In this document: positions 1 to 43,226 of the stretch, in pieces
Position numbering within the stretch: the stretch's first letter is position 1
Layout: every line of letters starts with the position of its first letter
Source: a virus
IMG/VR virus record: IMGVR_UViG_3300025006_000005
Length of the DNA: 43,226 bases
Direction: 5' to 3' (one strand)
Notes under the pieces: model-generated
Databases searched by the model: none
Told to the model about the DNA's origin: nothing
Seen by the model: the letters and a program-made list of their open reading frames with translations, nothing else
Position numbers and translations under genes: made by a program

Positions 1-127
1 CTTGGCATAGGTCCAGGTTGACCCCGACAGATCCATCGCGGACCCGTCCGAGTCCGTGATGGTGATCTGCTCAGACCAGTCGTCGCCCGGAACGAGAGAG
101 ATTGCTGAAAAGGTCATCCGATCACCC
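1..127. repeat. Terminal 127-bp exact duplicate of 43100..43226 (circular closure overlap)
   Basis: Read by eye: cttggcataggtccaggttgacc...aaaaggtcatccgatcaccc is present at both ends. Confidence 0.95.
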
Positions 128-1208
128 ACACGCGGACTTCACCGCGCGCCCCGCCTGCATTGCCGCCACCGCCGCCGCCGGGCGCGGTCCCGTTCACGCC
201 GCCATTCCCGCCGGCACCGCCATAGGTGGAACTCCCGCCCGTCCCGTTGCTGCCGCCGCCACCACCGCTGACGCCGCCGCCGCCGCCGCCGCCATGGACA
301 GAGCGCCCGCCATTGCCGCCGCTGCCGGGACCGTTCCCGCCCGACGCCCCGCCGCCGCCGCCGAAATAGCCGTCCGATCCGCCGGTGCCGCTGGCACCGC
401 TCGTGCTTGATCCTGCGGCGCCGGCACCCGCCAGAACTCCTGCCGATCCGGCGGTCGTTCCACTGGCGCCGCCTCCTGCCGAGAACGGTCCGCCGCCGCC
501 GCCACCGGCGTAACTGAGGGTGCTCCCGCCGCCTGCGCCTGCACCCCCGCCATAAGACGTGACGTAGAAGCCGAACGACGAATTGTTGCCCGCCGCTCCG
601 GCTGCGACGGCCGCCCCGACGGTGACAGCGACCGAGGAGGACACGTCTGCGGCCCGCATGATGCGGTATTTGTATTCGCCGCCGCCGCCGCCCCCCGACT
701 TGGTGCTGCCGGACCCGCCGCCGCCACCGCCGCCCCATGCCTTGACAATCACCAGCGCCGCATCAGGCGTTCCGGTCGGCTTGTTCCATGTGCCGTTCGC
801 GGTGAATGTCTGATAGTCCGTCACCTTCTGGATGTTCGAGGAGTTATAGACGGTCAGGTTCCCGCCCTTGGCCCTGAGCATCACGCCACGGCCGGCCTTC
901 AGAATCGCTCCGATCGCATTGCCGTCGTCATCGACGAGTGCGATTGCCGAACCGCCGCCGATCGCGAGCGTCGTTCCGCCCGCCGCATTGTCGGAGGCCG
1001 GGTCCAGCCAGAACATCATGCCATCCGCCACTCCTGCCGTGAGCGCCGGGCTGGCGTCGGCCGTGATGGCGTTCGCGGTTCCCGCGACATTGGTCAATGG
1101 GATCAGCGAATAGTCCCACAGGCCGGTGATTTCCTCCTGGATATCGGTGGCCATGGTCGAGCCGGAGACGTTCACTCCGGATGTGGGTATCAGTCTGTCG
1201 AGAGACAT
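114..1208 (-). CDS. Glycine-rich tail fibre-associated protein (Gly_rich-type repeats)
   Basis: 364 aa. About 170 aa of N-terminal globular sequence, then runs such as KAWGGGGGGGSGSTKSGGGGGGEY and many GGxGG blocks. SD GAGGA lies upstream. The stop overlaps the fibre gene ATG (ATGA) across the circle junction. Confidence 0.7.
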   Translation of the reverse strand: MSLDRLIPTSGVNVSGSTMATDIQEEITGLWDYSLIPLTNVAGTANAITADASPALTAGVADGMMFWLDPASDNAAGGTTLAIGGGSAIALVDDDGNAIGAILKAGRGVMLRAKGGNLTVYNSSNIQKVTDYQTFTANGTWNKPTGTPDAALVIVKAWGGGGGGGSGSTKSGGGGGGEYKYRIMRAADVSSSVAVTVGAAVAAGAAGNNSSFGFYVTSYGGGAGAGGGSTLSYAGGGGGGPFSAGGGASGTTAGSAGVLAGAGAAGSSTSGASGTGGSDGYFGGGGGASGGNGPGSGGNGGRSVHGGGGGGGVSGGGGGSNGTGGSSTYGGAGGNGGVNGTAPGGGGGGNAGGARGEVRVWVIG

Positions 1209-1217
1209 CGTTTATCC

Positions 1218-3938
1218 TCACGCGGCCCAGAGTTCGGGCGCTTCGTCGACCGCCTCGATCGAGGCCGCCATGTCCTTGTCGTAAGTGATGGAGTTGATGA
1301 TCAGCCGGCGGACTTCCTTGCCCGCCTGGCCGACATAGACGAGGTTCCCGGCCCGGATAACCGGATCGCCGTCATCGGGATCGGCCGCGATCGCCACCGG
1401 CGTCGTGAAGGTCAGCGCATCGGTGGAACCTGCCGAATTGCTCAAGGCGTGGACGGTGAAGCTTCCATCGGATTGCCGCACTCCAACCGAGCTTTTCAGG
1501 CCCATGTCGAAGATGTCCGTGACCGCAAAAAAGTCTGTCGTCTCAAACCAGCCCGGCTCGTCATAGATCGGCACCGCGCAATCGAGCGTGATGCCCGTCA
1601 CATTGGTCCCGTCATCCTGCACAGAGATGATCCGCGCCGAGGTGTTGGTCTTGCTGATCGTGTCGTGATTGACCCCTATGAGGTCGCCCCGTCTGGTCCT
1701 CAGCGCTTCGGCTGGCGCGGAAAAGCTCCATGTGGCGGCGCGCAGTTCCGCCTGCCTGAGATCGAACAGCGCACGCGCCGTTGCGTCCGTCTCGTTGTCG
1801 AGCCCGTCATAGGTGACTTCCTCGATCCGCGGGTTGGCCTTTTCTTCATCCGTGACCGTCGGCCGCCAGACGATTGTCTGCTGTTCCGCATCATCGAGAG
1901 CGGCATCGTACCAAGTCACCCGGAAGGCGTCGGGCAGCCGCGGAAACGCCTTCGCCATCTGCAGGCCGGCGGAGTTGCGCTGGGTAAACACCTGCAGCGG
2001 ATCGTCGGCCGAGCGGTCATAGTCGCGGATGACGCCCCAGGTCTCCGACTTGCGCGCCCGGGCATAGCCGCAGCCCGTCACCTTGTCCTCGACATCGGTG
2101 AGGTTTTCGCCTTCGACGACGAGGTTGCAGGAGTAGCCGGCCGTCACGCAGGCCGACCGCCAGTCGACGAGGCTGGTATCGTCGAGAAGATCGAGCGGGA
2201 GGGCGTCTGGCGTGAGGCCCCCGACCCACATGTCACGCAGATGCGGGGCGGGATTGTCGGTGGTCGTGAAGGTGTTCCAGCCCGACCCGTCCCAATCATA
2301 GACGTAGCGGGAGGCAAGGCATGACAGGGAATCGACCGAGCGATTGGTCGCCTTGATGGCGATCGCGGCGAGTTTGCCCGGCGTAGGCATGGGATGCGAG
2401 TTGATGACCGACGATATCCTCAAGAGGAACAGCCGGTCGAGCACGCCGTCGAGTGTTTCGTCGACCTTCGCCGTCGATCCCGAAAGGACGTAATAGAACG
2501 GATCGTCGTGGGTGCCCGAATAGGTATAGTTCGGCTTCGACCAGTTGTTCGTCTGGTAGGCGCACCCACGCTTGACCTCGATTTCATAGGCGCCGGGCGT
2601 CACCACATTTGGATCGAGATAGACCGTCGCCTCCCACCGACCCAACGCAATCCGCTTGACCTTCGAGGAGGCCTCCACCGAATTGTAGAGCCCGTCCGAC
2701 CCAGACCCGTTCGAGAAGGAGGAATCGGCGTCCCAGGCATCCGAGGCCGGCGCGGACTGGCCGTCGACGTGCTTGTAGGCGATCGTCCATCCCTCATTCG
2801 CGGGAATGGAGGCGACGCTTTCCGGCGCCGAGCCCCAGACAAGCCGGACGGAGAGGCGGATTTCCTTGTGATCGTTCGACCAGTAATGCATCTCCGGCAG
2901 GTTGATCCACGAGGCCCCGCCTGGTGTCCTCATGCGCAGGCGGATCGGGATGCCGTAGCGTGTGCTCCCGGACGTCGCGCCCAGCCCTTCCGCCAGCGAG
3001 AAATGCAGCCAGACCTCATCGGCCGCCTGCACCGAGGTCCGGACCGAGTGCCAGACTGGGATCGAATTCGCCGGGTTGTTCTGGTCGGACAGGATCGACT
3101 GGTCGTCGGCCGTGACCTTGTGCCTGGAGAGCTCGATCTGCGGCGTTTTCGTGATGCCGTAGCGCTGGACGAGATCGATGCGCTCGTCGTCGCCGAAGCC
3201 GTTTTTGACCTCATAGGCGATATCGTTGGCGTCTTCGATCGCGGCGTCACCGACCCGGATATCGGAGATATCGTGCGCTCCGGCGAGCACGAAGATTGCC
3301 TCGACGATCTCGTCGCCATTGAGCCGTTCGACCAGCGGCTGGCAGGCGAGCGGCGGGAAGACACGCCGCGTGCCGATAACCGCAGGAATGGGCGCCCCAG
3401 CGCCCAGCACATTACCTGACAGAGAGGCCGGACCCTTGGTCTGATCGAGACGGGATTTCCCCTGAGCCACGGGCGGTGGAGTCAACGCGCCGGCGGCCAA
3501 TGCCCCTACGACAGAGATTCCGCCGGCAAGAAGTCGTGCGCCAATCGTACCGGCTTTGAATGCTGCACCGAATAGTCCCGCCGCTGCGCCTCCCAACACC
3601 GCAACCGATGCTACAAGCGCCGCGATAGAGACCACGAGGCTGAGGATCGATTTGCGGCCCGACGATCCGTTCCCGCCGCCGCCCGCGAGCGGATAGTGGA
3701 ACGTCACCCGCTTGCCGGGCTTCAGGCGAATGCGTGACCAGAAACGGCGGACCAGCGGAGCCTCGCCGAGCAGCACCTCGCCACGCTTCGCGAAATCCGG
3801 AGGAAGTCCCGGGGTCTCGGCAACCATCTCGGCAATCGACTTGCCCGGCTTGAACAGATGCAGGACCGGCCGCTTGTCGGAGAACGGCGGGCGCCATAGG
3901 GCGCCGACGTGCTCTTGCATTGCGAGCGCCTTGGTCAC
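1218..3938 (-). CDS. Host-specificity / central tail tip protein (lambda J-like) with gpI-like N-terminal module
   Basis: 906 aa. The N-terminal ~170 aa has a Gly-rich hydrophobic stretch (AGGGGNGSSGRKSILSLVVSIAALVASVAVLGG...) followed by GAPIPAVIGTRRV, as in lambda gpI. The rest resembles J-type proteins (..YVYDWDGSGWNTFTTTDNPAPHLRDMW..). It sits after the gpK-like gene. Confidence 0.8.
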   Translation of the reverse strand: MTKALAMQEHVGALWRPPFSDKRPVLHLFKPGKSIAEMVAETPGLPPDFAKRGEVLLGEAPLVRRFWSRIRLKPGKRVTFHYPLAGGGGNGSSGRKSILSLVVSIAALVASVAVLGGAAAGLFGAAFKAGTIGARLLAGGISVVGALAAGALTPPPVAQGKSRLDQTKGPASLSGNVLGAGAPIPAVIGTRRVFPPLACQPLVERLNGDEIVEAIFVLAGAHDISDIRVGDAAIEDANDIAYEVKNGFGDDERIDLVQRYGITKTPQIELSRHKVTADDQSILSDQNNPANSIPVWHSVRTSVQAADEVWLHFSLAEGLGATSGSTRYGIPIRLRMRTPGGASWINLPEMHYWSNDHKEIRLSVRLVWGSAPESVASIPANEGWTIAYKHVDGQSAPASDAWDADSSFSNGSGSDGLYNSVEASSKVKRIALGRWEATVYLDPNVVTPGAYEIEVKRGCAYQTNNWSKPNYTYSGTHDDPFYYVLSGSTAKVDETLDGVLDRLFLLRISSVINSHPMPTPGKLAAIAIKATNRSVDSLSCLASRYVYDWDGSGWNTFTTTDNPAPHLRDMWVGGLTPDALPLDLLDDTSLVDWRSACVTAGYSCNLVVEGENLTDVEDKVTGCGYARARKSETWGVIRDYDRSADDPLQVFTQRNSAGLQMAKAFPRLPDAFRVTWYDAALDDAEQQTIVWRPTVTDEEKANPRIEEVTYDGLDNETDATARALFDLRQAELRAATWSFSAPAEALRTRRGDLIGVNHDTISKTNTSARIISVQDDGTNVTGITLDCAVPIYDEPGWFETTDFFAVTDIFDMGLKSSVGVRQSDGSFTVHALSNSAGSTDALTFTTPVAIAADPDDGDPVIRAGNLVYVGQAGKEVRRLIINSITYDKDMAASIEAVDEAPELWAA

Positions 3939-4363
3939 GCGAGCCTCCGGTGGCGATAGACTTCGAGGATGCGAGGCTTGACGGTCGGATGCTCGAGCGT
4001 CACGAGATGGCTATCGGCAGGGTTTTCGACGTGCAGCATGTGCCTGTCCGAAACCATAATGCCGACGTGGATTGGTGCCCTGCCGTGATCGCCAAAGCGG
4101 CGCATGACCACGACGTCGAAGGTCCGGCGCGGCAGGTTACTTACCTTCACCCAAGGATCGGCATCGGCGTCGTAGCGCATATGGCGCGCGACGACGGCGA
4201 GCTCGAACGCGCCGATCTCGCCATAGTCCGGCAATTCGATCCCCGCTTCGCGTTCGTGGACCAGGCGCACCAGTCCCCAGCAGTCGCATCCGGCGATCGT
4301 GCGACCGCCATCCACGAACGGAATACCCACATAGCCCCGGATCTGCGCCGTGCCCTCGCTCAT
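3935..4363 (-). CDS. NlpC/P60-family tail protein (lambda gpK-like)
   Basis: 142 aa. Has the Cys motif GCDCWGLVRLV and His HVGIMV..HMLHVE. ATGA-coupled to the J-like gene. Confidence 0.85.
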   Translation of the reverse strand: MSEGTAQIRGYVGIPFVDGGRTIAGCDCWGLVRLVHEREAGIELPDYGEIGAFELAVVARHMRYDADADPWVKVSNLPRRTFDVVVMRRFGDHGRAPIHVGIMVSDRHMLHVENPADSHLVTLEHPTVKPRILEVYRHRRLA

Positions 4364-4878
4364 CGCATGAACACTCCGGGCAGCAGATCCTGCGTCGCCC
4401 TGCGGCTCGGCCAGACCTCTTGTCGATAGTCGAAGCCGCGCAAAGTTCCCTGCACTTGCATGGCGTCGATGGTGATGTCGGTCAGGAACAGAAGATCGGC
4501 GGAATAGATAGTCTCCACCGTCACGGCCGAAAGCACTGTGCGAGGGTCGACCGTCAGGTCGAAGTTGCTCGCCGCGATCAATTTGAAGGACACGCGCGCC
4601 GGATAGGTGACCCCGGACAGCATCCCGAACGCGACCCGGTCGACATTCGGGAAGGTGAACTGCGCCGTCGGCGGCTGATCGTCGTCGGAGATCAGATCGA
4701 GTTCGAACCAGGACTTGCTGTAGGTTATCCCATCGAGCACATAGTCGGCGCCGTCGAGGACCAGGGTGATGTCCTCGACCAGATCGCGGTGCGAGATCGT
4801 CGCAAAGAGTAGCACCGGGTCGCCGGAGGATGCTTCCTCCAGGCTCTTGCGCGTGACTACCGGGATCGTGCGCGCCAT
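4360..4878 (-). CDS. Minor tail protein (gpL-position, DUF1833-like)
   Basis: 172 aa. Lies between the gpM-like and gpK-like genes. The family call is from memory of DUF1833-type sequences. Confidence 0.55.
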   Translation of the reverse strand: MARTIPVVTRKSLEEASSGDPVLLFATISHRDLVEDITLVLDGADYVLDGITYSKSWFELDLISDDDQPPTAQFTFPNVDRVAFGMLSGVTYPARVSFKLIAASNFDLTVDPRTVLSAVTVETIYSADLLFLTDITIDAMQVQGTLRGFDYRQEVWPSRRATQDLLPGVFMR

Positions 4879-5243
4879 CAGCCGATCACCATCAACGTAG
4901 CCGCCACTGAAAACTTGCCGCGCATAATCCGCTCTGATCTGTAGGGCGGATCACCCTCAAACCGCGCTCGGACCATCGTCAGCGTTCGCGGATGCAGAAA
5001 CAGGAACTCGGATGTCGCCTGGCCAAGTGTGTCAAAGACGAAATCCTCGAGGAACCGCACCTGGTCTGGGGTCATGAGCCAGCTGACATCAATCGATCGC
5101 ACCCGAATGCTCGACTTGGCGCGCTCAATCGGGGGGCCAATATCGGACGGAAATGAGACCCTCTGTGCAACAGGCTGCTCGTTGAACGGCGCGTCAGGGC
5201 GGATGCAACGCGGAAGGGTGTCAGGCCAGACCGGCGTGCTCAT
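4878..5243 (-). CDS. Minor tail protein (gpM-position), hypothetical
   Basis: 121 aa. First gene after the tape-measure gene in the tip module. No recognisable motif. Confidence 0.45.
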   Translation of the reverse strand: MSTPVWPDTLPRCIRPDAPFNEQPVAQRVSFPSDIGPPIERAKSSIRVRSIDVSWLMTPDQVRFLEDFVFDTLGQATSEFLFLHPRTLTMVRARFEGDPPYRSERIMRGKFSVAATLMVIG

Positions 5244-5297
5244 TGGCTATGGCGTCCTGTCCATGATAGCGTCGCGCCCTCAACTTGGGAGGGGCAA

Positions 5298-5672
5298 GTG
5301 AAAGAGACTGTAATCGGGCTGATTGGGCTGATGGGGCTTGTCGGATGCGCCTCGTGGAACGATGCAACAGACATGCCCCCGCGACAGACATGGACGTCAC
5401 AAAAAACGGTCGATCAGATCGCCGCGTGCATCATTCCAATCATGAATGAGCAGATGAAACCGGTACTTCCAGGCGATGCGGCGACCACTCACGCGCTGAT
5501 GACCACATCACCCGGTCATCAATATGAGATCCAGCCCATGCAAACTGTGGTGGAAGGGGCCGATCCATATTTCGTGCGCCTGACAGCTCTTGCCGAGGGC
5601 GGCACCAAGGTGGAGGTGTTTGCGGTGCGCAGCATGAGCGGGTTCGTCACAAAGATCCCTGCCTGCATCTAG
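5298..5672 (+). CDS. Predicted lipoprotein (moron on the opposite strand inside the tail module)
   Basis: 124 aa. GTG start preceded by GGGAGGGG. Signal peptide plus lipobox: MKETVIGLIGLMGLVGC. GC content is visibly lower than in the neighbouring genes. Confidence 0.75.
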   Translation: MKETVIGLIGLMGLVGCASWNDATDMPPRQTWTSQKTVDQIAACIIPIMNEQMKPVLPGDAATTHALMTTSPGHQYEIQPMQTVVEGADPYFVRLTALAEGGTKVEVFAVRSMSGFVTKIPACI

Positions 5673-7666
5673 CGAGTGATACCCGCAGGCCTTACCCCGA
5701 ACCGAGAAGAGAGCACCTTGTCGGCGCCGCCGCTCGCGATGTGATCGTTGACGGTCGAGTTGATGATCTTCACCATCTCCCGCCCGTCCGGGCCCCTGCT
5801 GCGTTCCGTGCGAGACTGGATCGAGCCGTTGTTGATCACCTGAACCGTCGTGCCGCCGTCACTCCCGGCCGTGCGCGCTTTGCCGCCATTCGGGATGATG
5901 ACCTCGCCGCGCTGCAGGATCGCCGGAACTTCCCCGGGCCGCAGTCCAGCCACACCGCCAGAATGGTAGCGCGGCGCCCCGGCAAAGATGGACGGCGAGA
6001 CAGACCTCGTCTGCGAAGGATTGCCGGCGACGCCACCTGAATGATAGAGCCCGAAGACGCCGCCGGTCTGTGACTGGCTACTCCCGGCGCCGGTGAAGAA
6101 AGACAGAATGTCGCTAAAGCCAAAGCTGCTCTGCGGGCTGAAAAGCGCGTTGGCGAGGATGTCCTCGAACTTGGATGCGATCTTATCGAGCACGTCGACG
6201 AGGATGTCACCGGCGCTCTTGCCCTGCCTGAGATCGTCGATGATGCCGGTGAAGACGTCCTTCTCCAGGCTGCGCATTTCCTCGGCCGCCTGCCGCGCCT
6301 TGTCCTGGCTCTCGGCGAGCTTTTCGGCATTGGCCGAGGCCTGCGCGTAACCGTCGGCAAGGCCGGCGATCTGTTCGCGCATGGCGGGCGTCAAAGTGAT
6401 TCCCGCCTTCTGCGCCGCCGACAGCAATTCCTGTTCGGCCTTTGCCCGGCTCAGGGCATAGCCGTAATCGTCAACCAACGGATTGATGCCCGCTTGCGCA
6501 TGTGTTTCGGCGTTGAGCACCGCCGTCCGCTCCTCGATCGACTGGATTTCGGACTTGTAGGCGTTGGTCTTCGGCACATGCGGCGTGCGCGTCGATGTGA
6601 GGTCGCTCGCCTGCTTCTTCAGCGCCTTGGTGAGATCAGTATAGCCCTGCGGCCCCAGCAGTTCTTCGACCGAAAAGCCCCGCCCCTGCGTGCCAGGAGG
6701 CGCGGCAAGGCGCGAAAGCTCGTTGTTGATCGAGGCGATGGTTCCGGCTGCAATGGCTCCCTGCTGAGCGAGGAGCATGATCTTTTCCGCCACGGCGGAC
6801 ACAGCGCGCGGCGTGTCAGGATCAAGCTGGATTTCAGCCATCGCCTTGGCCAGGTCTTTGGCCGAGATGGTTCCGGCATCGAACTGCGCAACCAGATCCT
6901 GCACTTGCTTTCCGGCATCGCCGAAGAGCGCTCCCGGCCCGTAATGCGATGCGAGTGCATTTGCTATCGGATTATCCTGCACCGTGAAACGGCGCACGAT
7001 GTCGTCAATTTGTCGACCGAGCTGATCCAGTTGCGACTTCTGGCCGGCAAGTGACTTGTCGCCGAGCAGCGTCAACTGCGCGTCGGAGAGCTTGGCGATC
7101 TCGGCTATATAGGCCTTTGCCTCCTTCGCGGCGTTCGGATAGGCCTCCGCCAGCGCGTCGATATAGGCCTTCTGCCGCTTCAGCGCTTCTTCGGCCGAGA
7201 TTTCGCCGCGGCTTGAGAAGACGGCCCAAAGCCCGACGGCCGCTGCCGTGACGCCGGCAAAGGCAATCGCCACCGGGCCGGCCTCGGCGATCAGTGGACC
7301 GAATACGCCCGCGCCGATTCCCTTGATCGTATTGAAGACGGCTTTCAACCCGCCCGGGCCCGTTGCCACATAAGACAGGTTGTTCATTTCCATGGTCAGC
7401 GCCCGCAGCGGCGAAACACCCTGTGCGACCATCTCCGTAAAGCCGCGCATGGAATGCTGCAACGCCATGATCCGGGTCGAGTCGAGGCCGATCGAGACGT
7501 TCTTGCCAAGCCCGGCAAGCCGCGTCTCCATCAGGTGGCCGCGCGTCTCGATCTTGGTGAATGTGTCGTCGCCCAGCTTCAACGCCTTCGCCAGGCCCTT
7601 CTCGTATTTGTCCAGCCTCGCCTCGAGGACCGCCACGAGGCGCTGGACGTCGACCGCTTCAGCCAT
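5669..7666 (-). CDS. Tail tape measure protein
   Basis: 665 aa, Ala/Gln-rich and helical, lying after the tail chaperone genes. The C-terminal Gly-rich part (YHSGGVAG repeated) is typical of tape measure proteins. Confidence 0.85.
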   Translation of the reverse strand: MAEAVDVQRLVAVLEARLDKYEKGLAKALKLGDDTFTKIETRGHLMETRLAGLGKNVSIGLDSTRIMALQHSMRGFTEMVAQGVSPLRALTMEMNNLSYVATGPGGLKAVFNTIKGIGAGVFGPLIAEAGPVAIAFAGVTAAAVGLWAVFSSRGEISAEEALKRQKAYIDALAEAYPNAAKEAKAYIAEIAKLSDAQLTLLGDKSLAGQKSQLDQLGRQIDDIVRRFTVQDNPIANALASHYGPGALFGDAGKQVQDLVAQFDAGTISAKDLAKAMAEIQLDPDTPRAVSAVAEKIMLLAQQGAIAAGTIASINNELSRLAAPPGTQGRGFSVEELLGPQGYTDLTKALKKQASDLTSTRTPHVPKTNAYKSEIQSIEERTAVLNAETHAQAGINPLVDDYGYALSRAKAEQELLSAAQKAGITLTPAMREQIAGLADGYAQASANAEKLAESQDKARQAAEEMRSLEKDVFTGIIDDLRQGKSAGDILVDVLDKIASKFEDILANALFSPQSSFGFSDILSFFTGAGSSQSQTGGVFGLYHSGGVAGNPSQTRSVSPSIFAGAPRYHSGGVAGLRPGEVPAILQRGEVIIPNGGKARTAGSDGGTTVQVINNGSIQSRTERSRGPDGREMVKIINSTVNDHIASGGADKVLSSRFGVRPAGITR

Positions 7667-7817
7667 CGATCACTCCCCTTGAGGCGAGAACCGCCGCCTC
7701 GAATTCCTCGCGGCTCGGCGGCTCGACCTTTGTCCCGTCCGCATGCGCGCGCGCCCAGTGCCGGCAGATCGCCGTCCACTGGCCGAGCGAGAGATCGCCG
7801 ACATTGTGGACGCCCAT
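7659..7817 (-). CDS. Small ORF (52 aa) between the chaperone and tape measure genes; possible second tail-assembly chaperone (gpT / GTA g10.1 position)
   Basis: Hand-translated: MGVHNVGDLSLGQWTAICRHWARAHADGTKVEPPSREEFEAAVLASRGVIDG. Its ATG overlaps the upstream stop (ATGA), which places it in the -1 frame. Its end overlaps the tape-measure start. Confidence 0.45.
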   Translation of the reverse strand: MGVHNVGDLSLGQWTAICRHWARAHADGTKVEPPSREEFEAAVLASRGVIDG

Positions 7818-8221
7818 CAGGGCTGCCCCTCCATAGATGGCGCCGAAGTCGAGCCGTTCTGGTCCGCCTCCGGCGCCCCGGCTTCCCCCACTGCCAGATC
7901 CTCGCCATGAACGCGCGTCAGCCCCATCAGGAGGACGGCATGAGCGACGTCGCGGCTTTCGTCGAGCGGCCGCTCATCGACATAGCGACGCACCTTGGCA
8001 AGCGCCTCACCGGGCGCCATGCCGCCGCCGATCAGGCCGATGCGGATCGTCTCGGAAATCTCGCGAACGCGCATGTCGCGCACCATCGGGCTTGCCCGCC
8101 CCGCAAGATCGAAGACCGATTTCCCGGTCTTTTCCTCGAGCTCCTCGATACCGGCGATCGACAGGCGGAAAGCGAAGGTTCCATCCGCCCAATCGAGCTC
8201 GATCGCGCCATGCCGGTTCAT
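7817..8221 (-). CDS. Tail assembly chaperone (GTA gp10-like)
   Basis: 134 aa, between the major tail and tape measure genes. The N-terminus IELDWADGTFAFRLSIAGIEELEEKTG resembles the GTA-family protein. Confidence 0.65.
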   Translation of the reverse strand: MNRHGAIELDWADGTFAFRLSIAGIEELEEKTGKSVFDLAGRASPMVRDMRVREISETIRIGLIGGGMAPGEALAKVRRYVDERPLDESRDVAHAVLLMGLTRVHGEDLAVGEAGAPEADQNGSTSAPSMEGQP

Positions 8222-8673
8222 GCGGCGGCGTCGGTCCAGGTCAGCGCGCCGTCGGAGACGAGCGTCACCGTGACCTCGGCGACTTCCTTGTTGCCGCCCG
8301 CCTGCACCTGGAAATCCGAGAGCTTGAACGCACCGGACCAGTAGCCACCGCCGCTCGCCAGGGCGACGTTGATGGCGACCTGGATGTTCTTCGCATTGTC
8401 GGAGTTGAACCAGTCGAACCAGTCCTTCACCGAAGCGGTGTAGAGCATGCCGGCGCCGGAGATCGTCGCCGAAAGCCCGTCCTTCTGCACCGACTTCCAG
8501 GCGGGATCGTCGGGGTTGTCGCAGTCCGGCATGATCACCTGGTTGGTGTCGGACTGGAACTGGATGCCGCGACTGGTGTTGATCAGGCAGTCGTGGGCGA
8601 AGGTTTCCGGGCTGCCGCCGTCGCCGATTTTGACGAGCAGCTTCGACCCTGTTACGCGCGGGACAGCGGTCAT
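8218..8673 (-). CDS. Major tail (tube) protein, TP901-1/GTA g9-like
   Basis: The start was trimmed to the ATG at 8673, which has GGAGA upstream. The 151-aa product begins MTAVPRVTGSKLLVKIGDGGSPETF. Confidence 0.8.
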   Translation of the reverse strand: MTAVPRVTGSKLLVKIGDGGSPETFAHDCLINTSRGIQFQSDTNQVIMPDCDNPDDPAWKSVQKDGLSATISGAGMLYTASVKDWFDWFNSDNAKNIQVAINVALASGGGYWSGAFKLSDFQVQAGGNKEVAEVTVTLVSDGALTWTDAAA

Positions 8674-8693
8674 GACGTTTCTCCTGTCGAGGG

Positions 8694-9083
8694 TTAGGCT
8701 TCGTCGAGAACGAAGAGGAAGGTGAGCACCGCGTGCTCTGTGATGCCGTCGGGATCGCGCAGGACGCGGCTCGTATCGAGGCGGCACGAGACGACGGAAA
8801 AGCCGCTCACGGCCGATATGGCGAGGATGGCCGCCGCGGCGTCGGCGACGAGGCCCTTGATCTCCGCCTTTGAACCGTTCGCCGGATGTGACCAGATATG
8901 AACGTCCGGATAGATCTCGAACCCCGCGCCGCAGTCGAATTCGTCGGGAATGGTCTGTTCGTCGCCGATCGTCACATAGGGGAAGGCCGCGCTCGGCGGC
9001 GGATTGTCATAGACGCGCCCGCCGGCGACATCGGCCGCCGTCAGCGCATCGAACAGCGCCTTCTGCAGCTGCGCCCCGATCAT
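8694..9083 (-). CDS. Tail completion/terminator protein (DUF3168-like)
   Basis: 129 aa, with ..RVYDNPPPSAAFPYVTIGDEQ... Lies between the gp10-like and tube genes. Confidence 0.7.
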   Translation of the reverse strand: MIGAQLQKALFDALTAADVAGGRVYDNPPPSAAFPYVTIGDEQTIPDEFDCGAGFEIYPDVHIWSHPANGSKAEIKGLVADAAAAILAISAVSGFSVVSCRLDTSRVLRDPDGITEHAVLTFLFVLDEA

Positions 9084-9556
9084 GACTGTCCTGCCGCCAC
9101 GGCCTTCGCGGCCTTCGTGGTGGCCCGCGTGATGCGGCTTTTGACCCGCTTGCGCGTCAGCCGGTAGGCGGGGAAGAAATAGGGCCGTGCCGTCGCGCCC
9201 GGATGGTGATAGCCGACGCGCGGATTGTTCGGTTGCTCATGCGGAGCCGTGCCGAACTCGACCAGCGCCGCATACCAGGCCCTGGCGCTGCCGGCGTGGA
9301 TCGTCACCATCAGGTCGGGATCGCCGACATTGCTGCCGCCGCCGAAGGTGCGCACATTGGCGTTCTCGGGCTTGTAGTCGCCGAAGGTGTAACCGATCGA
9401 GGCCGCCAGCGCGCCGGTCTTCTTCGGCGCGAAGTTACGGGCCGTTTCCGCCATCTCGGAAGCCGAAACATCGAGCGCATCGTGGATCTGCGCGCGCGCG
9501 ACCTTCGGCATGGCGAGCAGCTTTTGACGCAGCCTGTCCTTGCCCTCGATATTCAC
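9080..9556 (-). CDS. HK97 gp10-family head-tail protein
   Basis: The start was trimmed to the GTG at 9556, which forms a GTGA overlap with the upstream stop. Motifs: ...KKTGALAASIGY... and WYAALVEFGT. Confidence 0.75.
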   Translation of the reverse strand: MNIEGKDRLRQKLLAMPKVARAQIHDALDVSASEMAETARNFAPKKTGALAASIGYTFGDYKPENANVRTFGGGSNVGDPDLMVTIHAGSARAWYAALVEFGTAPHEQPNNPRVGYHHPGATARPYFFPAYRLTRKRVKSRITRATTKAAKAVAAGQS

Positions 9557-9894
9557 GTCGCCACGCCCTTTTCGCAGAGGAAATCGATCGAAAGCCGGTC
9601 GTCCGACGGCGTCACGTCGCGGATGTTGAAGATGTCGCCGGTGCGCGTGTCGCGCACCCGCCAGTCCGTCGTCACCGCGCGCGAGGCGGCAGAGGAACGG
9701 ACCGTGACGATCTGTTGATGCTTGCCGGCCAGCCTCGCCGCCATGACCGTCTCGCCGCCGCGCAGATGCACGAATCCGGCGCGGCAGGAAAACTGCTCCT
9801 GCCAACCGAGCGTCGTGCCGCCATAGCCGTCGGCCGCCTCAACCGGGCTGTCGAAGGCGACGCCGTGGATGAGCTCACCGGCCCGCATCGCCAC
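9553..9894 (-). CDS. Head-tail adaptor / head-closure protein
   Basis: 113 aa. ..GGTTLGWQEQFSCRAGFVHLRGGE...VRDTRTGDIFNIRDV is typical of the Phage_H_T_join family. Confidence 0.75.
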   Translation of the reverse strand: MAMRAGELIHGVAFDSPVEAADGYGGTTLGWQEQFSCRAGFVHLRGGETVMAARLAGKHQQIVTVRSSAASRAVTTDWRVRDTRTGDIFNIRDVTPSDDRLSIDFLCEKGVAT

Positions 9895-10078
9895 CCGCTT
9901 CTTCTTCGCCGCCCACGTCTTCCGCCGCCTCCTGCTCGATCCGCCCGGAGGCGAGCGCCTTGGCCGCGCATTCGCGCGTGACGTTCTTCGTCATTCCGGC
10001 CTTGTAGGCGACCGTCACCCGCCCGCCCATCGCCTCGGGCGAGAAATCGAAGTCGCGCGTGAAGGTCACCCACACCAT
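9875..10078 (-). CDS. Hypothetical small protein
   Basis: 67-aa ORF in the operon, coupled to its neighbours. No motif recognised. Confidence 0.4.
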   Translation of the reverse strand: MVWVTFTRDFDFSPEAMGGRVTVAYKAGMTKNVTRECAAKALASGRIEQEAAEDVGGEEEAGGDAGR

Positions 10079-10491
10079 CAGGCGAGCGCCACGCCAGGCG
10101 CCTGGATGTCGACGGTCAGGACGCTCGTCGACTTGCCCATGCCGATGATCGCCGGATAATCGCCCGAGGCGACGTCCGCGACCGGGCAGATCCCGCCCGC
10201 CGTGCCCGACAGGTAATAGGCGACGCCCGCCTCGATCGTCGCGCCGATCGTCACGTCGCCGGAGCGCACGATGGCGAGCGGCTGGCCGTCCGATGCGCCG
10301 TTGAGCGCGATGCCGCGCGGGGTGCGCACTTCTGCCGTCGCCGAATTGTCGTCGGCCAGCTTGTAGCGCCCCGTCGCGCTGTCGAGATAGACCGCCTGAC
10401 CGGCGGTGATCGTCGCGCCGGCGGTGCCCTTTTCAATTATCGCATTCGAGCCGGCGACGACATTCGCCGCAGTAATGGTAAGGTCGGCCAT
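10078..10491 (-). CDS. Hypothetical structural protein (possible decoration/DUF2190-like)
   Basis: 137 aa, Ala/Gly-rich beta-type sequence in the head module. The family guess is weak. Confidence 0.4.
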   Translation of the reverse strand: MADLTITAANVVAGSNAIIEKGTAGATITAGQAVYLDSATGRYKLADDNSATAEVRTPRGIALNGASDGQPLAIVRSGDVTIGATIEAGVAYYLSGTAGGICPVADVASGDYPAIIGMGKSTSVLTVDIQAPGVALA

Positions 10492-10516
10492 GGTGGGGGT
10501 CTCCGGTTGGGACAGT

Positions 10517-11116
10517 CTAGAGTGATTGCCGCCGATAAGGCTCGATCAGCATCGAAACGCCGAGAGGCACTTCCAGCGGCGCATTGTTGCGGCCGTCCTC
10601 GACAGCACTGCGATTCCCGTACCAGTGGGTCGCGAGCATCATGATCGCATGGCGGATCGCTTCTGGAACCGCGCTGGAATCAGCCCCGTAGCCGGCCGTC
10701 ATGGTGATCTGTAACCCATCGCGGCGGTTGTAGTAGATCGTCGGATAGGTGAACGCGTCCTTGAACCAGACGTTCGACCCGTCAATGTCCTGCAGGAGGT
10801 CGTAGAGCGACGAATCCACGATCTGCTTGACGTTCTCGGCGTCATAATAGGCGATCTCGACGACTGACACGTCCGGGAAGGGAAGCTTGATGTAGCGGCA
10901 GGTCGGCCAGTACCAGAAATCCTGCCGCCATTGCTGGTTGATGAGGCACCGCCCCAGAATGCCCGTCCAGCCGTCCAGATGAGCGGTCGCGGCCGCAACG
11001 AGGCGGTCGAGCACAACGTCGTCATCGAAGAAATCCGCGGCGACGACCTGCGCCTTGATCTCCGCCGTCGTGACGACAGGCTTCGCTGGCGCGGCGACGA
11101 GAACAGGACGGAGCAT
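10517..11116 (-). CDS. Head-tail connector (gp6-like, DNA-packaging protein family)
   Basis: 199 aa. TTAEIKAQVVAADFFDDDVVLDRLVAAATAHLDGWTG is typical of gp6-like connector proteins. Confidence 0.7.
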   Translation of the reverse strand: MLRPVLVAAPAKPVVTTAEIKAQVVAADFFDDDVVLDRLVAAATAHLDGWTGILGRCLINQQWRQDFWYWPTCRYIKLPFPDVSVVEIAYYDAENVKQIVDSSLYDLLQDIDGSNVWFKDAFTYPTIYYNRRDGLQITMTAGYGADSSAVPEAIRHAIMMLATHWYGNRSAVEDGRNNAPLEVPLGVSMLIEPYRRQSL

Positions 11117-11119
11117 GGA

Positions 11120-11380
11120 TTATTCGGCCTTCTTCGCCGCGTCTTCGGCCGCCTTCTTGTCGGCCTCGTCCTTCGCTTTTGCCTCGGCTGCGGCCCTGGC
11201 AGCCGCATCGTCGGCTTCCCTCCTGGTTTCGGCCCTCTCCGGCTTGATCTCGATGGCCCACTTCTCGCGCACAGCCACCGTGGCGAGCTCGCCTTCGATG
11301 ATGTCGTCCTTGCGAAAGGTCCGCGTCACCGCTTCATGATCCTGCCGGCCTTTGAATTCCCTGATCACCTTCGCCTGCAT
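11120..11380 (-). CDS. Hypothetical protein with Lys/Ala/Glu-rich tail
   Basis: The start was trimmed to the ATG at 11380 (AAGGA upstream). The ORF-track start at 11398 is a TTG. Confidence 0.45.
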   Translation of the reverse strand: MQAKVIREFKGRQDHEAVTRTFRKDDIIEGELATVAVREKWAIEIKPERAETRREADDAAARAAAEAKAKDEADKKAAEDAAKKAE

Positions 11381-11408
11381 GGCATCGTTCCTTCTCAAAT
11401 TGCGGAAG

Positions 11409-11432
11409 ACGGGCGGCTGTCGAGCCGCCCGT
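11409..11432 (-). terminator. Perfect 10-bp GC hairpin after the 145-aa gene (attenuator/RNA-stability element; no U-tract)
   Basis: ACGGGCGGCT-GTCG-AGCCGCCCGT read on the plus strand. Confidence 0.35.
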
Positions 11433-11453
11433 TCGGCTCAACCGGAAGCCCTA

Positions 11454-11891
11454 TCAGGCCTGGTCCGCCTGCGGATTGTCGTAGCCGTATTCCTTCTCGC
11501 AGAGCGCGGCGATCGGGGTTCCGGTCCCGTGCGTGCCGGAAAAGTCGGCGAGGAGCTTGAGGTAACGCTTGCCGCCGATATAGCCGAAGCGCGACACCGT
11601 CGCGGCGGCATGGGCGGAGGTCAGCGACTTGATGATGCCGTTCGAAATGCCCGAGACGCCCAGCATGTCGGCATCGGTGACGTTGGTATAGGTGCTGTCG
11701 TCGTCGGAATGCGTGAGCACGAACTCGATCTTGTTGGTGTCGCTGAACGTTATGCCGCCAGCGCCGATCGCGAGCACGACCTCGGCGCCTGCATAGCCCT
11801 GAAGATCGACGGCAGCGGGCGTATTGTCGGCCGCCAACGTGGCTGCGCCGATCAGGATGTCGTATGTGGATTCGGAATGAACGTCCTTCAT
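11454..11891 (-). CDS. Hypothetical head-module protein
   Basis: 145-aa ORF directly after the capsid gene. No motif recognised. Confidence 0.5.
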   Translation of the reverse strand: MKDVHSESTYDILIGAATLAADNTPAAVDLQGYAGAEVVLAIGAGGITFSDTNKIEFVLTHSDDDSTYTNVTDADMLGVSGISNGIIKSLTSAHAAATVSRFGYIGGKRYLKLLADFSGTHGTGTPIAALCEKEYGYDNPQADQA

Positions 11892-11924
11892 CGGACTGGT
11901 CCTTTCGAGAGAATGGATGGACGA

Positions 11925-11948
11925 GGCGGGCGGCCGGAGCCGCCCGCT
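11925..11948 (-). terminator. 9-bp GC hairpin directly after the major capsid stop (attenuator/RNA-stability element; no clear U-tract)
   Basis: GCGGGCGGC-CGGA-GCCGCCCGC, located 16 nt from the TAA at 11964-66. Confidence 0.35.
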
Positions 11949-11963
11949 GGTTCGTCATCGCCC

Positions 11964-13244
11964 TTAGGTCGAGATCTTCAGGAGCTTGAAGGCTTCGAAG
12001 TTCTGGACGCCGCCACCCACGCGCTTGGTCGTGTAGAAATGGACGTAGGGCTTGTTGGTGTAGGGATCGCGCAGGACGCGCACTCCCTGGCGGTCGATGA
12101 TCAGATAGCCGCGTTTGAAATCGCCGAAGGCGATCGGGAAGGCGTTGGCTCCGATGTCGGGCATGTTGTCGTCATCGGTGATCGGATAGCTCGCGAACGT
12201 TGCCGGCTGGCCTGCCTGCAACGAGGGCTGCCACAGATATTGGCCGTAGCTGTCCTTCAGCTTGCGCACCGTGCCCTGCGTGAACCGGTTCATGATGAAA
12301 CCGGCATTCTGGCGATAGCCCTGCTTGAGCGCATAGATGAGATCGATCATCGCGTCCGCGCCATTATGTGAGCCATCGCTGAGCGCGGCGGCGACGCCGG
12401 ACACCTTGTAGCCGATCTTGCCCCAGGCATAGGAATCATCGGCGACGGTGTCGTAGCCGAGGATGCCGCGCGGCTTGTTCACGCCGTCACCGGTGACGAA
12501 GGCCGCCCCCTCCTGTTCGGCGAAGATGATTCCCACCTCGCTCGAAAGCCAGTCCGCGATGTTGATGCGGGCGTCGTCGAGCGTGTTCTGCGTTGCAGCC
12601 GGGTTGGCGTAGACCTCCATCGTCTCGAAGACGAGTTCGCGCAGCGTCGGCGTTGCCGTTTCCGGTCGCGCGGCCTTTTCGCCAACCCACCCGTAACCGG
12701 CTCCGCCCTGCCCGACGAGCTTCTTGTAGAGGTTCGTCGAGATGGGCATCACCTGGGCGATGTTGCGCATGCTCGACACGGTCATCAGCACGCGATCGAT
12801 CGCGCTCTCTTCCTGCTCCGGAACGACATAGCCGCCGTCGGGATCCGAGGAGGATGTGACCGCCGCCTTGACCTCGAGCTCGCGCAGCGCGTTCTCCTCC
12901 CGACCCTTGCGGAACCAGGTGCGGAAAGCCTTGGCATGCTCGATCTTGTCGGGATCGCTTTCGGTGCCGTTCTGGCCTCCGACGCGCGCGGCCGCAAGTG
13001 CCGCGTTGACATCGTCGAGCGCAGACTGAAGTTTCGTGATATCGGCATTGATGCGCTCGACCTTCTCGGTCTTCACGACATCATTGAAACCTGCCTTGAC
13101 CTCCTTCAGTTTCTCCTCATTCTCGGCCTTGAAGGCTTCGAACGTGCGCTGAAGCTCGGTCAGGATCTTGGTCGGATCGGTGCTATCCGCGCGAACGCCG
13201 ACCAACCCGCGAGCGCGGGCCTTGAGATGGGTGCTCATCATCAT
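11964..13244 (-). CDS. Major capsid protein, HK97 family
   Basis: 426 aa. An N-terminal coiled delta-like region is followed by ..GGYVVPEQ.., ..AATQNTLDDA.. and FVTGDGVNKPRGIL. Lies after the protease gene. Confidence 0.92.
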   Translation of the reverse strand: MMMSTHLKARARGLVGVRADSTDPTKILTELQRTFEAFKAENEEKLKEVKAGFNDVVKTEKVERINADITKLQSALDDVNAALAAARVGGQNGTESDPDKIEHAKAFRTWFRKGREENALRELEVKAAVTSSSDPDGGYVVPEQEESAIDRVLMTVSSMRNIAQVMPISTNLYKKLVGQGGAGYGWVGEKAARPETATPTLRELVFETMEVYANPAATQNTLDDARINIADWLSSEVGIIFAEQEGAAFVTGDGVNKPRGILGYDTVADDSYAWGKIGYKVSGVAAALSDGSHNGADAMIDLIYALKQGYRQNAGFIMNRFTQGTVRKLKDSYGQYLWQPSLQAGQPATFASYPITDDDNMPDIGANAFPIAFGDFKRGYLIIDRQGVRVLRDPYTNKPYVHFYTTKRVGGGVQNFEAFKLLKIST

Positions 13245-13247
13245 CTC

Positions 13248-14093
13248 CTATGAGCGAATTGTTTCAATCAGCCGCGCCACGGCGGCTTGGTCGAGGACAG
13301 CGTCGCGCATGTCCGTCGGGACAGCGTCGCGCATGCCCCCTGCTGCCGCCTCGAGCATCCGGCGCCGCTCGGAACGCGGAACGCCTTGCTGCGCGAGGAG
13401 CGCATCCAGTTGCCGCTTCGCGGCGATCTCCGGGCGCAAGCGAGCGCTCGCTCCCCCTTCATTCTTCGGAGCCTCGGTCACGGCGTCCGCAAAGCCCTTC
13501 GCTACGGCGTCCTTTGCCGTCAGGAAGGTCTCTGCATCCATCAGCGCCGTGATGTCCGCCCGCTTCTGGCCGGTGCGGGCCTCATAGATGTCCGTCATGG
13601 CCGCATCGATCTGGCCGAGCGTCTGCGCCGCGTCCGTCAGGTCGTGACGGTTTCCGATCACCACGCCCCAGGCGTTATGGATCATGATGAAGGTGCCAAG
13701 ACCCATATTGATCTGGTCGCCGGCCATCGCGATGATCGAGGCTGCGGAGGCAGCAATGCCCATGACCTCGATTGTCACCTTGCCCTGGTGCTGGACAAGC
13801 TGATTGTAGATCGTCAGGCCCTCGAAGACGCTGCCGCCGGGCGAGTTGATCTTGACCGTCACATCGGCATTGCCGATCGAGCGCAGCGCCGCGTTCATGC
13901 GCTGCGCCGTGAAGCCGCCGCCGGTCCACATATCCTCGCCGATCACGTCATAGATCGTGATCGTGTTCGCATCCGACTTTCCGGCATCGGCCGAAAATTC
14001 CGTCCACCGCGCCAGCGCATCCGAAGGCACGTCCCACGAATAGCCCTGCGGTGCTGCGAGCGCCTTTGCTTCAGGAAGCTTGCGAAGGGTCAT
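13248..14093 (-). CDS. Prohead protease (ClpP/S14-like)
   Basis: 281 aa. VKINSPGGSVFEGLTIYNQL...GIAASAASIIAMAGD is typical of ClpP-type head maturation proteases. Confidence 0.88.
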   Translation of the reverse strand: MTLRKLPEAKALAAPQGYSWDVPSDALARWTEFSADAGKSDANTITIYDVIGEDMWTGGGFTAQRMNAALRSIGNADVTVKINSPGGSVFEGLTIYNQLVQHQGKVTIEVMGIAASAASIIAMAGDQINMGLGTFIMIHNAWGVVIGNRHDLTDAAQTLGQIDAAMTDIYEARTGQKRADITALMDAETFLTAKDAVAKGFADAVTEAPKNEGGASARLRPEIAAKRQLDALLAQQGVPRSERRRMLEAAAGGMRDAVPTDMRDAVLDQAAVARLIETIRS

Positions 14094-15351
14094 TCTGACC
14101 TCCCTGCGGGTCCGATGCAGATTTGCCAGCCGTGTTCGGCGGCGGATAGAAGATGTCGCCGCCTTCGCGAGGGTTCATGTCTTCCACCGCGCGGATCTCG
14201 TTTGGACTGACGACACCCCATTGCAGCGCCTGGACATGCGCTGCCCAACGGGTCTTGATGTCGCCACGCACCAGCGCGGCCCGATTGAAACGGAAATAGA
14301 GCTCGGCATCCGTCTGCGGGATCAGATCGCGGTTGCCCGCCTCCTCCCACATCGTCAGGTGATCTTCGAGCGTATAGGCGACAAAACCCAGAGACTGCTG
14401 CTCGATGCCGGTGCCCCAGCTGGTCGACTTGTCGGTGTCGCCGATCATGTGCGGCGGCACACCGAAGAACATGGCGATATCCGACCGGGAAAACTTGCGG
14501 CTTTCGATCCACTGCGCATCGTCGGCCGTCATCGTCAGCCGTTCGGCGGTGATTCCGTCCTCGAGGACCATCCACGCGCCGGCACGATCGCCGCCCATGC
14601 GGAAATCATCCATTGCCTCGCGCAGATTCGACCGGCCTTCCGGCCCGAGCCTCTTGTCCGATTTCAGGTAGCCGCCGACATTCAGCCCGTTCTTGAACTG
14701 CGTTGCGCCGTGGCGTTCCTCGGCCAGCGCCAGCCCAATCGTCTCGCGGGCATAGGTGATTGGCGTGACGCCGGTAATTCCGTCGAGCGTAAGGCCCGCG
14801 AGATGCAACACCTCGTTCTGCCGGAAGACCTGGCTGGTCCCATCCGTGCGGGTCCACGTGAACTTGAGCGTCAGGTCGGGGTTCTGTTCGATCCTCACCC
14901 TGTCAGGGTGTAGCGGGATTAGCTCCTGCACGCCCCTTGTCCCTGGCACCTTCAGGGCAACGCCGTTGCCGCGCAGCAGCACGTGGGCCTGCATCATTCG
15001 GCGAAACTGGCTGGGCGTCTGCCAGCGATTGGGCTTGCGGCGCACGAGCTGCCACAGTTGCGAGTCCGAGGCGTCCTCCCGCGTCCGGGCATCGATCCTG
15101 CGCTTGACGTGCAAAGGCAGCGTCGCGACGGCTCCTGAAATGATCCGCACGCACGCATAGACCGCCGCCACCTTCATGGCAGTCGTGGCGTTGACCTGCT
15201 GTCCGGACCAGGACGCGCCATCCTGGCCGCGCAGGAACTCGTCAAGCTCCCATGAATTGGCGATGACGCGACCACCAGACGGGCTTTGCGTGGCAGCCTG
15301 CGGCGCCGGCGTTCTGTCACCGCCGCGGAACCAGTCGAAAAGTCCCATCAT
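14071..15351 (-). CDS. Portal protein, HK97 family
   Basis: 426 aa, between TerL and the protease. Typical portal sequence: ..VYACVRIISGAVATLPLHV.. and FGVPPHMIGD. Confidence 0.92.
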   Translation of the reverse strand: MMGLFDWFRGGDRTPAPQAATQSPSGGRVIANSWELDEFLRGQDGASWSGQQVNATTAMKVAAVYACVRIISGAVATLPLHVKRRIDARTREDASDSQLWQLVRRKPNRWQTPSQFRRMMQAHVLLRGNGVALKVPGTRGVQELIPLHPDRVRIEQNPDLTLKFTWTRTDGTSQVFRQNEVLHLAGLTLDGITGVTPITYARETIGLALAEERHGATQFKNGLNVGGYLKSDKRLGPEGRSNLREAMDDFRMGGDRAGAWMVLEDGITAERLTMTADDAQWIESRKFSRSDIAMFFGVPPHMIGDTDKSTSWGTGIEQQSLGFVAYTLEDHLTMWEEAGNRDLIPQTDAELYFRFNRAALVRGDIKTRWAAHVQALQWGVVSPNEIRAVEDMNPREGGDIFYPPPNTAGKSASDPQGGQNDPSQAS

Positions 15352-15358
15352 GTCATCC

Positions 15359-17089
15359 CTAGACGAACGCGACTTTTTCGGTCGCGTAGATGGAGGTCTT
15401 GGCGACCCCTTCCGGATTCCAGCTCATCAGGATCGCGGCGCAGAACATCGCTATCGCCGGATCGATCTTGGCGCGGCCGGCTGCCTGCTTCGTCGCCATG
15501 TTTCCGTTGCCCTTGACCTCGATCTTCACGTTGCCGACGACCCAGGCCATCATGGCCGATCCGTCGTGGCTGATCGTTCCATCCGAGAGTTTGTGCTCGA
15601 GGCCCCAAAGGGCGGGAGACAGCGCCGGGCCCTGGCGCAGCCGGTGCAGCATTGCTCCATCGATACCTTCGATCGCCATCGCGTCGACGAAGGCCGCAAT
15701 ATTGTTCGGATCGAAACCGATGGCGTTCTTTTCCGGCAGCAGCCCCGCCTCGCGCAGCCGAGCGGCAATCGCCGCGATCCGGGTGACATATTCGCTGACC
15801 TCGCAAAAGCTCAGCGAACCTTCCTCTTCGAAATCCTTCAGCCTCGAGGCGATCTCAGGCCGGATCTCGAGCACCTTCGGATGGGCGAAGGCATGGCACC
15901 ATACCAGCCAGCGCCGCGTCACCTTTTCCCGGCCGATCACGCACACGCCGAAAAGATCATCGAGGCCGCCGCCATCTGCGCCAAGCACCGCCACATCGCA
16001 GCGCGCCATCAGGTCATCCAGCGAGGCAAGTGTCGGATCGGCACGCAGCGGCCAATAGTCGGCACCGCGCCAGCTGTCGTCGCCGAGGCCGACGCCTATC
16101 TCAATATTGAGATGCTGGCTCGCCCAGATCTGCTCGGCTTCCTTGCTGACGCGCCCGTTGTTCTCATAATCGGCGAGCAGCCGTTCCATATCGATCGAAC
16201 GGCCGAGATTCGGCAGCAGAAGCGGCCAGTTCTTGCGGTCGCGCCAGAACGCTTCGTCGCGCTGGCGGTCTTCCGGGAACTCATATAGCACCGGCAGCAT
16301 GATCGGCGACGCGCCGCCCTTTCCGTCGCGGATCGCCCTCGCCTTCTTCAGTTCCGATTTCCAGATGCCGGCAGGCTGTTCGTCGGACTGGGTCGTGATC
16401 ATCAGCAATTGGCCGCCCTGCCTCGTGATGCCGCCACCGCGGATCTGCTGCATCACAGCAGGCGCCTTTGCCTTTTTGCCAAGCTCATGCACCTCATCGA
16501 CGATCGTCAGCACGGGGATCTCGCCGGTGACAATCGACGTATCGAAGGTCTTTACATCGATCGCCGTGCCCGTCTTGTGCCGCGTCACGCGCTTCAAATT
16601 GTCCTGGACGTGGAAAATCGCCTTCAGCTTTTCATCGAGACGAATCATTCCCTGCGCCTGATCGAAGCATCGCTGCGAGATGTTCTGGCTTGGCGCGACG
16701 ATCAGCATCTGGCGGTTAGGTGCCTCTTCCATGAACAGCGCGGTTAGTCCGAGCCCGGCGACATACGTCGTTTTCGAATTTTTTTTCGGGATCATGCACA
16801 GCAGCTCCCAGACGAGCCGCTGCTTGGTCTCCGGATCCTCGCTGGCGAGAAAGGCCACGAGCATGTCGCGGAACCAGTCGCCGCATGCCTCGGCCATCGT
16901 GGGGGTGCCCGGGACGTCCGGCAGACGAAGACGGTTGAAGAAGGCCAGCGCCTTGACCGCACGCGCCTCGTTGACCGGGACGTCGGCCATCGGAACGCGG
17001 CCGGACCTGATCCGCTCCCACCAGTCCGGGCAGGCGAAACGCGGCAGTGCTTTAGCAGTGTCCGGCATCATGGCCGCCGACGCGCGCAC
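15359..17089 (-). CDS. terL: Terminase large subunit
   Basis: 576 aa. Walker-A-like PKKNSKTT and TIVDEVHELG (Walker B), plus a C-terminal nuclease region. The start may be a few codons downstream (MMPDT). Confidence 0.92.
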   Translation of the reverse strand: MRASAAMMPDTAKALPRFACPDWWERIRSGRVPMADVPVNEARAVKALAFFNRLRLPDVPGTPTMAEACGDWFRDMLVAFLASEDPETKQRLVWELLCMIPKKNSKTTYVAGLGLTALFMEEAPNRQMLIVAPSQNISQRCFDQAQGMIRLDEKLKAIFHVQDNLKRVTRHKTGTAIDVKTFDTSIVTGEIPVLTIVDEVHELGKKAKAPAVMQQIRGGGITRQGGQLLMITTQSDEQPAGIWKSELKKARAIRDGKGGASPIMLPVLYEFPEDRQRDEAFWRDRKNWPLLLPNLGRSIDMERLLADYENNGRVSKEAEQIWASQHLNIEIGVGLGDDSWRGADYWPLRADPTLASLDDLMARCDVAVLGADGGGLDDLFGVCVIGREKVTRRWLVWCHAFAHPKVLEIRPEIASRLKDFEEEGSLSFCEVSEYVTRIAAIAARLREAGLLPEKNAIGFDPNNIAAFVDAMAIEGIDGAMLHRLRQGPALSPALWGLEHKLSDGTISHDGSAMMAWVVGNVKIEVKGNGNMATKQAAGRAKIDPAIAMFCAAILMSWNPEGVAKTSIYATEKVAFV

Positions 17090-17543
17090 CTTCGACCTCG
17101 AGTTCCGACATCAGGTCTTCGTCGGCCGCCATCGCGCGTTGCCGGTCGATTTCCTTCTTGCCCGGCTTGGCGTTCCGGTCGCCGGGCTGCTTTTCGCCGA
17201 GCGAAGCTTCGATCGTCATCCGGTCGTTGCGCTCGATCATCGCACCGAGCTCCTTCAGCGCCGCGATGTTGCCCGCGTTTGCCTGCTCCATCGCGATCTC
17301 GATACGCCTGGCATCGAGCCTGTCGCGCATGGCCAGGCGCTCTTTCATCTCGGCTCTAAAATATCGCTTCAGCGTCGCAAGCGAGACGCCGACCGCATTG
17401 GCGATCCGCGTATTGGACCATCCGAGGGCCAGCAACAGCTTGACTCTGTTGCGTTCTTTCTCTCGCGGTTCGAAAGGGGGACGACCCCGCTTCCCAAAAC
17501 CATCGCGGACCGGATGGCCGAACAGATCAAAATTCGGTTCCAT
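17052..17543 (-). CDS. terS: Terminase small subunit (HTH)
   Basis: The start was trimmed to the ATG at 17543 (MEPNFDLFGHP...). HTH: LLLALGWSNTRIANAVGVSLATLKRYF. Lies immediately upstream of terL and overlaps it. Confidence 0.75.
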   Translation of the reverse strand: MEPNFDLFGHPVRDGFGKRGRPPFEPREKERNRVKLLLALGWSNTRIANAVGVSLATLKRYFRAEMKERLAMRDRLDARRIEIAMEQANAGNIAALKELGAMIERNDRMTIEASLGEKQPGDRNAKPGKKEIDRQRAMAADEDLMSELEVEGARVGGHDAGHC

Positions 17544-17544
17544 C

Positions 17545-17602
17545 AAAAAAAAATCTCCAACTGAGGGGGACGCGGGTCCGCGCGAGCGACCCCTCCAGAG
17601 AT
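17545..17602 (-). terminator. Terminator-like GC hairpin followed by a U9 tract, ending 1 nt before the terS ATG; the 3' arm contains the terS SD (GGAGA)
   Basis: Minus-strand RNA: AUCUCUGGAGGGGUCGCUCGCGCGGACCCGCGUCCCCCUCAGUUGGAGAU-UUUUUUUUU-G-AUG. Confidence 0.55.
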
Positions 17603-17652
17603 TTGCCTCCCCCCCCATGCCCTGCCACCATGTGCGCCGCGCGACACGTGGC

Positions 17653-17946
17653 TCAATACCAGACCCCGCGTTGGTCAAGCGTCGCCTGCTCTGCAATCTG
17701 CGCCTCGCGGTCGTGCCATTCCTTCGACACGGCAATGAGGTTCGTCTCGTCCCAGAACAGCGCTTCGTTGCCGCGATGTTCCTTGTCGTGATGGATCACC
17801 GGGCTGTTCGGCGCCGGATGTTTGCCGATCAGCAGCACGCCCGTCTTTTGGCAAATGTATCTGTCGCGCAAAAGGATACGCTGGCGCAGCTTCTGCCAGC
17901 GCGCCGTCTTGTACCAAGCGCGCCATGGCGCTGCGCTCGTACTCAT
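17653..17946 (-). CDS. HNH endonuclease (terminase-associated)
   Basis: WYKTARWQKLRQRILLRDRYICQKTG...VIHHDKEHRGN...NLIAVSKEWHD. The start is uncertain: ATGs at 17946 and 17973, ORF open to 18063. Confidence 0.85.
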   Translation of the reverse strand: MSTSAAPWRAWYKTARWQKLRQRILLRDRYICQKTGVLLIGKHPAPNSPVIHHDKEHRGNEALFWDETNLIAVSKEWHDREAQIAEQATLDQRGVWY

Positions 17947-18085
17947 CGGTCCACTCGGTGCATAGGGATCCATCGCGGCGAAGACTGTCGGCGCTGTCGC
18001 CTCTGTCCTGCCTGGGGCCGCCGGCGCTTCCAACTCCGCGAGGGAGGAGTGCGACACAAGCACGGCTCGTCCTGGGTGGAATCGG

Positions 18086-18730
18086 CTAGCCGAGTCGCTT
18101 CAGGCTTGCAAGGTCCATGTCCACAGGCGTCACGCGTCCCAAAATGTCGAGTTCGACGACGCCGCGGTTTTCGTCGAGCGACGTCAAACGCGCCAGCCAC
18201 CCCGCGAACGGACCGTCATTGACAACGACGCTGTCGCCAGCCTCCAGCGCTCCTGCGACCTTCGCCTTCAGCTTATCGTCGTGCTTGAGATCCTGCTGCA
18301 ATTTGAGGACCATAGCGTCAGGCACGGCGCATGGCAGTCCGCCCGAGGACAGCAGGCCGCGCACACCTTCGACGGTGCGGATCGCCGCCCAATGCTCCGG
18401 ACACCATGCGATCCTGACGAGCACATAGCCCGGAAACGCGACGACGATCCGCTCGGGACGCGGCCCGCTTCCTGCTCCCCTGCGTCGGCCGGATTTGATT
18501 TTGCATGTCGGCAGCCAGTGCGGAACGCCCGCCTCGGCAAGCGCCTTTTCCACAGCTTTCTCATGCCCGACGCTCACCGACAGCACATACCAGCGCACGT
18601 CGTCGAGGCTCATGCCCGCCGCCGCAAGCAGCGCTTCGGAGCGCCGCGTCATCCGCCAGCGCTCCACCGACTGCATCCGCAGCCGCTCCGCATCATCGCC
18701 CAGCTCGGCAGGATCAACATGCCTGGTCAT
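18086..18730 (-). CDS. NusG/RfaH-like transcription antitermination factor (NGN + KOW)
   Basis: NGN motifs WYVLSVSVGHEKAVEKAL and FPGYVLVRI. KOW motif GDSVVVNDGPFAGWLARLTSLD. The start is uncertain, with several in-frame ATGs. Confidence 0.7.
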   Translation of the reverse strand: MTRHVDPAELGDDAERLRMQSVERWRMTRRSEALLAAAGMSLDDVRWYVLSVSVGHEKAVEKALAEAGVPHWLPTCKIKSGRRRGAGSGPRPERIVVAFPGYVLVRIAWCPEHWAAIRTVEGVRGLLSSGGLPCAVPDAMVLKLQQDLKHDDKLKAKVAGALEAGDSVVVNDGPFAGWLARLTSLDENRGVVELDILGRVTPVDMDLASLKRLG

Positions 18731-20084
18731 AGCTTTCCGCCCTCTCCGCATCGCTTCCGCCCCTGATCGCCGCCTCGAATTCGCCTAAGCCCGCCGGTCC
18801 GCCCTTTGGCGCGTAGAACACCTCGCCGCGCTCGAAGTCGGGCAGCCACGGCCAGCCCCGCGCCGCGAACGCCTCCCGCCACGCCGCGAGCACCGCGCTT
18901 GTCACAGGTATCGGCTCCATCGCCGCCTTCAGCCCATGCCAGCGCTCGCCGAACACGGCGCCGCCCTTTTGGCTGCGCAGCGCTCGCCATTGCCACACCC
19001 GCTCCCATGCCGCCCGCAATGCCGGGTCCGACAAGAGAGGCCGTTCACGCAGACGCGCCGCCGCTGCCTCGTCGCTCGGTCCCGCCAGCAGGTCCGCGAA
19101 GAGCTTCGCCATGCCGACGGGGCCCGCCATCGCCGCCCAGCCATCGGGCTTTGCCTGTTCCTCGGGCCTGGCGCTTGCCGCCTTGCGCGCCTCGAGCCGC
19201 CGCATGATCGCCGGATCGAGCCCGTCCCACGCCCTGTCCCGCAGGAACACGCCGATCGGCATCGGCTTCTTGCCGCGATCGGCGATGTCGAGGAGGTAGG
19301 CGTCGCGCCAGCGCTCGGCAGCCTCACGGTCGGCCAGCGACAGCGCAGCGAACTGCTTGGCGATCCAGCGCAGCGAGGTCGTGTCCCAATCCGCCCATGC
19401 TCCGGCGACGAACCCGCGCCCCGAGCAAAGCCGTTGGACGCGCTTCCGAAACGCCGCCGTCTGCGGATCGTCGGCTGCCCCGCTCGTATCGTCGGCAGCG
19501 TCCCCGTCGGCGTTCTGGTCCTGCCCTTCCTGCCCGACCGCGCGCGCGCCCTCTCTCTCAAGGGCGGTAATGGGAGGATCTATGGGAGGTATATATAAAG
19601 ACCTACCGGAACTGGTTGCCGGTAGGCTTTGCGTCTGGTTGCCGGTAGGCTCGGCGTCTGGTTGCCGGTAGGCCCTACCGGCAGAATTTGCCGGTAGGCT
19701 CGATTCGCCCCCCGATTCACCCCCCGATTCTGCCCCGGATCCCGCTCCGGATTCGCCCCCCGTTTCGCGCTTCAGGTTCCGGCAGCGTTCCGCCCCGTCG
19801 CTGATATTGGCGGCGAGATCGAGCACGATCCAGTCGGCTTCGCGCACGCCTTTTTCGCCATGCTGGCGCTGCCGCCTGATCAGGCCCCAATCCTCGAGCC
19901 GCTGCAGCCATTCGCGCACCGTGCGCTCGGAGACCTCCGCCGCCTCGGCAAGATCGGACTGGCTCGCCCAGCCCTTGATCAGCCCTTCGGGATCGGCATA
20001 GTCGGCAAGGCACATCAGGATCGACTTCGCCGAGGGCGAGCCGAGCCGCTGGTCCTTCGCCCAGGCCGACGCTTTCCAGCTCAT
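18714..20084 (-). CDS. Replication initiator-like protein (N-terminal winged helix; iteron origin inside the gene)
   Basis: 456 aa. The N-terminus MSWKASAWAKDQ..AKSILMCLADYADPEG..SERTVREWLQRLEDWGLI is typical of phage O/DnaD-like wHTH proteins. Iterons lie within the central low-complexity linker. Confidence 0.65.
   Translation of the reverse strand: MSWKASAWAKDQRLGSPSAKSILMCLADYADPEGLIKGWASQSDLAEAAEVSERTVREWLQRLEDWGLIRRQRQHGEKGVREADWIVLDLAANISDGAERCRNLKRETGGESGAGSGAESGGESGGESSLPANSAGRAYRQPDAEPTGNQTQSLPATSSGRSLYIPPIDPPITALEREGARAVGQEGQDQNADGDAADDTSGAADDPQTAAFRKRVQRLCSGRGFVAGAWADWDTTSLRWIAKQFAALSLADREAAERWRDAYLLDIADRGKKPMPIGVFLRDRAWDGLDPAIMRRLEARKAASARPEEQAKPDGWAAMAGPVGMAKLFADLLAGPSDEAAAARLRERPLLSDPALRAAWERVWQWRALRSQKGGAVFGERWHGLKAAMEPIPVTSAVLAAWREAFAARGWPWLPDFERGEVFYAPKGGPAGLGEFEAAIRGGSDAERAESYDQAC
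19588..19700. repeat. Putative origin: AT-rich GGTATATATAAAGAC plus 3 exact 16-bp iterons CTGGTTGCCGGTAGGC at 23-bp phase, a 4th partial copy and a palindrome GCCGGTAGGcCCTACCGGC
   Basis: Iterons at 19612-27, 19635-50 and 19658-73, with TTGCCGGTAGGC at 19688-99. Inverted CCTACCGG at 19602-09 and 19674-81. Confidence 0.7.
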
Positions 20085-21922
20085 TCCGCCGCCTCCAGCA
20101 ATTCCCCGTTCGACCGCGCGCGCTCCTTCGGCGCGGCATCCGCCATGATCGCGGCGACCTCCGCCTGCATCATCGCTACCGAGACCGCATTGCCGATCTG
20201 CTTGATCTGCTCCGTCTTCGTGCCGCCGAACTCGTAGGCCTGTTCGTCGGTCGTGAACCCCATGGCGGCCGCGAGCTCGTGCGGCTCCAGCATGCGGAAG
20301 AGGATGTCGTAGGTTGGCTCGGAGATCGGCTCGACCAGGTCGACATGGCCGCGCGCAGCGATCGTCGGGGCCGGAGCGCCGACATCGTGCACCCGCGGCG
20401 CCTGACCCGCCCGCTCGCCGTGCTGGGCCGTGATGAAGGCAAGCTCGCCGCGATTGGCCCCGGTAATGGTTGGCAACGGCTCGCCGGGTCCGCGCGCGCG
20501 GTCTCCATCTCCGGCATGCGTCACCGGCATGACGATGGCGAATTCGCCGCCCTTGGCCGTCGTCAGCGTCGGGATCGGCTCCGCCACGTCGCGCGGTCCG
20601 TTGCCGCCCTTCGAGTGCGTCACGGGAACCACGATGCCGAACCGGTCTTTCGTCGTGACAGTCGGCAGCGGCTCGTCTCCGCTCTGCGCCGCCTGAGTCA
20701 TGCCGTAGTAGGAGGTGATGAGCAGGTGCGAATGCTTGGCCACCTGCGTCGGTGCCGGCTCGTCGACCGAACGCGGCGCGCCCTCGGCATGGCGCGACAG
20801 CACGAACGGCTCGACCACCCCGAAATTGCCGCCTCCGGCATGGATCGCCCCGATCGGCTCGTCGATGCTGCGAGACCGACGCGAATGCGGGTCGGCTTCG
20901 CTGGCATCGATGCCGTGAGCGGCCGACATGACGAATGGTGCAACGATGGCGAGACCGCCGTCCGTGGTGATAGTCGGCAGCGGAGCGTCATCGCCCGAAA
21001 CGCAGAGTCCGTTGGCGCGCGGCATCGCCGTGCGAACAACCACCGGCTCGGCAAGCCCGATATGGCCGCCGTTCGCCGCAATGGTCGGAAGCGGCATGTC
21101 GATCCCCTGCGCCGCCATGTGGTTGCGCAGGATGACGAGATAGGGCTCCGGCCAGCCGAACTTCACCGCCCCGGCATGGATGCGCGCCAATGTCTTGGCC
21201 GCCAGCGGCTTCTTGCGGTTGAGGATCGATTTGCCCTTGATGGACCAGTCGATGATCTCGCGCGCCGGCCGCCACGGCTTCATGTCGCCGAATAGGTCGG
21301 ATGCGCCCTTCGGACCGTGCGTCAGCGGCGCCCAGCGCACCGTCCGCTTGTCGCTCCTCGCCTTCAGGATGAAACGCTGCCGCGTCGTGGCGTCGCCATA
21401 GTTCGCCGCGTTGAGCTTGCGCCATTCCGGATCGAAGCCGAGCCGCTTCAGCGTCTCGATCCAGGCATGGAAATATTCGCCCTTGCGGCTCGCGACCGGC
21501 TTGCCCGTGCGATGATCGACAGGCCCCCATCCGGTAAACTCCCAGACGTTCTCGATGATGATCCGCTTGACGCGAAGCTCCGTCAGCCAGGTGACGATGT
21601 GCCATGGGTCCGAGCGCTGCTGGTCCGAGGTGGGCTTGCCGCCGCGCGCCACGGAATGGTGCGTGCATGTCGGCGATGCCATCAGGAGGTCGAGATAGCC
21701 CTCGGGCACGAGCAGATGCGGGCGCACCGTCGCGATATCCTGCACATAGTGCCGCGCTTCCGGGTGGTTGCGCCTGTGCGTCTCGATCGCCGTGGGCCAA
21801 TGGTTGACGCAGACGAGCTCCATTTCGAGCCCGAGCGAGGCGAGCGCCCGCGCGCAGCCCGTCGACGAGCCGCCCGCGCCGCACAGAAGGTCCGCTACAA
21901 GGATCTTGCGCTTGCCCGTCAA
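20081..21922 (-). CDS. DNA (cytosine-5) methyltransferase with eight tandem TRD-like modules
   Basis: The start was trimmed to the TTG at 21922 (TTGA overlap with the upstream stop). Motif I DLLCGAGG, motif IV SPTCTHHS, motif VI IIIENV, motif VIII TRQRFIL, motif IX FRMLEPHELAAAMGF, motif X QIGNAV. Confidence 0.85.
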   Translation of the reverse strand: MTGKRKILVADLLCGAGGSSTGCARALASLGLEMELVCVNHWPTAIETHRRNHPEARHYVQDIATVRPHLLVPEGYLDLLMASPTCTHHSVARGGKPTSDQQRSDPWHIVTWLTELRVKRIIIENVWEFTGWGPVDHRTGKPVASRKGEYFHAWIETLKRLGFDPEWRKLNAANYGDATTRQRFILKARSDKRTVRWAPLTHGPKGASDLFGDMKPWRPAREIIDWSIKGKSILNRKKPLAAKTLARIHAGAVKFGWPEPYLVILRNHMAAQGIDMPLPTIAANGGHIGLAEPVVVRTAMPRANGLCVSGDDAPLPTITTDGGLAIVAPFVMSAAHGIDASEADPHSRRSRSIDEPIGAIHAGGGNFGVVEPFVLSRHAEGAPRSVDEPAPTQVAKHSHLLITSYYGMTQAAQSGDEPLPTVTTKDRFGIVVPVTHSKGGNGPRDVAEPIPTLTTAKGGEFAIVMPVTHAGDGDRARGPGEPLPTITGANRGELAFITAQHGERAGQAPRVHDVGAPAPTIAARGHVDLVEPISEPTYDILFRMLEPHELAAAMGFTTDEQAYEFGGTKTEQIKQIGNAVSVAMMQAEVAAIMADAAPKERARSNGELLEAAE

Positions 21923-22446
21923 TTCCCGCCCCCATATCCGTTCAGCCAGGCCATGAATTCCGCCTTCAGCGCCTTCCAGCGCGCAGCCGCTTCGCCGTCC
22001 GTGTTGAGATGCTTGCGCGAGCGGATGCCCAGCGCCGTCCGCAAGAGCGCCGCGGTCGCTTCCGCGTCGGCAGGCAGATCCGCCTTTGCCCGGTCGGCGA
22101 GGAATCGCCCCCATGCCGGCCGCGCGCAGGCCATCGCCGCCTCTGCCGCGTAGTCCTTCGGAGCCTCTGTCCCGGCCTTAAGCTTCGCGCTCGCGCGCTC
22201 GCCGGGCTTCTGTTCCCCGTCCGCCAGCAGCGCCAGCAGAAACCGCAGATCCTCCGGCGCGTTGGCGACGAGCTCGATTTCGTCGGGGGTCGCCCGCTCG
22301 AAGGCGCAGAGCCGCGCAACCGGACGGCCCGCCGCGTCCAGCACCTCCAGCGCCGTCGCCGGTCCATCGGCCACGATCACCCATGACGCCGGCCCGATCG
22401 CATCGAGCCTCGACCTGATGCGTTCCAGCCGATCGGCCCCCGTCAT
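21919..22446 (-). CDS. Hypothetical protein
   Basis: 175-aa ORF coupled on both sides. No motif recognised. Confidence 0.5.
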   Translation of the reverse strand: MTGADRLERIRSRLDAIGPASWVIVADGPATALEVLDAAGRPVARLCAFERATPDEIELVANAPEDLRFLLALLADGEQKPGERASAKLKAGTEAPKDYAAEAAMACARPAWGRFLADRAKADLPADAEATAALLRTALGIRSRKHLNTDGEAAARWKALKAEFMAWLNGYGGGN

Positions 22447-22673
22447 GGCTCGGCTCCCGCAGCAGGCGTATGTGAAGATAGCCTCTGCTCCAGCTCCGCC
22501 GTCGCAACGTCGCGCAGTCTCAGCGTCCCGTCCCGGTTGCCTTCGCAGGTGACGACGAGCGTGCGCTCGCCGGTCTGGCGCACGACCAGCATGTTCGGCC
22601 CGCCGTCGATACGGCCGACGATGGCGCCGCGCGCAAAACCGAAGCTCGGGATCCGTTCGACAGGGCCGCTCAT
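22443..22673 (-). CDS. Hypothetical small protein
   Basis: The start was trimmed to the ATG at 22673 (ATGA overlap). 76 aa. Confidence 0.45.
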   Translation of the reverse strand: MSGPVERIPSFGFARGAIVGRIDGGPNMLVVRQTGERTLVVTCEGNRDGTLRLRDVATAELEQRLSSHTPAAGAEP

Positions 22674-23212
22674 CCGCCGCAACTTTCTTCGAGCGCGGGA
22701 TCGTAGAGCTCCGTCCGCTTCCGGCATTCCTCCAGGATTGCCTCGGCGCTCATCTCCGGCAGCGGATCGCGCGGCAGCATGGCGCAGGGCAGCTTGTTCC
22801 CCGATGTCCGCGCCTCCTTCACCCGGATGTCGAAGGCAATCTTGGCGAGCTTGGCATTGAGCGAACGAGCCCGCTCGTCCGCGCGCTTTGCCTCTTTGCG
22901 CGCCATGTCGAGTTCGGCCCGCAGCGCTTCCATTTCGCGCGCCATGACATCCGCGCCGTCATTGGTCAGCCCCGCCTGGTGCAGCAGCGCCAGCGTCAGC
23001 GCGCCGGCGGCCGTCAACCGGTATTCGAGCGGCAATCCTTCGCGCTTGCCCTCGACGGGCGCGATCAGCCCCTTGCGCTCCAGCGCCGAGCCGGAAGGGA
23101 CATATCTGTCCTCTCCGCCGACGATCATCGAAAGCGCCGCGATCTGCGAGCGCGTCAGCGCCATCTGGAATGCGCCGCTCGTCACATAATCGGAAAAGCG
23201 CACATTGCTCAC
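22670..23212 (-). CDS. Hypothetical protein (N-terminal wHTH-like, C-terminal coiled coil)
   Basis: The start was trimmed to the GTG at 23212 (GTGA overlap). The upstream 158 codons of the ORF are Arg-rich and overlap the previous gene. Confidence 0.5.
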   Translation of the reverse strand: MSNVRFSDYVTSGAFQMALTRSQIAALSMIVGGEDRYVPSGSALERKGLIAPVEGKREGLPLEYRLTAAGALTLALLHQAGLTNDGADVMAREMEALRAELDMARKEAKRADERARSLNAKLAKIAFDIRVKEARTSGNKLPCAMLPRDPLPEMSAEAILEECRKRTELYDPALEESCGG

Positions 23213-23676
23213 GACCCGTCCTCCCCGCTTGCCGCGCGCCACACCGCCTCGCCTTCCGGCGTCAGCCTCAGGATCGCCACACGTCCGTCCGCCGGCACGC
23301 GAACGACCATGTCCCGCGCCTCGAGGCTCTTGATCAGCGCCGTCACCTTGTCGCGCCGGTCCGCGCCGACGAGACGGCCGATCTCGGCGAAGGCGAGCCG
23401 GCAATAGCCGTCCGCCCCGGCGTTCTCGCCGATCAGGTAGATCCCGGCATGCTGAAGCTCCGTCAGCCCGAACACGGGATCGCGCGGCCGCCCGCCGGCG
23501 AGCTTTGCCGGCCTGTCGCCGTCGAGGATCGCATCGATCAGCCCGCCGGAAAGCGCGCCGTTGACGAGCGCGGCCGCAAGCGTGTTCGGCCGGCATTTCA
23601 GCCGCGCCGCCTCTGCGCACAGACTTGTCGCCGCCCCGCGCGTCAGCCAGAAAATTTGCTGCGGAGGGCTGCTCAT
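23209..23676 (-). CDS. Hypothetical protein with MarR-like winged-helix C-terminus
   Basis: 155 aa, with ..AEIGRLVGADRRDKVTALIKSLEARDMVVRVPADGR.. Confidence 0.5.
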   Translation of the reverse strand: MSSPPQQIFWLTRGAATSLCAEAARLKCRPNTLAAALVNGALSGGLIDAILDGDRPAKLAGGRPRDPVFGLTELQHAGIYLIGENAGADGYCRLAFAEIGRLVGADRRDKVTALIKSLEARDMVVRVPADGRVAILRLTPEGEAVWRAASGEDGS

Positions 23677-24212
23677 GCCTGCTCACCCGTCAGCACGCTG
23701 AATCGATCGAGGAAGGCGCACTCTGCCTGGACCGGATTCCAGAACCTCAGCTTGATACCCATCGGCTCGGGCGAGAAATCCCAATCCGCCGCGCACGGGC
23801 CCATGTTCTGGGCGCGCTCGTCGCCGAGGATGCGTCCATCGGCAATCATGACGGCGTCGGGAATCTGCGGCGGCAGGCCGAAGCGTTCGGCGATCAGCGC
23901 GAGACCTCGCTCCTCCGCCTCCACATAGCCGGTCAGGTGCGGCTTGATCGGCCGGGCGAGGTCGACGAGATAGGCCTCCCATGCGTCATGCAGCAGCGCC
24001 CAGAGCATATGCTCGCCGGCGACGTGATGAGACAGCAGCACACTGTGCTCCGCCACGGAGTAAAAGCGCAGGCAGTGCCCGGAGTATCGGCATTGGTGCG
24101 AGAGCGCGTGCGCGATATCATGGATGTCGATATCCTCGATCCTCGGATCGAGCGGCCAGAATTGCCGCCCCGTATAGGTCTGTATCCAGCCGCCGCGCCT
24201 TGCCACGTTCAT
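23673..24212 (-). CDS. HD-domain phosphohydrolase (YfbR-like)
   Basis: 179 aa, with IAHALSHQCRYSGH, YSVAEHSV and LLHDAWEAY. Confidence 0.75.
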   Translation of the reverse strand: MNVARRGGWIQTYTGRQFWPLDPRIEDIDIHDIAHALSHQCRYSGHCLRFYSVAEHSVLLSHHVAGEHMLWALLHDAWEAYLVDLARPIKPHLTGYVEAEERGLALIAERFGLPPQIPDAVMIADGRILGDERAQNMGPCAADWDFSPEPMGIKLRFWNPVQAECAFLDRFSVLTGEQA

Positions 24213-24532
24213 GCCCCGACTCCCTGCCCACTTGACCCTGTTTCACGTGTTGCAACCTCTGTAACCGTCTGTTTTTCCATGTCCTTGCGGATATCCGCGA
24301 GGCTGCGCCGCCGCCGCTTGGCACTCGAAAGATAGGCGAATGGATCGAGGCCGAGCCGCTGGCAAAGCGCCAGCATCGAAGCGGCCGAAAGCGGATTGGC
24401 GTTGACCGCCCGCGACAGGAGCGCCTTATTGAGCTCCGGGCATGCGCGCACCGCCGCATTGAACGAGGAAAACCGTTCGGCGAGTTCTCGCTCCACGTCC
24501 TCGGCAAACCGTTCGCGATCGATCTCAGGCAT
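24209..24532 (-). CDS. HTH (XRE-like) DNA-binding protein
   Basis: The start was trimmed to the ATG at 24532. Contains ..LNKALLSRAVNANPLSAASMLALCQRLGLDPFAYL. Confidence 0.6.
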   Translation of the reverse strand: MPEIDRERFAEDVERELAERFSSFNAAVRACPELNKALLSRAVNANPLSAASMLALCQRLGLDPFAYLSSAKRRRRSLADIRKDMEKQTVTEVATRETGSSGQGVGA

Positions 24533-24872
24533 GTCCGTTCTCCTCACGCGCCGCAGAGCCAGTCTCTGTCCCGCCTTTAAGCGGCAAGCCGCTGGCGGCC
24601 CCGTGTTGCCCGCCATCGTCCGTCAGGAGCACGCCGCGGTCGCCCGGCACGATGCCGAGCGCGCCCCACAGCCGCGCGCGATCGCGCCCATTGTCGAGCC
24701 GGCCCATGAACGCCAGATCGAACGCGGTATTGGTGACGCCCGCCGCCTTGCGGATCTGCGCCTTGGCCTTGCGCGTCGCATCCATCAGCGCGCCGCCCGA
24801 AAGCCCGTGTGTCGCGAAGGCGACCCGGCCGCGCAGGAAGAAGCGGAGCATGGCGGGCGAAAAATCAGGCAT
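24525..24872 (-). CDS. Hypothetical protein whose C-terminus is encoded by a palindromic repeat element
   Basis: The start was trimmed to the ATG at 24872 (MPDFSPAMLRFF...). 115 aa. The last ~25 aa (..HGAASGLPLKGGTETG..) are read from element copy 24562-24602. Confidence 0.5.
   Translation of the reverse strand: MPDFSPAMLRFFLRGRVAFATHGLSGGALMDATRKAKAQIRKAAGVTNTAFDLAFMGRLDNGRDRARLWGALGIVPGDRGVLLTDDGGQHGAASGLPLKGGTETGSAAREENGHA
24562..24602. repeat. Palindromic interspersed element, variant 1 (inverted copy)
   Basis: GTCTCTGTCCCGCCTTTAAGCGGCAAGCCGCTGGCGGCCCC is the reverse complement of 28834-28875, differing by 2 substitutions and 1 indel. Confidence 0.85.
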
Positions 24873-26505
24873 CGGCGGATGTTCCTGTCGCCAGCTCTGC
24901 TGCCTTGGCACAAAAGGCCGCCCATTCGGATACGATGGCCTTGCGTGCTGCCGCCTCTGTCCGGGCGCGTTTGTGGGGACCGGCGACCTTTCCGAGCCAA
25001 TAGGAATAGATCCAACCGTCTGCTGCTTCGGCCGGCGGGAATATGGCGCCGACCTCCAGCGGTCCGGCCATCGCCAGGATGCGGCCACGCGGAGGCATCG
25101 CCTGGTGCCAAGTCAGGCGCAGTGTAGCGGTTTGCGACGCGTCGCCGGCATGGGCGGCAGGACGCTCTTCCGCACCGCTTGTATCCGGCCGGAACCACGG
25201 CCGCTTCAGGCCCGTTTCCGTCCCGCTCTTAAGCTCCCTGCGGTCGCTGGCGGGCCCCTGGGCCTCCCCACCGCTGTTCTCCCCCCTTGAGAGGGAGATG
25301 TCCGGAAGGACAGAGGGGGGTGAAGCGCTCCCCCCATTGCCGTCGCCGGCCTCATACCCCCACGCATCCCAGCCCGGCCGGGCGCGGCGGGCGAACATCT
25401 CCAGCCGCGCCATTGCCGGATAGAGCCGCTCGATCGTCTCGGCGAAAAAGTCCGGCTTGGCCGAATGCGGCCCCTTGCGCTCGCGGCGGACAGTCTCCGG
25501 CTGCGATCCCGGCAGAGGCGCCGCCACGTCCCCGCGCCGGCCGATCAGGAGGAGCTCATGCCGGTCGCGGCCCCAATAGCCGGTGCCGGCGACTTCCTTG
25601 TCCCAGATCCAGTGATGCACATAGGCAAAACCCCACGCCCGCATGACATCGAGCGCCTCCGACAGCATGGGGTTGATCGCCCAAAGGAACAGCACCGCGT
25701 CCGCCGTCGCGGGATCGCCGAGCTCGGCGAACAGCGCCGCGATCTCCGGCGTCGTCATTGTCGGGTAGTGGTTTTCCGCGCTCTTCTCGCGCCCGGTTAC
25801 TTCCGAGCGCACGCCGAAACGCCAGGGCGGATCGGCATAGATGACTGGATAGCGGCGATCGAGCCGCCTCGGCGCGGCCGTGCCGCCATCGCCCGCGATG
25901 CGGCGCATGTTTTCCAGCCGCTCGTCATGACGCCGGCGCTGACGTTCGGCGCGAATCGCTTTTGCCCGCGCAACGATCTCGCGTTCCTCGCGGTCGAGGA
26001 TTTCGCGCTGCGTCTCATGTTCGAGATCGGAGAGCGCTTCGCCCGCATGGACGGTCACGCGTCCCTCGCGGATCGCCTCGACCAGTTCGCCCGCGCCGCG
26101 CTCCTGGATGCGCCGCGCCGCCCTCACGGCGCGCTCGGATATCGACAGACGCTCCGCTGCCTTCCGGGTCGGCAAATTTGCCGCCCCTGCCGTTACCTGG
26201 TTGATGCCGACATCCCAATCGACGATCCGCGCGGCGATCATCGCGCGCTGGCTTTCGGTCAGGTGGCGGCGATGCAGATTGTGCGACAGCACGAAGTTGA
26301 GCGGATCGTCACCCTCGTATTCGACGAAGCGTGGTTCGACCTCGGCAAACCGGCAGGCCGCCAACCGGTTGCGTCCGTCGAGCACCATGCCGTCCAGCAG
26401 CACGATCGGAACCCGCTGGCCGAACGTCACGATGTCGTCGGCGAGCTCGCGCAGTTCGCTTTCGGGCAGCATCGGGAACAGTTCAGCCAGCGGGTGCGGT
26501 TGCAC
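24865..26505 (-). CDS. ParB-like nuclease domain / MT-A70-family N6-adenine DNA methyltransferase, with a repeat-borne linker and extra C-terminal module
   Basis: 546 aa. ParB-N: RVPIVLLDGMVLDGRNRLAA. MT-A70: IYADPPWRF, HYPTM, VLFLWA and HELLLIGRRG. Repeat elements encode aa ~391-431, and aa 470-546 look like a separate module. Confidence 0.85.
   Translation of the reverse strand: MQPHPLAELFPMLPESELRELADDIVTFGQRVPIVLLDGMVLDGRNRLAACRFAEVEPRFVEYEGDDPLNFVLSHNLHRRHLTESQRAMIAARIVDWDVGINQVTAGAANLPTRKAAERLSISERAVRAARRIQERGAGELVEAIREGRVTVHAGEALSDLEHETQREILDREEREIVARAKAIRAERQRRRHDERLENMRRIAGDGGTAAPRRLDRRYPVIYADPPWRFGVRSEVTGREKSAENHYPTMTTPEIAALFAELGDPATADAVLFLWAINPMLSEALDVMRAWGFAYVHHWIWDKEVAGTGYWGRDRHELLLIGRRGDVAAPLPGSQPETVRRERKGPHSAKPDFFAETIERLYPAMARLEMFARRARPGWDAWGYEAGDGNGGSASPPSVLPDISLSRGENSGGEAQGPASDRRELKSGTETGLKRPWFRPDTSGAEERPAAHAGDASQTATLRLTWHQAMPPRGRILAMAGPLEVGAIFPPAEAADGWIYSYWLGKVAGPHKRARTEAAARKAIVSEWAAFCAKAAELATGTSADA
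25214..25258. repeat. Palindromic interspersed element, variant 2 (inverted copy)
   Basis: GTTTCCGTCCCGCTCTTAAGCTCCCTGCGGTCGCTGGCGGGCCCC is the reverse complement of 28896-28940, differing by 2 substitutions. Confidence 0.85.
25278..25336. repeat. Second type of G/C-run palindromic element (TCTCCCCCCTTGAGAGGGAGATGTCCGGAAGGACAGAGGGGGG...CTCCCCCC)
   Basis: Internal inverted repeats TCTCCC/GGGAGA and CCCCCC/GGGGGG. From memory, it resembles dispersed intergenic repeats of Rhizobium/Agrobacterium genomes. Confidence 0.5.
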
Positions 26506-26508
26506 GGA

Positions 26509-27432
26509 TCAGGCCTCCGGCGCGCCTTCGAAGGTCGGAAGGCTCGTGGCCCCGCCGGCGTCCTTCAGCGCGCGGCCGACTTCCTCGCGCAGGAACGCCT
26601 CCCAGCGATAGAGCTGGTAGAACCACTTGATATCGCCGGATGCGATCCGGTAGCGCAGCCGAGCCGGGATCCGCACCGGCGGCCCGTCGATGAAGGCCGG
26701 AACCGACAGCATGAAGATTCCGGGCACTGCGATCTTTTCGCCCTTGGCGTTCTGGTGTTCCTCGGAAAATTCGATCTGTCGTTCGCCCGTCTGCAGGCGA
26801 ATGCCCTGCTTGGCGCGCGCCCCGACGAAGACCTCGAGGTGGCGCGACAGTTCGATCAGTTCCGAAGGCGTGGCGAAGGTTTCGCGGAACAGCCGCTCGA
26901 ACTCGCTTCTTTCGCCGTCCGTCGGCGCGGCGAGCTCGGCGGCATGCTCTTCGATGAAGGCCGCGAAGACCGGCTGTTCCATCGCCTTGCCGTCAAACCC
27001 TACCCAGGCCTTGAACTCCTCCGTCAGCGGGAAATCATAGACGATGCGGTGCTGCCCGAAGCGCGCCTCGCCGCTCGCGTCGTCATAGTCGATCACGGCC
27101 GTCAGCTTCGGCTCCGGCCAGCGCGTCGCGCCGAAGATCGCCGAGCGCTCGTCCTTGTGGCGATTGACCAGCGCGCAGAAACTTTCGAGCGTCTCTGCCT
27201 TCGCCGTTCCCTCGCGCCGCGCCGGCGCCTGGCGATAGGTCTCGATGAGATCGGCGAGCGAGGATGCGCGCTGCGCCTTGCGGTCGAACAGCAGCGGGAC
27301 ATCGACCGGCAGGCCAAGGCCGAGACCCGACGTACCGATACGCACCACGGTGGCGCCGGACGCTTCTTCCGCGAGTGTCTTCACAAGGGAAATGCCGTGT
27401 CCGTCGACGGCTGCCGCGTCATGCTGTGCCAT
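26509..27432 (-). CDS. DUF2303 (YfdQ-like) family protein
   Basis: 307 aa with a strong SD (AGGAGA). The family assignment is from memory of YfdQ-type prophage proteins. Confidence 0.6.
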   Translation of the reverse strand: MAQHDAAAVDGHGISLVKTLAEEASGATVVRIGTSGLGLGLPVDVPLLFDRKAQRASSLADLIETYRQAPARREGTAKAETLESFCALVNRHKDERSAIFGATRWPEPKLTAVIDYDDASGEARFGQHRIVYDFPLTEEFKAWVGFDGKAMEQPVFAAFIEEHAAELAAPTDGERSEFERLFRETFATPSELIELSRHLEVFVGARAKQGIRLQTGERQIEFSEEHQNAKGEKIAVPGIFMLSVPAFIDGPPVRIPARLRYRIASGDIKWFYQLYRWEAFLREEVGRALKDAGGATSLPTFEGAPEA

Positions 27433-27479
27433 GGGTTTCTCCTTTCATGGCGTTGAATCGTCTCGAGTCTTTGGAAGGA

Positions 27480-27821
27480 TCAGGCGCTTTCTTCCTCGCG
27501 TTCGTCGCGCGAGCGCGGTCCGGGGAACATGTCGATCTGGTTGGGGTGCTCGACAGAGAGCGCGCCATCGACGGCCCAGAACGGCGTCTTCATGAAGCGC
27601 GCCGTCTCCGGCAGCTTGACCTTCACGCTCGGATCGATATCGATGCGTCCGAGCTCGTATTTGAGCGTGATCTTGACGGTGATCTCGGCCTTGCCGCTGT
27701 CGGCGGCCATCGTGTCGAAGGCGTCGACCACATTGGAGAGCTCTTCATCGAGCCTGCGCGAGAATTCTCCCCGAGAGAGAAGCCCCAGCATCTCGCGGAA
27801 TGACCGCAATACCCTGCTCAT
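27480..27821 (-). CDS. Hypothetical early protein
   Basis: The start was trimmed to the ATG at 27821 (MSRVLRSFREMLG...). 113 aa. Confidence 0.5.
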   Translation of the reverse strand: MSRVLRSFREMLGLLSRGEFSRRLDEELSNVVDAFDTMAADSGKAEITVKITLKYELGRIDIDPSVKVKLPETARFMKTPFWAVDGALSVEHPNQIDMFPGPRSRDEREEESA

Positions 27822-28019
27822 CGGATTTTTCCTTTCACCTAATACCGACATGGCCCCGCCGGCGCTTCGCTTTGACGAGCTCGACCGCACGGTCGATCGC
27901 CGCGTAAAATGTCGAATTCGTCGAGGAAGTCATTTCCGCCCCGCGCCGCCCCGGCGCCCGCGCTTAGTTGACTTGCCGCCCCGCTACGCGCGGCTCACCC
28001 CTGCTCTAAAACCTGTCAT

Positions 28020-28490
28020 TCACGCCGCCTCTACCTTCGCCTCGAATTCGTCCAGCGCCGCGCGGAGCTCGGCGATTTCCTTGCGCAGGTCCTTTTTCTC
28101 GCGCGGGCTGATCGCCCCATCCTCGAGCGTGTCGATCGCCCTGAGCTCGACGTCGCGCCATTCGGCGACGACCCGTCTCAGATCAGCGAATGTCGGCTTG
28201 CCGACGCCGATGCGCGCCTCGATCCGCTCCAGCCGGTAGCCTTGCGCCATCGCCAATGCGCCGGTGATGATCGGCTGGCCGGCCGCCAGATCGAGGTCGA
28301 GCGCGATGTCGACCGGGCAGTGGCGGTCTTCCTCCTGGATGACGTGGTATTCGCACAGGCGCTTTTCGTTGACGCGCGTGATGCCCGCCGCCGCCACCGC
28401 CGTTCCGAAAAAGCGGATCGCCCGGAACACCGCCGCCTTGAGTGCGCGGCGCTGGTCCTCGGTCGATGCCCGGCCCGGGTTCGCGCTCAT
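28020..28490 (-). CDS. Possible phage regulatory protein (CII/CP76-like)
   Basis: 156 aa. The architecture resembles CP76-type regulators (..EDGAISPREKKDLRKEIAELRAAL..). The call is weak. Confidence 0.4.
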   Translation of the reverse strand: MSANPGRASTEDQRRALKAAVFRAIRFFGTAVAAAGITRVNEKRLCEYHVIQEEDRHCPVDIALDLDLAAGQPIITGALAMAQGYRLERIEARIGVGKPTFADLRRVVAEWRDVELRAIDTLEDGAISPREKKDLRKEIAELRAALDEFEAKVEAA

Positions 28491-28609
28491 GCCCGCACCG
28501 CCGATTGTTCGATCGCCGCCACGAGATTGTCGACGCAGATCCAGCGGGCGGAAAGATCCTCGTCCAGCCCCTCCATCACTGAGAGGAACCGCTCGAATGT
28601 CGTCTTCAT
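28487..28609 (-). CDS. Small ORF (40 aa), hypothetical
   Basis: Hand-translated: MKTTFERFLSVMEGLDEDLSARWICVDNLVAAIEQSAVRA. ATGA-coupled at both ends. Confidence 0.4.
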   Translation of the reverse strand: MKTTFERFLSVMEGLDEDLSARWICVDNLVAAIEQSAVRA

Positions 28610-29079
28610 CGCTTTCCCCTCGCCGGATTTGCCCGATTTGAATCCGCGTGACGCGCCACGTCGCACCCGGCTAGATCGCCGGCATGACGCTCGATCTCGT
28701 CCGCAAGCATGCCCAGGCCCACCGCCTCCGCCCGGGCGCAGACCGCCGCCGCGATCCAGTCCGCCGGCGTGCGGTCGTCATGCAGCGCGACGAGCTGCAG
28801 CAGCATCATCGTCGCGTCGGAGAGCTCCACACAGGGGCCCGCCAGCGGCTTGCCGCTTACAGGCGGGACAGAAACCCGGTCCGCCAGCGACCCAAGGGGC
28901 CCGCCAGCGACCGCAGGGAGCTTAAGGGCGGGACGGAGACTCTCCCCGCCAGCGGCTTGTCCATCGGCCATTATCGGATCCCGCTGCATGACGCGGATCG
29001 TCACCAGCCCGTCGACGGATATCCGTTCGAGCTCACGCACCAGCCGCGCCCGGCAGTCGGGTTGTCCCGCCGCGCTCAT
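28606..29079 (-). CDS. Hypothetical early protein interrupted in-frame by a cluster of palindromic elements
   Basis: The start was trimmed to the ATG at 29079 (ATGA overlap). 157 aa. The central ~42 aa (GESLRPALKLPAVAGGPLGSLADRVSVPPVSGKPLAGP) are encoded by repeats 28834-28960. Confidence 0.5.
   Translation of the reverse strand: MSAAGQPDCRARLVRELERISVDGLVTIRVMQRDPIMADGQAAGGESLRPALKLPAVAGGPLGSLADRVSVPPVSGKPLAGPCVELSDATMMLLQLVALHDDRTPADWIAAAVCARAEAVGLGMLADEIERHAGDLAGCDVARHADSNRANPARGKR
28834..28960. repeat. Tandem cluster of palindromic elements: variant 1 (28834-28875), variant 2 (28896-28940) and partial copies
   Basis: Variant 1: GGGGCCCGCCAGCGGCTTGCCGCTTACAGGCGGGACAGAAAC. Variant 2: GGGGCCCGCCAGCGACCGCAGGGAGCTTAAGGGCGGGACGGAGAC. 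The 5'-part CCGCCAGCG(A/G)C recurs at 28881-28892 and 28946-28957. Confidence 0.85.
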
Positions 29080-29327
29080 TCCGCGGCCTCCTTCGCGCTC
29101 GGTTCGGGCCGGGGAATGCTGTCGGGCCATGCGGCCCCGGCCGGCCAGTTGTCGGATAGCCATTGCATGGCGCGCTCGAATATGTGGGTCGTCACGTCGC
29201 CGCCCGATGCCACATCGTCGAGCTTGGAACCGCGATTGAGCACCAGTTGCGAAACGCGCGAGCGGCTCAGGCCGCGCGCCCGTCCGAAGGAATCGGTCAG
29301 ATGGAGGAGTTGCTCGCGCATCGTCAT
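29076..29327 (-). CDS. Cro-position early-left first gene (small putative regulator)
   Basis: 83 aa from the ATG at 29327, divergent from the repressor gene. No clear SD. The function is inferred from position only. Confidence 0.45.
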   Translation of the reverse strand: MTMREQLLHLTDSFGRARGLSRSRVSQLVLNRGSKLDDVASGGDVTTHIFERAMQWLSDNWPAGAAWPDSIPRPEPSAKEAAE

Positions 29328-29342
29328 GGCGCGGCACGATGT

Positions 29343-29410
29343 GGACAAATGACCACGTTGTCAAGGCCAATTGTCCGCGTTCCGTTTTTTGCTGCCGGGG
29401 ACAATAATCC
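29343..29410. promoter_or_regulatory. Divergent immunity control region: three 12-bp operator-like sites and a leftward promoter (CTTGACA on the minus strand at 29359-65)
   Basis: O1 29343-54 GGACAAATGACC (reverse complement GGTCATTTGTCC), O2 29365-76 GGCCAATTGTCC, O3 29399-410 GGACAATAATCC. AATAAT at 29403-08 lies 9 nt before the cI ATG. Confidence 0.55.
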
Positions 29411-29417
29411 CCTCACC

Positions 29418-30143
29418 ATGGATGAGGTGCAGGAACGCATACGCAAACTGCTGGACGAACGGGGCCTCACCCCGGAGGCCGTCTCGCGTCGCGCGGGACT
29501 TGACCGCGGCTACCTAACGAAACTTTTTTCGCGCGAAGGCGCCTCGCCGCGCGGTCGCACGCTTACGCGGCTTGCCGATGCGTTGGAAACGAGCGTCGGC
29601 TTTCTCCTGTCCGGCGAAAGTGAGGGCGAACAACCCCAAGAAAGTGGCCTTGACGCATCCGCAACCTGTGCCCAGCCTTTCTGGTTGGGCGGAGGGAGCA
29701 GGATGCGTAATGTATCAGTTGAAGACGTTGGAAGTTCACGTGAAATACCCATCTTAGGTACAGCCGCGGGGGCGCATGTCAGGGGGGCCCGCATCATCAC
29801 CAAGCGGATCACCGGAATGATAAGATGCCCGCCGCATCTTGCGGCTTTCACCGGCATCTATGCGATGTATGTCGAGGGCGATTCGATGTCGCCGCAGTTC
29901 GCATCAGGCGATCTGATCGTCGTCAATCCAAACAAGCCTGCAAGGCCCGGCGACGTGGTCGTGGTGCGCATGCGTGCTGAGGGCGACAGCGAGGAGGCGA
30001 CGCTCGGCATCTATGTCGGTCGGGAAAACGGTGACATCATGATCTCGAAGCGTCGGCCGCCCGACAGCCACGTGAAGCTCTCGGGAGCTCACGTCGTCTC
30101 TGTCGAGCGCGTCCTGACGCTGGCCGAGATCCTCGGCGCCTGA
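29418..30143 (+). CDS. CI-like repressor (XRE HTH + S24 LexA-like peptidase)
   Basis: 241 aa from the ATG at 29418. HTH: GLTPEAVSRRAGLDRGYLTKLF. S24: MYVEGDSMSPQFASGDLIVVNP... Confidence 0.88.
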   Translation: MDEVQERIRKLLDERGLTPEAVSRRAGLDRGYLTKLFSREGASPRGRTLTRLADALETSVGFLLSGESEGEQPQESGLDASATCAQPFWLGGGSRMRNVSVEDVGSSREIPILGTAAGAHVRGARIITKRITGMIRCPPHLAAFTGIYAMYVEGDSMSPQFASGDLIVVNPNKPARPGDVVVVRMRAEGDSEEATLGIYVGRENGDIMISKRRPPDSHVKLSGAHVVSVERVLTLAEILGA

Positions 30144-30171
30144 AGAGAGGCGGGAACGACGGGGGATATCC

Positions 30172-30447
30172 ATGCGATTCGAGATCCGCAGCCGGTCGAA
30201 GCTGACAGACCTGGGCGCAGCCGGTGCGGTCGGCTTTATTGCATGCCCCGTCGTCTCGGCCTTTTTCTATGCCGGCTATCTGCACGGACTGGCAGATCCA
30301 TACCGAATTGGCGCGCCATCGGTCGTGCCACTTCTCTTCAGCGGCTTGTTCGGCATCCTCTGGCTCGGAAGCATGGTCATGCTGTTCATCGGCAGAACAT
30401 GGGATCACGAAGTGCAGATGAACCGCGCTGAGGAGACCGGAGATTAG
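30172..30447 (+). CDS. Small membrane protein co-oriented with the repressor
   Basis: 91 aa with two hydrophobic segments (GAAGAVGFIACPVVSAFFYAGYL and VVPLLFSGLFGILWLGSMVMLFI). Confidence 0.6.
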   Translation: MRFEIRSRSKLTDLGAAGAVGFIACPVVSAFFYAGYLHGLADPYRIGAPSVVPLLFSGLFGILWLGSMVMLFIGRTWDHEVQMNRAEETGD

Positions 30448-30450
30448 AAC

Positions 30451-30497
30451 GTGGACATTTGTCCGCGTTTTTTCTTGACAGGGGTCATTTGTCCGCA
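30451..30497 (+). promoter_or_regulatory. Rightward early promoter with two operator-like sites
   Basis: GGACATTTGTCC at 30453-64, CTTGACA at 30474-80 and GGTCATTTGTCC at 30483-94. The -35/operator spacing matches the leftward promoter. Confidence 0.55.
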
Positions 30498-30509
30498 TTA
30501 GCCTGCGCA

Positions 30510-30585
30510 CCGTTCCCCCCTGGAACGGCCCGCGCCGGCATCCTCCCGCACATGCGTCCCGGCGCGGGCCCTTTTCGGGGAACGG
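30510..30585 (+). promoter_or_regulatory. Structured leader: 12-bp stem GGCCCGCGCCGG/CCGGCGCGGGCC followed by CTTTTC, plus mutually exclusive pairings of CCGTTCCCC
   Basis: The 12-bp stem is 30527-38 with 30559-70. CCGTTCC (30510-16) can pair with GGAACGG (30522-28) or, as CCGTTCCCC, with GGGGAACGG (30577-85). Confidence 0.4.
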
Positions 30586-30597
30586 AAAGGGCGGACA

Positions 30598-30828
30598 ATG
30601 CGGCAATCACATCATCTCGGCACATTCACCGGCGAGGCCTATAGGCATCGCGGCAGGGCAAAGACCCTCGTCATGCGCGATGACCTTCCATGGCTTGAGT
30701 CCTTCACCGCGACCGGCATCCTTGTGTTTCTCGCCGGCATCGGCGGCACCATGCTCGCCATAACGGCCCTGCGGGCGATCAGCCTTGCCGTCGCCCATGC
30801 GCATCTTGCGCCGGCGGTATTGCCATGA
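30598..30828 (+). CDS. Hypothetical small membrane protein
   Basis: 76 aa with a TM segment ILVFLAGIGGTMLAITALRAI. The start may be an internal ATG. Confidence 0.4.
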   Translation: MRQSHHLGTFTGEAYRHRGRAKTLVMRDDLPWLESFTATGILVFLAGIGGTMLAITALRAISLAVAHAHLAPAVLP

Positions 30829-30965
30829 ACGGCTATGGATGGTTCGCCGCCGCTCTTTGTCTTGTCGGCATAGTTGCCATCGCCTGCCTATGGCGGGAAG
30901 CGCGCCGCACCATCGCCCAGCACGGCGATTCCTTCGAAAATAGCGACGACTGGGGTGCGCAATGA
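30825..30965 (+). CDS. Small ORF (46 aa) membrane peptide
   Basis: Hand-translated: MNGYGWFAAALCLVGIVAIACLWREARRTIAQHGDSFENSDDWGAQ. ATGA-coupled at both ends. Confidence 0.4.
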   Translation: MNGYGWFAAALCLVGIVAIACLWREARRTIAQHGDSFENSDDWGAQ

Positions 30966-31270
30966 GCGACGGGCCCGCAACGACGCCAATGGACGTCTCC
31001 GAGCTCATGCCCTGCGCGGTCTGCGGCAAGGGCGTCATGCATCAAGGCGTGCCGGTTTTCTATGAGCTGACGATCCGCTCTGTTGTCGCCGACATCAGTA
31101 ACATCCGGCGCATGCACGGCATGGAACAGGTCATGGGCGGCAACGTGCCGCTCGCGCGCATTTTCTTGCCTTCGAATAAGGTCGGCGACCGGCTTCCGGC
31201 CAATCGCGTCCTTCTTTGCGCCGACTGCGCCGGCGAATCCCAGCTTCTCCTTCGGTTCCTTGGGGAGTGA
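30962..31270 (+). CDS. Hypothetical CxxC...CxxC protein
   Basis: 102 aa with the motifs CAVCG and CADCAG. Confidence 0.45.
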   Translation: MSDGPATTPMDVSELMPCAVCGKGVMHQGVPVFYELTIRSVVADISNIRRMHGMEQVMGGNVPLARIFLPSNKVGDRLPANRVLLCADCAGESQLLLRFLGE

Positions 31271-31272
31271 CG

Positions 31273-31626
31273 ATGCCGGTCAAGCCATGCCTCGGGATGA
31301 TGCACATCACAGATGAAATGGTCGAGGCGGCAAACCGCATGTACTACCGAACGGTCAGTATGCGCGCCGCCCTCGAAGCCGCCCTTGCCGCCAGCCCGGT
31401 GCTGAATGTGCCGGATGGGTGGGTTTCGGAGGTACTGCGAAGCTCCGATGAGTATCGGACAAAGCGTGATTACGAGAATGTAGTTGGGGACCATGAAGAG
31501 GGCGATCCCGAAAGCATCATTGCCTGTGTATTGGACCAAGGCCAACGTGCCAAAGAAATTATGTCGGCTTTGGCTGACTTTGGCTTTGTTATGGTTGAGC
31601 GTTCCAAGCTAGAGGCCATGCTCTGA
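31273..31626 (+). CDS. Hypothetical protein
   Basis: The start was trimmed to the ATG at 31273 (GGGGAG SD). 117 aa. The 3' half has lower GC. Confidence 0.45.
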   Translation: MPVKPCLGMMHITDEMVEAANRMYYRTVSMRAALEAALAASPVLNVPDGWVSEVLRSSDEYRTKRDYENVVGDHEEGDPESIIACVLDQGQRAKEIMSALADFGFVMVERSKLEAML

Positions 31627-32126
31627 TGGCGTACAAAGCTGTAATCGAAGCCCGCAAGGCTGCAGAAGCGAAGCAGGAAAGTGTTCGCCAAGCCGTACGG
31701 CTGGGGCTGCAGATCAAGCGGGAGGCCGAGTGGCTTGAAGAAGTCTTGAAAAACGTCGACCCGCGCTCTCGCGGTGAACTGAAATCCGAACTCGCCTCCC
31801 TCCGCGCCGACAAGGAACGGCTGGAGCGGGAGCGGGATGAGGCGCGAGAACAAAATAATGTTGGACATGAACTATACGACGAGTTGGTTCAATATTGCAC
31901 CTCTATAAAGGCCCGCGCCGAAGCCGCAGAGGCAGAGGTCGCCCGGCTGAAGGGGTTGGTGGCCGATTTCGATATGAAATTGGAAAGCTTCCTCGCGCTG
32001 CTCCATGGCGAATTCGGCGTTCGTCTATCAGCTGAGGATCATGAAGATCACAACGTCTTCGAATTCTATGCGGCGCGTGATGCGCTTCGCGCCCTCGCAC
32101 AGAAGGAGCCCGACCATGGCGAGTGA
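31626..32126 (+). CDS. Hypothetical coiled-coil protein
   Basis: 166 aa, rich in Glu/Arg/Lys heptads. Lies in a lower-GC segment. Confidence 0.5.
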   Translation: MAYKAVIEARKAAEAKQESVRQAVRLGLQIKREAEWLEEVLKNVDPRSRGELKSELASLRADKERLERERDEAREQNNVGHELYDELVQYCTSIKARAEAAEAEVARLKGLVADFDMKLESFLALLHGEFGVRLSAEDHEDHNVFEFYAARDALRALAQKEPDHGE

Positions 32127-32262
32127 GCACGAGAAGCTGACGGCAAACCTCGCCAGGCTCCTGGTAGACCACCGCCGATTTTATGCCGAGTGGCGCGATG
32201 CCCGTTGGCCGGCAACCGCCGCTGATGTCCGCACGATCGAGGAGACCAAGAGCCATGACTGA
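32116..32262 (+). CDS. Small ORF (48 aa), hypothetical
   Basis: MASEHEKLTANLARLLVDHRRFYAEW... It overlaps both neighbouring genes. Confidence 0.35.
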   Translation: MASEHEKLTANLARLLVDHRRFYAEWRDARWPATAADVRTIEETKSHD

Positions 32263-32632
32263 GCACGATAAGTTGGTGGAGGACGTGGCACGGGGGTCGG
32301 CAGCGGCACAAGACGTGCTCGCAGAGCGACGGCGGCAGGTCGAAGTCGAGGGTTGGACGCCAGAGCATGACGACGAACATGCCAACGGTGAGCTTGTAGA
32401 GGCTGCGGTAGTTTACGCCAGGTGGGCGGGTAGAGGCGCACCGGCGATGACCGTCATGGGCGCTCCATTTGGGTGGCCGCATACGTGGGACGCAAGTTGG
32501 TGGAAGCCGAAGGACCGCCGCCGCGATTTGGTTCGCGCTGGCGCTCTGATCATCGCTGAGATCGAGCGGCTTGACCGGCTCGACGCCGCCCGCATCCGTG
32601 CCCTTACCGGGATAGAGGAGGAGCGGTCGTGA
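32255..32632 (+). CDS. Hypothetical protein (conserved WTPEHDDEH motif)
   Basis: The start was trimmed to the ATG at 32255. 125 aa, with EVEGWTPEHDDEHANGELVEAAVVYA. Confidence 0.5.
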   Translation: MTEHDKLVEDVARGSAAAQDVLAERRRQVEVEGWTPEHDDEHANGELVEAAVVYARWAGRGAPAMTVMGAPFGWPHTWDASWWKPKDRRRDLVRAGALIIAEIERLDRLDAARIRALTGIEEERS

Positions 32633-32976
32633 ACGACGAACCTCTCAAGGTCGGCTTTCATCCGCCGCTACAGTGCGCCCGGGGCCGACAAGATTGCCGG
32701 TCATTGGCGCAGATCATTTCGTCCAGCGATTCACCGACGTTCATATGCTGCGGCGAGGTGCTGGACGGTGCGACTCCCGTACCGCAGGACCAATGGTCAT
32801 TCTGCCTCGGCATGATAGACGCACCTCACGGCAGAGGATACGATTTTCGGTGCTTCGTCGATCGCCGCGACATGAGCCACATGAGCGCGGTTCTGAGCAT
32901 GGCGCTCGCGATGGCAATCCCGCCTGACGCAGCGTTGCGCCGCCCCCCCGAAGCACAGGAGGGGGACGATGGGTAG
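32629..32976 (+). CDS. Hypothetical Cys-rich protein
   Basis: 115 aa with a GTG start in a GTGA overlap. Confidence 0.4.
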   Translation: MNDEPLKVGFHPPLQCARGRQDCRSLAQIISSSDSPTFICCGEVLDGATPVPQDQWSFCLGMIDAPHGRGYDFRCFVDRRDMSHMSAVLSMALAMAIPPDAALRRPPEAQEGDDG

Positions 32977-33304
32977 GCTGACGAAGGAACACCTCAGCGT
33001 CCTCCAACTCGCCTGCGAGGCTCCGTTCTATGGGTTCACGGCGGGATCCAACATGTGGCCTCTGACCGTCATGGAGACGCAAGACGGCGACATAGATGGG
33101 GAGATAATCGACGATCTTTTGCGAAACGGACTTTTGGTTACGGGAAAGCTGCCCGAACCCAGACAAGGAGAACGCTCTCCCGATCTCGACTATGCGCCCC
33201 ATTTGGAGTTTGACTACGAGATTTTCATCACCGCCGCCGGCCGTGCCGCCCTTGCAGAGGGTAAGCCAGCCGCCGCGAAGCAGGATAGCGGGAGGGAGGT
33301 ATGA
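32969..33304 (+). CDS. Hypothetical protein
   Basis: 111-aa ORF coupled to its neighbours. Confidence 0.4.
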   Translation: MGRLTKEHLSVLQLACEAPFYGFTAGSNMWPLTVMETQDGDIDGEIIDDLLRNGLLVTGKLPEPRQGERSPDLDYAPHLEFDYEIFITAAGRAALAEGKPAAAKQDSGREV

Positions 33305-33696
33305 TGAGCCAACCCGTCCGCCTCCGCCTGTCCCGCGCCAAGGGCTTCGACCTGCAGGCCCTCTCGCTCGCCACCAACGGCCTGCCGGCGGTCAATGTCG
33401 CGCGGCCCGGGGACTTCGGCAATCCGTTCGTCATCGGCGAACCCGTCGATAGGCGCCAGGCAAAACGCTGGGGATGGTGGCCTCTCGCTTTCCCGGATTA
33501 TGTGGCTCCCGTCGCGGAAGCTGCTGTTCGGCGCTTCGCTATATGCCTGATGCTGGATGAAGCCATCCACGCTCATGTGCGTAGCAAGCTTCGCGGCAAG
33601 AACCTCGCCTGCTGGTGCAAGCCGGATGAACCCTGCCACGCCGATGTGCTCCTCAAGTTCGCCAACACGCCGATCTGCGAGGAGGTGACCCCGTGA
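33301..33696 (+). CDS. DUF4326-family protein
   Basis: 131 aa, with GNPFVIG and LRGKNLACWCKPDEPCHADVLLKFAN. Confidence 0.7.
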   Translation: MMSQPVRLRLSRAKGFDLQALSLATNGLPAVNVARPGDFGNPFVIGEPVDRRQAKRWGWWPLAFPDYVAPVAEAAVRRFAICLMLDEAIHAHVRSKLRGKNLACWCKPDEPCHADVLLKFANTPICEEVTP

Positions 33697-34049
33697 CGCT
33701 TTCGCAGGTGTTTTCGATGGACGAGGCCGCCGAACGGCTGCATATCTCGCGGCGCCAGCTGCAGGAGATCGTCAAGCGCCATCCGCACTATGTGCCCAAC
33801 GGCCAGCGCAAGCTCTTCACCGAAGCCGATCTCGCCGCTATCCTCGCCGGCCTGCGCGAAGAGAGAGAGCCATGCCCCTCAGCCTCAAACCGCCCCGCCC
33901 GGGCAAATCGCCGAACTGGACGATCCGCGGCACCTATCTCGGCGTCCGCCTGGACGAAAGCACAGGCACTCCTGACGAAGCCCTCGCGCGAAGGATCCTC
34001 AAGGTCCGAGAGCGTGAAATCGAACGTGGTCGCACTGCCGCCCCGATAA
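33693..34049 (+). CDS. Excisionase-like HTH (MerR/Xis type); the ORF runs 178 nt into the integrase gene
   Basis: GTG start (GTGA overlap). HTH: MDEAAERLHISRRQLQEIVKRH. The Ser/Arg-rich tail is encoded in an alternative frame of int. Confidence 0.55.
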   Translation: MTLSQVFSMDEAAERLHISRRQLQEIVKRHPHYVPNGQRKLFTEADLAAILAGLREEREPCPSASNRPARANRRTGRSAAPISASAWTKAQALLTKPSREGSSRSESVKSNVVALPPR

Positions 34050-34921
34050 CCGCCGATGCCCCGGTCGGGCCGAGTTTCGTCGAAGCCGCTGTCGCCTATA
34101 TGGAGGCGACCGGGCCCGATCCGTTCCTCGGGCGGTTCGACGCGGCGGCAGGCAAATGGGCGTCCGGCCTCATTCCCCATTTCGGCGACAAGCCTTGCGC
34201 GGAGATCCGCCAGGCCGAGATCGATGCCGCCGCCATCGCGCTCTATCCCAACGCCACGCCGATGACGCGCAACCGGCAGGTCTATACGCCGGCGTCCGCA
34301 GTGCTCAAGCATGCCGGCTTCGATTTCAAGATCCGCCGGCCGAAGGGCTGGCGCGGCAAGGCGCGGGTCGACTGGATGCAGCCCGAGCAGGCATTCCGGC
34401 TCATGGCCGTCGCCAAGGCAGCCGATCCCGAATTCGGCATCTTCCTCGCCTTCCTGCTCTATACCGGCTGTCGCGTTGGCGAGGCGCTCAAGCTCACCTG
34501 CGACCGGCTGACGATCGGCGAGGCCTTTGCCTATCTCGCCGAGACGAAGAACGACGATCCGCGCGGCATTCATCTGCCGCCGTTCCTGGTGGCAGAGCTT
34601 GCCAACCATCCGCGCGGCCTAGATCGCGGCCGTTCGAAGGTCTTCCGCTTCGTCAAGTGCGGCCGGCTTTACACCTTGATGCGCGAGGCGAAGGAAAAGG
34701 CCGGCGCGGATGTCGCCTTCGTCACCTTCCACACGCTGCGCCACACCTGGGCGACGTGGATGCGCCGCTATGGCCGGCTCGACACGCGCGGCCTGATGGC
34801 GACGGGCGCATGGCGCGATGCCGCCTCCGCCGCCCGCTATGAGCACGTCGTCGTCAGCGAGGAAGCCCGCAAGGCAAACCTTCTGCCGACGCCGACCAAG
34901 GCGCGCCGCCGCGCTCGCTGA
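33872..34921 (+). CDS. int: Tyrosine integrase
   Basis: 349 aa, with LLYTGCRVGEAL, FHTLRHTWATWM and a C-terminal ...AARYEHV (catalytic Tyr region). Lies adjacent to attP. Confidence 0.92.
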   Translation: MPLSLKPPRPGKSPNWTIRGTYLGVRLDESTGTPDEALARRILKVREREIERGRTAAPITADAPVGPSFVEAAVAYMEATGPDPFLGRFDAAAGKWASGLIPHFGDKPCAEIRQAEIDAAAIALYPNATPMTRNRQVYTPASAVLKHAGFDFKIRRPKGWRGKARVDWMQPEQAFRLMAVAKAADPEFGIFLAFLLYTGCRVGEALKLTCDRLTIGEAFAYLAETKNDDPRGIHLPPFLVAELANHPRGLDRGRSKVFRFVKCGRLYTLMREAKEKAGADVAFVTFHTLRHTWATWMRRYGRLDTRGLMATGAWRDAASAARYEHVVVSEEARKANLLPTPTKARRRAR

Positions 34922-35024
34922 AGCGGCCTCCGCCCCGACATCCATCCGGCAAGCAGATTGGTCAGTTTGCGCTTTTGCGCAGGTCGGCGAGTCACGCATG
35001 GCCGCGTGAACAAAACGAGATTCA

Positions 35025-35046
35025 TTCCACGCGTTTTCCACGTTTT
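35025..35046 (+). repeat. Putative integrase arm-type site (P arm): TTCCACGCGTTTTCCACG
   Basis: Two TTCCACG heptamers 11 bp apart. A near-identical 18-mer lies on the other side of the core at 35233-50. Confidence 0.5.
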
Positions 35047-35137
35047 ACAATGCCATGTTCTGCCGATGTTCGCCGTCCCGTGCCGAAGAGGCCGAAAGCC
35101 GCAATGCAGATTATGATAAGCAAATCATGGTGTTAAA

Positions 35138-35184
35138 TGGTGGGCGCGACAGGGATTGAACCTGTGACCCCTCCCGTGTGAAGG
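35138..35184 (-). other. attP core: 3' portion of a tRNA-Val(CAC)-like sequence (anticodon loop to CCA)
   Basis: The reverse complement reads CC-TTCACAC-GGGAG-GGGTC-ACAGG-TTCAATC-CCTGT-CGCGCCC-A-CCA. Upstream of the anticodon loop only 2 nt of the 5' anticodon-stem strand match; the rest of that strand, the D-arm and the 5' acceptor strand are absent. Confidence 0.75.
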
Positions 35185-35232
35185 CGTCGCCTGCCTCAAC
35201 GAATTCAATGGGTTGAACAGATCGTCGGCCCG

Positions 35233-35250
35233 TTCCACGCCTTTTCCACG
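35233..35250 (+). repeat. Putative integrase arm-type site (P' arm): TTCCACGCCTTTTCCACG
   Basis: Direct repeat of 35025-42 with 1 mismatch. Confidence 0.5.
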
Positions 35251-35260
35251 ATTCAAGCGA

Positions 35261-35488
35261 TCACCGCGGGCCCGTATTGACGGCCGAGATCGTGATCGCG
35301 ATATCCTTGCTCCCGCACCTCGGGCAGCGCAGGTGCGGCACCAGCTCGTCCCGCATGGCGGAATGATCATAGCCGAGCCGACGCCCGAGCTTGTGCAGGT
35401 CTAGGAGGCCATAGTGCCGGCAGTCCGGATTGCCGCAATGGGCACCGATCTGATAGCCGTTGTCGATTTCCCATTGGATCGTCTGCAT
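35261..35488 (-). CDS. Small zinc-ribbon protein
   Basis: 75 aa, with CGNPDCRH...CPRCGS. Lies between the late-operon terminator and attP. Confidence 0.5.
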   Translation of the reverse strand: MQTIQWEIDNGYQIGAHCGNPDCRHYGLLDLHKLGRRLGYDHSAMRDELVPHLRCPRCGSKDIAITISAVNTGPR

Positions 35489-35523
35489 GGACGCGTCCTA
35501 TACGAGACGCGCCTCCAAAACGC

Positions 35524-35557
35524 AAAAAAGCCCCGCGCGACCTTTCGGCCGGCGGGG
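35524..35557 (-). terminator. Intrinsic terminator of the late/lysis operon
   Basis: Minus-strand RNA: CCCCGCCGGCC-GAAA-GGUCGCGCGGGG-C-UUUUUU-GCGUUUUGG, 60 nt after the stop at 35618. Confidence 0.75.
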
Positions 35558-35617
35558 TGACTGAGCATCAGATTTGCCGGCAGGCGGCCGGCGCGCATCC
35601 GGGACGAACCGGAATTC

Positions 35618-36031
35618 CTATTTCGGGGGGCCGATCCCGAACAGCGTGTGCCATAGCCCGTATGCGGTCGTAATGGCGCCCAGAAGAGTGCCGCCGATGC
35701 CGATCAGGAAGCGGCCCAGCAAACCCGCACCAGCCGCCTTTGCTCTCAGCATCTTCACGCCGTCCGATGTCGTTTCCAGTGCGGCGATGCGCATGTCATG
35801 GGCAGTGTGGCGGTGTTCGGCGATCTCCTTGGCGTGGACGAATTCGAGCTTCAGCATGTCCTGTCCGCGCACGACCGATTCGATCGCCTCATGCATCTTT
35901 GACCGGGACTGGTCCGAGCGGATGAGCGTCGCCTTGATTTCGTCGAGGGCGGCGGTCTGCTGCTGGACCATGACGATGAGGGCCCCGAGTTGCTGGTCAG
36001 AACTCATGTCGCCAAGATCCTTCAAAGGCAT
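35618..36031 (-). CDS. Hypothetical coiled-coil protein with C-terminal TM anchor (DUF1515-like)
   Basis: 137 aa. C-terminus: GLLGRFLIGIGGTLLGAITTAYGLW. The family name is from memory. Confidence 0.45.
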   Translation of the reverse strand: MPLKDLGDMSSDQQLGALIVMVQQQTAALDEIKATLIRSDQSRSKMHEAIESVVRGQDMLKLEFVHAKEIAEHRHTAHDMRIAALETTSDGVKMLRAKAAGAGLLGRFLIGIGGTLLGAITTAYGLWHTLFGIGPPK

Positions 36032-36062
36032 AATGTCCCCGCCCGCCCTTCAGTTGCGTATT

Positions 36063-36356
36063 TCAGTGTGGGCCGTGAGCCCGCTGGAGATCGGTATAGA
36101 CAGCCACACAGCGGCGCTTGGAGGCGTTCGCCCAATCGGTGCGGTGCCGCTCAGCCTTTAGAGCATCGTCGGCGGCGATGCCGACCGTTCGTGGCGCGTG
36201 CGGCGTGTCGCGGTAGCATTCGGCCGGAAGGTCGGGCAGCGCGGTCGACGCCTCAGCCACGGCCTTCTGTGCGGACGCGTCTGTTAGTTGCCGGTTGAGG
36301 CTGGCGCATCCGGCCATGGACAGGCACAGGAGCGCGATGACGAGTGCGCGGGTCAT
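36063..36356 (-). CDS. Outer-membrane lipoprotein, o-spanin candidate
   Basis: The start was trimmed to the ATG at 36356 (ATGA overlap). Lipobox: MTRALVIALLCLSMAGC. 97 aa. Confidence 0.6.
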   Translation of the reverse strand: MTRALVIALLCLSMAGCASLNRQLTDASAQKAVAEASTALPDLPAECYRDTPHAPRTVGIAADDALKAERHRTDWANASKRRCVAVYTDLQRAHGPH

Positions 36357-36775
36357 TTCCCCCTCCCCTCGATGTAGTCCCAATCCTCGGCGGTGAGCGG
36401 ATAGCAGTTGCCCGCCACCTTGCATTTGCGGGCGTGTTCGTCTGCCGCCTGTTGGTCGATCGCATCCTGTTGCTCGCGGGCGATCTGATCCGCCTCTGCC
36501 GCCTTGCGATACGCGTTGAGCGCGTCCTGGGCGATCTGCCGGTCATGCTCCGCCTTGGCCTTCTGCGCCACCAGCGCGGCGTATTGCTCCTGGGCGACGT
36601 AGGATTTCAGGAGGTTGCGGTCGTGGACCTTGAGCCAGACATAGCCGGCGAGCGCGACGGAGAGGATCAGCGCGAGGATGACGGCGGCCTCAGCGATCCA
36701 CGTCGCATAGGGTTTGAAGCGATCGGAGAGGCGGCCGATGAGCAGTGATGCGATCCATGAGACGAGGATGCCCAT
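36353..36775 (-). CDS. i-spanin candidate (N-terminal TM + periplasmic coiled coil)
   Basis: 140 aa. A hydrophobic N-terminus is followed by QEQYAALVAQKAKAEHDRQIAQDALNAYRKAAEADQIAREQQ. Confidence 0.6.
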   Translation of the reverse strand: MGILVSWIASLLIGRLSDRFKPYATWIAEAAVILALILSVALAGYVWLKVHDRNLLKSYVAQEQYAALVAQKAKAEHDRQIAQDALNAYRKAAEADQIAREQQDAIDQQAADEHARKCKVAGNCYPLTAEDWDYIEGRGK

Positions 36776-36793
36776 TGGCGATATCTCCAGAAA

Positions 36794-36913
36794 TCAAAGC
36801 CAAGGCGCGTCAGACAGCGCCGCGTTTACCCACGGCCCGATAAAGGCCATGGCCGTCATGGCGAGCAGCATGAAGACGATGAAAGCGGCGGCACATAGGT
36901 GATCGGCGCGCAT
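36794..36913 (-). CDS. 39-aa single-TM peptide in the lysis cassette
   Basis: MRADHLCAAAFIVFMLLAMTAMAFIGPWVNAALSDAPWL. The start was trimmed from a longer overlapping ORF. Confidence 0.35.
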   Translation of the reverse strand: MRADHLCAAAFIVFMLLAMTAMAFIGPWVNAALSDAPWL

Positions 36914-36914
36914 G

Positions 36915-37226
36915 TCAGCAGGACTTCCAGACGCCGCCCTGCAACCACCCGTGCCAGTGGCCGACATGATGGACGGAAGGGGACAGGGTCGGGGCTTCCA
37001 TGTTGCCGTCCCACTCCCAACTTGGATGCGCGGGTTCAGCCGGCCGGAAGCGAAGAGCGCCGCGCGCACCACACCCGCACGGACATGAATAGATCATGCC
37101 GGCCGGATAGCGGTCGCCAGCCTTGAAGTATTTAAAGGCGCCCGATTGCTTGTCGACGTCGTCGATGTCGTCGAACCTCTGCGCCTTCACCGGCACAGTC
37201 TTGACTTCCGCCATCTCAGCCTCCAA
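36915..37226 (-). CDS. Cys-rich protein (DUF6527-like)
   Basis: 103 aa, with YSCPCGCG...WEWDGNMEAPTLSPSV..HWHGWLQGGVW. Confidence 0.5.
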   Translation of the reverse strand: MEAEMAEVKTVPVKAQRFDDIDDVDKQSGAFKYFKAGDRYPAGMIYSCPCGCGARGALRFRPAEPAHPSWEWDGNMEAPTLSPSVHHVGHWHGWLQGGVWKSC

Positions 37227-37701
37227 TCCCGAGCATGCACAGGGCGCGTTCCTTGCGCCGGCGGATCGTCAGCCCGGCAAGCCTCCTGCCCCCGGCATGG
37301 TCGTAAAGCAGGACGTCGTCACAGGCCTTCGCCAGCCGCCCGGAATTGACATCCCGGGCAACAGAGGATCGGCAGAAGGCACCGGTGCCGATGTTGTAGG
37401 CGAGGCTCAGAAAGGCGACATAGGACTTGTCCGGGATGGAGGCCGGATCGACCAGGCAGGCGTTCATGCGGGAGGCAAAATCCCCGAGCGCCGCCGTGAA
37501 CTGCCGTTTACACTCTGCCGCCGATGCACGATCGCCCATATGGACGCCGCGCGTCTCGCCGTAGCAGATGGTCGGGATGCCCACGGAATCGCGATAGGCC
37601 ACATACCGCACGCCTTCGAAGCCACCGACCGTGGCGATCGCCAGTGCAAGCGTCGCGCCGATGAGTTTGCGGCCGCGCGGGTCAGGAGGACGCGGGATCA
37701 T
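37216..37701 (-). CDS. SAR endolysin (GH24 / T4-lysozyme-like)
   Basis: 161 aa. The E-x8-D-x5-T motif is in FEGVRYVAYRDSVGIPTICYGET. The N-terminal Gly/Ala-rich weakly hydrophobic segment is LIGATLALAIATVGG. Confidence 0.88.
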   Translation of the reverse strand: MIPRPPDPRGRKLIGATLALAIATVGGFEGVRYVAYRDSVGIPTICYGETRGVHMGDRASAAECKRQFTAALGDFASRMNACLVDPASIPDKSYVAFLSLAYNIGTGAFCRSSVARDVNSGRLAKACDDVLLYDHAGGRRLAGLTIRRRKERALCMLGIGG

Positions 37702-37919
37702 CGCAATTCCCTCTGCTCAATATTCGAGACGATGACGGATGCTGATTGGAGGACAGCCCCTACCAGTGCGAAAGCCCATGGCTGGATCGGCAGATATCCG
37801 TCGAGAAACGGATAGGCGTAGGCTGCGCCGGACAGGAGCGCGGCAATCACAGCCATCGCCGTGAGCCGTACCGACCACGCATGGCGCAGGAACAGCCTCC
37901 ATTCGTTGATGACGGTCAT
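37698..37919 (-). CDS. Two-TMD holin (pinholin-like)
   Basis: 73 aa. TMDs: LTAMAVIAALLSGAAYAY and WAFALVGAVLQSASVIV. Lies immediately upstream of the SAR endolysin, with an ATGA overlap. Confidence 0.7.
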   Translation of the reverse strand: MTVINEWRLFLRHAWSVRLTAMAVIAALLSGAAYAYPFLDGYLPIQPWAFALVGAVLQSASVIVSNIEQRELR

Positions 37920-38296
37920 TTCGAGCCTCCCACCCTCTCGATCGTCACGCGCCCCTCGCCGGCGCCGATCATGCCGAGCGCCCGGGCACTCCCGCGCGAG
38001 AGGTCGATGCAGCGGCCGGTCCAGCGCGCCGGTCCCCTGTCATTGATGCGCACCACGACAGTCCGCCCATGCCATCGCACCTTGAGCCGCGTGCCGAACG
38101 GCAGGCTCCTATGCGCCGCTGTCAGCCCGTCCGGTCGGAACCACTCGCCATTGGCCGTCCGCGCGCCACGCTGGTACCAGGAGGCGAGGCACGTCTCGGC
38201 ATAGGAGAGAGCAATCGACACCGGCGAGACGAGCGCGATCACAATGCCCACGATAAGGGCAAGGAGGATCGTTCTGACGGTGACTGCGTCAGGCAT
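37916..38296 (-). CDS. Membrane-anchored RlpA-like (DPBB) lytic transglycosylase
   Basis: The start was trimmed to the ATG at 38296. N-terminal TM, then ASWYQRGARTANGEWF..TAAHRSLPFGT..VVVRINDRGP..IDLSRGSARALG. Confidence 0.82.
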   Translation of the reverse strand: MPDAVTVRTILLALIVGIVIALVSPVSIALSYAETCLASWYQRGARTANGEWFRPDGLTAAHRSLPFGTRLKVRWHGRTVVVRINDRGPARWTGRCIDLSRGSARALGMIGAGEGRVTIERVGGSK

Positions 38297-38319
38297 GGGC
38301 GGCTCGGATTTTCGGAAGA

Positions 38320-38700
38320 TCAGTTTTTGCGGCGTCCCTTGACGTCCAGCCACGCGGTCCAGCCGAGCACGGCAAGGCCCATGATGGTCGCCTTGATGCT
38401 CGACACTCCGCCGGCCTTCAGCGCCTCCCTGAACTCGGCCGCCGCCGTCCAGCGTGACCACTCGAGATCGTCGAGCATGCAGTCGTGGATGATGGCCGCC
38501 TTGGCAAAGCGCGCGTCGGCCGGATTTAGCCACCAGCGCACGATCCCCGGAATGGTCGCGAGATCGGTGATGAAGCCGGACCGGACCGTATAGACGAGTC
38601 CGGAACCCTCCTTCCCGACCTCCCATGAGAGATCGCGCAGAAGCTGCCACTTGCGGCCGGCTATCGGCTCGAGCGACCACTGTTCCGTGAAAGACGACAT
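38320..38700 (-). CDS. DUF1353-family protein
   Basis: The start was trimmed to the ATG at 38700 (ATGA overlap). Contains RSGFITDLATIPGIVRWW...AAIIHDCML and a C-terminal TM. Confidence 0.7.
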   Translation of the reverse strand: MSSFTEQWSLEPIAGRKWQLLRDLSWEVGKEGSGLVYTVRSGFITDLATIPGIVRWWLNPADARFAKAAIIHDCMLDDLEWSRWTAAAEFREALKAGGVSSIKATIMGLAVLGWTAWLDVKGRRKN

Positions 38701-39389
38701 CAGAGTTTCCCCGCCGCTACGAAGAAGGCGTCGATCTGGTCCTCGGAAAACCCCATCTGCTCGAACCCCGTGGCCATCATCGGTTCGGCCCGAACGAACA
38801 TCACAGAATTGTCGTAGGAGATCTGCACCAGCGGATCCTGCTGACCGATCCACGCCTCAACGATGGATTTCAGGCCGGCGATCTGAAGCTGGAGCTTGAA
38901 CTGCCGGGCCGTGACGGACCGCGGCACCGGATCGGCCAGGATGGTGACGGGGACATCGCCGCCCCATTCGGTCTGGATGGCCGCCTGGTCGGCCGCATAG
39001 GTGTCCTGTGCGTCCTGATCGGCATCTGCGGCAAGACCCGCCCGCACCCGGGCCAATGCCTTGATCTGGTCTGATGCCCCGAAGATCAGCGTCTGGGCGT
39101 CGTCATAAACCGTCCAGACGGGGTTGGCGACGGTCGAGGTCGAGCCGTCCTCATTGGTGACGTCGACCGTTCTGGGAACGCTGGCGTCGGGCTCGGCAAC
39201 CCGCTGCGCCGCCTCATAGGCGAGAACGTCGGTTTCTGCGGAATGCAGGGCGGCGTTCTTGGTCTCGATTGCGGTCCTGTCGGCGGTGGAGATCTGCGTG
39301 ACATCCACCGCGTCCAGAAGGCACTCGAACTGCCCCGTTTCGGTCAGGGACCAGCGGCGCAGCAGGGTATCGTTATAGAGATCGCTCAT
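38700..39389 (-). CDS. Hypothetical protein after the fibre gene (possible fibre assembly/chaperone, DUF4376-like C-terminus)
   Basis: The start was trimmed to the ATG at 39389 (ATGA overlap). The C-terminus ..ARQFKLQLQIAGL...GFSEDQIDAFFVAAGKL resembles DUF4376-type tails. Confidence 0.45.
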   Translation of the reverse strand: MSDLYNDTLLRRWSLTETGQFECLLDAVDVTQISTADRTAIETKNAALHSAETDVLAYEAAQRVAEPDASVPRTVDVTNEDGSTSTVANPVWTVYDDAQTLIFGASDQIKALARVRAGLAADADQDAQDTYAADQAAIQTEWGGDVPVTILADPVPRSVTARQFKLQLQIAGLKSIVEAWIGQQDPLVQISYDNSVMFVRAEPMMATGFEQMGFSEDQIDAFFVAAGKL

Positions 39390-42300
39390 TGGACTGCCAC
39401 CGGGTTGAACACCGCACGAACGCCCCACTCGATGTTCTTCGAGGAGACGCCGGTCGCGGTGATGTCGATCGTCTGCGTGGTGGTGTTGGCCGAGACCGTC
39501 ACGGCCATGGTCGAGGTGACCTCGTTGATGACCCGCTGGGTGGACGAGCCGGAGAGCGCGATGTTGCCCTCGCCCGGCCGGTAGGCCATCACAACGTCCT
39601 CATAGGCCGCCAGTTGCTCGGAGGAGGGATCGGCATACTCACGGGCGACGGTGCGGATCACCCATTCCCCTGCCTCGCCCTTGTCCATCGGCAGACGGGC
39701 AATGACGGTGGGCGTGGCGTTGGTTGTCACCCCGCAGCCCGGCAGATCGACGGTGAGGCGATCATAGAGCGGCGGGCCTCCATTGTGGCCGATCCCCGCT
39801 GCCGCCGCTTCCCTGAGAGGAATGGAAGGCAGCGAGATGTCGGCACTGTCACTGTCCCGCGTGGTGGTGATCCCCGCCTTTGCATCGATGCCGGTATAGA
39901 CGGTCGAGTCCGTGTCGGAGACCGTCAGCCCCTTGATGCGTGCCGAGCCCGCAGTGGTGGCGACATGCAGAAGGTCGGTCGTGTCGTCATAGGCCAGAGC
40001 CGAGACGGAATCCCCCGGCAGCAGGCACTTGGCCCCGCTCTCGAACAGGTGGCGCTCGTCCTCGTAGATGGCACGGATCTGAGCTGGGGTGGGAGCGGTG
40101 AGGCCAAGGCGTGGCAACGCCATGTTCCCGTCGCTCATCGCGCCGTATCCTCCGACACCTGCCCCAAAATTCAACGGTACGGTCAGATTGGTGAGGCTGG
40201 TATTGGCATTCGTGAGCGTCCCGGATGCCTGCAATACGCCGTCGACCCAAAGCTCGGCCGTGGTTCCGCGCCTCACCACCATGAACAGATGCCAGTTCCC
40301 GTCATCAAACGCGAGCGCACCTGTTATTGTGTCTGAGGTTGAGTAGTTATCGTCGGTCGCGCGGAAGACAGGCACACTCGTCGTGGCGCTGATTCCCAAG
40401 TAGAAATTGCCGTTGCCCGTGGTCCCATCTGTCTGGACGTAGCGCCGTTCTGCGCCGGTCGCGGTCTGCTTGAGCCACAGCGCAATCAGAAAATCTCCGG
40501 TTCCTGGCTGGAACCCATGCCCTGCAGGCAACGCCAGATAATTGCTGCTGGAGAACCCGCCATAGGCCGCCAGTTCGCCTGAGTTGACCGCAGCACGGGT
40601 GATCGTTCCCACCACAGTCGGGTGGTTGGCGGCAACAGAGCGGTCGGTGGCGACGCGCTGGATGGTGACGTTGTCGATCGACCCGTCGAAATCGCTGCTC
40701 GGAAGGAAGCTGACCGTGTTGTTGCCCGTGACGGCAATCAGGCTTTGCGAGCTCGCACCATTGGCCGAAATCGCTGATCCGGCGACTGTTGTCGTTCCCT
40801 CAAGACGCGGCGTTACAGAACCGGCAGTGCGCCCGGAAACTGTGACCGTAACCCTATAGCGGGCCCCCACAACCAGCGTCGCCGCCTTCGCCAAGGGGAC
40901 GGTCGATCCCGCCGCATGCAATGCAGTCCCGGATGAAAGAGACCAGTTGGTCCCCGCGCTTGCCGCCCAAGCCGCCAGCATCGCAGCCGTGTCGGCATAC
41001 CCGGAGAAATCATCGCTGAGCGGCGTTGCCCCCACCAGGCTCGACACGTCTGCGGTGCTCTCGGCAAGGGCGAACTTGATGGAGCCCACCTGCCAGCCGG
41101 TGTTGTATTTGCTCGTGAGGTAGGCGGCGGCATCCTCGACCGGATACTGTGAAATCCGGGAGCGCTTGACGATGTTCAGGCCGCCAGAAAAACCTACGGC
41201 AAGGCCGCCTCTGACGGACACCGGACGCAGATTGGTGTTTGCGTCGCCAATGCCCGGATAATGCCCGCTGCTGGCAGCGTCTGACTGGCGATTATATAGA
41301 TGGTCCGGAGAGAAGCTCGTGACCGCATAGGACTTCCGGCGCGCCACTAAGAGGGGCGTTGCACTGGAATCCAACTGCCAGATGAGATCGCCATTGCTGG
41401 GGTCGAATGCGACTTCGCGGGAATTCGCCGTCGTGGCCGAGTTCGCCACCCTGCCATCCCAATGGATGACGCTCACGCCCCCTGCCGTGGCAACCGCAAC
41501 TGTCGGCGCAGGCAGGTTCAGCCGGTTCGGATCGGCCGGGGTGCCCGGAAGGACCGTGGCGGCGACGTCGTTGACGGCGCGGCTGATAATGGCTCCAGGT
41601 TGCCAGCCGACGGTAGCGAAGGACGCCCCGTCGCTCCTGTTGGCGATGCGTCCGACATATCCGCCAGTGGTAATACCAAGACCGCTGCGCCAACTGCGAT
41701 CTAAGATCAGATCAATGCCGTGGACGTCGTAGGACGGCGCCCCGAAATAGATGTTGCCGTTGATCGCAGCTAGGCATGCAGCGGTGATGGTGTTGAGAGC
41801 GCCCGTCATGTTGCCGACGTTGTTAGTAAACACCGTCCACATCGGGCACGATGCCTGATCCAGATCATAGATAGTGAGCGTAGCGGCACGCGCCACGATC
41901 AGCGCCTTCGACGGGAACTCGGCCCGATTGCCGCGATAGACCTGCGTCTGGCCCGAGCCGGCGTTGAGCTTGTAGAAATTCCCGTCCGTCGTGTTGCCGT
42001 AATAGGCCCCGGTCGTGGCGCCCGAGATGGCCCGCGCCGCCGTTTCATTGGCCGCAAGCCCCAGCCACGCGCCGGTCAGGCTTTCCTTGTACCAGCTCGT
42101 CGCCTTGGTCTTCTTCCGCCACCGACCCTTGTCGCTGTCGCGCTCGGTGTCATAGACAAACACGTCGACCACATCGGCGGCCGAAACGATCGCGCGGGCA
42201 GACGATGAAAGCAGGCCCAGCGTCGCATCATAGCTCGAGACATTGCCCAGCGCCGTGTTGAGGCTCGACTGGATGCTCTCCACGCTCGCCTTGTCGGTCG

Positions 42301-43216
42301 CCACCTGAGCAGCATCGACATCGGCCGCCTGACGTGAGGCTTCCGAGGACGTGGCCGATCCATCCGCAGCAACGGCAGAAGCGGCCGCATTGGTCTCCGA
42401 GGTCGCGGCGTTGGTCTCGCTGGTGGCGGCATTGGCTTCAGACGTGGCAGCGGCGGTCGCTGAGTTCGACGCGGCTGTGGCGCTGTTGCCGGCATTGGTT
42501 TCAGAGGTCGAGGCCGCAGACGCACTCGCCGCGGCGGCTGCTTCACTGCCAGCCGCATTGGTCTCGGATATTGCAGCAGCAGCCTCCGAATCCGCAGCAG
42601 CCGAAGCGCTGGCAGCCGCGGCCGTGGCGGAATTGGCCGCGTTGGTCTCAGCCGCCGTGAATTCGGCCGTCAGATTGCCCTTGAGCGCGACCACGGCCCA
42701 ATAGGTCTGCCAATCGGCTCCCACTCCGGGCTCGGTCGATGCTCCCGAGGTATGGGCGAGGATGCAGCGATAGGACGAGCCGTCGTCATAGACGCCATCC
42801 CGCAGCGCATAGGCCGTCGAGGTCGCCCAGTCGCCCTGCCACGCAATGCCGGGGGCGCCCTGTGTTCCTGCCGCGACCACCGAAATCGAATTGGCCGTCT
42901 TGACGTGAACGCCGATCACCGGCGCGTAATAGAGCGTTTCGTCGAAGGCAGAAGGATCGGCCCGCTTGAGCGTGATGGTCGAGACCTGCCCGAAGGGAAG
43001 CGATCCCGTCAGGCTCTTGTCCGCCGAAAACCCGATGATGCCGGACGCTGCCTGCGAGGTATCGAGCGTCAGGGTGATCGAGCCCGTCGACCAGTCGACC
43101 TTGGCATAGGTCCAGGTTGACCCCGACAGATCCATCGCGGACCCGTCCGAGTCCGTGATGGTGATCTGCTCAGACCAGTCGTCGCCCGGAACGAGAGAGA
43201 TTGCTGAAAAGGTCAT
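39386..43216 (-). CDS. Giant tail fibre/receptor-binding protein (CBM5/12-like, Ala-rich repeat coiled coil, LamG-like lectin domain)
   Basis: 1276 aa. AWQGDWATSTAY..GSSYRCILAHTS..WQTYW covers ~42683-42844. The ATSETNA-type 7-aa repeats cover ~42310-42665. FLIALWLKQ...NWHLFMVVRRGTTAELWVDG (LamG-type) covers ~40050-40640. Confidence 0.8.
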   Translation of the reverse strand: MTFSAISLVPGDDWSEQITITDSDGSAMDLSGSTWTYAKVDWSTGSITLTLDTSQAASGIIGFSADKSLTGSLPFGQVSTITLKRADPSAFDETLYYAPVIGVHVKTANSISVVAAGTQGAPGIAWQGDWATSTAYALRDGVYDDGSSYRCILAHTSGASTEPGVGADWQTYWAVVALKGNLTAEFTAAETNAANSATAAAASASAAADSEAAAAISETNAAGSEAAAAASASAASTSETNAGNSATAASNSATAAATSEANAATSETNAATSETNAAASAVAADGSATSSEASRQAADVDAAQVATDKASVESIQSSLNTALGNVSSYDATLGLLSSSARAIVSAADVVDVFVYDTERDSDKGRWRKKTKATSWYKESLTGAWLGLAANETAARAISGATTGAYYGNTTDGNFYKLNAGSGQTQVYRGNRAEFPSKALIVARAATLTIYDLDQASCPMWTVFTNNVGNMTGALNTITAACLAAINGNIYFGAPSYDVHGIDLILDRSWRSGLGITTGGYVGRIANRSDGASFATVGWQPGAIISRAVNDVAATVLPGTPADPNRLNLPAPTVAVATAGGVSVIHWDGRVANSATTANSREVAFDPSNGDLIWQLDSSATPLLVARRKSYAVTSFSPDHLYNRQSDAASSGHYPGIGDANTNLRPVSVRGGLAVGFSGGLNIVKRSRISQYPVEDAAAYLTSKYNTGWQVGSIKFALAESTADVSSLVGATPLSDDFSGYADTAAMLAAWAASAGTNWSLSSGTALHAAGSTVPLAKAATLVVGARYRVTVTVSGRTAGSVTPRLEGTTTVAGSAISANGASSQSLIAVTGNNTVSFLPSSDFDGSIDNVTIQRVATDRSVAANHPTVVGTITRAAVNSGELAAYGGFSSSNYLALPAGHGFQPGTGDFLIALWLKQTATGAERRYVQTDGTTGNGNFYLGISATTSVPVFRATDDNYSTSDTITGALAFDDGNWHLFMVVRRGTTAELWVDGVLQASGTLTNANTSLTNLTVPLNFGAGVGGYGAMSDGNMALPRLGLTAPTPAQIRAIYEDERHLFESGAKCLLPGDSVSALAYDDTTDLLHVATTAGSARIKGLTVSDTDSTVYTGIDAKAGITTTRDSDSADISLPSIPLREAAAAGIGHNGGPPLYDRLTVDLPGCGVTTNATPTVIARLPMDKGEAGEWVIRTVAREYADPSSEQLAAYEDVVMAYRPGEGNIALSGSSTQRVINEVTSTMAVTVSANTTTQTIDITATGVSSKNIEWGVRAVFNPVAVQ

Positions 43217-43226
43217 CCGATCACCC
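43100..43226. repeat. Terminal 127-bp exact duplicate of 1..127
   Basis: Identical string at both ends. Confidence 0.95.

Follow-up and report, generated by a model that had tools for sequence, protein, structure and literature searches.

A phage C5-cytosine methyltransferase with eight tandem units resembling target-recognition motifs of multispecific enzymes

The methylase gene and its surroundings

The window, that is, the whole stretch of DNA analyzed here (43,226 nucleotides), represents an entire circular phage genome, which encodes a CI-like repressor. Other genes in the window include those for terminase, portal, capsid and tail proteins, and the phage is temperate and tailed. The gene of interest encodes a C5-cytosine DNA methyltransferase (C5-MTase) and lies between two overlapping neighbors:

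21919..22446, minus strand: upstream gene of unknown function (phrog_10379), whose TGA stop overlaps the methylase TTG (TTGA)
20084..21922, minus strand: C5-cytosine DNA methyltransferase, complete coding sequence of 613 aa, with a TTG start at 21922 and a stop codon at 20081-20083
18714..20084, minus strand: downstream replication initiation protein (HTH_36, phrog_270), whose start overlaps the methylase stop

In the list of open reading frames, the methylase is enclosed by an ORF of 677 aa (20081..22114, minus strand), which the preliminary description had taken as the gene. That ORF exists, but the start shifts within it: translation almost certainly begins at the TTG at 21922, which overlaps the upstream TGA stop, and yields 613 aa. 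Over all 613 aa, this product matches JGI gene product P0001 with 100% identity. Note that numbering in the 613-aa protein is that of the 677-aa ORF minus 64.

Because the start of the downstream replication gene overlaps the methylase stop, we place the methylase in the replication/early module. No restriction endonuclease (REase) gene adjoins it, as its neighbors are the phrog_10379 gene and the replication initiator. The methylase is therefore phage-borne and solitary, in or near a replication module, as is characteristic of the PHROG 116 group.

A C5-methyltransferase core interrupted by eight units

The protein divides into a catalytic half, a linker, eight units and a C-terminal catalytic part. 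Unit types are those defined among relatives (see below), and E values are those of the unit HMM:

21353..21922, minus strand: N-terminal catalytic half, aa 1-190, with motifs I, IV, VI and VIII
21107..21352, minus strand: family-specific conserved linker domain, aa 191-272, with invariant or near-invariant alignment columns
20996..21106, minus strand: unit 1, type D, GIDMPLPTIAANGGHIGLAEPVVV..., which opens the constant frame (E=6.5e-13)
20870..20995, minus strand: unit 2, type G, GDDAPLPTITTDGGLAIVAPFVMS..., a cassette of the variable zone (E=3.2e-9)
20771..20869, minus strand: unit 3, type F, SIDEPIGAIHAGGGNFGVVEPFVLS..., in the variable zone, with Thr replaced by Ala (E=4e-11)
20684..20770, minus strand: unit 4, type I, SVDEPAPTQVAKHSHLLITSYYG..., constant frame (E=3.4e-10)
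20591..20683, minus strand: unit 5, type A, SGDEPLPTVTTKDRFGIVVPVTHS..., constant frame (E=3.7e-12)
20492..20590, minus strand: unit 6, type C, DVAEPIPTLTTAKGGEFAIVMPVTH..., constant frame (E=8.2e-12)
20387..20491, minus strand: unit 7, type E, GPGEPLPTITGANRGELAFITAQHGER..., constant frame (E=2.9e-7)
20312..20386, minus strand: unit 8, type B, DVGAPAPTIAARGHVDLVEPISEPT, last unit, directly before motif IX (E=1.2e-9)
20084..20311, minus strand: C-terminal catalytic part, with motif IX (YDILFRMLEPHELAAAMGF), motif X (QIGNAVSV) and the tail

The identification as a C5-MTase, made in the preliminary description, was borne out. The whole protein scores 85.9 bits against PF00145 (4.6e-24; cut-off 22) and matches phrog_116 at 2.3e-63 over ORF residues 67-667; its TIGR00675 score of 75 bits lies below the strict cut-off of 100.65. 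A profile of the full family matches 49 C5-MTases in the PDB, with alignments that reach 3g7u, DNMT1, M.HhaI and M.HaeIII, and that end after motif VIII and restart at motif IX. Foldseek searches of the PDB matched DNMT1, M.HhaI, DNMT2 and 3g7u (E down to 2e-14); alignment was confined to the catalytic core, and the unit array was not aligned. AlphaFold2 (AF2) pLDDT values exceeded 90 for residues 1-255 and 540-600, with 94-98 in the C-terminal part and about 87-93 in the linker domain up to residue 255. The model confirmed a Rossmann-like, AdoMet-dependent MTase fold for the catalytic domain.

The order of the motifs is canonical (I, IV, VI, VIII, a variable region, IX and X), with motif IV deviating in sequence. 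Motif I reads LLCGAGGSSTG and motif VI reads ENV, while motif VIII is TTRQRF(IL); motifs VIII (TTRQRFIL), IX (FRMLEPHEL) and X (GNAV) were all found where they had previously been placed. PF00145 profile positions 3-163 correspond to ORF stretch 73-255, and positions 274-320 to the C-terminal part, which the PDB alignments match as well. The linker domain has the consensus W.P.THG...KPWR.A.EIIDWS...R.KPLA.KTLARI..G..KF..PEP.LV (alignments A3 and A4).

In motif IV the catalytic Cys stands in the variant context SPTC; across the family, Thr or Asp precedes the Cys instead of Pro (SP(T/D)C). This departure from the canonical PC could indicate that the protein is not a plain writer of DNA 5-methylcytosine, and that it uses another cofactor or substrate (carboxymethyl transfer, RNA) while its repeats have some other binding role. 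The PDB profile matches do include a DNA cytosine C5-carboxymethyltransferase (8yf3, E=4e-17) and DNMT2/tRNA enzymes. However, what these matches cover is the generic catalytic fold alone. Moreover, m5C-sensitive restriction enzymes are blocked by homologues that share the motif IV variant, and the phage context together with the TRD-like motifs indicates DNA. We regard such a divergent chemistry as highly improbable.

Between motifs VIII and IX lie eight tandem units of 25-42 aa. Their consensus opens with D-E-P-x-P-T-(I/V/L)-T and continues into a Gly-rich loop, after which comes a hydrophobic strand. Eight P-x-(P/G)-(T/A)-(I/V/L/Q) sites occur at exactly the positions first reported, ORF residues 341, 378, 420, 453, 482, 513, 546 and 581, and the interval originally given for the array (20324-21094) runs from the first Pro of unit 1 through the end of unit 8. 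When rebuilt on over 1,000 homologue units, the unit HMM recovers eight domains in the protein (per-domain E from 3e-7 to 7e-13). The opening motif said to be shared by all units is less uniform than that: Thr is present in seven of the eight and T-(I/V/L) in six, with units 3 and 4 deviating (unit 3 reads PIGAI, without Pro-Thr, and unit 4 has T-Q). Some units are strictly conserved. In unit 5, residues L419, T421, T423, R427, F428, V431 and P433 are invariant (alignment A1), and in unit 7 residues 482-504 are invariant among close relatives.

The motif regular expression matched eight times, whereas 20,000 shuffled versions of the protein averaged 0.33 matches and never exceeded 5. These statistics, together with conservation across relatives, rule out a chance cluster of motifs or a low-complexity artefact. 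Tandem repeat finder (TRF) and DNA repeat searches detected no DNA-level tandem repeat in the array, but only degenerate motif-segment matches of 60-88%; the unit duplications are therefore old.

Enzymes with a single specificity provide a reference for the last unit. M.HhaI and M.HaeIII have the same order of catalytic motifs and the same core fold as our protein, but one T-L/T-V motif instead of eight, located 22-36 aa before motif IX, and their target-recognition domain (TRD) is a single folded small domain of ~80 aa. Unit 8 is the positional equivalent of this single motif, since its Thr lies 23 aa before motif IX and T250 of M.HhaI lies 22 aa before RKLHPRE. Its counterparts by position are thus AITLSAYGGG in M.HhaI and NEPAFTVQASGRQ in M.HaeIII. 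Sequence likeness between NEPAFTVQASGRQ and the unit is weak (E=0.006 with a broader unit HMM, for that single sequence), and the unit HMM gave no significant match to M.HhaI.

The position of unit 8 would also suit an effectively monospecific enzyme, in which the last unit alone, or one or two units, is a working TRD and the rest are pseudo-TRDs or spacer relics. Unit 3 lacks its Thr, and Lange et al. are said to have described inactive 'pseudo-domains' in Bacillus phage methylases in 1991. We consider this explanation unlikely. Relics should decay, whereas the unit types here are strongly conserved, with many invariant residues, and arrays have been kept across the very many protein clusters described below.

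Structure prediction was also applied to the choice between a beta-solenoid and TRDs. An AlphaFold2 model based on 50 close homologues was unusable (mean pLDDT 44.5). With a diverse alignment of 148 sequences, residues 270-535 had pLDDT values of 30-67 and almost no secondary structure, to which misalignment of the repeats may have contributed, and neither outcome was favored. The unit profile (A2) had no PDB match at E<=10, and thus no significant database-level match to PDB chains, including those of monospecific enzymes; among the PDB matches there was likewise no experimental structure of a C5-MTase with several specificities. In Pfam scans of constructs joining each unit to the C-terminus, with no-unit and shuffled-unit controls, scores were flat (28.5-30.3 bits), and PF00145 never reached any unit (profile positions 256/274-320 only).

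Cassette-like variation among relatives

Eight units had been thought exceptional for such an enzyme, a view that the relatives contradict. Among 112 full-length close relatives the number of units is 7-12, with modes of 8 and 9, and in the wider family it is 4-12. A unique, hyper-expanded outlier is thereby ruled out. When proteins are clustered at 50% identity, no fewer than 1,788 clusters have the multi-unit array, and members of the family were found in 135 phage genomes. The layout is typical of a very large and little-studied family of phage methylases.

Across 120 relatives we distinguished 17 discrete unit types in 89 architectures, with a constant frame, D...(I/N/O)-A-C-E-B, around a variable zone. 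Six of the eight unit types in our protein (D, I, A, C, E and B) are near-constant across relatives, and in most of the 120 the array begins with type D. The others are less stable: type G may be present, absent or duplicated, and type F can appear or disappear even where the catalytic cores are ~98% identical. Within the frame, unit 4 (type I) is swapped for variants N and O in some relatives. Conservation of some related unit types extends across phyla, and an '...AFLAKHYGG' unit, related to unit 4, is kept in distant phage homologues.

The array evolves in a cassette-like manner. Architecture differs in 85% of the pairs with cores at least 95% identical, and clean insertions, deletions and swaps of whole units are visible in the alignment of near-identical relatives, whose sequences show an array that tolerates such changes. 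Examples of natural near-isogenic variants are the pair P0037 (D-G-F-I-A-C-E-B) and P0071 (D-G-H-K-I-A-C-E-B), and the set P0007, P0096 and P0104. We propose that the array evolves by in-frame recombination at conserved junctions between units (...EPF(V/I)LS(Q/R)H..GAPRS...), so that lineages gain, lose and swap modules.

These patterns bear on a further explanation, that the eight units form one composite DNA-binding domain (a beta-hairpin stack or wheel) with a single short or degenerate 'relaxed' specificity, such as a CC/GC context. The constancy of six unit types fits this view, and structural repeat proteins likewise tolerate changes in copy number. Furthermore, the small domain of M.HhaI is itself reportedly made of several beta-strands. 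Against a composite domain, the units fall into discrete types that are conserved within themselves, and the differences between types sit in the loop after P-T-I-T. Taken together with the evidence on target sites given below, we judge a composite domain to be the less probable explanation, doubtful but worth retaining.

Multispecific enzymes, tested homologues and probable function

Bacillus phages encode C5-MTases with several specificities, for which the independent function of each module has been proven. M.SPRI, M.Phi3TI, M.Rho11sI and M.H2I are, like our protein, phage-encoded orphan enzymes with a single catalytic core. In both groups, tandem modules between motifs VIII and IX consist of (S/P)-P-T-(L/I)-T-T and then a Gly-rich stretch, a conserved E-P-x-x-T-V element lies just ahead of motif IX, and module composition varies between related enzymes. 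Our protein has at least two tandem T-(L/I/V) modules between motifs VIII and IX, as do the SPR, phi3T, rho11s and H2 enzymes.

The likeness extends to the units themselves. A clade-only unit HMM matches the TRD motifs GLSPTITTNKGEG, GVSPTLTTMGEGH, GLSPTLTTNKGEG and DEPAFTVNTIDRHG in M.SPRI, M.Rho11sI, M.H2I and M.Phi3TI, and the unit HMM also matches the EPAFTV element; the Bacillus TRD motifs that it matches have the form SPT(L/I)TT. None of 2000 shuffles reached the unit HMM scores on the Bacillus TRD motifs. With BLASTP, units 6-8 align in register with SPR residues 279-375, the TRD region (E=7e-7): unit 6 pairs with the SPR TRD segment PTITTNKGEGLKIAVEY, unit 7 with 'SHTLSASDWRG' and unit 8 with the element 'GEPAFTVNTIDRHG'. 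The modules are thus TRD-like, as first suggested, both in these matches and in being exchangeable cassettes in close relatives; each is at most a candidate for an independent, active TRD. Note that the unit motif matches individual, experimentally separable TRDs of SPR-type enzymes, which argues against the composite domain.

There are also clear differences. Our protein has eight modules and its family 4-12, whereas the Bacillus proteins have two or three T-(L/I/V) motifs and the EPAFTV element. Its modules are more closely spaced (29-42 aa, against 41-47 aa), its motif IV is SP(T/D)C and it has an extra conserved linker domain of ~80 aa ahead of the array, unlike the Bacillus enzymes. Hosts of its family are Proteobacteria and many other phyla, and those of the SPR type are Bacillus. 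Identity between the catalytic cores is only about 24-26%, and local alignments to M.SPRI likewise give 24-26%, so that a close sequence relationship to the SPR clade is lacking. The 40 listed tblastn matches are headed by phages of Bradyrhizobium, Microcystis, Dolichospermum, Aeromonas and Burkholderia, with no Bacillus phages among these 40. The low identity to SPR and this absence indicate a separate lineage. The two arrays are analogous and probably homologous.

Large (~600-750 aa) m5C MTases of Alphaproteobacteria prophages are full-length homologues of our protein, linker and array included. We compared it with JCM7686_0772 and JCM7686_2655 of Paracoccus aminophilus, Paracoccus phage vB_PyeM_Pyei1 p05, Sinorhizobium Phi2LM21_p23 and PHROG 116, a group that also includes Aeromonas. 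Both our protein and these relaxed-specificity prophage MTases match phrog_116; they share the core, the conserved linker, 7-8 units and motifs IX-X (alignment A3), and they are sited in or near the phage replication module. Identity is only ~30%, however, and the unit types are mostly different. Pyei1_p05, a relative of the P. aminophilus enzymes, is 30% identical over 96% of our protein (E=5e-62), and the two P. aminophilus proteins themselves (P0440 and P0441) have at least seven units each. In the literature we found no analysis of the tandem-unit array of these MTases, but only reports of restriction protection.

The P. aminophilus prophage enzymes JCM7686_0772 and JCM7686_2655 gave partial protection of about 16 different restriction sites (PMC3925955 Table S6). 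Partly protected sites include AGCT, GGCC, GCGC, CCGG, CCWGG, CCSGG, CCNGG, ACGT and CTCGAG, among others, while CGCG, GATC, CTAG, CATG, CCATGG, CCWWGG, GGNNCC and others were unprotected (PMC3925955). Support for multi-site protection, claimed earlier, therefore holds among homologues with at least seven units (PMC3925955 Table S6). Such breadth also speaks against an effectively monospecific enzyme, for which the lack of protection by Phi2LM21_p23, inactive in E. coli, can be cited.

The authors of these experiments, the only ones available, described the activity as relaxed specificity, not multispecificity, possibly following a 'CC' rule by which at least one C of a CC motif is modified (PMC5537653). 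This description favors a composite domain, as does the fact that protection was partial at every protected site (PMC3925955 Table S6). Yet the protected and unprotected sites fit no simple degenerate motif: GCGC was protected and CGCG was not, CCGG and CCWGG were protected but not CCATGG, CCWWGG or GGNNCC, and AGCT and ACGT, both protected, have no CC.

Our best explanation is that the protein is a variant form of the multispecific C5-MTases already known. It is an orphan, REase-less enzyme whose single core is interrupted by eight short TRD-like modules, each with a common scaffold motif, (D/E)-P-x-P-T-(I/V/L)-T, a type-specific Gly-rich loop and a hydrophobic strand. Each module may form a beta-hairpin that presents its recognition loop to the major groove. 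Several modules would take turns in recognizing the target, in the manner of the multispecific Bacillus phage enzymes, and by analogy we think it reasonably likely that the protein is a broad, multi-site anti-restriction methylase of this kind. Several unrelated short sequences would be methylated, and the DNA of the phage would thereby be shielded during replication against many restriction systems of type II, so that one enzyme probably protects the phage DNA at many restriction sites. Multi-site methylation is inferred here by homology to tested enzymes at ~30% identity; the use of one module at a time, and how many of the eight are active, are likewise inferred.

Several observations count against this multispecific reading. 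Published protection is only partial, and the nearest relatives with methylation-related data are only ~30% identical. Near-constant unit types fit a structural scaffold as well as they fit widely useful specificities, and variation in repeat number is also typical of purely structural repeat domains. At 25-42 aa, the units are below the Bacillus TRD spacing of 41-47 aa. We also counted the missing PDB match for the unit profile, the array pLDDT of 30-67 and the inactivity of Phi2LM21_p23.

A stronger version, which we consider less likely than not, is that these are recombination-shuffled arrays of 4-12 mini-TRDs, ~30-aa hairpins, each or most with a different target. If so, no larger multispecific arrays would be known, and nature would have supplied a 'plug-and-play' library in which minimal modules for DNA recognition serve one core and diversify as phages and host restriction systems compete in an arms race. 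Independent modules would rank roughly as the smallest elements known to read sequence for a DNA methyltransferase, and would be useful for engineering methylation specificity. With 1,788 or more clusters and 135 phage genomes, broad anti-restriction methylation would in that case be common in temperate phages of Proteobacteria and beyond. If the modules do not act independently, the family would represent an unusual expanded TRD that gives relaxed specificity. Ever since the dissection of the Bacillus phage enzymes in the 1980s-1990s, structural work has faced the question of how one core uses several tandem TRDs. Relatives with cores ~98-99% identical that are nevertheless one or two modules apart are natural 'experiments' for assigning modules to targets.

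Catalytic core and eight-unit array

The methylase lies on the minus strand, within a 677-aa open reading frame at 20081..22114. This frame exists as the preliminary description had it, but its first 64 codons are probably not translated. The terminal TGA of the upstream gene (21919..22446) overlaps an in-frame TTG at 21922 (TTGA, window 21919-21922), which suggests that translation of the two genes may be coupled. The JGI call of this protein (P0001; 613 aa) begins at the same TTG and is 100% identical to ours. We therefore adopted the 613-aa protein, in which residue numbers are lower by 64 than in the longer frame.

20084-21922, minus strand: C5-cytosine methyltransferase, 613 aa

We find that this protein is a C5-methyltransferase in both identity and core fold. 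PF00145 matches it at 85.9 bits (cut-off 22) in two stretches, one N-terminal and one C-terminal, and phrog_116 ('DNA methyltransferase') covers its whole length (2.3e-63). A profile of the family retrieved 49 distinct C5-methyltransferase sequences from the PDB, among them 3g7u, DNMT1/MET1, M.HhaI, M.HaeIII, and DNMT2; each alignment breaks off after motif VIII and picks up again at motif IX. An AlphaFold2 model (148-sequence alignment) has pLDDT >90 for residues 1-255 and 540-600, and Foldseek with this model returns DNMT1, M.HhaI, and 3g7u. A conserved linker domain of ~80 aa, peculiar to the family, runs from motif VIII to the first unit.

The catalytic motifs are complete and in canonical order, with a sole deviation: motif IV is SP(T/D)C, not PC, throughout the family, and S83, P84, and C86 are invariant in 148/148 aligned relatives. 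In our protein it reads ASPTCTHHS (window about 21665-21676), such that the catalytic Cys stands without the near-universal Pro-Cys dipeptide. Experimentally tested Paracoccus homologues have the same variant, yet are active, and we regard a different chemistry or substrate as very improbable.

The eight units between motifs VIII and IX are confirmed at exactly the positions first described: P-x-(P/G)-(T/A)-(I/V/L/Q) occurs at residues 341, 378, 420, 453, 482, 513, 546, and 581 of the 677-aa frame. Across 20,000 shuffles, the count of this motif averaged 0.33 and never exceeded 5. Iteration of a unit HMM across 120 homologues likewise gives eight domains (E-values 3e-7 to 7e-13). The aligned units share x-(V/I)-D-E-P-x-P-T-(I/V/L)-T-x-x-G-G-x-x-x-φ-V-x-P; unit 3 (PIGAI) and unit 4 (T-Q) depart from this pattern, as they do from the unit-start consensus initially proposed. 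The array holds no tandem repeat at the DNA level, with only degenerate 60-88% matches over the motif codons, so the unit duplications are ancient.

Likeness of the units to target-recognition motifs

Structural resources say little about the array. Residues 270-535 are modelled at pLDDT 30-67, the unit profile has no match in the PDB, and the Pfam model holds no information over this region. We therefore compared sequences, using M.SPRI, M.Rho11sI, M.H2I, and M.Phi3TI as genuine multispecific enzymes and a unit HMM built from the alphaproteobacterial clade alone. Every match in these four Bacillus phage enzymes falls either on (S/P)-P-T-(L/I)-T-T motifs within the variable target-recognition domain (TRD) region (GLSPTITTNKGEG, GVSPTLTTMGEGH, GLSPTLTTNKGEG) or on the conserved DEPAFTVNTIDRHG element directly preceding motif IX. 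Composition-preserving shuffles of M.Rho11sI or M.SPRI equalled the real scores in 0/2000 cases. Furthermore, the best BLASTP alignment with M.SPRI (E=7e-7) sets units 6, 7, and 8 against PTITTNKGEG, SHTLSASD, and EPAFTVNT of M.SPRI and runs on into motifs IX-X.

The monospecific solved enzymes M.HhaI and M.HaeIII have one T-L/T-V motif at the position of unit 8, confirmed as AITLSAYGGG (T250-L251) and NEPAFTVQASGRQ, respectively; a broader unit HMM picks up the M.HaeIII site weakly (E=0.006 for that single sequence). Another monospecific enzyme has one 'DKPSPTITT' immediately ahead of motif IX (PMC11954522). Taken together, the HMM, shuffle, BLASTP, and T-L position comparisons indicate that, by sequence, the units repeat the T-L recognition-loop module. 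The initial interpretation is thus upheld in part, for the likeness to TRDs; a hairpin fold and activity at multiple sites are inferences.

The architecture nevertheless differs from that of known multispecific C5-methyltransferases. It has more modules, each shorter (motif-to-motif spacing of 29-42 aa versus 41-47 aa in rho11s), a different core lineage, an additional linker domain, and an enormous distribution.

Exchange of units and distribution of the array

Clustering of 1,006 distinct units on their loop-proximal part yielded 17 discrete types, with the order D-G-F-I-A-C-E-B in our protein. The frame D...(I/N/O)-A-C-E-B is constant among relatives, which differ between D and I in the number and combination of G, H/M, F, K, J, and L units. 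The 120 proteins have 89 architectures between them, and architecture differs in 85% of pairs whose catalytic cores are >=95% identical. In an alignment of relatives (A5), whole units are cleanly inserted, deleted, or swapped (for example, P0037 versus P0071, and the set P0007, P0096, and P0104). These changes have their junctions at a conserved inter-unit sequence, ...EPF(V/I)LS(Q/R)H..GAPRS..., where in-frame recombination could plausibly act. Extended as (V)(D/E)EP..., the sequence recurs between the variable-zone units (window 20771-21106) and marks the indel breakpoints in near-identical relatives. The array thus evolves by cassettes, a make-up that mirrors the modular TRDs of the Bacillus enzymes.

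Eight units were initially thought exceptional; however, they are typical, and the architecture is shared with other phages. The array is present in all 120 of the closest relatives (48-75% identical, 574-813 aa), with 7-12 units and, among the 112 full-length proteins, modes of 8 and 9. The closest homologues are from Hyphomicrobiales (Methylobacterium, Bradyrhizobium, Mesorhizobium, Microvirga, and Kaistia among them). Among 273 full-length relatives, the number ranges from 4 to 12, each unit adding about 31 aa. Searching 1.84 billion representative proteins with a 30-column unit profile matched at least 1,788 cluster representatives with a threshold of E<=1e-3; 825 of them passed E<=1e-10 and 161 passed E<=1e-30, with up to 12 matched stretches per protein. 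tblastn found homologues in 135 phage genomes from many host phyla (Pseudomonas, Vibrio, Mycobacterium, Aeromonas, Burkholderia, Klebsiella, Myxococcus, Bacteroides, and cyanobacteria among them), and nine diverse phage examples have 6-8 units apiece. The value therefore lies in the family and its natural module-swap series, rather than in this gene alone.

Of the family members, P0354 (1019 aa) has Hint/intein-type domains (PF07591, PF14528, PF13403) inside the methylase, and P0086 (813 aa) additionally matches PF00550 (phosphopantetheine-binding). The Paracoccus sp. ME4 chromosome has four separate copies (L016, L019, L044, L053), each presumably within a prophage of its own. A MAG that bears the label Exiguobacterium profundum (a Firmicute; L029) has a copy sharing 70% identity with the Paracoccus phage protein, which suggests mis-binning or recent transfer. 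Homologues in phages reported from Microcystis and Dolichospermum (tblastn H2, H3, H5) are 59% and 40% identical to our protein, which is from a phage of alphaproteobacterial type; among the matches listed, they are nearer than most from proteobacterial phages.

Activity of homologues and phage setting

Two m5C methyltransferases from Paracoccus aminophilus prophages, JCM7686_0772 and JCM7686_2655, were cloned and ascribed 'relaxed substrate specificity' (Dziewit et al. 2014, PMC3925955; data in its Table S6). Partial protection was seen against AluI (AGCT), BsuRI (GGCC), Hin6I (GCGC), HpaII/MspI (CCGG), EcoRII (CCWGG), NciI (CCSGG), Bme1390I (CCNGG), TaiI (ACGT), XhoI, PvuII, PauI, BglI, CaiI, EcoO109I, and HpyF10VI. 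Cleavage was full at CGCG, TCGCGA, GATC, GGNNCC, CCWWGG, CTAG, CATG, GANTC, CCGCTC, ACGCGT, and CCATGG. Later papers note that such proteins, about 700 aa long, are widespread among phages (PMC5537653), and that Pyei1_p05 of Paracoccus phage vB_PyeM_Pyei1 is about 69% identical to both enzymes (PMC6536676). The alignment of our protein with Pyei1_p05 is full-length (30% identity, E=5e-62). P0440 and P0441, from a 3.61-Mb P. aminophilus contig, share 68% and 69% identity with Pyei1_p05, are probably the two tested enzymes, and have at least seven units each. A related enzyme, from Sinorhizobium, showed no activity in E. coli. In the literature on multispecific and relaxed-specificity methylases, we found no description of the tandem units themselves.

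The most likely reading, in which we have moderate confidence, is that the protein is a solitary anti-restriction C5-methylase in which several TRD-like hairpin modules would dock in turn opposite the catalytic loop. Such alternation could allow several short targets to be methylated, and the variable zone may diversify under host restriction pressure. Changes in unit copy number are, on their own, also compatible with a structural repeat, and the units might instead form one composite low-specificity domain; a single degenerate motif hardly accounts for the P. aminophilus protection pattern, and we judge this reading unlikely. Less likely still is that most units are pseudo-TRDs beside a single active module, as the lone motif of monospecific enzymes could suggest; homologues with at least seven units protect many different sites.

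The phage genome is complete, about 43.1 kb long, and circular or circularly permuted. Because bases 1-127 are identical to 43100-43226, as an assembler overlap at k=127 would leave them, the window is the entire circular element, so that the tail-fibre genes at its ends (39386-43216 and 114-1208) lie side by side. It encodes a large terminase, portal, protease, major capsid, tape measure, and tail fibre, together with an HNH endonuclease, a NusG-like antiterminator, a CI/LexA-like repressor, and a replication initiator.

17653-18063, minus strand: HNH endonuclease
18086-18751, minus strand: NusG-like antiterminator (PF02357, phrog_6386)
24865-26505, minus strand: second methylase, MT-A70 family, 546 aa (PF05063, 2.7e-21; phrog_21315, 7e-163; phrog_359)

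The HNH endonuclease lies directly upstream of the large terminase, a typical HNH-terminase packaging arrangement, and the antiterminator adjoins. No restriction endonuclease gene is adjacent to the C5-methylase, which sits in the early/replication module between phrog_10379 (function not assigned) and the replication initiator. Given the MT-A70 protein, the phage therefore has a probable adenine methylase as well as a C5-methylase.

Follow-up and report, generated by a model that had tools for sequence, protein, structure and literature searches.

A modular hairpin repeat of Hyphomicrobiales genomes translated in frame in the early genes of a temperate phage

In-frame insertions of REPs, BREs, and RPEs into genes, and the presence of Correia elements in prophages, have already been published (PMC3733652, PMC3184786, PMC10969869). 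The Rickettsia palindromic elements (RPEs; Ogata et al. 2000), reviewed in PMC10969869 and PMC3184786, are about 100–150 bp long and encode conserved peptides of 30–50 aa. Some REPs, which are tagged by GTAG/CGTC, lie inside ORFs, notably those of replication and repair genes (Di Nocera et al. 2013, PMC3733652). MIRUs (Supply et al. 1997), according to PMC3184786, are 46–101-bp units arranged in tandem at the gene junctions of operons. Correia elements (CREEs) occur in Neisseria prophages, and the BREs of Betaproteobacteria extend or interrupt ORFs in frame (PMC3184786).

Build of the element and its copies in the window

The window, the whole 43,226-nucleotide stretch of DNA analysed here, comes from a temperate phage of Rhizobium-type bacteria. 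Its assembly is circular and metagenome-style, the two ends overlapping by 127 nt. The copies listed below belong to a modular family of hairpin repeats of the Hyphomicrobiales with a unit of 45–54 nt, and one unrelated repeat closes the list.

28831..28878, plus strand: full copy, variant 1, loop GGCTTGCCGC (nhmmer E=2.6e-8)
28879..28894 (motif 28879-28891), plus strand: partial 5' copy TCCGCCAGCGACC between two full copies
28892..28942, plus strand: full copy, variant 2, loop ACCGCAGGGAGC (nhmmer E=5.4e-10)
28943..28960 (motif 28944-28958), plus strand: partial 5' copy of variant-1 type, CCCGCCAGCGGCTTG
25214..25262, minus strand: full copy, variant 2, sense, in the linker of the ParB–MT-A70 fusion, encoding QGPASDRRELKSGTETG
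24562..24605, minus strand: full copy, variant 1, sense, in the C-terminal tail of orfB, encoding HGAASGLPLKGGTETG
22164..22203, minus strand: degenerate fifth copy, …CCCGGCGAGCG…GAAGCTTAAGGCCGGGACAGAGG, in the variable linker of orfE (nhmmer E=0.0055)
25262..25338, minus strand: second, unrelated Rhizobiales intergenic repeat, peptide SPPSVLPDISLSRGENSGG

A first-pass annotation had placed two variants of one element at four positions. The pattern CCGCCAGCG-N8-18-CTTAMRRGCGGGAC indeed matched the window exactly four times, at 24568-24598(-), 25220-25253(-), 28839-28869(+), and 28901-28934(+), and matched none of 100 shuffles; the 9-mer CCGCCAGCG has only seven other occurrences on both window strands. 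The reported similarities hold as well: variant 1 at 28834-28875 differs from its inverted counterpart at 24562-24602 by two substitutions and one indel, and variant 2 at 28896-28940 differs from the inverted copy at 25214-25258 by two substitutions in 45 nt, the repeat extending to 49 nt at 94%. Shared termini, the CCCGCC/GGCGGG inverted repeat, partial copies flanking the 28.9-kb cluster, and all four read-through peptides, none interrupted by a stop in the enclosing minus-strand ORF, were likewise recovered. The two full copies on the plus strand are antisense to orfD and encode RVSVPPVSGKPLAGP (variant 1) and ESLRPALKLPAVAGGPLG (variant 2). All window copies fall within one 7-kb early module (22–29 kb), close to gene junctions, and the genes concerned are as follows.

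21919..22446, minus strand: orfE, a two-domain protein conserved across the phage group, whose linker holds the degenerate copy
24212..24532, minus strand: orfC, true start ATG 24532, with a GAGGAG ribosome-binding site
24528..24872, minus strand: orfB, MPDFSPAML…DDGGQ plus the element-encoded tail
24865..26505, minus strand: fusion gene of a ParB-like domain and an MT-A70 methyltransferase
28609..29079, minus strand: orfD, whose start is coupled through an ATGA overlap with the upstream ORF 29076-29348

The four coding regions originally counted reduce to three real genes (orfB, the ParB–MT-A70 fusion, and orfD), or to four if the degenerate copy is included. An ORF at 24209-24616, drawn over the 24.6-kb copy, is a spurious over-extension of orfC, since ATG 24532 with its GAGGAG site matches the starts of homologues. 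The copies occupy a C-terminal tail (orfB), the linker between the MT-A70 and C-terminal domains, and a variable N-terminal part (orfD), and the conserved domains of the window proteins are free of them. In orfB, 24 codons follow DDGGQ, compared with one to seven in seven homologues, and the stop/start overlaps are intact at both ends of the gene, its start overlapping the methylase stop (ATGCCTGA) and its stop overlapping the orfC start in the same manner. In the fusion gene, MT-A70 ends near 25351 and leads through a 75-aa linker with two repeats into a C-terminal domain of ~80 aa (24868-25122), which in homologues is either a stand-alone ~80-aa protein or fused to methylases; a CTG in the window stands where the stand-alone homologues have their initiator Met. 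The unrelated repeat that adjoins the variant-2 copy in this linker occurs at 643 places in 158 Rhizobiaceae/Phyllobacteriaceae plasmid or chromid records, between operon genes. Most methylase homologues (66 of 80) end 3–13 aa past the domain, and in 78 the next gene abuts or overlaps the stop; no gene slot of the lineage varies more than the one downstream of the methylase, which adjoins one copy. OrfD consists of a 41-aa N-terminal part with a coding-like GC pattern, a 42-codon element cluster, and a C-terminal domain (LSDATMMLLQLVALHDD…), the only part conserved in its homologues (L026, L028, L030). The comparison with homologues that the first-pass annotation had proposed thus found orfB, methylase, and orfD proteins lacking the segments. 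No close relative of orfD was found in IMG/VR, and for the sites occupied in the window no empty counterpart in a close relative came to light, the best relatives having ~75% protein identity; the distant homologues without the segments suggest that the copies were inserted there.

The family has conserved arms, GGGGCC(C)CGCCAGCG ... CTTAAGGGCGGG(A/G)CAGA, around a variable central mini-hairpin. An outer stem of 6–7 bp, CC(C)CGCC / GGCGGG(G), is followed by a 3-bp AGC/GCT step and a TAAG bulge, which yield the invariant CTTAAG; the apical mini-hairpin is exchangeable, and the short tails, GGGG(C/T) … CAGA, are conserved. Loop lengths are not multiples of three, and some copies carry stops, as does the loop ACGAATGAAATGAGGAG with its TGA. 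Tandem arrays run head-to-tail, not inverted, with a period of 45–47 nt. Two lines of evidence argue that the hairpin is under selection. Folding is better for the 34 distinct loops than after shuffling (mean z = -1.32; 23/34 below -1), and the stem shows compensatory changes: the degenerate window copy at 22.2 kb has CCCGGC/GCCGGG in place of CCCGCC/GGCGGG, and in viral contigs the G·A mismatch of one stem subfamily is a C-G pair in a second one that carries the same loops. For whole elements, folding energies in this GC-rich context show no significant gain over shuffled sequence. No Rfam match at gathering score was obtained across the whole window. The repeat family to which the copies belong is non-autonomous, forms hairpins, and is native to the genomes of Hyphomicrobiales.

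Occurrence and reading frames in chromosomes and phages

All matches lie in Hyphomicrobiales or their phages. The element is present at 21 non-chance chromosomal loci, unrelated to each other, in Oricola, Aurantimonas, Ahrensia, Jiella, Phyllobacterium, and related MAGs, comprising at least seven Hyphomicrobiales genomes. Copies at these loci frequently form tandems and are interspersed with other repeats. In Oricola, Aurantimonas, Ahrensia, and Jiella they are multiple and mostly intergenic, and many chromosomal copies lie 4–100 nt from gene ends, as assessed in ~8 kb around each match and hence as a description of loci rather than of genome-wide copy number. Four copies stand in tandem on a metagenome contig of 103 kb, one of them carrying the variant-1 loop, and in IMG/VR 32 loci were found on about 30 viral contigs, with a maximum of nine copies in a 24.8-kb contig. 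The variant-1 loop of 28831..28878 recurs in an Oricola chromosome (L010), a MAG (L017), a metagenome contig (L106), and many viral contigs, and the variant-2 loop of 28892..28942 in the viral contig L121. The element is thus a chromosomal repeat of the host lineage and not phage-specific. Two observations had been named in advance as refuting the proposal, a similarity confined to this contig and homologues with the same peptides encoded by diverged DNA; the former is contradicted by this distribution, and the homologues do not carry the peptides in diverged DNA.

In-frame hosts are dapE, uvrB, primase, MT-A70, GcrA-like, and DnaD-like genes, orfB, the window methylase, and orfD; those outside the window are well supported as genes. 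The dapE copy adds ~18 residues relative to solved DapE structures, and uvrB has copies in N- and C-terminal extensions. Viral in-frame copies lie in a D5_N primase, a DUF7146/Toprim linker, an MT-A70 domain loop, a GcrA linker, and, as three tandem copies, a DnaD-like tail; locus L114 has three tandem copies at the 3' end of a gene. Peptides read from the copies include PASGLPLKGG, PASDRRELKSG, and SxPPxSGKPLAG. Across 77 copies, open frames number 150 of 231 in the sense and 152 of 231 in the antisense direction, i.e., four of six, the TAA inside the CTTAAG core being the only frame-closing stop. Read-through is expected by chance in two-thirds of frames in either orientation, and alone it is therefore weak evidence. 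The genes of the early operon in this phage lineage leave no space between them, stops and starts overlapping as ATGA or ATGnnTGA, so that every tolerated insertion joins an ORF. The in-frame condition is best read as a survivorship filter combined with a design that leaves four of six frames open, rather than as a feature of how the element inserts.

Near-identical Sinorhizobium prophages provide direct evidence of mobility, since filled and empty sites differ by exactly 54 nt. The empty sites read GGAATGACGACGCTCTCC, and the filled sites have the additional 54 nt at the same spot, beginning right after the ATGA gene junction; one filled copy has a 3-nt deletion that keeps the frame. No target-site duplication is visible at this site. 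Counterparts of the prophage copy were not found on Sinorhizobium megaplasmids, and a host origin of the element in this prophage lineage is tentative. With the dispersal over unrelated loci and the homologues without segments, these sites uphold the proposal that near-identical DNA reflects recent mobility. The core reading, one mobile palindromic element that has spread recently and is translated in frame in either orientation, is supported. Pfam scans of 30 window ORFs recognised no transposase, and a tblastn search of the chromosomal 8-kb loci with an approximate RAYT query returned nothing significant.

Relation to described repeat families

By behaviour, the RPEs are the best analogy, as first proposed. 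According to PMC10969869 and PMC3184786, RPEs are, like the element, short palindromic repeats of an alphaproteobacterial lineage that occur between genes and, with striking frequency, in frame in unrelated genes, tolerated at surface loops, linkers, or termini. The element likewise forms in-frame palindromic insertions in unrelated genes. Its unit of 45–54 nt (15–18 codons; filled/empty difference 54 nt) is shorter than an RPE, it is modular with exchangeable loops and head-to-tail tandem arrays, and it inhabits free-living Hyphomicrobiales and their temperate phages. From the descriptions of the two, a sequence relation is not evident.

With REPs (PMC3733652), the element shares imperfect, GC-rich palindromes some tens of nucleotides long with variable loops, a location mostly downstream of coding regions, a fraction within ORFs (here uvrB, primases, methylases, and DnaD-like genes), and copies that supply or displace stop codons. 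At the level of the loci it is a short, GC-rich, multi-copy palindrome, mostly extragenic near gene ends. However, the GTAG/CGTC tetranucleotide at the palindrome end is absent from the family consensus, where the stem-adjacent sequence is CTGTCCCGCC, or CTGCCCCGCC on the reverse strand; CGTC is read there by chance only in the two variant-2 window copies and in L002. The arrays are direct tandems, unlike the inverted pairs of REPINs/BIMEs, and no RAYT gene was found in the loci examined. By these traits the element belongs to neither the RPE nor the intragenic REP family, though it works like them.

MIRUs, as presented in PMC3184786, are also direct tandems whose open frames overlap flanking stops and starts, comparable to ATGA/ATGnnTGA at the element, and tandem junction units or overlapping open frames are seen at orfB (ATGCCTGA), the Sinorhizobium ATGA, and L114. 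There MIRUs are essentially intergenic, with none reported in phage genomes or enzyme domains, and membership in this mycobacterial family does not apply because sequence and phylum differ. MITEs are defined by terminal inverted repeats of 15–30 bp, a length of 70–300 bp, and a flanking target-site duplication, unlike the 6–7-bp inverted repeat and 45–54-nt unit seen here. CREEs resemble the element as small host repeats that land in prophages, and BREs in extending or interrupting ORFs in frame, but they are MITE-like, with terminal inverted repeats and, for CREEs, a TA duplication, and are unrelated in sequence and host (PMC3184786). Systematic occupation of phage replication genes in frame does not feature in the account of CREEs and BREs given in PMC3184786. 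The first-pass annotation knew of no such case in a phage genome; because in-frame REPs, BREs, and RPEs and prophage CREEs are already published, the phage setting is new in degree, not in kind.

Origin and persistence of the copies

We propose, with a probability of roughly 0.7, that a mobile host hairpin repeat has spread into temperate phages and is translated in frame as a tolerated passenger. The repeat would spread between chromosomal sites, and would enter temperate phage DNA during residence or replication of the phage in the cell, presumably moved in trans by some host function. Because no target-site duplication accompanies the conserved hairpin, an enzyme acting on single-stranded hairpin DNA is the most likely agent. 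Selection would then retain only insertions of 3n bases that preserve the downstream stop/start overlap, with survivors located behind start codons, in linkers between domains, or in C-terminal tails.

Alternatively, the hairpins may be cis-acting RNA or DNA signals used by the phage, such as mRNA stabilisers, attenuators, or RNase processing sites that tune the genes of the polycistronic early operon, with translation incidental. REPs have been shown, and MIRUs proposed, to be such signals, and this possibility could accommodate the compensatory changes and structured loops, the placement of copies in the window and in Sinorhizobium prophages at or close to gene junctions, and of many chromosomal copies near gene ends, their restriction to one early module of the window, and the neighbouring repeat at 25262..25338, a classic intra-operon intergenic repeat. 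The clustering near junctions could reflect function or target preference, not tolerance alone. We nevertheless consider a signalling role unlikely, as both orientations are present, copies lie in mid-gene linkers, domain loops, and other translated regions where ribosomes would unwind them, near-identical prophages occur with and without a copy, whole elements have weak folding z-scores, and Rfam offers no match. Still less probable is that the repeats are kept as sites for a phage or host DNA-binding protein, as CTTAAG sites linked to the methylase, or as junctions for module exchange between phages. The strongly conserved arms and palindromic core around a variable centre would suit such a site, as would the proximity of one copy to the lineage's most variable gene slot, and identical 45-nt blocks in unrelated phages and chromosomes would be recombination substrates. 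Yet a phage-specific binding role cannot explain copies across hundreds of kilobases of unrelated chromosomal context, including those inside dapE and uvrB, and no candidate binding protein was found and no recombination breakpoint mapped to the element.

Selection at the protein level on an ancestral or horizontally shuffled linker motif (GPAS…LKGGTE) could explain why dapE, uvrB, the linker of the window methylase, the tail of orfB, and L121 all share one sense-frame peptide. This idea is effectively refuted by antisense and intergenic copies: the same DNA reversed encodes unrelated peptides elsewhere, most copies are intergenic, some contain stops, loop lengths break the codon register, and homologues lack the segment. 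Chance similarity in GC-rich DNA, or an artefact of assembly such as the circular metagenome assembly with its terminal overlap might suggest, has a negligible probability and is refuted by zero expected chance matches and by the presence of the element in dozens of independent sources, namely isolate genomes, MAGs, and viral contigs.

What would a mobile host repeat mean for the phage that carries it? The translated peptides are short and presumably unstructured, and the copies are most probably passengers that are neutral or mildly parasitic. As a side effect, they would lengthen linkers and tails, and those at the methylase may have helped to weld two genes into one.

Element copies in the phage early operon

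The window is the genome of a temperate tailed phage with a G+C content of ~64%. Positions 1-127 and 43100-43226 form an identical 127-nt direct repeat, and the record is therefore a circularised assembly of ~43,099 bp (~43.1 kb). Besides a lytic transglycosylase, its genes include the following.

11964-13244, HK97-type capsid (structural gene)
14071-15351, portal (structural gene)
15359-17089, large terminase (structural gene)
20081-22114 as listed, minus strand, C5 methylase ORF
33872-34921, plus strand, tyrosine integrase

With its start at 22114, as listed, the C5 methylase ORF overlaps orfE (21919-22446, minus strand) by 195 nt; because the Pfam match begins only at residue 73, the true start probably lies near 21920, abutting the orfE stop.

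A first-pass annotation had reported a mobile palindromic element in two variants, inserted in frame and in both orientations within four coding regions. The observation is confirmed, and its overall interpretation proved essentially right. Four matches to the pattern CCGCCAGCG-N8-18-CTTAMRRGCGGGAC occur, in the places and orientations reported, and none occurs in 100 shuffles. Comparison of the copies returned the same differences, 2 substitutions and 1 indel between the variant 1 copies (28.9 and 24.6 kb) and 2 substitutions between those of variant 2 (28.9 and 25.2 kb); the two partial 5' copies claimed for the 28.9-kb cluster were found, and ORF translations agreed with the four quoted peptides. 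A profile built from the family added a fifth, degenerate copy at 22164-22203 (minus strand), in which both arms of the stem have changed, CCCGCC/GGCGGG having become CCCGGC/GCCGGG, with pairing kept. That every copy is read through without a stop is true, but is weak evidence by itself, since across 77 distinct copies each orientation leaves two of the three frames open (four of six overall), the third being closed by a TAA within the invariant CTTAAG.

The unit can be divided into three parts.

Conserved 5' part, (A)GGGG(C/T)CC(C)CGCCAGCG
Variable centre, 8-20 nt
Conserved 3' part, CTTAAGGGCGGG(A/G)CAGA

Its predicted fold comprises a 6-7 bp outer stem, a 3-bp AGC/GCU step carrying a four-base bulge, and an apical mini-hairpin whose sequence is variant-specific and usually self-complementary (GCGGC/GCCGC, GGCC/GGCC, AGGC/GCCU, GGGC/GCCC and others). 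The folding signal is limited to shuffles of the loop (mean z = -1.32 over 34 distinct variants, with z < -1 in 23 of them), whereas whole elements compared with shuffles in this GC-rich background gave no significant score (z between +0.06 and -2.3). Loops, including those of both window variants, are common to two stem subfamilies, CCCGCC…GGCGGGA and CCCCGCC…GGCGGGG. From the shared loops and the loop-shuffle result we conclude that the family is modular, and the hairpin appears to be under selection.

All copies lie within the minus-strand early/replication operon, where neighbouring genes overlap via ATGA or ATGnnTGA and where there is, consequently, essentially no intergenic DNA. The early/replication module at 22.1-29.0 kb holds every copy, and the structural, lysis and integrase modules hold none; tolerance or exposed single-stranded DNA could account for this confinement. 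Three of the four host genes implied by the first-pass annotation stand, namely orfB, the ParB–MT-A70 methylase and orfD. The fourth, ORF 24209-24616, was rejected as an over-extension of orfC that also covers the 24.6-kb copy.

24872 to 24528, minus strand, orfB, with the 24.6-kb copy in its C-terminal tail

Homologues of orfB (n = 7) end 1-7 residues past a conserved DDGGQ, their stop overlapping the start of the next gene. The window protein continues for 24 residues past this motif, mostly encoded by the element, and the stop/start overlap with orfC, ATGCCTGA, is still present. In orfD, the 28.9-kb cluster of two full and two partial copies amounts to 42 codons between a 41-residue N-terminal part, which has a coding-like GC pattern and a start coupled by ATGA, and a conserved C-terminal domain. 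Only the latter is conserved among homologues, the N-terminal parts differing in length and sequence. The degenerate 22.2-kb copy occupies the variable linker of orfE, whose two-domain product is conserved throughout this group of phages.

A dispersed hairpin repeat of the host lineage

The element is one of the repeats of the host lineage: modular and hairpin-forming, it is scattered over Hyphomicrobiales chromosomes and also occurs in viral contigs. A scan in which each bacterial species was represented by one genome placed it at 21 non-chance loci, in Oricola cellulosilytica, O. nitratireducens, Aurantimonas marina, A. marianensis, Jiella endophytica and Phyllobacterium leguminum, in one Ahrensia MAG and in two further MAGs; pattern matches at two other fetched loci (L001 and L007) were rejected as chance, judged from their sequence. 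Chromosomal copies often occur at several loci per genome and as several head-to-tail copies per locus, interspersed with other repeats, and by a rough gene call the majority are intergenic, 4-100 nt from a gene end. The metagenome scan returned a single contig, in which four copies stand in tandem; one has the loop of window variant 1, and the other three share another loop. Among PLSDB plasmids, four query designs detected the element only in the Sinorhizobium medicae phage-plasmid pMl3 and not in the Sinorhizobium megaplasmids, and GenBank phage records contained no match. Two viral contigs of 23-25 kb, IMGVR_UViG_3300043260_000093 (loci L109 and L114) and 3300043268_000020 (L122 and L133), carry 8-9 variant-1 copies each, with perfect triple tandems of 45-nt period and a density of ~1 copy per 2.7 kb.

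Copies within coding sequences are tolerated at tails, N-termini, linkers and loops. The dapE gene of P. leguminum contains an in-frame element that adds ~18 residues before the KGSxxFLITxDEEG strand when compared with solved DapE structures, and in two MAGs the N-terminal extension of uvrB holds an in-frame copy. One of these MAGs (locus L002, 3205-6205) has three copies at uvrB, in the N-terminal extension, in a C-terminal extension and directly after the stop codon; this gene looks frameshifted in the assembly around 4487-4563. In viral contigs, in-frame copies split a D5_N primase domain, separate DUF7146 from Toprim, and lie in a loop of an MT-A70 domain and in a GcrA-like linker. A DnaD-like protein ends in three tandem in-frame copies, and the C-terminus of another protein is GVPASDRRELKGGAN, corresponding to window variant 2.

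The clearest case for mobility is a group of Sinorhizobium prophages that includes pMl3, a 50-kb circular 'plasmid' of S. medicae ml49. Here a single antisense copy forms codons 2-19 of a 68-aa ORF starting at an ATGA junction, annotated by the NCBI pipeline as WP_127577313.1. In ten prophages that are near-identical elsewhere, the site is empty and reads GGAATGACGACGCTCTCC, and the protein begins MTTLSRQVLV…; filled sites have gained 54 nt (18 codons) at exactly this point, with no target duplication evident. The element can newly occupy a position as a block of 54 nt. In one filled copy 3 nt are missing and the frame is kept; another locus holds a diverged copy. For the window's own insertions no exact empty sites were obtained because relatives are too distant: megablast of 22-31 kb found nothing among GenBank phages, the methylase is ~75% identical in protein sequence to those of the best relatives in IMG/VR, and orfD has no close relative there.

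A probable methylase fusion and its probable repeat-built linker

In the 546-residue window ORF the MT-A70 domain extends to residue 385. Most homologues, 66 of 80, stop 3-13 residues past the domain end, and in almost all the next gene overlaps the stop. The window frame continues through a different Rhizobiales repeat, the variant-2 copy and a domain of ~80 residues before its stop overlaps the start of orfB.

25262-25338, minus strand, second repeat, unrelated to the element and adjoining the variant-2 copy; peptide SPPSVLPDISLSRGENSGG

Among plasmid or chromid records, this second repeat has 643 places, spread over 158 records of Sinorhizobium, Rhizobium, Shinella, Phyllobacterium and Nitratireductor; it lies between operon genes such as xdhB/xdhC. 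Low GC3 and a word-based search without homologues had first led us to regard the stretch after the methylase domain as possibly non-coding, a view dropped when an exhaustive HMMER search identified the C-terminal domain (24868-25122, minus strand) as a real family. Its members occur alone, as ~80-aa proteins with their initiator Met at the position that is CTG in the window, or attached to the C-terminus of MT-A70 and NPPY methylases (proteins P0046, P0050 and P0052 of the representative search), P0046 having a repeat-like linker as well. Given these stand-alone and fused homologues, the window protein is most likely a genuine methylase-domain fusion, its linker most likely built largely from two host-type repeats. 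The domain, which is without a Pfam model, may be a methylase accessory domain.

In P0052 (561 aa), an orfD-like domain (VVLSGPALAVLALVAAHDG…AEAIGLPGLAD) is connected through a repeat-like linker to an NPPY methylase that is followed by the ~80-aa domain; early genes that are separate in the window are here united in one polypeptide. In related prophages other repeat families fill the methylase tails, with the terminal AVPA-stop kept. The peptides …SDTCERAAAESGxTAGETAP… and …AGEVSRxxDAADRQRP… recur in methylase tails and orfD-like N-termini at four fetched loci (L026, L027, L033 and L037), and the L037 methylase ORF continues for 1045 residues. These peptides suggest that several repeat families colonise the same junctions.

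Mobilisation, alternative roles and wider meaning

How might such an element move? No transposase is encoded in the window, where a Pfam scan of 30 ORFs found no such domain. A cellular enzyme, perhaps of the HUH type given the lack of target duplication, would recognise the hairpin and mobilise the element in trans; a RAYT query gave nothing significant in the fetched chromosomal loci. The phage could gain copies during lysogeny or replication, and their in-frame state would be what remains once selection has removed frameshifting insertions and those that destroy the stop/start overlaps, which presumably couple translation in the early operon. To the phage the copies would be passengers. A role as regulatory RNA hairpins is less likely, as it fits poorly with insertion in both orientations, with mid-gene positions and with presence/absence polymorphism, and Rfam detected no known RNA family in the whole window. 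The same three grounds make a protein-binding or recombination role less likely. An origin from a tRNA or attP was rejected, the window containing no tRNA.

The element behaves like three known systems, namely Rickettsia RPEs, MIRUs at operon junctions (PMC3184786) and the intragenic REPs described by Di Nocera et al. (PMC3733652), who note a preference for genes of replication and repair; landing in prophages is also known for the Correia elements of Neisseria (PMC3184786). It is set apart from RPEs, as these are described, by size, from REPs by the lack of a conserved GTAG/CGTC tag and, in the loci fetched, by array geometry, and from MITEs by TIR, TSD and size. No description of the family, or of such elements systematically in phage genes, was found in a limited literature library, in which absence is not proof.

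A bolder proposal, to which we give about one chance in five, is that an undescribed modular hairpin family of 45-54 nt shuttles between Hyphomicrobiales chromosomes and temperate phages, with phages acting as cross-genus vectors and proteins being actively remodelled. The presence of the element in Sinorhizobium prophages and its absence from Sinorhizobium replicons in PLSDB are offered alongside this proposal. Remodelling would be situated in phage early operons without intergenic DNA, where elements would erase stop/start junctions to yield fusion proteins such as the window's methylase, supply linkers, and offer common sequences at junctions through which modules could be swapped.

The finding is of practical use in annotation: repeats often account for the 'fusion' ORFs, unusual N-termini and C-terminal extensions of Rhizobiales prophages, with PASGLPLKGG and SAPPLSGKPLAG among the recurrent peptides that reveal such an origin. 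Selfish DNA that resides within protein-coding genes had been a matter of Rickettsia and of isolated REP cases; this element adds Hyphomicrobiales that are free-living and, in a systematic way, the temperate phages of these bacteria. The entry of small repeats into compact phage genomes can be tested concretely on the Sinorhizobium prophages with filled and empty sites and on WP_127577313.1, and the element suggests a possible route from such repeats to linkers and gene fusions.
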